DNA from: an uncultured Actinomycetota bacterium
Lineage (GTDB): Bacteria; Actinomycetota; Thermoleophilia; Solirubrobacterales; Solirubrobacteraceae
Length of the DNA: 32,000 nt
Direction: 5' to 3'
Assembly (NCBI GenBank): GCA_963706725.1
Contig: OY970167.1
Location: 1,269,965-1,301,964, forward strand
In this document: positions 1 through 32,000 of the stretch, piece after piece
How positions within the stretch are numbered: position 1 is the stretch's first letter
Layout: the number at the start of each line of letters is the position of its first letter
Program-made: the position numbers and the translations under genes
The notes under the pieces: model-generated
The model's input: the letters and a program-made list of their open reading frames with translations, nothing else
Databases searched by the model: none
What the model was told of the DNA's origin: nothing

Positions 1-533
1 ACGGCGTTGGCGAACACTCGCGCTCCGAGCGACGATTCGGTTACGCCGGGACCGAAGAAGTCCGAAGCGCGAGCGATCGCGTATCGAATGCGCCCGCCCG
101 TCGCGGCATCCAGGAGTTCCTGGGTCATCAGTGCCCGGGTGCGGCCCTTGACGGTGGTGGCGGCGAGTGGCAGATCCTCGGTCATCGGCGCCGTCACCGG
201 ACCGTAGCCGTAGAGGTTCTCAAGGCTCACGAGCAGGGCATCGGTGCGCTCCGCGGCGTCGATGACGCCGCGCTGGAGCGGCGGGAAGCTGGCTTGCCAA
301 TCCGTGTATGGCGCGTTTAGGCACTGATAGATCACCGACGCGCCAACGGCGGCGGCTGCGGCGGCCCCAGGCGCGGTGGCGTCGGCCGCGCGCCATTGGA
401 TCTTTGCGTCGAGGGCGTCAGGACGGGTTCGTGAGACGACCCGCACGGCCAGGCCACGCTCGGCCAGCTGCGTGGCGAGAGTCCGTCCGACCTGCCCGGC
501 GCCGAACACCACATGGAGTTCACGGTCATGCAT
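1..533 (-). CDS. NAD(P)-binding Rossmann-fold protein (NmrA/SDR-type epimerase-like). Only the N-terminal ~177 aa are present; the C-terminus lies beyond the window start.
   Basis: Hand translation of the minus strand from the ATG at 533 gives MHDRELHVVFGAGQVGRTLATQLAERGLAVRVVSRTRPDALDAKIQW..., which contains a GxGxxG dinucleotide-binding motif. AAGGAG lies ~8 nt upstream. The frame stays open to position 1, so it is absent from the ORF track because it has no stop in the window. Confidence 0.75.
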   Translation of the reverse strand, partial: MHDRELHVVFGAGQVGRTLATQLAERGLAVRVVSRTRPDALDAKIQWRAADATAPGAAAAAAVGASVIYQCLNAPYTDWQASFPPLQRGVIDAAERTDALLVSLENLYGYGPVTAPMTEDLPLAATTVKGRTRALMTQELLDAATGGRIRYAIARASDFFGPGVTESSLGARVFANA

Positions 534-585
534 TGCTGTAGCTCCTTCGGAGGTTGTGTTGACTGCGATCGCGGAGGGGCGCGAC

Positions 586-1185
586 TTACGCGGCTGAGAG
601 GTCGCGAAAGCCGGCCAGGGCGGTGGCGAGCAGGAGCACGCCGGCGCTCAGGCCGGTAGTGGCCACAAGCGCCTTCCCTGACATCGCTGCGACGAGGATC
701 AGCGGGCCGATGGTGAGCGCCCAGCCGACCGGCCGGTAGCGGGGGATCCGGACGCGGTGGTCGAGCCAGAGCAGCAGGGGCCCGACCGTGACCGCGATCG
801 CGGGCAGCGTCCAGTCGGCATGACCCGCCCGGCTCACGACCAGCGGCAGGACGATGGCCGCAGCGAACTCGACCGCGGTCGCGATCGTGATCTGGATCTC
901 AATCCTCTTGTCCTGCCGGGTGGCCGACGGACGCGGAGCTGTACCAGCGGCGGTCTGGCGTGCGTAGGTGAACAGGCCGACCAGGAAGAGCGCAGAGACG
1001 GCGAGCAACGCGACCCCGACAACTCCGCCGAGCGCGGTGCTGCCTCGTGCGACCCAGAAACCGCCAAAGCCGCATTGCGTCAGTCCGCCGACCCAGAGCA
1101 CTCGCCGCGCCCACGGCACGGGGACGTCGCCGGCTCCCAGCCCGGCACGACCGTTCATAACTGAATCCCCGGCAACAGCATTCAT
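586..1185 (-). CDS. Hypothetical multi-pass membrane protein
   Basis: The 199-aa ORF has several long hydrophobic segments (LLAVSALFLVGLF, AAAIVLPLVV, GPLILVAAM, VLLLATALAG). It sits directly upstream of, and on the same strand as, the NAD(P)-binding gene. No recognisable motif was seen, and an internal start at 1158 is possible. Confidence 0.55.
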   Translation of the reverse strand: MNAVAGDSVMNGRAGLGAGDVPVPWARRVLWVGGLTQCGFGGFWVARGSTALGGVVGVALLAVSALFLVGLFTYARQTAAGTAPRPSATRQDKRIEIQITIATAVEFAAAIVLPLVVSRAGHADWTLPAIAVTVGPLLLWLDHRVRIPRYRPVGWALTIGPLILVAAMSGKALVATTGLSAGVLLLATALAGFRDLSAA

Positions 1186-1425
1186 GGCGGTCCCTTCGAT
1201 AGGCGGTTTGGTTGGTACCGCGGCAGCTGGTGACCGAAGTCAGCAGACCCAAGCGATGAACGAATACTCGCTCCAACCGGGCGTGGCGCCCAGGTCCGAT
1301 ACCCCACCGATCCCGCCAACACCGCGTCGGGCCGCGGTCGCTGACCGAGCCGCCCCCCGATGAACCCTTCGTGGCCGGAAGCGTGGGCTGTTGGACCTTG
1401 GCTGCCACCTCCCGGTCACGTCAAG

Positions 1426-2870
1426 ATGTGCCCATGCACGACTCGTCACATCCTTGTGCTGGCGCTCGACGGGTGCCAGTCACTCGATGTCCTCGGCCCG
1501 ATTGAGGTCTTCGACCACGCGCAGATCGAGGTTCCCGGTGCTTATCGCGTCGAGCTGATCGCACCGACGGACAAGGACACGGTCACGATGAGCAGCGGAA
1601 TACGGCTCGGTGTCGCACCGCTGCCCGAGCCTCCTCCGCGCCACGACACGCTCGTCATCGCCGGTGGCGCCGGAGCACGGGAGGGAATCACCGACGAGAC
1701 GCTGTGGATTGGATCGCGCGAGCATCGCGACGAGCGCGGCGGACCGTGTCGATCTGCACCGGCGCTTACCTGCTCGCGGCTGCCGGGGTCCTGGACAGTC
1801 GTCGCGCGACCACGCACTGGGAGTACTGCGACAGCCTGGCCGCGACCTACGGCAACGTTCAGGTGGAGAGCGATCCGGTGTTCATCCGTGACGGGGATGT
1901 GTGGACCTCCGCGGGGATCACCGCCGGGATCGACCTCACCCTCGCGCTCGTCGAGGACGACCTCGGCCCCGATGTCACACTCGCCGTCGCACGGCAGCTC
2001 GTCGTGTTCCTAAAGCGCCCCGGCGGGCAGTCGCAGTTCAGCAGCGCTCTCTCTGCCCAGCAGGCCGCGCGACCGGAACTGCGGGAGCTTCAGGCGAGGA
2101 TTGTCGGCCACCTCGACGAACACCTGTCTGTGGGCGCGCTCGCGGACCGCGCGATCATGAGCGAGCGCTCATTCGCCCGTGCGTTCAGACGTGAGGTGGG
2201 ACAGACGCCCGCGGCCTATGTCGAAGCGCTGCGGATCGAGCACGCACGCGCCCTGCTCGAAACCGGCGCACCGTCACTGAACGGCGTGGCCCGGTCCGCA
2301 GGGTTCGCAAGCGCCGAGGTCCTGCGTCGCGCATTCCACAGGCACATCGGCGTTTCTCCCGCCGATTACCGCGAACGCTTCGGGCCGGCCACCAGCCCGT
2401 ACAAGCTATTGGCCAGGCGTCCCGCTCTCCCCAGGCGCAATTCACTATCCGTCTCGCCGTCGAAGCTGCTAGATCGATGCGATTGCCTTGGCGACGATTC
2501 ATCCCGCTTCAGATGCCCGGATTTGACAAGGAGGAGGGACTTGCCTATCCAGTCAACTCTCGCGTTCAGCGCGGCGCACAATCGCAGGCGTGTGTCGGGT
2601 GGCGTTGCGGTCTTGGGGCGGCCAGCCGGCCGACCAAGAGCGGGACGACGCGGGCCAGGGCAGGGACAGGCCCAGCACGGACCTGGAAGCACCGTTCGAC
2701 TCATCTTCTGTGGATCGCGAATTCCGGTTAGTTGTCCGGTGACGCGACCTGGTGTCGCGCGTGCCCCAGCAATCGTGAGCTCGGAGATGGACTGCTTGTC
2801 AATCAACTCCGTTGCCGTGTTGTCCGGGCCAGGCCCATGGGATCCTGGAGTTGTGAGCAGGGAGTCTTGA
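1426..2870 (+). pseudogene. GlxA-family transcriptional regulator (DJ-1/PfpI domain plus AraC-type HTH), split by a 1-nt frameshift near 1700-1705. Recognisable homology ends near 2395.
   Basis: Frame 1 reads MCPCTTRHILVLALDGCQSLDVLGPIEVF...DTLVIAGGAGAREGITDETL. Frame 0 continues (V)DWIARASRRARRTVSICTGAYLLAAAGVLDSRRATTHW...SERSFARAFRREVGQTPAAYVEALRIEHARALL...FHRHIGVSPADYRERF. The junction gagacgctgtggattgg would be in frame if it read ctgGtggat. The ~150 codons after YRERFGPA are low-complexity and look non-native. Confidence 0.8.
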
Positions 2871-3050
2871 CATCCTCTAGCGGCCGTGTCGAGCTTTTCG
2901 TGTCGCCGGTTTCTTTGGTGTAGCGTGCAACGTAATGCTGTCGACGCGCCCGCACTGCGCCGACGGGTCAGCTAAGTGTTTAGTTGACCAGAGTCTCGCG
3001 CTCGTTGGATGCGCCAGGCAGATTGTCGCGAACGCTCGTAAGCGTGTCGC

Positions 3051-5204
3051 ATGAGCTTGGTGCTTCGTGTGGCGACGCGAGTCGCTGGAGTTCTACTGCT
3101 CAGTTTGGGTGCGAGTTACAGCACCGTGAGTCGGCGTTCCTGGCTCGTCGCTGCCGCGCTCGCCGTGACTCTCCCCAACGTTTGCGCGCCGCCGGCGGTT
3201 GCTAGTTCATCGGTCGCGCATGTACGGCGCCACACTCGCTCTCAGACAGCGTCTCAGTCTGGCCGAGTGGCAGTCGAGGTCGTGACTCCAGCCGGTATTC
3301 CTGTAGACGTGTCGCTAAGTAACAAAGGATATGTGCGGGTCTTGACGAAACCGCCGAAGGCTCGCTCAGCGATATTCGAAGCGCGAGTTCCTGATGGCAG
3401 CGTCCGGATTGACGCCCCTACAGTCGTGTTTGGAGGGTCGCTCTTCGCACCTGAGGGCCACACAACTGTGGTTGTGGTCCGCGCAGGTCAGACAGTGCCG
3501 TTGGTTCTCCGTTACCGCGAGGTGACGATTGCTGACGCATTGAGGGCGACGATCGTCTCTACGGACGCGATTACACTGGCCTGGTCGGCACCCAAGGGGT
3601 CGGAAGTGGAGTTGCGTCGTATGCGCGGCGGCTCAGCACCGCAAACGGTTGAGGCTGGCACGGCTGTTCGGGTCGGGAACGGTTCTGCGGTCGACGCCGG
3701 ACTCGCTCCAGGCAGAGAATACAGCTATGCGCTCTTCACCAGACGGAAAGGGCAGTGGGCGGGACCCGTGACTCTCACCGCCGGGACCGCGTCCAAGCCG
3801 GGCGCGGCCGTCGCGGTCGCCGCCTACGCCACGCCGGCCTCGACCGTCATTGTGCATGCGGGTGGGCAGTTCGTGCCGCACCTGATCGATGGCATCGTCA
3901 CCGTTACGCTGCCCTCAGGCCAGCCAACCCCGGTTCTAGGGACCGGGTTTGTGCTGCCGATCTCGACGACGCTGAGCGGCGGGTTCCTCGGGACCGTCAC
4001 ATCGATTTCAGCCAACGGCCGGGCCGTGACTCTCACTCCGGCCGGCCTTGCAGATGTATTCACTCAGTATGACTTGAACGTCACCTTGCCTAAGTCAGAT
4101 CCCCAGCTGGCTGTCCCAAACAGCGAGATCAGCAATGGTCGGTCCGGTCGCGCCAGCTCGCGGAGCAGAGGCTGCAGTCGAAAAGGCGACGGCGGGAGTA
4201 AGTTCGATCTCAACCCGTCATTGAGCTTCGGCGGCTCAAAGCTCGCCGTCTCGCTCCTGACCAAGCGCAAGGGCGGCATTCCCAAGGGCGCAAAGTTCTC
4301 ATTCAACGCAAGCGCAAAGCTTTCGATCGCCCCTGTTATCAGCACCGAATCCACGTCCGCCATCAAATGCCACCTCCCGTTTCGGAAGATGATCTGGAAC
4401 CTGCCCACCCACCCGGTTCCGATGAGCATGGTTTTCGCTCCCGGCGCGCAGATCGACATCGACGGCAAAGCAGGCATCGACGGCGTAGATGCCAGCATGA
4501 CCCTCAAATTCGGCGCGGACGGGACGTTCGGCTCCAGTAACAGCTTCAAGGCACAGCGTCCTAGCGTCTCCGCGGCAGTGGATCGCAGCTTGGCGGCAAA
4601 TTCTGCGGGAACGATCTCGGCAACTCTCGGCGGCGAGTTCACGGTCGGTCCTGGGGCTGGAACCCACGCGGCCGGTGTGATCGCCGGGGTGTCAGGCCAG
4701 CTCAAGCCCGTCATCGCCGATTTCGGCATCACCGCGGCAACTAGCGGCTCCGGTGCGTGTCTCGCCACCAGGCTCGGCGGCGAAGCAAGTCTGCGTCTCA
4801 TTGCCAAAGCCTGGCTCGGCCGCTTCAGCAGGTCTAGGAGCTTCCGACTCCACACCGAGCCCTGGGACTACACACACACCACCTATCTCTATCTCCCCGC
4901 AGGATGCGAGAACGAGGGTGACTCGAGCGGAACCGGTGGACGTGGCGGGACCGGAAGACGTTCACGAAGCTCAGGTCCGGACCCTGGCGCGGAGCTCAAG
5001 CAGGTGCGCCGGCGGGATCCACGAGTCCGGGATCCGCCCGATCAACAACAGCTCGCGCAGATGCCGGGCATCAGCGAAATCGGTCTTCGCTCGCTGCTTC
5101 TTGCCACGCAGCGCGCTGGCCCCGGCCGACTCCGCCAAATGCACCTCCGCGCCGACACGCTCGAGCTCATCGACGATGAACCGCCAGCCCGTGGTGGCCT
5201 CTAA
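3051..5204 (+). CDS. Large secreted protein of unknown function. It has a signal peptide, an Ig-like domain, an FN3-like domain and a beta-rich C-terminal region. The 3' end of the ORF runs into antisense IS110 remnant sequence.
   Basis: The N-terminus has an SRRSWLVAAALAVTLPNVCAPPAVASS signal (Tat-like SRRxWL). An alternative in-frame GTG start lies at 3126. ITLAWSAPKGSEVELRR...AGLAPGREYSYALF is an FN3-like signature. GC is lower than in the flanks. From ~4971 onward the ORF is antisense to a transposase fragment, so the last ~75 codons are probably not native. Confidence 0.65.
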   Translation: MSLVLRVATRVAGVLLLSLGASYSTVSRRSWLVAAALAVTLPNVCAPPAVASSSVAHVRRHTRSQTASQSGRVAVEVVTPAGIPVDVSLSNKGYVRVLTKPPKARSAIFEARVPDGSVRIDAPTVVFGGSLFAPEGHTTVVVVRAGQTVPLVLRYREVTIADALRATIVSTDAITLAWSAPKGSEVELRRMRGGSAPQTVEAGTAVRVGNGSAVDAGLAPGREYSYALFTRRKGQWAGPVTLTAGTASKPGAAVAVAAYATPASTVIVHAGGQFVPHLIDGIVTVTLPSGQPTPVLGTGFVLPISTTLSGGFLGTVTSISANGRAVTLTPAGLADVFTQYDLNVTLPKSDPQLAVPNSEISNGRSGRASSRSRGCSRKGDGGSKFDLNPSLSFGGSKLAVSLLTKRKGGIPKGAKFSFNASAKLSIAPVISTESTSAIKCHLPFRKMIWNLPTHPVPMSMVFAPGAQIDIDGKAGIDGVDASMTLKFGADGTFGSSNSFKAQRPSVSAAVDRSLAANSAGTISATLGGEFTVGPGAGTHAAGVIAGVSGQLKPVIADFGITAATSGSGACLATRLGGEASLRLIAKAWLGRFSRSRSFRLHTEPWDYTHTTYLYLPAGCENEGDSSGTGGRGGTGRRSRSSGPDPGAELKQVRRRDPRVRDPPDQQQLAQMPGISEIGLRSLLLATQRAGPGRLRQMHLRADTLELIDDEPPARGGL

Positions 5205-5365
5205 CGCGACCTCAAGACCACTGTCTGCAAACGGCTCAAGGAACTCCCTGACAGCGGTCCGGTCTGCCGGCGCGACCGACTGCGCGCGGTCTCACCGGTC
5301 ATCGTGTCGATCCACTCCGCCGCGATCTGCGCGCGGTGCTGATCAAGGCCCATCACACACGCCAT
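4971..5365 (-). mobile_element. IS110-family (DEDD) transposase, N-terminal fragment only, with an internal frameshift near 5275-5290 and truncation at ~4971
   Basis: Hand translation of the minus strand from the ATG at 5365 gives MACVMGLDQHRAQIAAEWIDTMTGETAR. After a frame change it continues ..VAPADRTAVREFLEPFADSGLEVALEATTGWRFIVDELERVGAEVHLAESAGASALRGKKQRAKTDFADARHLRELLLIGRIPDSWIPPAHLLELRARVRT*. This is the typical IS110 N-terminal pattern (MGLDxH...LEATGxxW...KTDxxDA). GAGGAGG lies upstream of the ATG. Confidence 0.8.
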
Positions 5366-5619
5366 GACGTCACCTCCTCAGAGGCGCTCGGCTCTCGCTC
5401 GTCCAGCGGGCAGCACATCGCCTACCGTGACTCGCGGTCGGTGCCTCCGCTTCGATTGGCCGGCCGCGCGGCCGCAATCCGCGCGCGCCTACAACGCCGT
5501 TCGACGCGGAGGACCGGCCACCTTCACCACCAGATCACGCCAACCGGGACATGACATCTTTCACCTGCCTGCACGTCTAGCCGATCGCGAGTGCATCGGC
5601 GACAGATCGTCTTCGGGCG

Positions 5620-5928
5620 TCAGCAGCCTGTGGAGTCACGCATCGTTCGGCACGCCTGGGCCATGCGACGCGACGACAACTGGACGACCTGACGGCGGAA
5701 AGTGGATCGGGGGAGGGTGTGGACGTTGTCGAAGTTCACGACGCAATCGCTGGGCACGCCGTCTTCCGCCGCCGTAAGCACGAGCTCGCTGACGAGCCCA
5801 CGTCTCGTTCTGGTCAGTGCCGCGACGACCACACTGCCGATGCGGTCGGCGACCGGATCGCGGGTAAGCACGAGCACCGGCCGATCCCCACCCGGTGTAG
5901 CGGCGAACCAGATCTCACCTCGCTGCAT
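5620..5928 (-). CDS. mazF: MazF/PemK-family type II toxin (mRNA interferase)
   Basis: MQRGEIWFAATPGGDRPVLVLTRDPVADRIGSVVVAALTRTRRGLVSELVLTAAEDGVPSDCVVNFDNVHTLPRSTF matches the MazF/PemK pattern. The ATG at 5928 overlaps the upstream antitoxin gene by 14 nt. Confidence 0.85.
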   Translation of the reverse strand: MQRGEIWFAATPGGDRPVLVLTRDPVADRIGSVVVAALTRTRRGLVSELVLTAAEDGVPSDCVVNFDNVHTLPRSTFRRQVVQLSSRRMAQACRTMRDSTGC

Positions 5929-6166
5929 CGTCCCAATCCGACCAGTCCTCGGCTGGTCCCCAATCAGCAATCGACTCCAGCGACCGTTCCGTCTCCGTAG
6001 CCGGCAGTTGCTGCCAACGCTCGGCGTCGGCTTCGCCGCTCAGAACCACGAGGTGGCGGTGAAGCGCGTCACGCAGAATCTCGGAGCGGTCAACGCCCAG
6101 TGCGTCGGCCCAATGCTGAACGGCGTCGGCCTCATCATCCGGGACACGAAAACTAAGCATCGTCAT
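5915..6166 (-). CDS. Ribbon-helix-helix (CopG/MazE-like) antitoxin
   Basis: MTMLSFRVPDDEADAVQHWADALGVDRSEILRDALHRHL is an RHH N-terminus, followed by an acidic Trp-rich tail (DWGPAEDWSDWDD). It is 83 aa, lies immediately upstream of mazF and overlaps it. The longer 249-aa ORF in the track is an upstream extension with no support. Confidence 0.8.
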   Translation of the reverse strand: MTMLSFRVPDDEADAVQHWADALGVDRSEILRDALHRHLVVLSGEADAERWQQLPATETERSLESIADWGPAEDWSDWDDAAR

Positions 6167-6189
6167 ACAGACAATCGTACAGCGTATGA
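6163..6189. promoter_or_regulatory. Inverted repeat TCATAC-N15-GTATGA spanning the divergent start codons of the antitoxin gene and the NERD ORF (candidate operator)
   Basis: TCATAC lies at 6163-6168 and GTATGA at 6184-6189, and the two are exact reverse complements. The arms contain the antitoxin ATG (cat at 6164-6166) and the ATG at 6186. Confidence 0.3.
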
Positions 6190-7112
6190 CAAGCGCCACG
6201 GCACGAGCGCTGCCAGGGTCCGGGCGTCCGAACTCACGCGATCGGATTGGCGGCGACATCACGGCTGCGTTTGCAGCGCGACGACACGGACTTGAGCACT
6301 TGGCAACGGCGACCGAAGTAGTGGTTGTGAGTAGTACCACCCATGATCGGGGCTCTGCCGGCGGGTTTGCGCGCGAGCGCTTCCTGGCTCGACGCCGAGC
6401 GTGGCGTCGGCGCGTGTGGTGGGTCATCGTTCCCACCGGGCTACTACCGGTTGCGGTTGAGGCGCCTGTTGCGCTGCTCATCAACAGGGATTTGGGCTTC
6501 ATTTTTGGGTTTGGGTTGGGCGCCGGGATGGCGACTGTTCTGATCCTGTTTGATTCGCCGCCCGCTCGCGTCGAGAACTGGCGAACCGGGGCTGAAGGCG
6601 AGAAGGCAACCGCCAGGGCATTACGTCCGCTGCTGCGCAATGGCTGGGTGCTTTTCAACGACATCGATACTGGTCACGGAAACATCGATCACGTTCTGGT
6701 CGGCCCGCCCGGGGTGTTCCTACTTAAGTCAAAGCGGTTAGCTGGCAAAGTTAGAGTTAGCGCCGGGACGCTGATCGTCAGATGGCATGAGGATCCTGAG
6801 GACGGTTATGAGAACGACTCGATCTCGGCGCGGGCAAAGGGGACGGCCTTTCAACTGCGTAACCGGATCAGCGGACCAGGGTCAGGGGCGTGGGTTCAAC
6901 CCGTGGTGGTCTTGTGGGCTGATTTCGACCAAGGATCCGTGGAACAGGAGAAGGTGGGGTGGGTTCGCGGCGACATGCTCGCGGACGTCATGACTAAGCG
7001 GCCAGCCAAGTACAGCGGCGCACACCTGGAAGAGCTTGTCGCCCAAACGCGAGCGGCGGTTCATTCGATGAGAGCATCCGCACGTCACGACACGCCGTCA
7101 AGCACGACCTGA
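6186..7112 (+). CDS. NERD (nuclease-related domain) protein with an N-terminal transmembrane region; the start is uncertain
   Basis: WRTGAEGEKATARALRPLLRNGWVLFNDIDTGHGNIDHVLVGPPGVFLLKSKRLAGKV matches the NERD pattern (GE...GW...GNIDHVxxGPxGVF..K). It is preceded by hydrophobic segments (WWVIVPTGLLPVAVEAPVALLI, FIFGFGLGAGMATVLILF). An alternative in-frame GTG start lies at 6321. Confidence 0.75.
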   Translation: MTSATARALPGSGRPNSRDRIGGDITAAFAARRHGLEHLATATEVVVVSSTTHDRGSAGGFARERFLARRRAWRRRVWWVIVPTGLLPVAVEAPVALLINRDLGFIFGFGLGAGMATVLILFDSPPARVENWRTGAEGEKATARALRPLLRNGWVLFNDIDTGHGNIDHVLVGPPGVFLLKSKRLAGKVRVSAGTLIVRWHEDPEDGYENDSISARAKGTAFQLRNRISGPGSGAWVQPVVVLWADFDQGSVEQEKVGWVRGDMLADVMTKRPAKYSGAHLEELVAQTRAAVHSMRASARHDTPSSTT

Positions 7113-7124
7113 TTCTGGTGCGCG

Positions 7125-7165
7125 GCATAGCCGACCAACCCGAAGGGCGCTGGTTCGAATCCCGC
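7125..7165 (+). other. tRNA-like 3' fragment (T-arm plus acceptor 3' strand, tRNA-Ser-like), a probable att-site or tRNA remnant
   Basis: The sequence is cgaagggcgctGGTTCGAATCCcgccccctccgcta. It has a GGTTCGAATCC T-loop motif, an imperfect T-stem (GCTGG/CCCGC) and an acceptor-like CCCCTCCG followed by CTA instead of CCA. No matching 5' acceptor strand (GGAGGGG), D-arm or anticodon arm lies upstream. Confidence 0.5.
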
Positions 7166-7199
7166 CCCCTCCGCTATTTTATGAGTCGCGGCATGTGTC

Positions 7200-7463
7200 T
7201 CATTTCGAAGAGCTCGGCCAGCGGCCGGGCTCTTTGTGTTGGTTGCGCCAGTAGGTCTTGTTGGGTTCGATGAGGTGGGTTGAGAGGACCTCGCCGGTGT
7301 GCAGCTCGATGACGGTGATGTGGGTGTCGTCGGCGAGCGCGAGGACGCCTTTGCCGGTGTGGTCGCGTCCGATGCCGAGGTGGTGCATCCGTCCGCCGTG
7401 GCGGATGGTCAAGCCTCTGCGTCCCCTGGGCACGTTGAGGCATCTTGTGCGTAGGTGGTGCAT
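7200..7463 (-). pseudogene. C-terminal remnant of an integrase-type (rve; IS481/IS3-like) transposase
   Basis: LTIRHGGRMHHLGIGRDHTGKGVLALADDTHITVIELHTGEVLSTHLIEPNKTYWRNQ resembles the C-terminal beta-barrel tail of actinobacterial IS481-type transposases. No catalytic core is present. The fragment is cut off exactly at the stop codon of the histidine kinase gene (7466). Confidence 0.6.
7210..7240 (+). terminator. Possible intrinsic terminator downstream of the NERD gene
   Basis: GAGCTCGGCC-agc-GGCCGGGCTC forms a stem with 9 of 10 pairs, followed by TTTGTGTT. It lies inside the transposase remnant, so it may be fortuitous. Confidence 0.3.
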
Positions 7464-7465
7464 CC

Positions 7466-8635
7466 TTAGTGGCGCCGGGGAAGGCGGACGGTGATTTCAA
7501 GGCCTCCGGTGGTGACGGCGGTGGCGTGCACAGTTCCGTTGTGGACGGTGGCGATCGATGAGACCAGGGCGAGGCCGAGGCCGAAACCACGGTGGCGGGT
7601 GCGGTCATCCAGTCGGGTGAACGGCAGAAGCAGGCGCTCGACCTGATCGGGTGGGATGACCTGACCGGTGTTACTGATTCGGACCAGAGACGCTCCGTTG
7701 TCGGTGGAGGTCGAGACTTCCACGGTGCCTCCCGCGACGTTGTAGAGCTCAGCGTTGTCCAGCAGGTTCGCCACCAGCCGTTCGAGCAGCACGCCGTCGC
7801 CGGTTACGGGAGCTTCGTCGAGTGTGACGGTGCGGGTGATGCCGTTGGCCGTGCGTCCGTCGAGCGCATCCTCCACGACGGCCGCCAGATCGAGCGGCTC
7901 GCGGAACTCGCGCGCCTGCTCGCCACGCGCGAGGATCAGCAGCACCTCGATCAGGCGTTCGGAGTGATTGACGGCCTGGCGGACCTCACCGGCCATCGAC
8001 AACAGCTCCTCGAGAGTTGGCTGCGGTTTGCCCAGCACCACGTCAATCGCGGTTCGCATCACGGTCAAGGGCGTGCGCAGCTCGTGGCTTGCGTTGGCGA
8101 TGAACTGCCGCTGGCTAGCGAACGCGCGATCCAGCCGCGCCAGCATGTTGTCGAAGGTGTCGGCGAGCTCACGCAGCTCATCGCGTGGGCCCTGCAGACC
8201 GATGCGCTGCGAGAGGTCCTGCTCACTGGCAGCGCGAGCGGCCGCTGTCAGCCGCTGCACCGGCCGTAGGATCCGTCCTGCTAGCCCCCAGCCGGCGACG
8301 GCGGCCAGCAGCGTCATGCCTGCCAGGCCGAACAGTGAGTAGCTCAGCAGGTGGTTGGCGGTGGTGTTGCGCTGCGCGGCCACGCCGGTCCGGACACCGA
8401 TGACATACAGCGCCGCGCACTTCTGCATTGACCCGGGGCTGCCGTGGCGGTGCACCGCTGTGATGCAACCTGCGATCGCGCGTCTGGTAGCACGCGGGAT
8501 CGCGGTGGTTGCAGACGGATGCAGGCTGTGCACGACCAGCACATAGGTGATCGCCACCAGCGCTGCGCCGCCCAGCGCGAACAGCGACATGTAGAGCAGC
8601 GTCAGCCGCGAGCGGGCGCTGAGGTCGATCCTCAT
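7466..8635 (-). CDS. Sensor histidine kinase (two TM segments, HAMP, HisKA, HATPase_c)
   Basis: It has the H-box FIANASHELRTPLTVM, the N-box LVANLLDNAELYN, and G-boxes ISNTGQVIP and GFGLGLALV. Two N-terminal TM segments flank a short loop containing two Cys residues. Its start overlaps the response-regulator stop by 4 nt. Confidence 0.92.
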   Translation of the reverse strand: MRIDLSARSRLTLLYMSLFALGGAALVAITYVLVVHSLHPSATTAIPRATRRAIAGCITAVHRHGSPGSMQKCAALYVIGVRTGVAAQRNTTANHLLSYSLFGLAGMTLLAAVAGWGLAGRILRPVQRLTAAARAASEQDLSQRIGLQGPRDELRELADTFDNMLARLDRAFASQRQFIANASHELRTPLTVMRTAIDVVLGKPQPTLEELLSMAGEVRQAVNHSERLIEVLLILARGEQAREFREPLDLAAVVEDALDGRTANGITRTVTLDEAPVTGDGVLLERLVANLLDNAELYNVAGGTVEVSTSTDNGASLVRISNTGQVIPPDQVERLLLPFTRLDDRTRHRGFGLGLALVSSIATVHNGTVHATAVTTGGLEITVRLPRRH

Positions 8636-9282
8636 AGCCGGTAGCCGACGCCGATGATCGTCTCGATCAGCGGCGGGTCGCCGAGTTTGCGTCGCAGCCG
8701 GGCGACGGTCACGGCGACCGTGTTGCTGAATGGGTCAGCGTGGGCGTCCCAGACGTGCTCAAGCAGGTGCTCAGCGCTGAGCGCAGCGCCGTCCGCGTCG
8801 GCCAGGCACTCCAGCACCCCGAACTCTTTGCGCGTTAGCGTCAGGGGTATCCCGGCCCGGCTGGCGCGGTGGCGCGCGCGATCGACGATCAGGTCACCGC
8901 GAGTCACCACGGCGGGTGAGCCCGGCCCTCGGCGCCCCAGCGCACGGATCCGCGCGACCAGCTCGTTGAACGCGAACGGCTTGCAGAGGTAGTCGTCCGC
9001 TCCGAGCTCCAGCCCGTCGACCCGGTCCTCGACATCATCGGCCGCCGTCAGCATCAGGATCCTGCTGAGCGAGTCGTCGCGCACCAGCCGGCGGCAGACG
9101 CTGTCACCGTGCACGTTCGGTAGGTCGCGGTCCAGCACCACCACGTCGTAACCGGTGCTGGTCGTCTGCTGCAGGGCGGCCGCGCCGTCGTATACGACAT
9201 CCACGGCAAAGCCCGCGTCGCGCAGCCCCTCGCCGATGCGCTCTGCCAGCGCGACGTGATCCTCCACGACCAACACTCGCAT
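8632..9282 (-). CDS. OmpR/PhoB-family response regulator
   Basis: The receiver domain reads MRVLVVEDHVALAERIGEGLRDAGFAVDVVYDG...DVVVLDRDLP...LMLTA...KPF. The winged-helix C-terminus reads LTRKEFGVLECL...TVAVTVARLRRKL...IETIIGVGYRL. The start was chosen at the ATG at 9282 (MRVLVVED) rather than the longer ORF start at 9420. Confidence 0.92.
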   Translation of the reverse strand: MRVLVVEDHVALAERIGEGLRDAGFAVDVVYDGAAALQQTTSTGYDVVVLDRDLPNVHGDSVCRRLVRDDSLSRILMLTAADDVEDRVDGLELGADDYLCKPFAFNELVARIRALGRRGPGSPAVVTRGDLIVDRARHRASRAGIPLTLTRKEFGVLECLADADGAALSAEHLLEHVWDAHADPFSNTVAVTVARLRRKLGDPPLIETIIGVGYRL

Positions 9283-9370
9283 GCGCACATCATGCACCCA
9301 CCCGGATGACATCCGTGTAACAGGCGCTGTACGAGGGGTGTCATGGGCAGACTGATAGACCAACGGGCCT

Positions 9371-9943
9371 GTGAAGACACAGCACCCGATCACCAGAACC
9401 GCGGCAGTAGCGATGGCCACCTCAGCCCTGGGGGTGCTGGTGGCAGCCTGTGGCGGCAGCCCCTCGTCCAGCCGCGCACAAACCTCAACGCCCGGAAAGG
9501 GCTCGACGCGCGTGCCGAGGGGGCTTGCCTACTCCCGCTGCATGCGCTCCCACGGCGTAACGAACTTCCCCGACCCGAGCCCCGCCGGGGGCTACTCCTT
9601 CAGTGGCTCCACCAGCTCACCTGCGTTCAAGTCAGCACAAAGAGCGTGCGCGAACCTGGTACCGGTGAAGACCATCCCCAACTCGGCAAGCGCCACCCCG
9701 CAGCAGCAGGCGCGGTATAACGCGCAGCTGATCAGATGGGCGAAGTGCATGCGTCACAGCGGGTACCCGCAGCTCCCTGATCCGACCCCCGGCAGCCCCC
9801 AACCGGGCAAGGTCCGCGGGACAGCTTGGGGAGGCGGGCCGGGCTGGTGGATCGACATCCCGCCCTCAATCAACGCGTACTCGTCGGCCTTCAGCAACAC
9901 CGCGCAGACCTGCGACACGCGGACCCACCAAACGTACCGCTAG
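9371..9943 (+). CDS. Secreted lipoprotein with a duplicated CMRxxG-PDP cysteine motif
   Basis: It has a signal peptide with the lipobox LVAAC (MKTQHPITRTAAVAMATSALGVLVAACGG). Two repeats are present: RCMRSHGVTNFPDPSP and KCMRHSGYPQLPDPTP. It is divergent from the two-component operon. Confidence 0.75.
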   Translation: MKTQHPITRTAAVAMATSALGVLVAACGGSPSSSRAQTSTPGKGSTRVPRGLAYSRCMRSHGVTNFPDPSPAGGYSFSGSTSSPAFKSAQRACANLVPVKTIPNSASATPQQQARYNAQLIRWAKCMRHSGYPQLPDPTPGSPQPGKVRGTAWGGGPGWWIDIPPSINAYSSAFSNTAQTCDTRTHQTYR

Positions 9944-9949
9944 ACCAAT

Positions 9950-10090
9950 GGTCTCGCGCACAACCCGAGCCGCTGTCTTGTGTGCCGCAACCGCCACAGC
10001 CCACACCTCCGCAGGCGAACCCCCAACGACCCGATGCGAACACCGATTGTGGTAATGCACCACGACCGACGCCGGCAGCGCAATGCACAC
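9950..10090 (-). pseudogene. Possible short remnant of the C-terminal end of an rve-integrase/transposase
   Basis: The minus-strand translation ALPASVVVHYHNRCSHRVVGGSPAEVWAV loosely resembles the conserved W..HYN..RPH.ALGG.TPAE tail of IS3/IS481 transposases. It is surrounded by frame-broken sequence with no other coding signal. Confidence 0.3.
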
Positions 10091-10122
10091 TTGTCAGCAC
10101 CTGATGGCCGCCATCGGCTACG

Positions 10123-10150
10123 GATCAAGAGGCTACCCATAGCCTTGATC
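10123..10150. repeat. Interrupted palindrome / stem-loop GATCAAG(AG)GCTA-CCCA-TAGC-CTTGATC
   Basis: Read directly from the sequence: 11 paired positions with a 2-nt bulge and no downstream T-run. It lies between the lipoprotein gene and the hydrogenase operon. Confidence 0.4.
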
Positions 10151-10375
10151 GGGAGACACAGATCAGCACGGCAGATGGCGCGGGAGCCTTGCCCGGCGAT
10201 CGCTGCTGCGCCACAGCCCGGCGCTGGGCTCCGCAACGACCGCCGGAGACCTCCCCCCAAACCAGGATGAGACACATCTCGGGTTAGACACACAATCGGG
10301 ATGTGGGGAAGCCCTGATTGCCGGGCTTGTCGGAGGCGTCAGACTTCGCGGACAGCGATCAGAGCGAGGGTCGAC

Positions 10376-11518
10376 ATGCAGCACCAGGAGTTGACGCCAA
10401 TGGTGATTGGGCCGGAGGCACTTGACCTGCTGATCGCAACGCTGCGGTCTGGCGGGTTCCGGGTGCTCGGCCCAACGCTGCGCGACGGTGCGATCGTCTA
10501 TGACGACATCCAGAGCGCGGCACAGTTGCCAGCCGGCTGGACTGACGAGCAGGACGGCGGCAGCTACCGGCTGGTGCGCCGCGACGATGACGCCCGCTTC
10601 GGCTACGCGGTCGGCCCCCACTCGTGGAAGCGATTCCTTTTCCGACCTGAGCTACGACTCTGGCAGGCGCGGCGATCCGGCTCGGGCGAAATGGTCGTCG
10701 AGGAGGAGTCCACCTCAGACCAGCGGATGGCCTTCATCGGGGTGCGCTCCTGTGAGCTGCACGCGATCCAGATCCAGGACCGTGTCTTCATGGGCGGGCA
10801 TCACGTGGACCGCGACTACGCGGCCCAGCGTGAGGGCGCATTCCTGGTCGCGGTCAACTGCATAACCCCCGGCGGGACCTGCTTCTGCACGTCGATGGGC
10901 ACAGGACCCAAGGTCGACGCCGGATATGACATTGCGCTGACGGAACTGCTCGTCGGAGATCACCGGTTCCTGGCCGAGGCCGGGACAGAGCGTGGCGCAT
11001 CCGTGCTGGCGGCACTTCCGGGACGACCCGCCAGCGACGCGGATCTGTCCTGCGCCGGAGCAGCAACCGACGCCGCCGCCGCACAGATGGGACGCACGAT
11101 GGAGGTCAGCGACATTCGTGACCTGCTGGCGCGCAACCTCGAGCATCCGCGCTGGGACGACGTTGCCGCCCGCTGCCTGAGCTGCGGAAACTGCACACAG
11201 GTTTGCCCCACTTGCTTCTGTTCCTCTGTCGAGGACAGCAGCGACCTCAGTGGCGGCACGGCGACGCGCACGCGCGTCTGGGACACCTGCTTCTCCGTCG
11301 AGTACTCCCATATCCACGGGGGCAGCATCCGCCCCTCGTCCCGTTCGCGCTACCGGCAGTGGATGACACACAAGCTGGGCACCTGGATCGACCAGTTCGG
11401 GACTTCGGGGTGTGTCGGCTGCGGACGTTGCATCACCTGGTGCCCGGTCGCGATCGACATCACGCAGGAAGTCAACGCGATCCGCGCGACGGAGGGTTCC
11501 AGTGCAACGATCGCTTGA
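10376..11518 (+). CDS. hyhB: [NiFe]-hydrogenase group-3b-type beta subunit (AsrA/HydB-like 4Fe-4S dicluster protein)
   Basis: It carries the Cys clusters [16 protein letters not shown] and [12 protein letters not shown], plus [15 protein letters not shown] lies 6 nt upstream of the ATG at 10376. It is the first gene of a hydrogenase cluster. Confidence 0.85.
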
Positions 11519-11972
11519 GACCTTGCTGGTCGACACCCCGCTGTTTGAGGGCCTCGACGCGGACACGCTCGCGCTGCTGGCAGGATGCGCCAGGAACGTC
11601 CACTTCGATCAGGATTCGACGGTGATCCGGCGGGGAGACCAGGCGGACGACTTCTACCTGATCCGTCACGGCAGCGTGACCCTTGAAACGTACGTGCCCG
11701 GTCGCGGGCCGGTCACGATCGAGACGCTCGAGAGCGGCGAGGTGCTCGGCTGGTCCTGGCTATTTCCGCCATACCGATGGCACCTGGATGCGCGGGCGCT
11801 GACCGCCGTGCGTGCGACCGCCTTCGACGGCGCATGCCTGCGCGGCAAATGTGAGCACGACCCAGCACTCGGCTATGCGCTGATGTCCCGCTTCGCACAG
11901 GTCCTGATCGAGCGCCTGCAGTGGACACGGCTCCGACTCCTCGACGTCTACGGTGACCATGAGCATCGCTGA
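11502..11972 (+). CDS. Stand-alone cyclic-nucleotide-binding-domain (CAP/Crp effector-domain-like) protein with no DNA-binding domain
   Basis: [49 protein letters not shown]...[25 protein letters not shown] has the cNMP-binding beta-roll pattern. The GTG at 11502 is preceded by GGAGGG at a 5-nt spacing and overlaps the hyhB stop by 17 nt. The protein is 156 aa. Confidence 0.8.
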
Positions 11973-12792
11973 GCAGCTCACCCCGGGCGTGATGGTGCCT
12001 CGAGCATTCAACCTCAGCGCCCGTCGGCAGGACACGGCCGACACGTTCACGCTGGCGCTCGAGCCGCAGGCCGGCGAGGCGCCGCCGATCGCCCCGGGTC
12101 AGTTCATGATGGTCTACGCGTTCGGGATCGGCGAGGTGCCGATCTCAGTGAGCGGGGCGTCAGCAACAGAGGTCGTGCTCACAGTCCGTGCGGTCGGCGC
12201 GGTGTCGAACGCGATCTGCCGTGCGCCGGTCGGCAGCATGCTCGGGATGCGCGGTCCGTTCGGAAATTCGTGGCCGATCGCAAGCGCCGCCGGCACTGAC
12301 GTGATCGTGGTGGCGGGCGGCATCGGTCTGGCCCCGCTGCGCATGCTGATCCGGCAGGTGATCGGCAACCGCGGCGACTTTTCAGCTTTCTGCCTTCTCT
12401 ATGGCGCGCGCACGCCGGGGGACCTGCTCTACATGAACGAGATCGCGGGCTGGCGTCAGGCTGCGGATGTGGCCGTCACGGTCGACGCCGCGGACGCCGA
12501 CTGGACGGGCCAGGTGGGTGTGGTTCCGAAGCTGGTCAGCGCTGCGCGCTTTGCCGGCAGGTCCGCCCACGCCTTCGTCTGCGGCCCCGAGATCATGATG
12601 GACTTCACGGCCCAGGCTCTGCTCAAACGTGGCGTTCCCCCGGAGCAGATCCACCTCTCGATGGAGCGCCACATGGACTGCGGGGTCGGGCTGTGCGGGC
12701 ACTGCCAGCTCGGTCCGACCCTGATCTGCCGTGACGGCGCCATCTATAGCCACGCCGAGATCGCATCGTTGATGCGGGTGCGTGAGCTGTGA
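11953..12792 (+). CDS. hyhG: Hydrogenase gamma subunit (AsrB/PyrK-like FAD/NAD(P)-binding protein with a C-terminal 2Fe-2S site)
   Basis: It has a ferredoxin-reductase-type fold pattern ([27 protein letters not shown]) and the motif [10 protein letters not shown]...CRDG. The start is GTG at 11953 or ATG at 11959. Confidence 0.85.
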
Positions 12793-13562
12793 GCCCGACA
12801 GACAAGCCGACGCTGGCGGTTTGGAAGTTCGCATCCTGCGACGGCTGCCAACTGAGCCTGCTCGACCTCGAGGACGAGCTGTTGACGCTCGCGGGCGCGG
12901 TCGAGATCGCGGAGTTCCACGAGGCCACGAGCCACAACGTCGCCGGCCCGTACGACCTGTCGCTGGTCGAGGGCTCCATCACCACCGAGCATGACCTGCG
13001 GCGCATCCAGGAGGTGCGCCGCAGGTCCCGAGCGCTGGTGACGATCGGCGCCTGCGCGACCTCCGGTGGCATCCAGGCACTGCGGAACTTCGGTGACGTG
13101 GCCGAGTTTGCAGCCGCGGTCTACGCATCGCCGCAGTACATCTCGACGCTGTCCACCTCCACCCCAATCGCCGCGCACGTCGATGTGGACTACGAACTGC
13201 ACGGTTGCCCGATCGACAAGCACCAGCTGTTTGAGGTCATCAGTGCTCTGCTCAACGGACGCCGGCCCGCGATCGCTTCCACCAGTGTCTGCACCGAGTG
13301 CAAGCGCCGCGGGATCGTGTGCGTCACCGTGGCGCACGGCACCCCCTGCCTCGGCCCGGTGACACACGCCGGCTGTGGTGCACTCTGCCCCGCTTACAAC
13401 CGCGGCTGCTTCGGCTGCTACGGCCCCATGGAAACGCCAAATACCGACGCGCTGCTGCCGCTGCTGCGCGCTCGAGGTCTCGACGACGACGGTGTGCGGC
13501 GGGTCTTCCAGACGTTCAACGCGGCCGCTGAGCCGTTCCGTAGAGCCGTGAGCGATGGGTGA
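12789..13562 (+). CDS. hyhS: [NiFe]-hydrogenase small (delta) subunit, NuoB-like
   Basis: It contains [22 protein letters not shown] and the C-terminal cluster [13 protein letters not shown]...[15 protein letters not shown]...GCFGCYGP. It has a GTGA overlap with the gamma subunit gene. Confidence 0.88.
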
Positions 13563-14847
13563 ACGGCGCACAATCCGGACGGACTACCTGGCGCGCGTCG
13601 AGGGTGAGGGCTCGTTCACCGTCCAGATCGAGCACGGGCGCGTCGAGCACGCGGAACTGCGGATCTTCGAGCCGCCACGGTTCTTCGAGGCGCTGCTGCG
13701 CGGACGCCTGTTCACGGAGGCGCCCGACATCACCGCCCGCATCTGCGGGATCTGCCCGGTGGCCTATCAGACGAGCTCGATGAACGCCATGGAGAACCTC
13801 TGTGACGTCGAGGTACCGGAGCCGGTTCGCATGCTGCGACGGATGCTCTACTGCGGCGAGTGGATCGAGAGCCACGCGCTTCATGTGTACATGCTGCACG
13901 CGCCTGACTTTCTCGGCTACGCGGGCGCGGTCGAACTGGCGCGCGACGCCCCGCAGATCGTGGAGCGCGGGCTGCGGCTGAAGAAGGCCGGCAACGAGTT
14001 GATGCGGCTCATCGGCGGTCGCGAGATCCACCCGATCAACGTCCGGGTCGGCGGCTTCTACCGGGCACCGTCCAGACGAGAGCTGTCGACGTTGGTGGAG
14101 CCGCTGCGTCGCGCGCGCGATGAGGCCGTCGAGACCGTTCGTTGGACCGCCGGATTCGACTTTCCAGAGCGCGAGGTCGAGTGCGAACTGGTCGCGCTCT
14201 CCCATCCGGAGGACTACGCGATCGAGCGCGGCCGGATCCGGTCAGACCGCGGCCTCGACATCACCGTCCCGGAGTACACCGAGCATTTCGAGGAGGAGCA
14301 CGTCGAGCGTTCGACAGCGCTGCACTCGCATCTGCGGGAGCGCGGAACCTACCTGTGCGGCCCACTGGCGCGGTACTCGTTGAACCACGCGCAGCTCTCG
14401 CCACTTGCGCTCGAGCTCGCGCGTGAGGCCGGGCTCGGTGAGACCTGTCGCAATCCGTTCCGGAGCATCGTCGTGCGCAGCGTCGAGCTCGTCTACGCAT
14501 GTGACGAGGCTCTGAGGCTGATCGACGCCTACGAGGAGCCGGGATTCTCGGGGGTCGATGTCTCACCGCGGGCCGGGAGTGGGCATGGCGCCAGCGAAGC
14601 TCCGCGCGGGATGCTCTACCACCGCTACAGGATCGACTCCACCGGCACGATCCTCGAAGCGCAGATCGTGCCGCCAACCTCGCAAAACCAGCAGGCGATC
14701 GAGGATGACCTGAAGGACGTGGTCCAGCGCAACCTCGAGCTCGAGGACGAACGTCTGCGATCGCTGTGCGAGCAGACCATCCGAAACTACGACCCATGCA
14801 TCTCCTGCGCCACGCATTTCCTCCGACTGGAGGTCAGCGGCCGATGA
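13555..14847 (+). CDS. hyhL: [NiFe]-hydrogenase large (alpha) catalytic subunit
   Basis: The N-terminal Ni-binding motif is [10 protein letters not shown] (the canonical form is RxCGxCxxxH). The C-terminal motif is DPCISCATH, followed by the 9-aa extension FLRLEVSGR, as expected for an endopeptidase-processed precursor. Confidence 0.9.
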
Positions 14848-15344
14848 CTGATCCGCGGCACGTCGTGGTCTGCGTTGGAAACCGCTTTCGACGCGACGAC
14901 AGCGTCGGGTTGCACGTCGCAGACGGACTCCGGGAGTTGGTGCCCGAGGGAGTCGAGGTTCTCACCCTGGAGGGCGAACCGACCACGTTGCTGGACATCT
15001 TCGCCGGCTCAGAGCTCGCGATCCTGGTGGACGCCGTAGCAGCCGCCGCCGCGCCCGGAGTGATCCACCGGTTCGATGCGACCGTCGAACCCGTGCCCGG
15101 GAGCGTGTTCGGCACCTCGTCGCATGCCTTCGGCCTCGGCGAGACAATCGAGCTGGCCAGGACCCTCGGGAGGCTTCACGGCCGTGTTCTCGTCTACGGC
15201 ATCACCGGCGAGGACTTCGACGCCGGAGAGGGGCTGAGCCCGAGCGTCGCAAAAGCGGCTGATGCCGTCGCCGCCCGGATTCTCGATGACCTTGCAGTGT
15301 CAGTCCAGCAAGCTGCCCGAGCGAAAGGAGCGGACCGTGCATGA
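14844..15344 (+). CDS. Hydrogenase maturation endopeptidase (HycI/HoxW family)
   Basis: The sequence reads [23 protein letters not shown]...LAILVDAV...[14 protein letters not shown]. The GNxxxxDDxxG, D and H metal-ligand pattern is typical of this family. It has an ATGA overlap with the large-subunit stop. Confidence 0.85.
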
Positions 15345-15618
15345 GCACGCACTGATGGCCGATGTGACCCGAAAACTGGAGCAGACCGCGGCGGAGGCGG
15401 GCGCGAACCGAGTGACCCGGGTCGTCGTGCACCTCGGCGCCCTCTCCCACTTCACTCCGGAGCACTTCGAGGAGCACTTCGTGGAGGCCACGCGCGGCAC
15501 CGTCGCCGAAGGGGCCGAGGTTGTCGCGACGCTCGATACCGACATCACCTCCTCGGAGGCCGCTGATGTCATGGTGGAGAGCGTCGAACTCGAGGTTCCA
15601 GATCGGAAGGCAAGTTGA
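15337..15618 (+). CDS. hypA: HypA-like nickel metallochaperone lacking the CxxC...CxxC zinc domain (93 aa)
   Basis: A GTG start gives the N-terminus [62 protein letters not shown], matching the HypA MHE...IG.LS...PE.L.F.F pattern. AAGGAG lies 7 nt upstream. The whole protein contains no cysteine. Confidence 0.7.
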   Translation: MHEHALMADVTRKLEQTAAEAGANRVTRVVVHLGALSHFTPEHFEEHFVEATRGTVAEGAEVVATLDTDITSSEAADVMVESVELEVPDRKAS

Positions 15619-15851
15619 TGTGTCTCGGATCGATCGCACGGATAGTCGCCATTCGCAACGATGCCGGCGTGGCTGTCGGGCGGCTGGAGGATGGGTGTGA
15701 GGTTCCACTGTCGTTCGTTCCGCAGGCGCGCGTTGGAGATCGGCTGTTGCTGCATCTGGGCATCCCAGTCGAGGTCCTCGACCCCGACGCGGCTGAGGAG
15801 GCGTTGGCCCTGCGTGGAGCGAGCACAGAGCCGGGAGGCGATCAACGGTGA
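15618..15851 (+). CDS. hypC: HypC/HupF-family hydrogenase assembly chaperone
   Basis: It begins MCLGSIARIVAI, with the essential N-terminal Cys, and contains VGDRLLLHLGIPVEVLDPDAAEEA (HypC GDxVLVHxG pattern). The start was taken at the ATG at 15618, not the TTG at 15615. It is 77 aa. Confidence 0.8.
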   Translation: MCLGSIARIVAIRNDAGVAVGRLEDGCEVPLSFVPQARVGDRLLLHLGIPVEVLDPDAAEEALALRGASTEPGGDQR

Positions 15852-16750
15852 GCATCCGTAAGACAGGTATCGCGTTGGCGTTTGTCAGCGCCGTCATCAG
15901 CGGCGTGTCGATCTACGTCAACGGGTTGGGCGTCAAGCACTTTCCCGACGCGAGCGTCTACACAACCGCCAAGAATGGCGTCGCTGGGCTGCTCCTGCTC
16001 GTCGCACTCGTTGCCGTGCCCTCACGGCGCCCCCTTCCAAGGCCGAGACGACGGGCGGCTCTGCCGCTGCTCGCTGTGGCGGTCATCGGGGGTAGCGTGC
16101 CGTTCATCCTCTTCTTCGAGGGTCTCGCCCGGGCGCAATCGACGCAGGCCGCGTTCATCCAGAAGACGCTGGTGATCTGGGTGGCGATCCTGGCGGTCCC
16201 CCTGTTGAAGGAGCGCCTCCGCTGGCCGCACGCGCTGGCGATCGCGCTGCTGCTCGGTGGAGAGGCATGGCTTGCCGGTAAGGCCGGCCATATCGCGTTC
16301 GGCAGCGGCGAGGCGATGATCCTCGCGGCCACCCTGATGTGGGCCGTGGAGATCGTCTACGTCAAACGACTGATGGACAGCTTCGATCCGCGGCTGCTCG
16401 CCACCGCCAGGATGGCGCTCGGCGCGGTACTGCTGATCGCCTGGGTGCTGATCACGGGCAAGGCCGGTCAGCTGCTTGCGCTCAGCGGCGTGGAGTGGCG
16501 CTGGGTGCTGCTCACGGGCGTGCTCCTGGCCGGCTACGTGGGCACATGGTATGCGGCGCTGGCGTGTGCTCCCGCGGTAGACGTGACCGCAGTGCTCGTA
16601 TTCGGCGCAGTCATCACCGCGCTGCTGTCAGGCGCGTCCGGGTCGGCGTCGGTCAACGCCCCAGCCCTGCTGTTGGTGATCGCGGGTTGCGGGATCATCG
16701 CCTGGTCGCCACTGCGCGGCACTGATGCCCGATCTGCGAGCCCATCATGA
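15848..16750 (+). CDS. EamA/DMT-superfamily transporter (10 predicted TM segments)
   Basis: It has two repeated five-TM halves, highly hydrophobic, with typical EamA features (GGSVPFILFFEGLARA; ILAATLMWAVEIVYVKRL). It has GTGA and ATGA overlaps with the genes on either side. Confidence 0.75.
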   Translation: MSIRKTGIALAFVSAVISGVSIYVNGLGVKHFPDASVYTTAKNGVAGLLLLVALVAVPSRRPLPRPRRRAALPLLAVAVIGGSVPFILFFEGLARAQSTQAAFIQKTLVIWVAILAVPLLKERLRWPHALAIALLLGGEAWLAGKAGHIAFGSGEAMILAATLMWAVEIVYVKRLMDSFDPRLLATARMALGAVLLIAWVLITGKAGQLLALSGVEWRWVLLTGVLLAGYVGTWYAALACAPAVDVTAVLVFGAVITALLSGASGSASVNAPALLLVIAGCGIIAWSPLRGTDARSASPS

Positions 16751-17526
16751 ACGTCGCGGCGCAGCTACCCACCGCTCCCGGGCCGCTGCTGTTCGCGCGA
16801 TACGCATACCCGCCTAACGCGCTGGGACTGTGCGGAGCTGACGGCCCGCGCGAGCTGCTCGAATACGGGGATGCGCACGTGTCCGATCTCGGCCTGGCAG
16901 AGGTCGCGCGGACGTTTGACGGCGCATGGCCTTACCTCGAGCTGATCGCCGGCGCCAACGGCATCGGCGATCCACTCGACGCACGCGTGGTCGAGGCCTA
17001 TTGGGTCGGCAACGAGCTGCTCGGAAGCGTGAGCCCGAGCGACCTCGCACGCAATATCGCGGACAGGTTCAGCGGACGGATCGGGCGCGCCCGGGAGCAC
17101 ATCGACGACACGATCGCCGCCGGCGCCGTTCCTCACCACTGCTTCCACGTCTTCGCCGTGTACCCGTGGCTGGGACTGCTGCGTACCGGCGTGGTCGATC
17201 AGCCGCTGCACATCCTCGACCAATGCCGGATCACTCCCGCGGTGGTGGATTCAGTTGGGCCGCACGACACACTGACGGTCCTCGCCCGACCGCTCGGCTG
17301 GGCCGGCGGGCGGCTGTTCCTCGGAGAGCCGGCAGCGCGCGCGGTCCGCTGGCAGACCGACGGCCTCGCCTTCGTCACTGAGCCCCAACCGGGGGACCGT
17401 GTCTCATTGCACTGGGACTTCGTCTGCGACCGCCTCTCGCCGCGCTCGGCGAGAAGCCTCCTGGCCGCAAACGAACGCGCGATCCGGGCCGTCAACGTCG
17501 CGGGCGCGGCGGCGGGTCTCGCGTAG
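16747..17526 (+). CDS. Conserved hypothetical protein with a C-terminal HypC-like domain (possibly the actinobacterial hydrogenase-cluster-associated DUF family; not verifiable here)
   Basis: It is 259 aa with codon usage like its neighbours. The C-terminal segment QCRITPAVVDSVGPHDTLTV...PGDRVSLHWDFVCDRLSPRSARSL parallels HypC (MCxGxPGxVV...GDxVLVHxGFA...A). It is the last gene of the coupled operon. Confidence 0.6.
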   Translation: MNVAAQLPTAPGPLLFARYAYPPNALGLCGADGPRELLEYGDAHVSDLGLAEVARTFDGAWPYLELIAGANGIGDPLDARVVEAYWVGNELLGSVSPSDLARNIADRFSGRIGRAREHIDDTIAAGAVPHHCFHVFAVYPWLGLLRTGVVDQPLHILDQCRITPAVVDSVGPHDTLTVLARPLGWAGGRLFLGEPAARAVRWQTDGLAFVTEPQPGDRVSLHWDFVCDRLSPRSARSLLAANERAIRAVNVAGAAAGLA

Positions 17527-17534
17527 GCCGAGCT

Positions 17535-19105
17535 TCAGCGTGGTCGCGCTGAGACAAGGCTGTGATCGTAGTCCGCGGCCCTGAGCTGCGGAAGCAGCCG
17601 GCGCTGTTTTCGGTGGTGGCGCTCCATCCGCCGCAGGATGTCGTCGAGCACGCGGATCGCTTCAAGGATCTGCGGGCCCTTGTTCAGCATCACGCACTCC
17701 GCGCCGCCTGCCATCGCAGCGTCTGTTATCTCCGCGCGTGTCGGTCGTCCAGTCTTGGCGAGTTGGTCGAGGACCTGCGTGGCCCAGATGACCGGCACGT
17801 GCGCCGCCTGACACAGCCAGAGGATCTCCTCCTGGACCTCCGCAAGCCGCTCGTAGCCGCATTCGATCGCAAGGTCTCCACGCGCGATCATCACACCCGA
17901 TGGCCGACCGCTGCCGAGGGCCGCCAGCAGCATGGCCGGCAGATGCTCGAACGCCCGCTGCGTCTCGACTTTCAGGATCATTCCCACACCTGCTCGCGAG
18001 TGCTCGTCCAGATACTCGCCGACGCGTTTCACGTCCCCGGCGTGACTGATGAACGACAACTCCACGACATCTGCGTAGTCGGTGGCGAAGCGCAGGGCAT
18101 CCTGGCTGTGAGTACCGAGCAGATCGATGTCGAGTGCCGCATCAGGCAAATTGATGCCCTTGTCCGGACGGAGCTTCGAGCCGTTGTGGCCGGCCGCGGT
18201 GATCCGCAGCTCGATCGTGTCGGTGCTGACGGCGTCAACGATCCCGCCGAGCTTGCCGTCGTCGAACCAGACATGGTGACCTGGCATCGTCCCGATGAAC
18301 GCCTCGTCGAGCGAGCAGATCACCCGAGGCGGCTCACCTTCACTCGTTGTGGCCTTCCCGCCCGTCCCGGCACGTGTGAGCAGCAGCGAGTCCCCAACGC
18401 GCAGCCGCAGGTAGAAGCCCTTGGCGTCCCTTGTCGTCTGTGCGGACAGCAATCCGGTACGCAGCTTTGGACCGGGCAGATCGACGAAGATCCGCGCGTG
18501 CTTACCTGTTCGCTGCTCCACCTCCCGTAGGTGTTCGCACATCGCGCCCAGTGCTCGCGTTCGTCGTGAGCGCAGTTGATGCGCACGCAGTCCATTCCGG
18601 CATCGAGCAGCTCACGCACCAGGCTCGCGTCGGTCGCGGCCTCCGAGGGCATCGTCACCATGATCCGCGTCGGTCGTTTGCGTCGTGCCGAGCCAAACAG
18701 GGCGACGGCACGCTGCTCGAGGAGTTGCCTACTCCCGGCAAAACCAATCGGCGCCGGCTCGGCGAACGAGTGCGGGGAGTGCTCGGTGAGCGCCAGCAGT
18801 GCGCCGAGGACGGCGTCGACGCTCGCCTGCACGTGGCCCTCATTGCCTCCCAGCGACGAGAGGCCCAGCTCTATCAGGGTGTATTGGGCGTCGCGCAGGT
18901 CGTGTCGACGGAGTGCCAGGTACTGCAGCAGGTTGCGGGCGCTCGCGTCGGTGTCCGATTGGCACTCGGAAGTCCACGGCGTCCAGCGCTCTGCCACCTC
19001 CAGCAACTCGGAGCGGATCTCCGACAGCTGATCAACCAGCCCCGCTGCTTGCTCGACCATGTAGTAACGATGTCCCAACCGCGTCTGTTCAGCATCGTGC
19101 TTCAT
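17535..19105 (-). pseudogene. Pyruvate-kinase-family protein with a ~140-aa N-terminal helical extension, interrupted by a 1-nt frameshift near 18543-18546
   Basis: The upstream frame reads MKHDAEQ...NLLQYLALRRHDLRDAQYTLIELGLSSLGGNEGHV...RPTRIMVTMPSEAATDASLVRELLDAGMDCVRINCAHDEREHWA. The downstream frame reads (A)MCEHLREVEQRTGKHARIFVDLPGPKLRTG...MILKVETQRAFEHL...MIARGDLAIECG...TQVLDQL...PTRAEITDAAMA. The catalytic PK motifs are intact on both sides of the shift. Confidence 0.8.
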
Positions 19106-19383
19106 CCGAATCCTGGTCCCGGCCAACTACCGAGTGGGATCTCTTCGGGCACGATCCTTCCGTGTCTGTGAGTGACCTGGTTAGGGACTTGATCCGCCCG
19201 TTACATCGGTAGGGTGAGATGTGCTTGCCGACGGACGCGGGCGCCGCCAGCGGAGCTCCACTACGGCTGACTGACGGCGCGAGATGGCCACATCGAAAGG
19301 GAGCAGCTTTGACCGACAGCAGTCCAGCACCCCGGCGCGCCCGATCTCCCCGGCAGTGCCTTCAGCATGATTGAGGCGAGCGC

Positions 19384-20647
19384 GTGATGCCCGACGCTCG
19401 GCTGCACCTGTCCTCGGTCGCCGGTAGCCCGCTGCTCGACTCGGCGGGTGAGCGGCTCGGGCGGGTCGAGGATCTGATCGTCCATCTCGGTAGCGATCAC
19501 GAGTTGCCGCCGGTTACCGGTGCCGAGGTACGGATCGGTGGCCGGGAGATGTTCGTTCCGATCAGCAGCATTCGGCAGCTCGAGCCCGACACTGTCCAAA
19601 CGACGACGACGAAGCTGGACCTGGCACAGTTTGAGCGCCGACCGGGAGAGGTTCTGCTGCGGGCGGACGTCCTCGGGCGGAGTTTGATCAACCACGCGAC
19701 TGCCCGGCTGGTCAAGGCCCGCGAGGTTGAGCTGGTGAATGATGGCGATACGTGGCGCGTTGCAGGGATCCATACCAGCCGTGGACCTGGGATCAGGCGG
19801 TTGTTGCCCCGCTACTTCCGTGGCCACGAGCACGATCATGCGGAGTTCGTGCCGTGGCCGGAGGTGGAGTTGCTCGTCGGGCACGTCCCTACGTCCCGGC
19901 TGCGGCTTGGGTCCCGTCGCCTCAGGCGCCTGCACCCGGCGCAGATCGCCGATCTCGTGGAGGCCGCGTCACACGCTGAGGGGGCGGAGATTCTCGAGGC
20001 GGTCGGGCGCGATAAGGAGCTCGAGGCGGATGTTTTCGAAGAGCTCGACGATGAGCACCAAGTCGAGTTCCTGAAGGAGCGCTCCGACGCGGAGATCGCG
20101 GACGTCCTCGCTCGTATGGCCAGCGACGACGCAGCCGACCTGCTTCTTGAGATCGAGCAGGACCGCCGTGTTCCCGTGCTTCAGCTGCTGCCGGCCGCCA
20201 AGCAGCTGAAGATCAAACGCCTGCTTGGCTACAACCCGTCCACCGCGGGCGGGCTGATGAACCCCGACTTCAGGTCCGTGCCGGCCACCGCCACCGTCGA
20301 GCAGGCCCTCGCGCTCGTGCGTGACAGCGGACTCGCCCCGGGCCAACTGCTGGCGCTATGGGTCCTCGACACGCAAGAGCAGCTTGTCGGGTGTGTCCTC
20401 GCCTCCGAGCTCGATTCGCGCCCAGCCGGGCGCGATCATCACCACGCTCATCGAGACTCGAATCCCGACTGTCTCTCCGGAAACGGAGCTTCCCGAGGTC
20501 GCTCGCCTCATGGCCGATTTCGACCTGCTCGCGATCCCGGTCGTTGACAGCGGGGAGAAGCCGATCGGCGTCGTCGCGTTCGACGACGTAATGGAACTCC
20601 TCCTCCCGGACGAATGGCGTCGACGTGGTGGAGACGCACGCGGATGA
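19384..20647 (+). pseudogene. Soluble PRC-barrel + MgtE N-terminal domain + CBS-pair protein (MgtE cytoplasmic sensor module without a membrane domain), with a frameshift near 20410-20416
   Basis: The MgtE_N pattern is HPAQIADLVEAASHAEGAEILEAV...DDAADLLLEIEQDRRVPVLQLLP...LLGYNPSTAGGLMNPDF. The first CBS domain ends ...LVGCVLASEL. The sequence continues in the +1 frame as IRAQPGAIITTLIETRIPTVSPETELPEVARLMADFDLLAIPVVDSGEKPIGVVAFDDVMELL. No TM segment is present. Confidence 0.8.
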
Positions 20648-20677
20648 CCGGTTCTGACACGGACGGCACGGGCGCTG

Positions 20678-22348
20678 ATGGCGCCCGAAGATAGCCCCGC
20701 CGCACCTGAGGCCGCGGGCTCCGACCCGACCTCGCGAGTGCGCGAGCGCTTCGTGCTCGACGCCGCTCACGTAGGTGACATCGAGGGCGCGTTCGGCACC
20801 ATCAGCCAGCATGAGGGCCGTCGCCGCGGGCTACACGCACGGGCGCTGGCACTGCTCGCGATCATGGGCCCAGGACTCATCGTGATGGTGGGCGACAACG
20901 ACGCAGGCGGGGTCGCGACTTACTCCCAGGCGGGCCAGAACTACGGCACGAGCCTCCTCTGGGTGCTGCTGCTGCTGATCCCCGTGCTGATCGTCAACCA
21001 GGAGATGGTCGTCCGACTTGGTGCCGTCACCGGCGTCGGTCACGCCCGGCTGATCAATGAGCGCTTCGGCAAGTTCTGGGGGTGGTTCTCCGTCGGCGAC
21101 CTGTTCCTATTGAACTTCCTCACCATCGTCACCGAGTTCATCGGGGTCAGCCTTGCGCTCAGCTACCTCGGAGTCTCGAAGTTCGTCGCCGTTCCGCTCG
21201 CTGCAGCAGGACTCGTCGCGATCACGGTCACCGGCAGCTTCCGCTCATGGGAGCGGTCGATGTTCATATTCGTCTTCGCCAACCTCTTCGTGATTCCGCT
21301 CTTCTTCATGGCTCATCCCAACGGGTCTGACATCGCCCACAACTTCTTCGTCCCAGGCATTCAGGGGGGCGCGAACTCCAGCTCGGTGCTGCTGATCATC
21401 GCGATCGTTGGCACGACGGTCGCTCCGTGGCAGCTGTTCTTCCAGCAGTCCAACATCATCGACAAGCGCATCACACCGCGCTGGATCAACTACGAGCGCC
21501 TCGACACGTGGATCGGTGCCGTCGTCGTGGTCCTAGGCGCCGCTGCGCTCATCTGCATCTCGGCCTTCGCGTTCCACGGCACCCCGGCCGCCGGTCACTT
21601 CAGTGACGCCGGCGCGACCGCCACCGGCCTCGAGCGCCACCTCGGTTCACCCGCCGGTGCCCTGTTCGCGATCGTGCTGCTCAACGCCTCTCTGATCGGC
21701 GCCGGCGCGCTGACGCTCTCTACCAGCTACGCCGTCGGTGACGTATTCGGCAGCCACAGCTCACTGCATCGCAGGTTCGCCGACGCCAAGCAGTTCTACG
21801 GAATATTCGCCGCGATGATCGCCGCGGCTGGCGGCATCGTCCTCATACCCGGCGCACCACTAGGCGTGATCACCGAATCGGTTCAAGCCCTCGCCGGGGT
21901 CCTGCTACCGAGCGCCAGCGTGTTCCTCCTGCTGCTCTGCAACGACCCTGAAATCCTCGGGCCATGGCGTAACCCAGGCTGGTTGAACATTCTCGCCAGC
22001 GTAATCGTCGCGATCCTCGTACTGCTCTCGCTGGTCCTGATGGCGACCACCGTCTTCCCCAACATCGACGTCACGGCGGTCGCCCTGATCGGCGGCGCGC
22101 TACTGGCCGTTGGGCTCCTCGCATTCGGGCTCCTCACCCTTCGCTCACAACGCGGCGCCATCGCAGCGCCCGTGCCCGCGACCTCGACTCGGATCCCAAA
22201 AGAGCAATGGACGATGCCCCCGCTGGCCCTGCTCGCGCGGCCGCAGTGGTCCACCGGACGCAAGATCGCGATGCTCACACTTCGCGGCTATCTCATCATC
22301 GCGATCATCCTCCTGCTGATCAAGGCCATACAACTCGGTGGCGGATAA
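20678..22348 (+). CDS. NRAMP/SLC11-family transporter with NRMT-like (Mg2+-type) binding-site substitutions and an extra C-terminal TM tail
   Basis: The TM1 motif is MGPGLIVMVGDNDAGGVATYSQAG, with DAGG in place of the canonical DPGN. The TM6 motif is IVGTTVAPWQLFFQQS, with T..A in place of A..M and W in place of H. The protein is 556 aa and strongly hydrophobic throughout. Confidence 0.85.
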   Translation: MAPEDSPAAPEAAGSDPTSRVRERFVLDAAHVGDIEGAFGTISQHEGRRRGLHARALALLAIMGPGLIVMVGDNDAGGVATYSQAGQNYGTSLLWVLLLLIPVLIVNQEMVVRLGAVTGVGHARLINERFGKFWGWFSVGDLFLLNFLTIVTEFIGVSLALSYLGVSKFVAVPLAAAGLVAITVTGSFRSWERSMFIFVFANLFVIPLFFMAHPNGSDIAHNFFVPGIQGGANSSSVLLIIAIVGTTVAPWQLFFQQSNIIDKRITPRWINYERLDTWIGAVVVVLGAAALICISAFAFHGTPAAGHFSDAGATATGLERHLGSPAGALFAIVLLNASLIGAGALTLSTSYAVGDVFGSHSSLHRRFADAKQFYGIFAAMIAAAGGIVLIPGAPLGVITESVQALAGVLLPSASVFLLLLCNDPEILGPWRNPGWLNILASVIVAILVLLSLVLMATTVFPNIDVTAVALIGGALLAVGLLAFGLLTLRSQRGAIAAPVPATSTRIPKEQWTMPPLALLARPQWSTGRKIAMLTLRGYLIIAIILLLIKAIQLGGG

Positions 22349-22488
22349 CCCAGTCAGGAAGTGCACAGCCGACGACCGACCGGGCAGACACGGACGGGTG
22401 CTTCCGCCCGGTCTGGCATGCTTCGCGATGCGTGGCAGCGGGTTCGCGGGCGCGCGGGCGCGACGCGGGATCTGGGAGACTGGGTCCC

Positions 22489-23133
22489 ATGTCGCAGCAA
22501 GGCCCGCCTCGCATCGCAGTCATGACCGGGGAGGCGGGTGACGACGATTCGCTTCCGGACCGCGCTCGATTGCGTCGTCGCGGTTTTGCGCTCGAGGGCG
22601 CGACGCTCGCTTGGAATGTCGTCGGTGTTGTCGTCCTGGCGCTCGCGGCGATCGCCGCCCGCTCGGTGGCACTCGCCGGCTTTGGGCTCGACTCGTTGAT
22701 TGAAATCGGCGCATCGACCGTAGTGATTTGGGAACTCGCCGGTACCAACGAGGACCGCCAGGAGCGTGCGATGCGATGGATCGGAGGCGCGTTCGCCGTG
22801 CTGGCCGTGTACCTCACGGTCCAGTCGACCTGGGTGCTGATCGCCGGCTATCACGCCCATTCGAGCCTCGCCGGGATGGTCTGGACGGGGATCACGGCTG
22901 TGGTCATGTTCGCCCTGGCTTATGGCAAGGGTGTGACCGGCCGCGCGCTGGGCAACCCGGTGCTGGAGACTGAGGCGCGGGTGACTGTTGTGGACGGGAT
23001 CCTCGCGGTGGCTGTGCTGGTCGGGCTGGCCTTGAACGCCATCGCGGGGTGGTGGTGGGCCGATCCGGCTGCCGCCTTCGTACTCGTGTTCTACGCGGTC
23101 CGTGAAGCTCGCGAGACGTTGCTCAAGTCCTGA
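22489..23133 (+). CDS. Short cation-efflux (CDF-like) membrane protein without a cytoplasmic C-terminal domain
   Basis: The sequence RRGFALEGATLAWNVVGVVVLALAAIAARSVALAGFGLDSLIEIGAS..., with six hydrophobic segments, is typical of TM-only CDF-like proteins. The ATG at 22489 was chosen because the longer ORF start at 22207 overlaps the NRAMP gene. Confidence 0.7.
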   Translation: MSQQGPPRIAVMTGEAGDDDSLPDRARLRRRGFALEGATLAWNVVGVVVLALAAIAARSVALAGFGLDSLIEIGASTVVIWELAGTNEDRQERAMRWIGGAFAVLAVYLTVQSTWVLIAGYHAHSSLAGMVWTGITAVVMFALAYGKGVTGRALGNPVLETEARVTVVDGILAVAVLVGLALNAIAGWWWADPAAAFVLVFYAVREARETLLKS

Positions 23134-23244
23134 CTGGACGAGCAGCTGAGCGAAGCCGACGGCCAGGTTGGGCCCGCAGTTTTGCCCTCCTGCTCTGCGA
23201 GCGCGAGGCATGGCGGCGGTGGAAGCTCGCCAAACGTTGGTTTC

Positions 23245-23649
23245 TCAGAAGTCCGCGTAAGCCGCGGCAATATCCAGCGCGGACAGGATGCCGCTGGCGT
23301 AGCCGGTGGCGGCATCGATCACGATCAGATGCTCGGTTCCGTGTTCGAGCATTTCGCTCGCAGCCTCGTCAAGCGAGTCGGTGGAGAGCACCGTGGCGAC
23401 CTCCGTGGCGACTTCACCGGCGGTTTCGTCGCTGGCGTTCGCTGCGCCTCGCAGTATTGCTGCCATCGTGACGAACCCAAACGGGCGACGCGCCTGATCT
23501 GGATCGGCCACCGCCACGGCGTGCACGCGCTGATCTGACATAAGGCGCGCGACAACCTGAAGCGGGACTGATGGATCTGTGGTGAGGATGCCTGTGTGCA
23601 TCACCGAAGACACACGAATATGGCTGAGAAGTGGATCATGGATCGGCAT
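23245..23649 (-). CDS. Stand-alone CBS-pair protein (134 aa)
   Basis: It has two CBS motifs: VSSVMHTGILTTDPSVPLQVVARLMSDQRVHAVAVAD and EVATEVATVLSTDSLDEAASEMLEHGTEHLIVID. The ATG at 23649 has GGGAG 7 nt upstream. Confidence 0.8.
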   Translation of the reverse strand: MPIHDPLLSHIRVSSVMHTGILTTDPSVPLQVVARLMSDQRVHAVAVADPDQARRPFGFVTMAAILRGAANASDETAGEVATEVATVLSTDSLDEAASEMLEHGTEHLIVIDAATGYASGILSALDIAAAYADF

Positions 23650-23858
23650 CAGAGGCTCCCGTCTGAAGGACGCTTTTGACCTGTGCCGCAAAGCCTACGA
23701 TCGCGTCGGTGGCACCGAATCGGGCCGCAACCGCATTGCTGCTCAGTAGTTGTCGGCACCCTCAGGGCACCGGAGATCAGTTGCTCCGAGTGAGGCCCGC
23801 GGTGGCGACTCGGCGCGGTTCACACGACCTGCGTCGGCTCAGCATTAGCGGCGCTGGC

Positions 23859-24698
23859 TCAGACGCCCGCTGTCGCCGGTGCAGATGCGGTTGCTTCCTC
23901 CGTCGCGGACGGTAGCTCCGCTGGCGGCTCGGTCCCACCGAAGGTCATGTCGGAGACAACACGTGTGAGGTCAAATTCGCTTGCCGGACCGTTGGCGACG
24001 ATCCGTCCCAGGTACATGACCGCGATGCGATCTGCGACCTGAAAGACATCGTTCAGGTTGTGGGAGACCATCAGCACCGCGACACCGGTTGAGGAGAGGC
24101 GCTCGATCAACTCGAGCACCACGTGCGTTTGGGTGATCCCGAGCGCCGCCGTGGGCTCGTCCATGATCACGAGCTTGGCGTTGCCCCTCACGGCCCTGGC
24201 GACCGCGACCGACTGGCGCTGACCGCCAGACAGCGAACCAACGTGCTGACGCACCGAATTGATCGTCGTGACCGACAGATCGGCGAGCGTATTGTGCGCG
24301 AAGTTCTCCATTTTGTCCTCGTCGAGGATCCCGTGACGGAGCTCCTCATGGCCAAGGAACAGGTTCTGCACCACATCGAGGTTGTTGCAGAGCGATAGGT
24401 CCTGGTAGATCGTGGTGATGCCAAGCGCCTCAGCTTCGTGCGGGCTGCGCAGGTGAATCTCGCGCCCCTCCCACACGATCGTTCCTGAGTTCGGTTGCCA
24501 GAGGCCCGCGATGGTTTTGATCAGGACGGACTTGCCGGCGCCGTTATCCCCACAGAGCGCAGTTACCGTGCCGGGGTAGATATCGAGATCAACTCCGTGC
24601 AACACGCTGACGGCTCCGAACTTCTTGTGGAGATCCCGCAGCGAAAGCAGCGGAGCAACTTGCGCGTCACGGTCGTTGGTGAGCGTTGTGCCAGGCAT
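23859..24698 (-). CDS. ABC transporter ATP-binding protein (single NBD, sugar/CUT2-like), with no cognate permease or binding protein adjacent
   Basis: Motifs present: Walker A GDNGAGKS, Q-loop IYQDLSL, signature LSGGQRQSVAVARA, Walker B LVIMDEPTAAL and H-loop MVSHNL. The start is uncertain: the ATG at 24698 was chosen, and a TTG at 24740 is possible. Confidence 0.85.
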   Translation of the reverse strand: MPGTTLTNDRDAQVAPLLSLRDLHKKFGAVSVLHGVDLDIYPGTVTALCGDNGAGKSVLIKTIAGLWQPNSGTIVWEGREIHLRSPHEAEALGITTIYQDLSLCNNLDVVQNLFLGHEELRHGILDEDKMENFAHNTLADLSVTTINSVRQHVGSLSGGQRQSVAVARAVRGNAKLVIMDEPTAALGITQTHVVLELIERLSSTGVAVLMVSHNLNDVFQVADRIAVMYLGRIVANGPASEFDLTRVVSDMTFGGTEPPAELPSATEEATASAPATAGV

Positions 24699-24740
24699 AG
24701 GATCATCTCTCTTCACGGTCAGGTGGCCGTGTTTCGCCAA

Positions 24741-25625
24741 TCAGGAGCTGCTTGCGACAGGTTGATCGGCGTGGTCATGGCTTCCGTGCGCTTCGCTCGC
24801 CGCCTCGGGCACCACCAGGACCGGGCAATGAGAGACACGCACGAGGTCTTGGTTCGTGCCGCCATGCAGGAGACGTCTCACGAGCCCGACCGACCGGGAT
24901 CCGACTATCAGGAGATCGACGGTGCCACCGGCAGCGATCAGCTGCTCGTTGGCGTCTTCGACGCTGACGTGCGGCTCAGACCCGGCAAGCGCCGCGATCT
25001 GGTTCGTGACAGCGTTCATCGGCTCCGGAGCCGGCGATCCCTCGTGTGTCGTTCCTGCATGGCGGAGGTACGCCGGAACATCCACCAACTCGGCTGTGGC
25101 CAGCTCGGCATTCAGCGCCATCGCCAGATCGCGGGCGACAGTTGCTGCCGCGCGGCTCGCACTTGAGCCGTCGTATGCAAGGCCGATCTTGCCGATCGCG
25201 GATGCCTTGTCCGCATATCCCACGGGCGCCACCGCAACGGCCCCGCGTACGGCCCTCAGCGTGTCGCGGGTGTCGTCGCCGATGAATATGCGTGCCGCGG
25301 GACCGCGACGCGTGGCGCCGACGACCACCAGGTCAGCGGACTCGCGCTGAGCCAGCTCCTGAAGACCGTGACCTACCGTGGCTGCATCGTGTGCGACGTG
25401 GGACCGAATCCCGGTCTGCTCGGATGCCTGCTCCAGGATAGCCTGCGAGTCGACATGGCGGACGCGGTCATAGTCACCCGTCTCGCCCTTGGCGGCAATG
25501 GGATATCCCGCAACGATGTGCACAAGTACGAGCTCGCCGTCAGAAGCGACCAGCTGGCGAGCGAGGGCAGCGGCGTCGAGGCCACCACCATGACCGTCAA
25601 TTCCCACCAACACCTTGTGAAACAT
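24741..25625 (-). CDS. Tandem universal stress protein (two UspA domains)
   Basis: The first domain reads MFHKVLVGIDGHGGGLDAAALA...ADLVVVGATRRG. The second reads IGLAYDGSSASRAAA...VDLLIVGSRSVGLVRRLLHGGTNQDLVRVSHCPVLVV. AGGAGGG lies upstream of the ATG at 25625. Confidence 0.88.
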   Translation of the reverse strand: MFHKVLVGIDGHGGGLDAAALARQLVASDGELVLVHIVAGYPIAAKGETGDYDRVRHVDSQAILEQASEQTGIRSHVAHDAATVGHGLQELAQRESADLVVVGATRRGPAARIFIGDDTRDTLRAVRGAVAVAPVGYADKASAIGKIGLAYDGSSASRAAATVARDLAMALNAELATAELVDVPAYLRHAGTTHEGSPAPEPMNAVTNQIAALAGSEPHVSVEDANEQLIAAGGTVDLLIVGSRSVGLVRRLLHGGTNQDLVRVSHCPVLVVPEAASEAHGSHDHADQPVASSS

Positions 25626-25929
25626 CGAAAGCCCTCCTAATGAGTGTGACTTCAAGCTAAACCGCCCTTACCGCGCATACACCCGTGGACGGCCGGTGTT
25701 TGCGTGCGGCTTTGATGAGGCGGGGGTAGGGTCTGCCCACTTCTGCTGTGCGGGTTAATCCACCCGGAGGGCAGGCGCCGCGTCAGCAGCTAAGCGCCGC
25801 GTGAGCTCGGCGCCAGCAACACTCACGGCAGCCATGCCGGTACCACTGCTCGCCCCATCGCCCGCGCCCAAGCGACCTAGCTCGATCAGTGCTCCGCGGG
25901 GTGCGCGGCTGCAGAGGGACAAACGCGCA

Positions 25930-25959
25930 ACGCCCGCGCTGGCTTCCCAGCGCGGGCGT
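25930..25959 (-). terminator. Perfect 13-bp stem / 4-nt loop hairpin, a probable terminator of the 26057-26722 gene
   Basis: The hairpin is ACGCCCGCGCTGG-cttc-CCAGCGCGGGCGT, ~100 nt downstream of the minus-strand stop. On the minus strand it is followed by TGCGCGTTTGTCCC, a weak T-tract. Confidence 0.5.
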
Positions 25960-26056
25960 CCGTTCGGGGTTATGACGGAGGACCCCGGCGCTCTCGATTC
26001 GCGGCCCCGGCTCCCTGGTGAGGGTCGATCTGGGCCGCGAGCCGAAGTTCTTGTCG

Positions 26057-26722
26057 TTACGCGACCGGTGCGGTGCTGGTCGAGTCGCTCTGCTCGAGCT
26101 GCTCGAAGAGCCGCTCCTCGGCGGAGGTGCGGGCCGCGTGCCAGAGGCCGAGCGCGGTCAGCACTGCAAGCAGTGCGGCACCGGCGAAGGCGGCGACGGC
26201 GCCCCACAGCATGACCGTGCCGATCGTGCCGAAGGCATAGGCCTCCAGCAGCATGCCGCGCAGTGTCGTGCCCATGAAGGTCGTCGTCTTCAGTGCACTG
26301 AACTCGGTGTACGCCTTGCTACCGGGCTTGGCGGCCATCGCAGCACCGCTGATCACCGAATACACGCCATGGTCCGGCATCGCATACAGGTGCTGGCCGA
26401 TGAAATCGTTGGCGTAGACCTGCGCCTCCTTGCCGGTCAGGACCTGCTTGCCGGCATAGGGCTCGAGTGCACCGATCATCAACTTGGCGTTCGGGAACTC
26501 GGGATCGGTGACGGCCTTCTGGCCGCCCTTGGCGTACTGTGCCTTGACCGCGTTGATCTCGCTCTGCTTCGGGAAATAGACCTGCTGCTGCGCGAGCTGG
26601 TTGTGCACGTTGCTCTGCGCGAAACTATGGCCCCAAACCAGCAGACCACCAGTCACCAACAGAATCGCGACCAGTGCGGCACCAACACCCGACGTGATCT
26701 TGTCAAATACCTTGCGTTGCAT
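26057..26722 (-). CDS. Hypothetical bitopic/two-TM membrane protein with a large extracytoplasmic domain
   Basis: It has an N-terminal TM segment (GVGAALVAILLVTGGLLVW) and C-terminal TM segments (AFGTIGTVMLWGAVAAFAGAALLAVLTALGLW). A strong RBS (GAGGAGG) is present and the codon usage is good. No family was recognised. Confidence 0.7.
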   Translation of the reverse strand: MQRKVFDKITSGVGAALVAILLVTGGLLVWGHSFAQSNVHNQLAQQQVYFPKQSEINAVKAQYAKGGQKAVTDPEFPNAKLMIGALEPYAGKQVLTGKEAQVYANDFIGQHLYAMPDHGVYSVISGAAMAAKPGSKAYTEFSALKTTTFMGTTLRGMLLEAYAFGTIGTVMLWGAVAAFAGAALLAVLTALGLWHAARTSAEERLFEQLEQSDSTSTAPVA

Positions 26723-27248
26723 TCCGGGTTCCTCCTCTTTATTTGGGGTCCTTTAGTCCTCCGGGTTGCACGACGGATACTGCTCTCACGGCGGTGCTCG
26801 GGGATCGGGGCCAAGCACGCTTCCGGGGGTGGGATGCCCCTGTTTCCGGAGTGCGTAGTCAGGAACCGGCGAGCCCGTAGTTGCGAGCCGGCGACTACGT
26901 AGTTTCCGCGGGTGATTGCGAGCCGAGCTCGCCGCGGTTCGGCGCGTACCACCCCACGCCTCAGTCAGCCGGCCAGCCTTGGCTGGTGGCAGCCGCGGCT
27001 GGCTCACTCGGCAGGACCGCAGGGGAGCGCGGTCGCATCTCGCCGGGGAACGACGGTCGACAGGATCCGCGACGGGAGCAGTGAGCATCGGAGGGCGGCA
27101 CCCTGGCCGACTCGGATCAGGTTTGCTGGTGGTCGGGACGATGAGCAGCCCCGCGATCAGACCCCCCGCGATCAGCCGGTGAATCATGGCCCGGGCGCCA
27201 GGAGACGGGCGCCATCCCGAGCGCCCGAACCCGCGCGCGTCTACACGC

Positions 27249-27797
27249 CTATTTCTCCCACGCCGTCGCGATGGTCCGCGGTGCCTCGCCTCGGGCTGCC
27301 TCAGGGTCAGCGGTGTTCAGCAGAGCGGCCTCCTCGACGCTGGTCATCGGTATGACCAGGACGGGCCGCTTGCTGGCGGCAATCACGGCGGTCGAGATGC
27401 TGTCGAGCGTCGGGCCAGGGGTCCCGTGCCGATGGGCGCCGAGGACGATCAGCGAGCTGTCCTGCTCCTCCGCAACACGCAGAATCGTTGCGGGCACCGA
27501 CACCTCATTACGCGCGATCAGTGGCCTTGGCATCAGGCCGTGCTCGGCCGCGAGACGGTAACCCTCCTCGACCTTCTGCTGCGCGCTGCTCTTCGCCTTG
27601 TCGATCAATAGTTCGGCAGACGGGGCGTCCGGGTCTTCCCTGTAGTTGAACGAATCGGTTGCTGGCAGCGGCTCGTTCCAAACATGCAGCAGCGTGACAT
27701 CGTGGCGCGGGAACATCGCTCGGGCGAGAGTCGTCGCGGTGCGAATCACCGCAAGCTTGGCGCTGGGGGAGCCGTCGTAACAGACTAGGACTGACAT
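27249..27797 (-). CDS. Universal stress protein (single UspA domain with a C-terminal tail)
   Basis: The sequence reads MSVLVCYDGSPSAKLAV...LIVLGAHRHGTPGPTLDSISTAVIAASKRPVLVIP. AAGGAG lies upstream of the ATG at 27797. The longer ORF start at 27908 has no support. Confidence 0.85.
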   Translation of the reverse strand: MSVLVCYDGSPSAKLAVIRTATTLARAMFPRHDVTLLHVWNEPLPATDSFNYREDPDAPSAELLIDKAKSSAQQKVEEGYRLAAEHGLMPRPLIARNEVSVPATILRVAEEQDSSLIVLGAHRHGTPGPTLDSISTAVIAASKRPVLVIPMTSVEEAALLNTADPEAARGEAPRTIATAWEK

Positions 27798-28326
27798 GGC
27801 TTTCTCCTTGAGGCATTGTTGGTGCGCAGCTGGGCGGCAAATCAGGCCGAGTGATGGGGCGTAGTACGGGTGGTTGAACAGCTCAAGCGGACGCTCGCCC
27901 TGATCCACCGGGATCCAGAGCCACGGCTGCTCTGCTCACGCCTCCTGCTTGGCGCCCGGCTCATCTGGCACCTCCCGGTTCGTGTTGACTGCTGGCATCA
28001 AGTCTGGTGCGAGGCGTGTGCCAGGCCATCGGGTAGATGGTGCGGACCGCTACGGAGTGATGCCGGGCACCGACGCGGTGAAACAACGGATGCCCGCGCC
28101 GCCTACCACTGATTGGCCACTCGGGGGACTACCGAGATCAGCGCGGCGCATCGTCTGTCAGGCGAGGTGGTCGGGTCAGAGAAGAGCGCTCACGCGGGCT
28201 GGCGTAACGTCAGGTTGGCGTGCTGCGCGGGATATGCGGCGCCGCGTCGCGGCCCCGATCGGTGCCTGATGCGGTCCGGTGATGCCGGCGGGTTGCCATG
28301 CGCTGAGACACGACGCGGAACCCCTG

Positions 28327-29223
28327 CTAGGTGTTGGTGGTCGCGAGCTCGGCCACGTCTTGCGGCGCGGGGCTGGTACCCCGCAGCCGCGCGCCACGGG
28401 TCAGGATCAGAAGCGGTGAGCGTGCGTAACGCAGCAGACGCAGGGTGGTGCTGCCGTGTACGAGGCGCCCAAACGGCCCGTAACTCCGGGACCCGACGAC
28501 CAGCAGGTCGACTATGCCGCTGAACATGGCGAGTTCATTGACAGTGTCTCCGCAAGCTGCGGAAGCGCGCAGCCCCGTCTCCTCGGCAATCCGGTCGCAG
28601 GCGGCCCTCTGCCGGTCGCGGATGATTTCCTCCAACGTGCTCCAGACACCTGGGCTGATGTCATAGATCGGAAGTGGCAAGGCCTCAAATGCGGTCAGCG
28701 CGGCTCCGGTCTGATGCGCCAGGGCGCGCGCGACCACGATCGTCGAGCGGCTCTCCTCCGAGCCGTTGTAAGCGACACCAATCTCCATGATCGGGCTGCC
28801 GCTGTCGGCGTAGCCCAGTGGTGCAACCGCGACGGCGCACGGCGCTCCGTTGATCGCGTGCCGGGTCTCGTCGTTGAGTAGGACTCGACCGTGGCGACCT
28901 CCAAACGAGGACCCGAGCACGAGCAGGTCTGCCTGAGTGCGGTCGGCAAGACGATGTAGACCGGCACCGACGCGGTTGGAGCCGATGCTGCAAACCTCGG
29001 CATTGAGCCCGAGCTCGCGGTTGACCGAATCCAGGAAGCCGAGCGCCACGTCGCGTTCGACGCCGTCAAGGGTCTCGCTGTCACCCTTGTCGCGAGCGCC
29101 GGACCGTGGGTGGACGGTGGCGAGGATCACCTTCCCGGTTGGGCTGACGAGTCGCCTGGCAAGCGCGATTGCGTCGCGTCCGCTTGTTTGCTTGTCGATC
29201 GCAATCAGGACTTTGTTGAACAT
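28327..29223 (-). CDS. Tandem universal stress protein
   Basis: The first domain reads MFNKVLIAIDKQTSGRDAIALA...ADLLVLGSSFGG. The second reads IGVAYNGSEESRSTI...VDLLVVGSRSYGPFGRLVHGSTTLRLLRYARSPLLIL. A GAGGAAG RBS is present. Confidence 0.88.
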   Translation of the reverse strand: MFNKVLIAIDKQTSGRDAIALARRLVSPTGKVILATVHPRSGARDKGDSETLDGVERDVALGFLDSVNRELGLNAEVCSIGSNRVGAGLHRLADRTQADLLVLGSSFGGRHGRVLLNDETRHAINGAPCAVAVAPLGYADSGSPIMEIGVAYNGSEESRSTIVVARALAHQTGAALTAFEALPLPIYDISPGVWSTLEEIIRDRQRAACDRIAEETGLRASAACGDTVNELAMFSGIVDLLVVGSRSYGPFGRLVHGSTTLRLLRYARSPLLILTRGARLRGTSPAPQDVAELATTNT

Positions 29224-29357
29224 CGCTTCCTCAGTTTCGCTGTCGATGTCGCTCGGAAGCGGCCGGTGCCATCGAGGCTAGGCGCGTGCAGGCGTCCCGC
29301 AATCCGTAGGTCGAAGTGCTGTTGCTGCTGCCAACACGCAAGTCTGATCGGTGTCTT

Positions 29358-30140
29358 CTACCCGCGTAAATCACGGCGATCGAAGCCGTAAGCACCGATC
29401 GCGATGCAGACGATGGCCACGCATGCGAGAACCACGAGTCCGGCGAGCCAAGCCCCGTTGCTGAGCGGATCGCGTCCCGCGTAGTAGTAGTACAGAGAGA
29501 GATACTTCAGCCAGCCGAGGGCGCTGAGCAGCGGCGCGAAGCTGTTGATCAACCACCCAAGGATCGCGATCGTCGACGCCGCGCCGGTCGCCAGCGCACG
29601 ATTGCCGGTGGTGGCAGCGAATGCGATGGCGACCGCGCCCGTGGCGAATCCGAAGAACGCGAGCGCCACCGCCAGCGCAGCCATATGGGTGATCGGGATC
29701 CCGCCACCGGCGGCAGCGACCCCGACGATCAGCCCGAGCCAAGCAGCAAAGGAAATCGTCGCCACGACCACGGCAATCGCCGCGGCCTTCGAGACGACCA
29801 GGGATTTGCGTCCAAGCGGGCAGGACAGAACGACCGCGAGGATCCCACGCTCTTCCTCGCCGGCAACTGTCGCGCAGGCACCCGCAATCGCCAATCCACC
29901 GGCCAGCAGCGGTCCGTAGATCGCTCCGATCTCGCTACGGAACCACCCGGTGACGGTGCCGTAGTCTGCGCCACCGAGAAGGTTCGCGACGCTCCTTGGT
30001 ACGTGCAACGCGCCAATCGAGTGACCCACCGCAGGAAACAGGGCGCCAACGGCCAGCATCACCGCGATCAGCCCAGTACCGGCCACGAAGGTCGATGCCA
30101 TCCGCAGGCGGACGGCGAGTTTGAACACCGGGCCGCTCAC
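29358..30140 (-). CDS. ABC-2-type transporter permease
   Basis: It has six hydrophobic segments and overlaps the upstream ATPase gene by 4 nt. Its size and topology fit ABC-2 exporter permeases. Confidence 0.8.
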   Translation of the reverse strand: MSGPVFKLAVRLRMASTFVAGTGLIAVMLAVGALFPAVGHSIGALHVPRSVANLLGGADYGTVTGWFRSEIGAIYGPLLAGGLAIAGACATVAGEEERGILAVVLSCPLGRKSLVVSKAAAIAVVVATISFAAWLGLIVGVAAAGGGIPITHMAALAVALAFFGFATGAVAIAFAATTGNRALATGAASTIAILGWLINSFAPLLSALGWLKYLSLYYYYAGRDPLSNGAWLAGLVVLACVAIVCIAIGAYGFDRRDLRG

Positions 30141-31036
30141 GCTGGATCCTCGCGGTAGTAGCGCAGGAAGATCTCTTCCAAGTCATCTTCACGGGGGCGG
30201 ATCGCGCGCACCTCGTGCTTGGCCGCGGCCTTGATCACGGCATCGGCTGAGCCTTCGAAGGTGACTGTCATTACCGGTCCGCCGGTGGTTACCGTTGAGA
30301 CGCCTTGGAGGGAGGTGAACTCAGCGGCGGCGACGGGTCGGACGAACTCGATCTCAAGGCGCTGGGTTGCGACCCGGCGCAGGTTCTCCATCGAATCGAC
30401 CACGACCAAGCGCCCGCGTCGCAGGATGGCGATCCGATGCGTGACGCGCTCGATCTCAGACAGGGTGTGCGAGGACAGAAGCACGGTCTTGCCTTGGGCG
30501 CTCAGTTCGGCGAGCAACGAATGGAAACTCTGCTGAACGAGGGGGTCCAGCCCGGCGGTCGGCTCGTCGAGGATCAGCAGTTCGGGCTGGTGCATGAACG
30601 CCTGAACGAGGCCCAGCTTCTGTCTGTTGCCGGTCGAGAGCTGACCGACCGGCCGGTCGAGTTCGGCACCAAAGCGTTCAACCAAGGAGTCCCGGAAAGC
30701 TCGGTCAACGCCGCCTCGCAGGGCCGCCAGGTGGTCCAGCATCGCGCGCCCCGTCAGTTTGGGGTAGAGCGCGAGGTCACCGGGTAGGAAACCGACGCGG
30801 CGGCGGATGGCGAGGCTCTCCTCGACGGTGTCGAGCCCGAGGATTCGAGCGCTGCCCGATGTCGGGCGAATGAGCCCAAGAAGCAACCGCAGGGTCGTGG
30901 ACTTGCCCGCCCCGTTTGGGCCGAGGAAGCCGAACACCTCGCCCGGGCAAACGTCCAGATCGAGATCGAACAGACCTCGCCCCGCACCGTAATCCTTTGA
31001 CAGCTCGCGGGTCGCGATCACTGCTTCGGCGGTCAT
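30137..31036 (-). CDS. ABC transporter ATP-binding protein (DrrA/ABC-2 exporter type)
   Basis: Motifs present: Walker A GPNGAGKST, signature LSTGNRQKLGLVQA, Walker B LLILDEPTAGLD and H-loop LSSHTL. A C-terminal accessory domain is also present. Confidence 0.9.
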   Translation of the reverse strand: MTAEAVIATRELSKDYGAGRGLFDLDLDVCPGEVFGFLGPNGAGKSTTLRLLLGLIRPTSGSARILGLDTVEESLAIRRRVGFLPGDLALYPKLTGRAMLDHLAALRGGVDRAFRDSLVERFGAELDRPVGQLSTGNRQKLGLVQAFMHQPELLILDEPTAGLDPLVQQSFHSLLAELSAQGKTVLLSSHTLSEIERVTHRIAILRRGRLVVVDSMENLRRVATQRLEIEFVRPVAAAEFTSLQGVSTVTTGGPVMTVTFEGSADAVIKAAAKHEVRAIRPREDDLEEIFLRYYREDPA

Positions 31037-31144
31037 GTGTCGGGAATTGCTCTGCTCGTGGTTGGCAACCGGTGTATCGATCGTGGTCTCGCTCGTGCCG
31101 GTTGGCTCATCGCGATGACCTGCTCGCAGGGGCGTCCCTTGCCG

Positions 31145-31237
31145 TCATCTTCGGCCCTTGGGCAGCGGCGAATCATGGGTGACCACATGGCCAACGGCTG
31201 CTCCGATCACCCACGCAGCAACGGCAATGACCCTCAC
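31145..31237 (-). CDS. Speculative 30-aa hydrophobic small ORF between the USP gene and the ABC ATPase gene
   Basis: The GTG at 31237 overlaps the USP stop (GTGA). The translation is MRVIAVAAWVIGAAVGHVVTHDSPLPKGRR*. Its third-position GC is lower than in neighbouring genes. It is too short for the ORF track. Confidence 0.2.
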   Translation of the reverse strand: MRVIAVAAWVIGAAVGHVVTHDSPLPKGRR

Positions 31238-31716
31238 TTGAGGCTCTCGCGATGCTCGGCTCGCGCCGCAGCAATCGCGGGCGACGGCACCACAACCACC
31301 GGCAGATCGGCGTGCTGCAGCAGGTGATGGGAGGTGCTGCCGAGCATCAGCGACTTGACGCCGCTGTAACCCCGGCTGCCGCAGACCACCGCGTCTGCCT
31401 CAAGCGCCGCTGCCTCGGCGAGGATCGCGTCGGCCGCTGTGGACTGGACCACGGCGGTGCGCGAGCTCGCATCGAGCCCCGCCTCACGTGCGAGGGCCGC
31501 GCCCTCATCGGCCGTCTTGCGAGCGCCCTTTTCGCTCTCGACATCGATCCCGTCGTAGTCGAAGACGATGCTGTAACCGCCCCCAACCCGGGCCATCGTG
31601 TCGATGAATCGCTGCCAGACGTTGAGCACGGTCACGGTCTCGCCGGCGAACAGCTTGCTGGACTGCTCGATCGCCGCCTTGGCGTCAGCGGAGCCGTCGT
31701 ACGCAATCAGAATCAT
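31234..31716 (-). CDS. Universal stress protein (single UspA domain)
   Basis: The sequence reads MILIAYDGSADAKAAIEQ...ADAVVCGSRGYSGVKSLMLGSTSHHLLQHADLPVVVV. The ATG at 31716 has GGGAG upstream. Confidence 0.88.
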   Translation of the reverse strand: MILIAYDGSADAKAAIEQSSKLFAGETVTVLNVWQRFIDTMARVGGGYSIVFDYDGIDVESEKGARKTADEGAALAREAGLDASSRTAVVQSTAADAILAEAAALEADAVVCGSRGYSGVKSLMLGSTSHHLLQHADLPVVVVPSPAIAAARAEHRESLK

Positions 31717-31927
31717 CAAAGCTCCCAGCCTTTTTCGGGTCCCGACACCATTTCACGGTACGCGAGCGCATGGCTGAGACGGGTCAGTAGAAGGCCGCAG
31801 CCGTCGGTCTGAACACCGCACCAGGAACACGTATGCACCGCCGGGGCGCTGCGGTCTCCTGCGGGTTCCGTTGGGGCGTTCCGAAACCTAGCCTCGTCTT
31901 CACAACCACGGCCCTGGAGGAACCCGC

Positions 31928-32000
31928 ATGAACGCGCTGGATTTCGCACGCATCCAGTTCATGATCACCACGCTGTTTCATTTCATCTTCGTACCGATGT
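31928..32000 (+). CDS. cydA: Cytochrome bd ubiquinol oxidase subunit I, first 24 codons only (continues beyond the window end)
   Basis: Hand translation from the ATG at 31928 gives MNALDFARIQFMITTLFHFIFVPM, matching the conserved CydA N-terminus (M..LD.SR.QF..T..FHF.FVP). GGAGGA lies 7-8 nt upstream. Confidence 0.75.
   Translation, partial: MNALDFARIQFMITTLFHFIFVPM

Follow-up and report, generated by a model that had tools for sequence, protein, structure and literature searches.

The locus raises the question of what enzyme is encoded by ten densely packed genes within a 32,000-nt stretch of DNA (hereafter, the window), and whether their content departs from the usual template, as a preliminary description had proposed. 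The ten genes form a real operon, which encodes a cytoplasmic NAD(P)-linked [NiFe]-hydrogenase of a soil actinobacterium of the class Thermoleophilia. The block, at 10376-17526, is filled by ten open reading frames, all on the + strand, with an intergenic region ahead of them:

9944..10375, +, upstream intergenic region of 432 nt, presumed promoter/operator
10376..11518, +, hyhB, beta subunit of 380 aa, related to AsrA/HydB, two 4Fe-4S motifs (Pfam Fer4_22, E 8e-32)
11502..11972, +, stand-alone cyclic-nucleotide-binding-fold (CNB) protein, 156 aa, no HTH (Pfam cNMP_binding, 44.8 bits, sole domain)
11953..12792, +, hyhG, gamma subunit, binding FAD/NAD(P) and carrying a 2Fe-2S site (Pfam NAD_binding_1, DHODB_Fe-S_bind)
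12789..13562, +, hyhS, delta (small) subunit (Pfam Oxidored_q6, 85 bits)
13555..14847, +, hyhL, alpha (large, catalytic) subunit, 430 aa
14844..15344, +, C-terminal endopeptidase for the large subunit, HycI/HybD family (TIGR00072, 104 bits, cut-off 47; Pfam HycI)
15337..15618, +, short HypA of 93 aa, reduced to the nickel-binding domain (Pfam HypA, 40.8 bits, profile positions 2-63 of 112)
15618..15851, +, HypC paralogue, 77 aa (Pfam HupF_HypC, 43.6 bits)
15848..16750, +, EamA/DMT-family permease, 300 aa (Pfam EamA, 94.9 bits, two repeats)
16747..17526, +, DUF6390 protein of 259 aa, N-terminal helical domain followed by a C-terminal HypC-like barrel and helix (Pfam DUF6390, 299 bits)

Every one of the nine junctions overlaps, by 17, 20 (or 14), 4, 8, 4, 8, 1, 4 and 4 nt, as computed with the starts best backed by motifs and homologues; the value of 14 nt applies if hyhG begins at the ATG at 11959. 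The starts are generally backed by alignments to homologues that open at residue 1, joined for hyhB (ATG 10376) by a Shine-Dalgarno-like stretch, GAGCGAGGG, for the CNB protein by an independent gene call of exactly 156 aa, for HypA by an N-terminal V-H-E corresponding to the MHE nickel motif, and for HypC by an N-terminal MCLG. Overlapping junctions are also found throughout orthologous loci whose genes were called by others, and because they recur in these independent calls, the overlap is a conserved property and not the product of chance. The single, tightly coupled ten-gene block first described is thereby upheld, and from its sequence it would be carried on a single transcript. Scans with models poorly suited to high-GC Actinomycetota detected neither a sigma-70-like promoter nor an intrinsic terminator within the block. 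The upstream region contains short direct repeats (GGATGAGACACA / GGGTTAGACACA) at 10265-10292; no sigma-70 consensus was found in its 432 nt, and it is not conserved among relatives. The genes flanking the operon are otherwise non-syntenic between relatives.

The large subunit is assigned by sequence to group 3b, as part of a HyhBGSL-type enzyme, because its best matches over the full length are the Pyrococcus furiosus and Thermococcus kodakarensis enzymes, because both of its CxxC motifs are present, and because the beta and gamma subunits are AsrA/AsrB-like; the group 3b identity proposed earlier is thus supported. In the PDB it comes closest to P. furiosus sulfhydrogenase I (SHI) alpha (9nez) and T. 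kodakarensis HyhL (5yxy), with E ~1e-63 across residues 7-425; it aligns with both end to end, and group 3b enzymes rank ahead of those of groups 3c, 3a and 3d. The cysteine motifs are RICGIC at 62-67 and DPCISCATH, the latter followed by a cleavable 9-residue tail. Among NCBIfam models, hyhL matches ShyA (286 bits) and HydA (232 bits) over its full length, hyhS matches ShyD (182 bits) and HydD (159 bits), hyhG matches AsrB (195 bits), hydrogenase gamma (167 bits) and ShyC/HydG (~140 bits), and hyhB matches sulfhyd_HydB (146 bits) and ShyB (138 bits), all of them under equivalog cut-offs that were built on Thermococcales enzymes. A primary function as sulfur or sulfite reductase (sulfhydrogenase or AsrAB-like), in place of that of a hydrogenase, is very improbable. 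The archaeal prototype was indeed named sulfhydrogenase, and the beta and gamma subunits match AsrA (118 bits) and AsrB (195 bits), but these scores fall far under the equivalog cut-offs, an AsrC-like sirohaem subunit is absent, the large and small [NiFe] subunits are complete with their metal ligands intact, and the locus brings a dedicated protease along with HypA and HypC.

The four structural subunits, followed by the protease, are encoded in the same order as in P. furiosus SHI (HydBGDA), T. kodakarensis Hyh and Mycobacterium smegmatis Hyh/Hyd3 (MSMEG_3931-3927). Unlike these, the window has an extra CNB gene between beta and gamma and a different accessory tail. Its closest relatives are Thermoleophilia MAGs, with 80-88% identity, versus 59% (large subunit) for Mycobacterium, and by sequence the window is not mycobacterial. 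Eight Thermoleophilia genomes share the full ten-gene order. The sensor-like gene in the middle of the operon had been taken as a departure from the template, a view that the wider comparison does not support: of 67 related loci, drawn from Actinomycetota, Alpha-, Beta- and Gammaproteobacteria, Acidobacteriota, Armatimonadota and Dormibacterota, 62 have it between beta and gamma, and the order beta-CNB-gamma-delta-alpha-protease is likewise kept in 62/67 across several phyla. This order, with overlapping junctions, is found in Frankia casuarinae (Francci3_4495-4500), Rhodococcus equi 103S, Burkholderia thailandensis plasmid p1 and 'M. acidophilus' 29 (PMC11879354, PMC13332983, PMC12319191), and PGAP places a CNB gene in the same position in Burkholderia and Rhodococcus. 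Three papers already note a gene of this type: PMC11879354 in Frankia, PMC13332983 in Rhodococcus equi and PMC12319191 in a methanotroph. The locus of the M. smegmatis type is the derived form, from which the CNB gene was secondarily lost.

The CNB gene shares 17 nt with hyhB and 14-20 nt with hyhG, and public gene calls include an identical 156-aa product. In the AF2 model (pLDDT 82.5) the protein is a beta-barrel followed by a long C-helix, similar to the one through which CRP dimerises, and neither Pfam nor the model reveals a DNA-binding (HTH) domain. Elsewhere the family includes tandem CNB-CNB proteins and one CNB-HyhG fusion. P0404, in which HyhB and CNB are fused, has the look of an assembly error, and P0403 is a single representative. 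The protein has been labelled a 'CRP/FNR family transcriptional regulator' by JGI and a small transcriptional regulator in the Frankia paper (PMC11879354), and its Pfam cNMP_binding match, together with best fold matches to the sensor domains of actinobacterial CRP/GlxR, would fit a small CRP/FNR-type regulator of the operon that senses cAMP or cGMP. Such a role is nevertheless unlikely, as the 156-aa protein stops at the C-helix with no HTH, the family consensus is devoid of the Glu and Arg-Ser/Thr-Ala of the canonical cNMP phosphate-binding cassette, in 62 of 67 loci the gene is squeezed between two genes for structural subunits, with overlapping junctions, and tandem-duplicated and HyhG-fused forms occur. 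The ligand is probably other than cAMP or cGMP.

By analogy, the most likely role of the CNB protein is that of an accessory or regulatory subunit, dimeric and belonging to the diaphorase half; it is a candidate fifth subunit resembling HoxI of Cupriavidus necator. The soluble hydrogenase of Cupriavidus (SH, group 3d) is HoxHYFUI2, with HoxI as a dissociable dimeric subunit (PMC3189943) that has reportedly been linked to NADPH (as cited in PMC12319191). HoxI is likewise a stand-alone CNB-fold protein of ~160 aa, devoid of a DNA-binding domain and encoded in a hydrogenase operon. The resemblance is weak, with similarity at the domain level only: identity to the window protein is 24% over the full length, a tblastn search at E 1e-3 did not return pHG1, and the 16-letter signature of the CNB family is absent from HoxI. 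In addition, the HoxI enzyme belongs to another hydrogenase group with a NuoEF-like diaphorase, whereas that of the window is AsrAB-like, and hoxI sits after the protease gene and not between the diaphorase genes.

The accessory tail begins with the protease gene, which follows hyhL in 67 of 72 loci; the short hypA comes next in 27 of the 72. Aligned with full-length HypA proteins, the short form retains the MHE motif and has lost both CxxC pairs, so the original reading of a HypA without its zinc finger is correct; it also carries a conserved PEHFREHF motif. This zinc-finger-less HypA family is undescribed, although a 95-aa orthologue on Burkholderia thailandensis plasmid p1 is named HypA by PGAP. 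The HypC paralogue has both the N-terminal MC and the conserved His. Pfam searches of all plausible open reading frames found neither HypB, HypD, HypE, HypF nor a full-length HypA in the 32 kb, and six-frame tblastn with Hyp query proteins from four organisms was equally negative for these, in agreement with the absence of hypB, hypD, hypE and hypF reported at the outset. That the tail itself is non-standard is not supported. In Escherichia coli, the hyb operon ends with the hybD protease, the HypA paralogue hybF and the HypC paralogue hybG, while HypBDEF come from the hyp operon. The tail in the window is the same classic hydrogenase-specific set, an isoenzyme-specific protease with HypA and HypC paralogues, and the provision of HypBDEF in trans is the established picture (PMC12134894). 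It differs from the hyb tail in that HybF retains the zinc finger and that hyb has no EamA or DUF6390 genes. Frankia group 3b loci (synton-4) are likewise without hyp genes and invariably occur together with further hydrogenase loci (PMC11879354); in other lineages hypFCDE adjoin the same operon type. HypD, HypE, HypF and possibly HypB would be supplied from elsewhere in the ~3.7 Mb genome.

Both supposedly odd features, the CNB gene and a tail without hypBDEF, are ordinary among relatives, and the claim of non-standard content is mostly unsupported. The Frankia, Rhodococcus, Burkholderia and 'M. acidophilus' loci stop at the protease or go on with hypF-hypC-hypD-hypE. In the window the protease is followed instead by short hypA-hypC-EamA-DUF6390, and hypDEF are absent from the 32 kb. 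The conserved hypC-EamA-DUF6390 module is undescribed, and the new lead lies only in these last genes, which encode a transporter and an as yet unstudied protein that includes a HypC-like domain. EamA is flanked by hypC and DUF6390 in the eight relatives with the ten-gene order (L001-L006, L071, L074) and in L088 and L089, and adjoins DUF6390 also in L059 and L076; no close homologue was found in the plasmid collection.

The last gene had been annotated as a HypC-domain protein. Its family is DUF6390 and not HypC, and support for the domain call lies below curated thresholds: the C-terminal domain, confidently modelled by AF2 at 160-258 (the N-terminal 56 residues are unreliable), has HypC 2z1c as its top Foldseek match, and comparisons with HypC profiles gave 82% and E 1e-5 by hhalign and a sub-threshold E of 0.027 for Pfam HupF_HypC. 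C29, H131, C160 and H222 are invariant across members with 36-50% identity, and Cys and His positions match the N-terminal Cys and conserved His of HypC, the Cys alignment being partly forced by trimming in one comparison. DUF6390 is thus a candidate HypC-like accessory maturation protein. Its closest known counterparts belong to aerobic hydrogen oxidisers, in the form of extended HypC paralogues and ancillary maturation factors (HupF/HoxL, HupK/HoxV); in DUF6390, by contrast, the HypC-like part is C-terminal, so that the Cys is internal and not at position 2, and it is preceded by a helical domain of 150 residues, for which no relatives were detectable. DUF6390 genes have hyp genes as neighbours in Mycobacterium, Sulfobacillus and Thermoleophilia, and end hypF-C-D-E clusters in L060, L083, L084 and L087, whose hosts are Mycobacterium, Sulfobacillus and two uncultured actinobacteria.

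There is a small chance that EamA and DUF6390 are unrelated passengers merely trailing the hydrogenase operon. Neither has a demonstrated function, a literature search on DUF6390 returned no paper, EamA is a broad metabolite-exporter family, and the flanks of the operon are not syntenic. Against this, both junctions overlap by 4 nt, the module keeps its order in the eight relatives and in L088 and L089, where DUF6390 is only 54-57% identical to that of the window, and DUF6390 has its HypC-like domain and its place at the ends of hypFCDE clusters.

Together with the gene content, order, overlaps, family assignments and conservation, which are direct observations, a model of the enzyme can be proposed and is considered quite probable as a whole: a group 3b hydrogenase with a CNB subunit and a hydrogenase-specific tail, served by general Hyp proteins in trans. 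Electrons from NAD(P)H would enter at the FAD and 2Fe-2S site of HyhG and pass through the 4Fe-4S clusters of HyhB and those of the small subunit to the Ni-Fe site of HyhL, where protons would be reduced to H2, or the reverse reaction would take place. The CNB-fold protein would most probably be an accessory or regulatory dimer in the diaphorase half. The tail would provide factors specific to this hydrogenase, namely the endopeptidase, a zinc-finger-less HypA as nickel chaperone and a HypC as iron-cofactor chaperone, which the conserved EamA-permease/DUF6390 pair would join, DUF6390 acting as a HypC-like accessory maturation protein, and the general machinery of HypD, HypE, HypF and possibly HypB would come from elsewhere in the genome. 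By analogy with M. smegmatis Hyh, its physiological role may be redox balancing under oxygen limitation. The neighbourhood of the operon in the window is rich in universal stress proteins, which are likewise abundant in the DosR-regulated region around Hyd3 (PMC2799521).

The interval 10376-17526, in a window with a G+C content of about 66% throughout, is filled by ten open reading frames on the forward strand, which encode, from 5' to 3':

HyhB, beta subunit: Fer4_22 domain, HydB/ShyB/AsrA-like (Pfam, NCBIfam)
11502-11972, + strand, CNB protein, 156 amino acids: a cNMP_binding domain and nothing else (Pfam)
HyhG, gamma subunit: NAD_binding_1 and 2Fe-2S domains, AsrB/HydG-like
HyhS, small (delta) subunit, then HyhL, large (alpha) subunit (Pfam, NCBIfam)
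HycI/HybD-type endopeptidase (Pfam, NCBIfam)
HypA, matching profile positions 2-63 of 112 only
15618-15851, + strand, HypC
EamA (DMT) permease
DUF6390 protein (PF19927): 299 bits against a cut-off of 25, profile positions 3-240 of 244

All nine junctions overlap, by 17, 20 (14 with an alternative ATG), 4, 8, 4, 8, 1, 4 and 4 nt. These values were computed with the best-supported starts, which were anchored on the MHE motif of HypA, the MC start of HypC, homologue alignments at residue 1 and an identical 156-aa public call of the CNB gene. The junctions of orthologous loci, which were annotated independently, likewise all overlap. Both the ten coupled genes of the preliminary description and its four structural genes (beta, gamma, delta, alpha) are thus confirmed. 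No sigma-70-like promoter or intrinsic terminator was detected inside the block, a scan that is weak evidence for such a genome, and scans of the whole window returned no Rfam families or tRNAs.

The large subunit carries the N-terminal Ni-Fe motif RICGIC at residues 62-67 and the C-terminal DPCISCATH at 413-421, which is followed by a nine-residue tail, FLRLEVSGR. Its best solved relatives in a PDB search are the SHI alpha subunit of P. furiosus and HyhL of T. kodakarensis (E about 1e-63, residues 7-425), ahead of Mvh (group 3c, 1e-51), Frh (group 3a, 1e-37 or weaker) and SH (group 3d, 6e-37). NCBIfam gives the same protein 286 bits for ShyA against 149 for FrhA and 139 for VhuA. The gene set of a heterotetramer is present, with an AsrA-like 4Fe-4S beta subunit, an AsrB-like FAD/NAD(P) gamma subunit, a small delta and a large alpha subunit. 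Taken together, the Ni-Fe motifs, the closest solved relatives and these partner subunits support, at the level of sequence, the group 3b [NiFe]-hydrogenase type that had been proposed. A sulfite reductase was ruled out, because AsrC is absent and the set of hydrogenase subunits is complete. In soil bacteria, group 3b hydrogenases occur commonly and are thought to shed excess reductant as H2 when O2 is short.

One genome per species was scanned with the large subunit, which gave 80 related loci (L001-L080), and the ten proteins were mapped onto them by tblastn. The closest large subunits, with 80-88% identity, come from Thermoleophilia MAGs (Conexibacteraceae, Gaiellales), and identity drops to 59% for a Mycobacterium locus; a mycobacterial origin was rejected. 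Beta, gamma and delta genes lie upstream of alpha in 67 of the 72 loci with sufficient upstream sequence, in the order beta-(CNB)-gamma-delta-alpha, and 62 of these 67 have the CNB gene between beta and gamma. They span Actinomycetota, Alpha-, Beta- and Gammaproteobacteria, Acidobacteriota, Armatimonadota and Dormibacterota, and the same layout is annotated in RefSeq on plasmids of Burkholderia thailandensis and Rhodococcus qingshengii. The five loci that lack the gene (Mycobacterium, Glycomyces and three Actinomycetales) are scattered over two or three places within one Actinomycetes clade of a neighbour-joining tree of large subunits, built from the relatives only, and are therefore secondary losses. 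The operon of M. smegmatis Hyd3, which had served as the standard template from which the ten-gene operon was said to depart by its sensor-like gene, is thus the exception, and the mid-operon sensor gene is the rule. The ten-gene order itself is real, although its supposed non-standard status is not supported: it is common to eight Thermoleophilia loci (L001-L006, L071, L074) and typical of one lineage of that class, of which the window is an ordinary example. Large subunits of 61-66% identity were also found without directly upstream beta, gamma and delta genes (L011, L037, L056, L039); in the last of these, from Amycolatopsis, the beta and CNB genes lie 6 kb off, with hypF, hypD and hypE between.

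The AF2 model of the CNB protein (pLDDT 82.5) has only two parts, a CNB beta-barrel and, after it, a C-helix of 35 residues, and its closest folds are the sensor domains of actinobacterial CRP/GlxR. In CRP, the equivalent helix makes the dimer interface. No HTH DNA-binding domain was found in the protein by Pfam, and the modelled chain stops after the C-helix. The consensus of 60 orthologues from many phyla (Ge..G.SWL.pPyRW.fDArA ... CLR.Kce.D..lGY ... LDvYG) does not contain the canonical phosphate-binding cassette, G-E-x-A/G-x ... R-S/T-A: there is no R-S/T-A, and the position of the cassette Glu is variable, being occupied by Trp in the window's protein. As the conserved Glu and the Arg-Ser/Thr-Ala are missing from the consensus, classical cAMP or cGMP binding is doubtful.

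A stand-alone CNB fold of about 160 aa, which has no DNA-binding domain and is encoded within hydrogenase structural genes, recalls HoxI of Cupriavidus necator (L086:14836-15339), which matches it in size (167 aa) and architecture. The two proteins share 24% identity over their full length (pairwise E 4e-9), but HoxI is devoid of the signature motifs of the window's CNB family, and a tblastn search at E 1e-3 did not bring up pHG1. HoxI is a dimeric, dissociable subunit of the soluble hydrogenase HoxHYFUI2 (PMC3189943). The CNB protein is proposed, with moderate confidence, to be a putative dimer that serves the diaphorase half as an accessory or regulatory subunit, and not a transcription factor. 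A search of 1.84 billion representative proteins gave 213 clusters at E 1e-30 or better, among them several tandem CNB-CNB proteins and one CNB-HyhG fusion (P0403). The tandem proteins P0316-P0320 and P0323, of 300-348 aa, have the GWSWLFPP signature in each half, and the 468-aa fusion has a 35-residue linker. An apparent HyhB-CNB fusion (P0404) was discarded as evidence, since its C-terminus appears frameshifted, and it is probably an assembly artefact.

The second supposed departure was a maturation tail without hypB, hypD, hypE and hypF. Their absence from the 32 kb stands: neither a Pfam scan of every plausible ORF nor a six-frame tblastn search with the Hyp proteins of four organisms found them. 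The absence extends to 8 kb around the operon in all eight ten-gene relatives. In proteobacterial loci, hypF-hypC-hypD-hypE directly follow the short hypA, and in five others (L007, L008, L016, L017, L080) hypF, hypD and hypE lie upstream on the opposite strand. HypB almost never adjoins this hydrogenase clade (L001-L080), even where hypF, hypC, hypD and hypE are adjacent, a scarcity that coincides with the zinc-less HypA. The hyb operon of E. coli is an example of a structural operon that carries only a protease and HypA and HypC paralogues. This arrangement, in which the paralogues are isoenzyme-specific, is an established pattern (reviewed in PMC12134894), and in Frankia, group 3b loci are devoid of hyp genes and are never the sole hydrogenase locus of a genome (PMC11879354). 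The lack of hypBDEF beside the operon is therefore expected, and these proteins would be supplied in trans. Since both features are widespread and were noted before, little is left of the claim of unusual content. What remains novel is the hypC-EamA-DUF6390 module, which had not been described, together with the family of zinc-less HypA proteins and the putative role of the widespread CNB protein.

The description of HypA as Zn-less was correct. All the aligned forms, short and long, keep the nickel-site start V(M)-H-E, and the Pfam HypA score of the window's protein, 40.8 bits, exceeds the cut-off of 28.9. This protein and its short-form orthologues have lost both CxxC pairs through a deletion of about 17-20 residues; the zinc-binding domain with its two CxxC pairs was accordingly not found, TIGR00100 scoring 35.6 bits, below its cut-off of 88.1. 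The short hypA follows the protease gene in 27 of the 72 loci. Where canonical HypA has PxAxxFxF, the short family has a conserved His-rich motif, PEHFREHF, which could be a candidate extra metal site offsetting the lost zinc domain.

The hypC product is canonical, with a Met-Cys start (MCLG), the conserved His (H46) and an OB-fold domain (Pfam, 43.6 bits against 28.5). The order hypC-EamA-DUF6390 recurs in eight Thermoleophilia loci and, without hypA, in two metagenomic loci, where DUF6390 is only 54-57% identical to that of the window; in L059 and L076, EamA-DUF6390 follow the protease gene. DUF6390 also closes hypF-C-D-E clusters on plasmids of Mycobacterium intracellulare and Sulfobacillus and in L060 and L087, and the Sulfobacillus cluster adjoins a group 1 hydrogenase. 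It is a hydrogenase-linked, uncharacterised family, of which no mention was found in the literature. No EamA relative was found in the plasmid collection, and the gene following DUF6390 in M. intracellulare is no EamA. In L087, the hypF-C-D-E-hypC-DUF6390 cluster encodes a 972-aa HypF with an N-terminally fused HycI-type protease domain (L087:3201-6119); NifU, DUF5947 and DUF6084 lie upstream, and an operon with the order beta-CNB-gamma-delta-alpha-protease follows downstream on the other strand.

The C-terminal domain of DUF6390 is confidently modelled by AF2 as a small barrel plus helix, and its top PDB match in Foldseek is the HypC structure 2z1c (E 7.6e-3, TMt 0.68). Against the HypC profile, hhalign gives 82% (E 1e-5) over 37 columns that include the His, whereas Pfam HupF_HypC scores only 15.1 bits, below the cut-off of 28.5; the label of HypC-domain protein is thus fair but unproven. 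C29, H131, C160 and H222 are invariant among members 36-50% identical, and when the domain is excised, C160 falls on the N-terminal Cys of HypC and H222 on its conserved His, in an alignment that is partly forced. The Cys of DUF6390 is internal, whereas that of HypC is at position 2. The three genes hypC-EamA-DUF6390 may form a candidate dedicated maturation module. DUF6390 would carry or protect the Fe(CN)2CO group as a new HypC-like factor, serving several hydrogenase groups in aerobic Actinomycetota and Sulfobacillus, and the EamA permease would transport some small molecule or metal complex that is needed.

A joint reading, to which we give somewhat less than an even chance, combines this dedicated module with a CNB protein that is an unrecognised group 3b subunit. 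The latter may belong to most bacterial group 3b enzymes as a fifth subunit that is stoichiometric, dimeric and ligand-sensing; it would bind a ligand other than cAMP or cGMP, such as NAD(P)H, and would gate the diaphorase module. The solved archaeal group 3b structures and the Mycobacterium locus examined are without the CNB protein, and the functionally studied enzymes are the archaeal ones and M. smegmatis Hyh (PMC13332983). Should the CNB protein be a regulatory subunit, most bacterial enzymes would have a control layer that is missing from the model organisms. DUF6390 and the zinc-less HypA would, if their roles are true, lengthen the list of maturation factors for heterologous expression.

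The operon is flanked by the following features:

upstream of the operon, opposite strand, histidine kinase and OmpR-type regulator
9371-9943, + strand, lipoprotein-like ORF between the response-regulator gene and hyhB: lipobox-like LVAACGGS, no Pfam match
17535-18542, - strand, pyruvate-kinase-barrel-only ORF: Pfam match from profile position 48
19384-23133, + strand, PRC-barrel/MgtE_N/CBS protein, Nramp transporter (272 bits) and CDF-like ORF
24741-31719, - strand, four universal stress protein genes interleaved with two ABC-transporter pairs

The flanking genes are not conserved in the 80 related loci, and nor is the 956-nt region ahead of hyhB (9421-10376), so that a link to the divergent two-component system is not supportable. 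Short direct repeats, GGATGAGACACA and GGGTTAGACACA, are separated by 16 nt, and a third copy, GGGAGACACA, is found upstream (window 10150-10292). They stand about 85-225 nt ahead of the hyhB start, are not conserved in relatives and may be a candidate operator. At the other end, the pyruvate-kinase-barrel ORF, whose N-terminus may be missing or miscalled, converges on the operon; its stop lies 8 nt from that of DUF6390, with no terminator detected. The genes at 19384-23133 are a metal-transport cluster beside the hydrogenase block, and no recognised nickel transporter was found among the Pfam-annotated ORFs of the window. The neighbourhood at 24741-31719 is reminiscent of a stress or hypoxia region and, by analogy only, its universal stress protein genes resemble the DosR region around M. 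smegmatis Hyd3 (PMC2799521).

Follow-up and report, generated by a model that had tools for sequence, protein, structure and literature searches.

Many bacteria of soils and sediments encode group 3b [NiFe]-hydrogenases, whose presumed task in hypoxia is to balance NAD(P)H against H2. The archaeal group 3b sulfhydrogenases (P. furiosus SHI; T. kodakarensis) are alpha-beta-gamma-delta enzymes, whereas the bacterial operon adds a further gene between those for beta and gamma. By the account of PMC6688271, characterization had been limited to the archaeal four-subunit enzyme, and whether the bacterial enzymes depend on NADP had yet to be tested. The added gene encodes a protein with a cyclic-nucleotide-binding (CNB) fold and has been noticed in published clusters under different names: it was called a small transcriptional regulator in Frankia (PMC11879354) and HoxI in a methanotroph (PMC12319191), and was mentioned in the group 3b cluster of Rhodococcus equi (PMC13332983). 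The literature searched contained no experimental or physical work on this embedded CNB family. HoxI itself is described as a stand-alone CNB subunit of the soluble hydrogenase of Cupriavidus necator (Ralstonia eutropha) that sits as a dimer on the HoxFU diaphorase and provides an NADPH activation site (PMC3702609, PMC3189943, PMC12809855). The embedded family is real and widespread, and CNB subunits on soluble hydrogenases are already known through HoxI. The first-pass annotation of the present locus had called a nucleotide- or metabolite-gated [NiFe]-hydrogenase unusual, a view overtaken by the precedent of a CNB subunit, HoxI2, in the C. necator soluble hydrogenase (PMC3702609, PMC3189943).

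The window analyzed here is a stretch of 32,000 nucleotides from an uncultured Actinomycetota bacterium (contig OY970167.1), and all features described below lie on its forward strand. The hydrogenase operon begins with the beta subunit, a HydB/AsrA-like 4Fe-4S protein (10301..11518; Pfam Fer4_22, E = 8e-32; NCBIfam HydB/ShyB), whose sole PDB match at E <= 1e-5 is the beta chain of sulfhydrogenase 1 (9nez_B, E = 2.5e-38). Its start is uncertain, with ATG 10376 or ATG 10400 also possible, because orthologues align from about residue 27-39. Beyond the CNB gene follow the FAD/NAD(P)-binding, AsrB/HydG-like gamma subunit (11953..12792, alternative start ATG 11959; Pfam NAD_binding_1 and DHODB_Fe-S_bind; NCBIfam AsrB, HydG and ShyC), the small (delta) subunit (12789..13562; Pfam Oxidored_q6; NCBIfam ShyD and HydD) and a large (alpha) subunit of the group 3b type (13555..14847; Pfam NiFeSe_Hases; NCBIfam ShyA, E = 5.5e-85). 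The alpha translation carries RICGIC and DPCISC, the N- and C-terminal CxxC pairs; its best NCBIfam models are ShyA and HydA, both under their equivalog cut-offs, and its best PDB matches are 9nez_D (sulfhydrogenase 1 alpha, E = 1.4e-63) and 5yxy_A, both at E of about 1e-63. A hydrogenase maturation protease (14766..15344; Pfam HycI) comes next; it probably begins at ATG 14844, a codon that overlaps the alpha stop, and is followed by a short HypA-like ORF (15262..15618; partial match to Pfam HypA) and by HypC (15615..15851; Pfam HupF_HypC). The operon unites the full four-subunit set of group 3b (Fe-S beta, FAD/NAD(P) gamma, small delta, large alpha), including a sulfhydrogenase-type alpha with its CxxC pairs. 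For all four subunits the best NCBIfam match is a sulfhydrogenase subunit, below the curated cut-offs; together with the PDB matches of alpha and beta to sulfhydrogenase 1, these matches support the group 3b assignment made earlier.

The gene between beta and gamma (11502..11972) encodes a stand-alone CNB-fold protein of 156 residues, proposed here as a fifth, accessory subunit. Its ORF runs from GTG 11502 to the TGA at 11970-11972 (156 codons), in the same frame as a longer ORF at 11412-11972. A GGAGGG Shine-Dalgarno sequence can be read at 11491..11496, within the 3' end of the beta gene and 5 nt ahead of the GTG. In most of 84 homologous loci an ATG stands in this alignment column, in support of GTG 11502 as the start, as originally proposed. 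The gene was also said to overlap both of its neighbors, and it does: by 17 nt with the upstream Fer4_22 HydB-like beta gene (stop 11518) and by 20 nt with the downstream FAD/NAD-binding gamma gene (GTG 11953). The ORF is intact, and the protein measures 150-161 aa in all but three of the 84 loci. More than 7900 database proteins match it at E <= 1e-3, and its orthologues retain 50-76% amino-acid identity over at least ten phyla. An intact frame over this range, with matches far beyond chance, argues that the ORF is translated and disposes of the objection that it might not be.

PF00027 is the only domain found. The Pfam match covers residues 33-118 (E = 8.3e-12, 45.4 bits against a cut-off of 27.5), and the same search found no HTH or second domain in the 156-aa chain. 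In an AlphaFold2 model (pLDDT 85, pTM 0.79), built on an alignment of database hits 69-92% identical to the query, N-terminal helices precede an eight-stranded beta-roll and helices B and C, and the chain stops about 15 residues past helix C. Foldseek places the model among CNB domains, many at probability 1.00 and including those of CRP, GlxR and PKG; the best match is the stand-alone CNB protein 3mdp (target-normalized TM 0.92, rmsd 1.4 A). The domain search and the predicted fold thus bear out the initial description of a CNB-only protein. Because it lacks an HTH and ends after helix C, the protein is, as judged from sequence and model, most likely not a transcription factor, in agreement with the first-pass annotation.

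Genomic neighborhood analysis ties the gene closely to the enzyme. Among the closest 80 relatives, the order beta-CNB-gamma is preserved in 80/80 loci from at least ten phyla, with delta next in 79/80, alpha in 78/80 and the protease after alpha in 72/80. Going by the record titles, these loci come, among others, from Actinomycetota, Chloroflexota, Acidobacteriota, Verrucomicrobiota, Planctomycetota and Burkholderiales, and further Chromatiales, Ignavibacteria, Nitrospinota, Binatia and Armatimonadota. The order is kept even in relatives with 39-42% identity, and it recurs on plasmids of Burkholderia, Paraburkholderia, Pandoraea and Rhodococcus and in S. rimosus. Other culturable carriers of the gene are Rhodococcus qingshengii, R. 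equi, Burkholderia thailandensis (on a plasmid) and Frankia casuarinae. The overlaps recur as well: in 72 of 84 loci the CNB gene shares 4-29 nt with the end of beta, and in 74 of 84 its own end shares 4-23 nt with the beginning of gamma. The CNB protein diverges at the rate of gamma, with mean Kimura distances of 0.68 (CNB) and 0.67 (gamma), compared with 0.58 (beta), 0.48 (alpha) and 0.38 (delta). Its partial distance correlations, computed over non-independent pairs, are 0.34 with gamma, 0.29 with beta, 0.15 with alpha and -0.02 with delta.

Natural fusions join the same two proteins covalently. Acidimicrobiales carry CNB-linker-gamma proteins of 463-470 aa, about 76 sequences that fall into ten clusters at 90% identity; one cluster is a truncated 428-aa entry, and one such fusion lies in a beta-[CNB-gamma]-delta-alpha-protease-HypC operon. 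Candidatus Dormibacteria encode CNB-CNB-gamma proteins of 609-613 aa, of which an identical 613-aa sequence occurs on 12 contigs in unchanged operon context; this two-copy form agrees with the HoxI2 stoichiometry. An AlphaFold2 model of one natural CNB-gamma fusion (P0208) reached a pTM of 0.40, with the gamma part too poorly modeled for an interface to be predicted. Candidate beta-CNB fusions (P0209, P0283, P0311) contain apparently out-of-frame stretches or fragments and were treated as assembly or frameshift artefacts, and P0147, P0261 and P0134, which have unrelated N-terminal parts and lie on short contigs, were left out of the evidence.

Fixed gene order, overlaps, a gamma-like divergence rate and fusions to gamma make it most likely, on these comparative grounds, that the CNB protein physically associates with the NAD(P)H-side (beta-gamma) module of the enzyme, and they lend support to the partnership with the enzyme suggested in the first-pass annotation. 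The reading we favor, with somewhat better than even confidence, goes further: the 156-aa protein would be a non-catalytic, accessory fifth subunit of the bacterial group 3b hydrogenase, seated on the beta-gamma module, with a rebuilt pocket, and tuning the enzyme instead of its expression.

The association has exceptions. The operon of Streptomyces sp. NBC_01340 reads beta-gamma-delta-alpha without a CNB gene and has a paralogue 9 kb away. Going by contiguous locus tags, M. smegmatis Hyd3 has no CNB gene either (PMC2799521), and the solved sulfhydrogenase 1 entries in the PDB contain no chain that matches the CNB query or profile. Among 15 PLSDB plasmid operons with gamma above 42% identity, 11 hold the CNB gene within the operon; the other four are on Streptomyces plasmids, where by record coordinates the only detected copy lies 11-20 kb from gamma, and in the one viewed in detail the paralogue is 9 kb beyond the operon end. 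Since the gene is missing in some lineages, the catalytic core should be able to do without the CNB protein. The family also has members outside hydrogenase loci, as a tandem form next to an RND efflux operon and as orphans in Streptomyces stress islands, so the family is not exclusively a hydrogenase subunit. Several CNB loci sit among USP, CBS and hemerythrin stress genes, and one relative is located immediately upstream of hypF.

These orphan copies, together with the name given to the Frankia gene (PMC11879354), are among the points that could make the protein a small transcriptional regulator or anti-regulator, which would titrate or heterodimerize with full-length CRP/FNR proteins and so control hydrogenase expression. 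JGI labels many homologues as CRP/FNR family transcriptional regulators, the best full-length relatives with solved structures include an actinobacterial CRP and GlxR, and the long C-helix is the dimerization element of CRP. This role is nevertheless very unlikely: the chain ends after helix C with no HTH, the doubly overlapped place inside structural genes has been kept over at least ten phyla, the protein diverges at gamma's rate, and covalent attachment to gamma in two phyla is hard to reconcile with action on other proteins or on DNA.

Just as improbable is a role as an assembly or maturation factor for beta-gamma, inserting FAD or Fe-S clusters or scaffolding folding, and absent from the mature enzyme. 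We know of no CNB-fold protein that acts as a cofactor-insertion chaperone. Such a role would suit a gene placed between the two subunits to be served, and the copy next to hypF; it would also suit a core that functions without the CNB protein, as in archaea and, judging from gene content, some actinobacteria (PMC2799521). However, the fused lineages keep the domain covalently on gamma in the finished protein, and its invariant aromatic pocket resembles a ligand site retained for function.

The conserved cysteines raise a further possibility, which we place slightly lower again, namely that the protein is a thiol/redox or O2 sensor subunit in which C29, C112 and C117 switch the enzyme on under hypoxia. 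In the 81 operon-embedded orthologues C29 and C112 are 98% and C117 is 86% conserved, and C29 is present in embedded and fused forms and lost in orphans; the stress-gene surroundings of several loci and the hypoxia induction of M. smegmatis Hyd3 (PMC2799521) point the same way. Yet C112 and C117 are lost in most gamma-fused forms, all three residues are absent from the closest solved relative, 3mdp, and three cysteines without a fourth ligand are not a recognized cluster site.

The pocket itself has been extensively remodeled. The codons for G83-W-S-W-L-F-P-P-Y91 (11748..11774) specify the most conserved block of the protein and occupy the place of the phosphate-binding cassette. Across the 81 orthologues each of the nine positions is 98-100% conserved: G83, S85, W86, P89 and P90 are invariant, and W84 (79/81), L87, F88 and Y91 reach at least 98%. 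The first-pass annotation had noted a divergent cassette, quoting a 21-residue peptide that corresponds to residues 79-99. The divergence is real; the register was wrong, as G79-E80 pairs with the upstream Gly-Asp in the motif G-[DE]-x-[FIL]-G-E of canonical domains and the true cassette begins at G83. In profile alignments to PKG, HoxI and CRP, W84 takes the place of the canonical cassette Glu and W93-H94 that of the canonical Arg-Ser/Thr, so the cassette is more divergent than first stated. The Gly-Glu and Arg-Ser/Thr cassette of functional cAMP/cGMP receptors (PKA, PKG, CRP, CNG) is absent. With Trp in place of the Glu and Trp/His in place of the Arg-Ser/Thr, cAMP or cGMP bound in the canonical manner is an unlikely ligand, and the suggestion that the ligand may be something else gains support. 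The literal form of nucleotide gating, in which the protein is a genuine cAMP/cGMP receptor and the hydrogenase is gated by a second messenger, is the least credible alternative. In its favor are a PF00027 score above the cut-off, the confirmed CNB fold, an acidic position 80 (E or D in 79/81) and Arg at position 92 in 73%. Against it, the profile alignments put W84 and W93-H94 in the places of the residues that contact the ribose 2'-OH and the phosphate (Glu, Arg-Ser/Thr), E80 pairs with the upstream Asp of G-D-x-x-G-E and not with the ligand-binding Glu, and one orthologue in four has V, K or L instead of R92.

For the favored accessory-subunit reading, the following picture can be proposed. 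The CNB protein would be made by translational coupling with beta and gamma and would bind the diaphorase, or beta-gamma, module, with gamma as the most probable site and, in the unfused form as well, a dimer as the most probable state. Its pocket, with Trp replacing the cassette Glu and Arg, would probably not accept cAMP or cGMP canonically and would more likely sense a different small molecule, foremost a pyridine nucleotide, purely by analogy with HoxI, which is not an orthologue. The protein would tune enzyme activation or electron flow, not gene expression.

The GWSWLFPPY motif is also found in family members distant from hydrogenase genes, which favors an intrinsic role for it, in ligand binding or in the fold, over a docking surface. 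A broader and, in our judgment, doubtful extension is that GWSWLFPPY proteins form a distinct, ancient class of CNB-fold sensors that respond to something other than a cyclic nucleotide or NAD(P)H, for example a metabolite linked to redox state or hypoxia. As gamma-bound dimers they would toggle the group 3b hydrogenases of the dominant soil phyla between making and oxidizing H2, or turn them on and off, and the orphan and tandem copies would bring the same switch to other targets.

If the protein is indeed an additional sensor subunit, current models and heterologous expression of bacterial group 3b enzymes miss a component, the annotation 'CRP/FNR transcriptional regulator' is wrong for thousands of genes, and a CNB domain has been recruited to control a hydrogenase in a second case, independent of HoxI. 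The one-copy and two-copy gamma fusions offer direct handles for structural work.

Comparison with known CNB proteins delimits the family. The CRP/FNR factors (M. tuberculosis CRP, C. glutamicum GlxR, E. coli CRP) are its top Foldseek and profile matches and share with it the effector-domain fold and the long C-helix. Unlike them, the CNB protein has no C-terminal winged-helix/HTH, has replaced the cAMP cassette residues and is encoded inside enzyme structural genes; E. coli CRP scores 30.6 bits on the family HMM, whereas family members, orphans included, score at least 158. The best full-length structural and profile match (30% identity, 79 bits) is 3mdp, Gmet_1532 of Geobacter metallireducens, a stand-alone CNB protein of unknown function from structural genomics. 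Its non-canonical cassette, G-V-S-S-L-I-K-P-Y, shares the pattern G-x-S-x-L-x-x-P-Y with the CNB protein, though the two Trp and the three Cys are missing.

HoxI of C. necator H16 (group 3d, HoxFUYHI2) is the closest known parallel. Both proteins are stand-alone CNB folds of about 160 aa without an HTH, and each gene lies in an operon for a bidirectional, NAD(P)-linked [NiFe]-hydrogenase of the cytosol. HoxI is a dimer attached to the diaphorase module and dispensable for core catalysis, with a likewise non-canonical cassette (Arg to His) and a non-cNMP ligand, NADPH (PMC3702609, PMC3189943). It comes off its enzyme when salt is high and the pH alkaline. Orthology of the two was considered and is ruled out (24% identity; 38.6 bits on the family HMM against 158-320 for members). 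HoxI retains the cassette Gly-Glu, whereas the embedded family has Gly-Trp. The hoxI gene follows the protease at the operon end, whereas the embedded gene lies between the diaphorase genes. HoxI is absent from the soluble hydrogenase of Hydrogenophaga pseudoflava (PMC12809855), whereas the embedded family spans at least ten phyla. The partners differ as well: HoxI sits on a NuoEFG-like (FMN) HoxFU, and the putative partners of the embedded CNB protein are an AsrA/HydB-like Fe-S beta and an AsrB/HydG-like FAD gamma.

The cyclic-nucleotide-binding (CNB) ORF (window 11502-11972, +) is embedded in a compact operon for a group 3b NAD(P)-linked [NiFe]-hydrogenase, between the genes for the beta subunit (10301-11518, +; Fer4_22, HydB/AsrA-like) and the gamma subunit (11953-12792, +; FAD/NAD-binding, AsrB/HydG-like). 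The delta (12789-13562, +; Oxidored_q6) and alpha (13555-14847, +; NiFeSe_Hases) genes come next, followed on the same strand by a HycI-type protease, a short HypA, HypC, an EamA transporter and a DUF6390 protein. Group 3b (sulfhydrogenase) models are the top NCBIfam match for all four structural subunits, with scores below the curated cut-offs, and the closest PDB relatives are solved 'sulfhydrogenase 1' chains (9nez_D for alpha, 9nez_B for beta). The CNB ORF runs from a GTG at 11502, preceded by GGAGGG at 11491-11496, to a TGA at 11970-11972, sharing 17 nt with beta and 20 nt with gamma. PF00027 is the only Pfam domain in its 156-residue product (45.4 bits; cut-off 27.5). The first-pass annotation had described the ORF accurately.

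The gene is real, very widespread and mis-annotated as a transcription factor. A word-indexed search retrieves more than 7900 homologues, the top 120 all of 153-161 residues, and scanning all 1.84 billion cluster representatives with HMMER gives 5664 matches at E <= 1e-3, of which 213 reach E <= 1e-30. Linkage to hydrogenase genes proves to be conserved: sampling one genome from each species yielded at least 548 CNB loci, and all of the best 80 place the gene between beta and gamma, followed by delta in 79 and alpha in 78, the exceptions being loci broken by a contig end. The titles of these best 80 span Actinomycetota (Thermoleophilia/Gaiellales, Acidimicrobiia), Chloroflexota, Acidobacteriota, Verrucomicrobiota, Planctomycetota, Burkholderiales, Chromatiales, Ignavibacteria, Nitrospinota, Binatia and Armatimonadota. 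Annotated plasmids of Burkholderia, Paraburkholderia, Pandoraea and Rhodococcus show this arrangement too, which also occurs in S. rimosus and is kept even in relatives of just 39-42% identity. Beta runs 4-29 nt into CNB in 72 of 84 loci, and CNB runs 4-23 nt into gamma in 74; most of the 84 use ATG as the homologous CNB start codon, which supports the 156-residue reading. CNB diverges at the pace of gamma (mean Kimura distance 0.68 vs 0.67), and its distance-matrix partial correlations are highest with gamma (0.34) and beta (0.29), compared with 0.15 for alpha and -0.02 for delta; as the pairs are non-independent, this preference is no more than suggestive. Across the sequences compared, operon position is strict, translation appears coupled and the evolutionary rate matches that of gamma.

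Several neighboring genes also recur. The HypA-like ORF (15262-15618, +) aligns to no more than positions 2-63 of the HypA profile (112 positions) and has no cysteines, hence no usual zinc CxxC...CxxC domain; short hypA matches lie 3' of the protease in 30 of the best 80 loci. The EamA (15848-16750, +) and DUF6390 (16747-17526, +) genes are translationally coupled to the hydrogenase/hyp genes, are found in 16 and 19 of the best 80, respectively, and both occur in three Dormibacteria loci (L095-L097), a recurrence by which DUF6390 may be hydrogenase-3b-linked. About 0.9 kb upstream, on the opposite strand, a HAMP histidine kinase and an OmpR-type response regulator (7466-8635 and 8632-9420, -) could provide transcriptional control of the operon. 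CBS-domain, universal stress (USP) and STAS-domain genes flank the operon on a Burkholderia plasmid (L082, 5302-6772), and on a Rhodococcus plasmid (L086, 1-571) the operon has a CBS-domain gene nearby; these settings would fit a hypoxia or stress island.

Natural fusions covalently join one or two CNB copies to gamma. CNB-linker-gamma proteins of 463-470 residues form ten 90%-identity clusters (∼76 members in total; one cluster is a truncated 428-residue entry), are assigned by NCBI to Acidimicrobiales, and in one case lie within a beta-[CNB-gamma]-delta-alpha-protease-HypC operon. Since members also differ in the linker, this is a maintained reading frame rather than an assembly error. A second architecture, CNB-CNB-gamma (609-613 residues), is assigned to Candidatus Dormibacteria, with an identical 613-residue sequence on 12 contigs; all three displayed loci have beta upstream and protease-HypC-DUF6390 downstream, and delta and alpha are cleanly called in two. 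These independent fusions, both to gamma and one of them carrying two CNB copies, are the strongest evidence in this analysis that the free protein would act bound to gamma, likely as a dimer, and would persist in the mature enzyme. Given these fusions, a role as an assembly factor is improbable.

Structurally, the AlphaFold2 model (pLDDT 85, pTM 0.79) predicts N-terminal helices, a beta-roll, helix B (110-119) and helix C (121-141), with the chain ending soon after: a CNB fold without a helix-turn-helix. Foldseek against the PDB returns exclusively CNB domains, including actinobacterial CRP and GlxR, PKG and PKA. The top full-length match, 3mdp (Gmet_1532; TM 0.92, rmsd 1.4 A, 30% identity), is a structural-genomics protein that is also a stand-alone CNB, and PDB hydrogenase entries contain no chain matching the CNB protein or its family profile.

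Not every group 3b operon carries the CNB gene. Streptomyces sp. NBC_01340 (L087) encodes beta-gamma-delta-alpha-protease with only ∼125 bp between beta and gamma; its CNB paralogue (L087 27136-27612, -), an orphan copy 9 kb past the operon end on the other strand, is operonic with a CBS-BON protein and neighbors USP genes and a P-type ATPase-hemerythrin fusion. Three further Streptomyces plasmids appear similar from record coordinates. M. smegmatis Hyd3 (MSMEG_3931-3927; beta, gamma, delta, alpha, protease) has no locus tag between beta and gamma (PMC2799521), and the CNB query found no match among the chains of the solved sulfhydrogenase entries. Because some group 3b enzymes lack it, the protein is accessory rather than part of the catalytic core. 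Elsewhere, a tandem CNB-CNB member adjoins an RND efflux operon, and a 39%-identical member (L091 4447-4908) lies immediately upstream of hypF instead of between beta and gamma. Orphan copies of the family are thus listed at L087, L085 and P0121; the two Streptomyces ones sit in stress islands, that of L085 (5929-6366) with USP, carbonic anhydrase and G6PDH genes. A regulator devoid of DNA binding, a reading to be set beside these off-operon copies as well as the strict operon position, is likewise improbable.

Three cysteines are conserved in operon-embedded forms (81 orthologues): C29 (98%; 11586-11588, +), C112 (98%; 11835-11837, +) and C117 (86%; 11850-11852, +). C29 persists in gamma-fused forms but is missing from orphans, most fused forms have lost C112 and C117, and 3mdp lacks all three; a thiol sensor is a still slimmer prospect.

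The most conserved block in these orthologues is G83-W84-S85-W86-L87-F88-P89-P90-Y91 (98-100% at each position), the signature of what we call the GWSWLFPPY family. Aligned to PKG, by single sequence and by profile alike, G83-W84 coincides with the cassette Gly-Glu and W93-H94 with the Arg-Thr pair holding the cyclic phosphate; likewise, the G-E-L-G of HoxI and of E. coli CRP falls on G-W-S-W in the family HMM. The first-pass annotation had rightly called the cassette divergent, but its register was off: in the motif G-D-x-x-G-E, the quoted G79-E80 takes the position of the upstream Gly-Asp, and the divergence therefore exceeds its estimate. Both hallmark contacts are replaced by aromatic residues in the profile alignments, and the nearest arginine, R92, is only 73% conserved. 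Canonical cAMP/cGMP binding is therefore unlikely, as had been suspected, with the canonical contacts lost; a canonical cNMP receptor, for all its matching fold, is the least probable reading. Since the motif is retained in members away from hydrogenase genes, an intrinsic ligand or fold role is favored over a docking surface.

Taken as a whole, an accessory-subunit model is somewhat favored. The free CNB protein would attach to the beta-gamma module, probably sitting on gamma as a dimer; its aromatic pocket would bind a non-cNMP small molecule, whose occupancy may tune enzyme activation or electron flow. NAD(P)(H) is the leading guess by analogy, though NAD(P)H is doubtful as the actual ligand. 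The family is of moderate interest, because the literature searched (open-access papers and preprints) yielded no experimental test of it and many environmental bacteria encode group 3b enzymes.

The same gene had been noticed before: it is termed a small transcriptional regulator in a Frankia group 3b cluster (PMC11879354), labelled HoxI in a methanotroph Hyd-3b cluster (PMC12319191) and listed in the R. equi cluster (PMC13332983). These papers include no test of its role, and none found among open-access papers and preprints addresses the pan-phylum conservation, gamma fusions or rebuilt cassette. A nucleotide- or metabolite-gated hydrogenase had been considered unusual, but HoxI of Cupriavidus necator H16, a 167-residue stand-alone CNB protein encoded in the group 3d soluble hydrogenase operon, is an obvious precedent for a CNB subunit. 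HoxI binds the HoxFU diaphorase as a dimer and acts as the site of NADPH activation (PMC3702609, PMC3189943, PMC12809855). It works much as proposed here, yet the families are distinct: identity is 24%, and on the family HMM members score 158-320 bits, HoxI 38.6 and E. coli CRP 30.6. HoxI keeps the cassette Gly-Glu where the family has Gly-Trp, its gene stands at the operon end, and its partner diaphorase is unrelated to beta-gamma. Sequence comparison thus separates the GWSWLFPPY family from HoxI as an independent lineage, and the CNB protein is a variation on the HoxI theme, not a whole new category.

Follow-up and report, generated by a model that had tools for sequence, protein, structure and literature searches.

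Genes for NrmT transporters, an NRAMP-related outgroup, that adjoin a gene for a homolog of the MgtE cytoplasmic domain were already reported by Shin et al. in 2014, and feedback regulation was proposed for such pairs (PMC4072509). The one test of this proposal in that study was made with the pair from A. capsulatum, and co-expressing the partner brought no improvement (PMC4072509). The A. capsulatum NrmT, which has a partner gene and lacks a riboswitch, gave full rescue of a Mn2+-uptake mutant, whereas a Mg2+ mutant was rescued only at millimolar Mg2+ (PMC4072509). According to Shin et al., the M-box riboswitch marks the subset of NrmT proteins with high affinity for Mg2+ and not the whole group (PMC4072509). 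The motif that defines NRMTs is DxxG on helix 1 together with TxxA/T on helix 6 (PMC8806188). The structurally characterized EleNRMT of Eggerthella lenta (PDB 7QIA/7QIC; PMC8806188) is a protein of about 440 aa with 11 helices.

We analyzed a window of 32,000 nt, which is the whole stretch of DNA presented here, and found that it harbors a soil actinobacterial copy of the two-gene unit first described in 2014. The pairing itself is not new. As in the operons of C. acetobutylicum (Ca_c0685) and A. capsulatum (ACP_2976/2977), the transporter gene lies immediately downstream of the MgtE-like gene. In contrast to the operons of Shin et al., no M-box is present and the transporter is a 556-aa long form. 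The C. acetobutylicum partner is naturally split into two genes, while the partner in the window is encoded by one gene. The PRC barrels of the partner are not mentioned in the papers that we retrieved. We consider it probable (roughly 0.6) that the region encodes a unit of the known kind, consisting of a Mg2+-importing NRMT and a soluble, MgtE-derived partner that exerts feedback inhibition, and that the frameshift in the partner gene is an assembly error. The features are listed in Table 1.

Table 1. Location of the features of the two-gene unit in the window and the evidence for each.
Feature	Position	Strand	Evidence
5' leader and probable promoter region for both genes; -10-like TAGGGT at ~19210-19215	19188..19386	+	~80% identical to L001 4511-4710
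Gene for soluble PRC-PRC-MgtE_N-CBS-CBS protein; 419 aa once the extra base is removed, interrupted as written	19387..20647	+	Pfam; DNA alignment to intact orthologs L001/L002; reconstruction
PRC-barrel 1, residues 1-80	19387..19626	+	Pfam PRC 2.2e-4, just above cutoff; stronger in family members; AF2 beta barrel on 88%-identical ortholog
PRC-barrel 2, residues 88-165	19648..19881	+	AF2 beta strands 88-162; PRC match at the equivalent position in P0365; two PRC stretches in P0316; BLASTP internal repeat
MgtE N domain, residues 176-281	19912..20229	+	Pfam MgtE_N 1e-19; alignment to 2YVY; conservation
CBS domain 1, residues 287-343; final codons span the frameshift	20245..20416	+	Pfam; AF2
Single extra G (gagctcGattcgc), +1 reading-frame shift	20413..20413	+	Sole length difference from L001/L002 across the gene; removal restores 419 aa
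CBS domain 2, residues 348-405, in shifted frame	20429..20602	+	Pfam CBS 1.1e-9 on frame-2 ORF
Conserved basic tail L-P-x-E-W-R-R-R, where MgtE has the acidic plug-helix start	20603..20644	+	P407, W410, R411, R413 conserved; aligns with TtMgtE 254-259
Intergenic spacer, 30 nt	20648..20677	+	Identical length in L001/L002
NRMT-type SLC11 transporter gene, 556 aa	20678..22348	+	Pfam Nramp; best PDB match EleNRMT 7QIA; below NCBIfam MntH cutoffs
Helix-1 metal-site motif D75-A-G-G78 (DxxG)	20900..20911	+	Alignment; motif definition PMC8806188
Helix-6 motif T246-T-V-A249-P-W251 (TxxA; Trp replaces first helix-6b His)	21413..21430	+	Alignment; motif and residue roles PMC8806188
99-aa C-terminal extension beyond the EleNRMT end: predicted TM12, cytoplasmic loop, TM13	22049..22345	+	Alignment; AF2
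Highly conserved loop motif IPKEQWTMPPLALLARPQWSTGRK in the C-terminal extension	22193..22264	+	Two alignments; no Pfam family

The Transporter Groups with NRMTs

The transporter ORF matched Pfam Nramp with 1.3e-80. EleNRMT was its top PDB match (5.4e-58, 200 bits, 34% identity), while other solved SLC11 proteins reached at most 76 bits (2e-20 or worse) and matches to canonical NRAMP/MntH structures only 1e-13 to 1e-16. On the NCBIfam MntH model, for which the cutoff is 430, the protein scored 115 bits, and the cutoff of TIGR01197 was also missed. The sequence-only reading had assigned the transporter to the NRMT type rather than to the Mn/Fe NRAMPs, and the alignment agreed with this assignment (5.4e-58 for EleNRMT versus ~1e-15 for MntH). 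By its sequence, the transporter is thus grouped with NRMTs rather than canonical Mn/Fe NRAMPs, and an annotation as a MntH Mn2+/Fe2+ transporter is not advisable for this protein.

Residues D75, G78, T246, A249, E153, and Q403 aligned with D55, G58, T224, A227, E133, and Q379 of EleNRMT. The DAGG and TTVAPW substitutions that had been read from the sequence were borne out and match D55/G58 and T224/A227 of EleNRMT residue for residue. The canonical motifs DPGN and AxxMPH were not found in the transporter, where the positions of Asn, Ala, Met, and His are occupied by Gly, Thr, Ala, and Trp, respectively. In the helix-6 stretch APWQLFFQQSN, W251 and a Gln occupy the His positions of NRAMPs, where EleNRMT has Trp and Asn. 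When helix 6b was inspected, the proton-pathway histidines were lost as they are in EleNRMT. The two proteins have the same D/G/T/A site, the helix-10 Gln, the helix-3 Glu, and a Trp in place of a proton-pathway His. With canonical NRAMP/MntH proteins (DraNramp, ScaDMT, EcoDMT) the transporter shares the SLC11/LeuT fold, the helix-1 Asp, and the helix-10 Gln, but it has DxxG/TxxA instead of DPGN/AxxMPH.

Compared to EleNRMT, the transporter of the window has an additional N-terminal tail of ~56 aa and the 99-aa C-terminal extension. The AF2 model (pLDDT 59, shallow alignment) was used for helix positions only and predicted, at low confidence, extension helices at residues 465-494 and 526-553 with a cytoplasmic loop between them. 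The earlier estimate of about 100 aa for the extension was accurate; the single extra TM segment postulated with it is replaced by two predicted helices. Matches extended through residues ~553-556 in most of 80 genome loci, and several ended at ~529-539. The extension gave no Pfam match, even at E ≤ 10. A BLASTP hint (E = 3.8) of similarity to the N-terminus of DUF1003 proteins was rejected, as hhalign gave a probability of 0.2%. The extension had also been considered as a docking site for the partner. EleNRMT-type proteins of 431-445 aa lack the extension, yet their genes overlap a PRC+MgtE_N+CBS gene or follow it at a distance of 4 nt; close relatives of EleNRMT have the same partner gene as the transporter of the window. 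Since these short Eggerthellaceae NRMTs keep the partner, the pairing does not depend on the extension, and a docking role of the extension is unsupported.

The Partner Is a Homolog of the Cytosolic Domain of MgtE

For the upstream gene, a PRC-barrel, an MgtE_N domain, and a CBS pair without a membrane domain had been described, located 30 nt from the transporter gene. Spacing, domain types, and the lack of a membrane domain were confirmed; the gene is, however, not a single ORF as written, and there are two tandem barrels instead of one. The likely start is the ATG at 19387 rather than the GTG at 19384. The MgtE membrane domain PF01769 was not detected by Pfam, and the protein stops 13 residues past the second CBS domain. 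Its proposed homology to the cytoplasmic part of MgtE was upheld by phmmer (1e-23 to 1e-27) and by Foldseek (TM about 0.72/0.73-0.80); the AF2 model had a pLDDT of 79.6. Like the cytosolic domain of MgtE from T. thermophilus (2YVY/2YVX) or E. faecalis (2OUX), the partner comprises an N domain and a CBS pair of the same fold with the acidic ligands of Mg4, Mg6, and Mg7. Unlike MgtE it has no pore, carries two additional PRC barrels at the N-terminus, and has Arg in place of E258/D259 of the plug helix.

The roles of the Mg2+ sites of MgtE were taken from PMC5882242. In the N domain, D215, D247, and D251 correspond to E59, D91, and D95 of TtMgtE and are conserved in 65-75 of 78 diverse representatives; in the second CBS domain, D400 and E403 correspond to D247 and D250. 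At the positions of E59, D91, D95, and D247, an acidic residue is present in 72-77 of the 78 representatives. With D215, D247, D251, and D400, the acidic ligands of Mg4, Mg6, and Mg7 at the N/CBS interface are kept. The Mg5 site is partial in the family, as D379 is Asn in most members while E403 is kept, and the plug-helix ligands of Mg2/Mg3 are Arg/Lys. The ATP-site residues Y170, R187, D188, N203, and F227 of MgtE are not kept but are A323, S340, E341, E356, and L380 in the partner; among them, the ATP contacts Y170, R187, N203, and F227 have given way to Ala, Ser, Glu, and Leu. Because 72 of 78 diverse family members have Leu at the position of the ATP-stacking Phe (F227), the ATP sensing suggested earlier is doubtful.

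The Frameshift in the Partner Gene

The extra G at 20413 splits the partner gene between both CBS domains. Frame 1 (19384/19387-20547) ends in a run of 45 out-of-frame codons; CBS domain 2 is encoded in frame 2 (20321-20647). The intact length of about 119 listed homologs is roughly 419 aa. Programmed frameshifting was rejected, since the site is not slippery and the other listed homologs have no frameshift. The frameshift is probably a long-read assembly error and not biology, because a second 1-nt frameshift is present 1.9 kb away, at about 18545, in an adjacent, unrelated PK-like gene, and because partner genes were broken in 6 of 40 loci from Nanopore-only MFD MAGs (assembly method as in PMC12313526) but in 0 of 32 others (hypergeometric p ~0.025). 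A real frameshift, by which the partner gene would be a recent pseudogene and the transporter would work without it, appears unlikely to us, although the public record for the source contig itself calls a truncated 386-aa product (P0123) and the inserted G lies outside any homopolymer run. NRMTs also function without a partner in heterologous hosts, and four related loci have none; for three of these, the upstream sequence covers 4 kb. No further decay was seen, however: there are no other indels, and the 14 synonymous and 11 non-synonymous differences from the ortholog after the shift follow a pattern that resembles the part before it. The broken gene is best annotated as a probable assembly error.

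Conservation and Spacing of the Gene Pair

The claimed pairing was confirmed by a survey of related genomes. Partner and NRMT gene were paired in 72 of 76 informative genome loci, and the paired loci span Solirubrobacterales, Acidimicrobiales, Actinomycetes, Chloroflexota, Dormibacterota, and Acidobacteriota; the pair is also present in Eggerthellaceae. Judged by its relatives, the source organism of the window would be Solirubrobacterales-like. Synteny with relatives stops just outside the pair, and the similarity of the leader to L001 ends upstream at the point where the neighbor genes differ. In most relatives the intergenic distance is 200-450 nt, or the genes overlap by 4 nt, as opposed to 30 nt here. 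In most Solirubrobacterales the 200-450 nt between the genes carry a separate leader, and a leader with a uORF occurs in relatives such as L005 and L020. In Actinomycetes, the 4-nt overlaps of start and stop codons suggest translational coupling. In five loci (L011, L013, L018, L052, and L066), other genes lie between partner and NRMT gene; they vary in sequence, strand, and length and appear to be secondary insertions. No natural fusion of partner and NRMT was present among the best 150 of 8408 representatives; apparent NRMT fusions of 1336-1360 aa in L061 and L081 were artefacts of ORF calling.

No M-box riboswitch was found by Rfam in the window at the gathering threshold, in positions 18900-20800 at E ≤ 1, or in 21 related loci, and the scans of the window detected no other Rfam family. 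The fold of the leader was no better than that of shuffled sequence (z = +1.33), and neither a sigma-70 nor a terminator consensus was found.

Substrate and Role of the Partner

Since there is no M-box riboswitch, the substrate may be either Mg2+ or Mn2+. It is possible, though not the reading we favor, that the transporter imports mainly Mn2+ or a broad range of divalent metals and that the partner senses Mn2+ or another signal. The riboswitch-less, partner-bearing NrmT of A. capsulatum, the closest such member with transport tests, behaved mainly as a Mn2+ importer (PMC4072509), and the window and 21 related loci share the lack of an M-box; an Acidobacteriota locus (L057, 65% identity) falls within the same long-form clade. 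EleNRMT carries Mn2+ besides Mg2+, and NRMT residues introduced into the EcoDMT site gave no Mg2+ transport. On the other hand, the site of the transporter is a full DxxG/TxxA site, including the Thr whose loss in EleNRMT abolishes Mg2+ but not Mn2+ transport, and the partner retains the Mg2+ ligands of MgtE.

The soluble protein might also not gate the transporter at all but act as a metal chaperone or buffer, or as a regulator of another target, and be merely co-expressed. Chaperone activity was an alternative considered by Shin et al., and co-expression was without effect (PMC4072509). The module is not restricted to NRMTs, because paralogs of the same architecture adjoin DUF1003 genes in L014 and L027 and one, P0333, is fused to an MgtE pore; the long spacers with separate leaders in most Solirubrobacterales are compatible with this alternative as well. 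The tight adjacency across phyla with frequent gene overlap speaks against it, and the alternative partners are all membrane proteins as well, as would fit a regulator of membrane proteins. We regard a role apart from gating as rather unlikely.

In the favored reading of Mg2+ import with feedback inhibition, the NRMT, an NRAMP-related carrier of the LeuT fold whose DxxG/TxxA site is enlarged, should by analogy with EleNRMT take up Mg2+ as well as Mn2+ without coupling to protons. The PRC-PRC-MgtE_N-CBS2 partner, probably derived from the cytosolic regulatory domain of a MgtE-type channel, would bind cytosolic Mg2+ at the acidic N/CBS sites equivalent to Mg4, Mg6, and Mg7, and the closed, Mg2+-bound form would restrain the transporter. 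As the partner lacks the covalent link that the plug helix provides in MgtE, it would need to contact the transporter non-covalently; candidate contact elements are the two PRC barrels and the conserved basic PxxWRRR tail. The data show the identity of the proteins, their site residues, their homology, and the co-conservation of the genes. We infer the binding of the partner to the transporter, the direction of the regulation, and the substrate, and we hypothesize that the soluble protein gates the transporter. More tentatively, the PRC-PRC-MgtE_N-CBS protein may be a portable Mg2+-sensing gate, which docks non-covalently by its PRC barrels and/or the PxxWRRR tail on unrelated membrane proteins. 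The module would then have moved between a channel fold and a LeuT-fold carrier, with the conserved TM12-13 loop as a possible extra contact in the long-form clade.

What the MgtE-like protein does for NRMTs has been asked since 2014, and the structure of EleNRMT was solved without it. The window itself adds nothing categorically new, but the surrounding survey sharpens the question of the partner. The occurrence of the partner with both short and long NRMTs is a further handle on its role. [quoted passage not shown]

Identity of the transporter

Among solved structures, the closest relative of the transporter was EleNRMT, the Mg2+ transporter of Eggerthella lenta (7QIA; 5.4e-58, 200 bits), while all other solved SLC11 proteins reached at most 76 bits. 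The score against NCBIfam MntH (115 bits) was far under the cutoff of 430. Residues D75, G78, T246, and A249 of the metal site aligned with D55, G58, T224, and A227 of EleNRMT, and E153 and Q403 with E133 and Q379. W251 occupies the position of the first helix-6b histidine of canonical NRAMPs. The transporter carries DxxG/TxxA, the NRMT signature according to Ramanadane et al. (PMC8806188); in EleNRMT, loss of the Thr abolishes Mg2+ transport, while Mn2+ transport is retained (PMC8806188). The sequence-only reading, that the metal site deviates in the manner of NRMTs, was thus borne out, and alignment with NRMT and NRAMP proteins did not place the protein among canonical MntH.

The transporter runs 99 residues past the end of EleNRMT. 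The claimed extension of about 100 aa was therefore present, but instead of one extra TM segment two extra helices (465-494 and 526-553) were predicted by AF2 with low confidence (pLDDT 59). The loop between them is Arg/Lys-rich, presumably cytoplasmic in the model, and alignments showed a very conserved motif, IP[KR]EQWTMPPLALLARPQWSTGRK, that is matched by no Pfam family. The long form aligned to its end or within ~30 residues of it throughout the 80 closest species-level genomes, which belong to Solirubrobacterales, Acidimicrobiales, Mycolicibacterium, Nocardia, Streptomyces, Chloroflexota, Dormibacterota, and Acidobacteriota.

Conservation of the gene pair

We surveyed NRMT loci in one genome per species and retained the best 80, of which 76 had sufficient upstream sequence. 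The sensor gene was located upstream on the same strand in 72 of these 76 loci, and it was full-length unless cut by a contig end. The spacing was ~30 nt in the window, L019, and the close orthologous loci L001 and L002, 200-450 nt in most Solirubrobacterales and Acidimicrobiales, and most Actinomycetes showed a 4-nt overlap. In five loci 1.2-2.1 kb were filled by differing inserted genes, unlike in length, strand, and sequence. Since the pair survives such insertions, co-transcription is not needed. In four loci with a long-form NRMT (L049, L075, and L080, with 4 kb upstream available, and L051) the retrieved flank contained no sensor gene. Similarity between the window and L001 started at 19188; the flanking genes differed, and synteny stopped just beyond the pair.

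The Eggerthellaceae near relatives of EleNRMT (431-445 aa) lack the C-terminal extension. Even so, a 450-aa PRC+MgtE_N+CBS gene lies 4 nt upstream of their NRMT gene or overlaps it, and its product aligns end to end with the sensor family. NRMTs thus generally have an MgtE-like partner, and docking cannot require the extension that had been suggested as its site.

In L014 and L027 a paralogous PRC+MgtE_N+CBS gene (30-36% identity to the sensor), close to the NRMT pair, lies directly upstream of a gene for a small DUF1003 (PF06210) membrane protein. The soluble module thus also partners a second kind of membrane protein; we found no paper connecting DUF1003 and MgtE.

Features of the window and of related loci (own coordinates)
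Feature	Locus	Position	Strand or frame	Remark
Sensor ORF part 1	window	19384-20547	frame 1	387 aa; Pfam PRC, MgtE_N, one CBS
Sensor ORF part 2	window	20321-20647	frame 2	108 aa; Pfam second CBS
NRMT-type transporter	window	20678-22348	+	556 aa; Pfam Nramp 1.3e-80
Pyruvate-kinase-like gene	window	17535-19126	-	overlapping ORFs 18320-19126 and 17535-18542
Cation-diffusion-facilitator-like ORF	window	22207-23133	+	overlaps NRMT 3' end from first start; likely start near 22513
Stand-alone CBS-pair protein gene	window	23245-23691	-	opposite strand to NRMT
Fer4_22, cNMP-binding, NiFe-hydrogenase large-subunit homologue	window	10301-14847	+	gene string upstream of pair
EamA transporter, DUF6390 protein	window	16747-17526	+	after gene string
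Inserted genes	L011	2348-3703		between sensor and NRMT
	L013	2526-3287
	L018	2378-3583
	L052	1920-3503
	L066	2908-3807
Sensor paralogue next to DUF1003 gene	L014	5672-7365	-
	L027	6312-7325	+
Intergenic leader	L005	3754-3982		also in ~27 other loci; not in window
	L020	3624-3850

The frameshift in the sensor gene

The gene 30 nt upstream of the transporter encodes the proposed PRC, MgtE_N, and paired CBS domains; however, these are divided between two frames, so that it is not one ORF in the window. L001 and L002, whose transporter is 89% identical, have an intact 419-aa sensor gene and also a 30-nt spacer. DNA alignment revealed an extra G at 20413, in gagctcGattcgc, as the sole length difference, and its deletion restored the 419-aa sensor (start ATG 19387). 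The public source-genome record has the identical break, with a truncated product of 386 aa (P0123) on the 3.70-Mb contig of the transporter (P0001).

Four lines of evidence favor an assembly error. About 119 other sensor homologues among the matches listed were unbroken, with roughly 419 aa. No further decay followed the frameshift: compared to the orthologue, 14 codons past the shift differed synonymously and 11 non-synonymously, compared to 110 and 40 ahead of it. The neighboring pyruvate-kinase-like gene is split by a single-base indel at ~18545 (frame switch near 18540-18550, reading ...INCAHDEREHWAR / MCEHLREVEQ...), and Pfam PK barrel homology of its downstream ORF begins at profile position 48; this second frameshift within 2 kb bears on assembly quality. 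Finally, of the related genome loci, 6 of the 40 from "MFD...bin" MAGs and none of the 32 others had a sensor gene split over at least two frames (hypergeometric p ~0.025, our calculation). MFD MAGs are Nanopore-only assemblies with one Medaka polishing round (PMC12313526). Against these observations, the extra G sits outside any homopolymer, as would suit a genuine frameshift and a recent pseudogene, which we consider unlikely.

Architecture and Mg2+ ligands of the sensor

Sensor residues 177-406 matched MgtE cytosolic domains (2OUX, 1e-26; 2YVY, 4e-23), and the AF2 model of an 88%-identical orthologue (pLDDT 79.6) superposed on them (TMt 0.72-0.80). In this model two beta barrels (residues 1-80 and 88-165) precede the MgtE N domain. 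We assigned them as tandem PRC barrels, because sensor-family members have PRC matches at both positions, BLASTP revealed an internal repeat, and the full architecture is kept down to 26% identity. We found no paper tying PRC barrels to MgtE-like proteins. The protein representative P0333 (601 aa) has PRC, MgtE_N, and the CBS pair fused to the MgtE pore domain (PF01769), so MgtE channels with N-terminal PRC barrels exist; these may be ancestors of the soluble partner.

TtMgtE (T. thermophilus) residues mapped onto the sensor by sequence alignment; roles from PMC5882242 and PMC5529423; conservation in the window sensor plus 77 diverse full-length representatives (n=78)
Site	TtMgtE	Sensor	Conservation
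Mg7	E59	D215	acidic in 72/78
Mg4	D91	D247	acidic in 75/78
Mg6	D95	D251	acidic in 77/78
Mg4	D247	D400	Asp in 73/78
Mg5	D226	D379	Asn in most
Mg5	D250	E403	acidic in 63/78
Mg2 (plug helix)	E258	R411	Arg/Lys in 61/78
Mg3 (plug helix)	D259	R412	Arg/Lys in 53/78
ATP	Y170	A323	Tyr in 36/78
ATP	R187	S340	Arg in 37/78
ATP	N203	E356	variable
ATP	F227	L380	Leu in 72/78

The sensor had been read as the Mg2+/ATP-sensing parts of MgtE. The Mg2+ ligands of sites Mg4, Mg6, and Mg7 are conserved, but the ATP residues are changed. By this mapping, the module plausibly still closes on Mg2+, whereas MgtE-style ATP binding is probably absent. The plug-helix replacements fall within a conserved P-x-x-W-R-R-R tail.

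Leaders and neighboring genes

Neither the window nor 21 related loci contained an M-box or any other Rfam family, and folding of the window leader gave no unusual structure. L005, L020, and about 27 other Solirubrobacterales loci share a conserved sensor-NRMT intergenic leader, without Rfam match, in which a short uORF accompanies a -10-like TGnTAnnCT. The uORF reads MDREQPRST..., with a strong GGAGG site, in one group of loci; in the second group it lies behind a terminator-like hairpin and ends in ...YQDxELPRS.... Invariant CC[GA]CGAAGTA, the Pro-Arg-Ser codons (including rare CGA and AGT), opens a hairpin CCGCGA...TCGCGG. This may be a translation-coupled attenuator, comparable to mgtL, the leader of mgtA in Salmonella.

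The two downstream neighbors are probably outside the two-gene unit, since neither is conserved in L001. The upstream genes from Fer4_22 to DUF6390 have no relation to it.

Discussion

Gating of the transporter by the sensor is a published hypothesis: Shin et al. [quoted passage not shown] Co-expression did not improve rescue by the A. capsulatum pair, whose transporter fully rescued Mn2+ uptake and Mg2+ uptake only at millimolar levels; the authors concluded that not all members are high-affinity Mg2+ transporters, but just a subset that an M-box riboswitch often marks (PMC4072509). Given this result and the lack of an M-box here, the substrate may be either Mg2+ or Mn2+.

What is added here to this known pairing is incremental: the PRC barrels with an MgtE-like protein, the analysis of functional residues, and the long-form clade. 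From homology, site residues, and co-conservation we infer that the transporter most likely is an NRMT-type importer of Mg2+ and Mn2+ without proton coupling, and that the partner, probably dimeric, would be co-expressed as its Mg2+-binding regulatory subunit. The partner would use its PRC barrels, its basic tail, or both to contact the transporter, and would restrain it at high cytosolic Mg2+.
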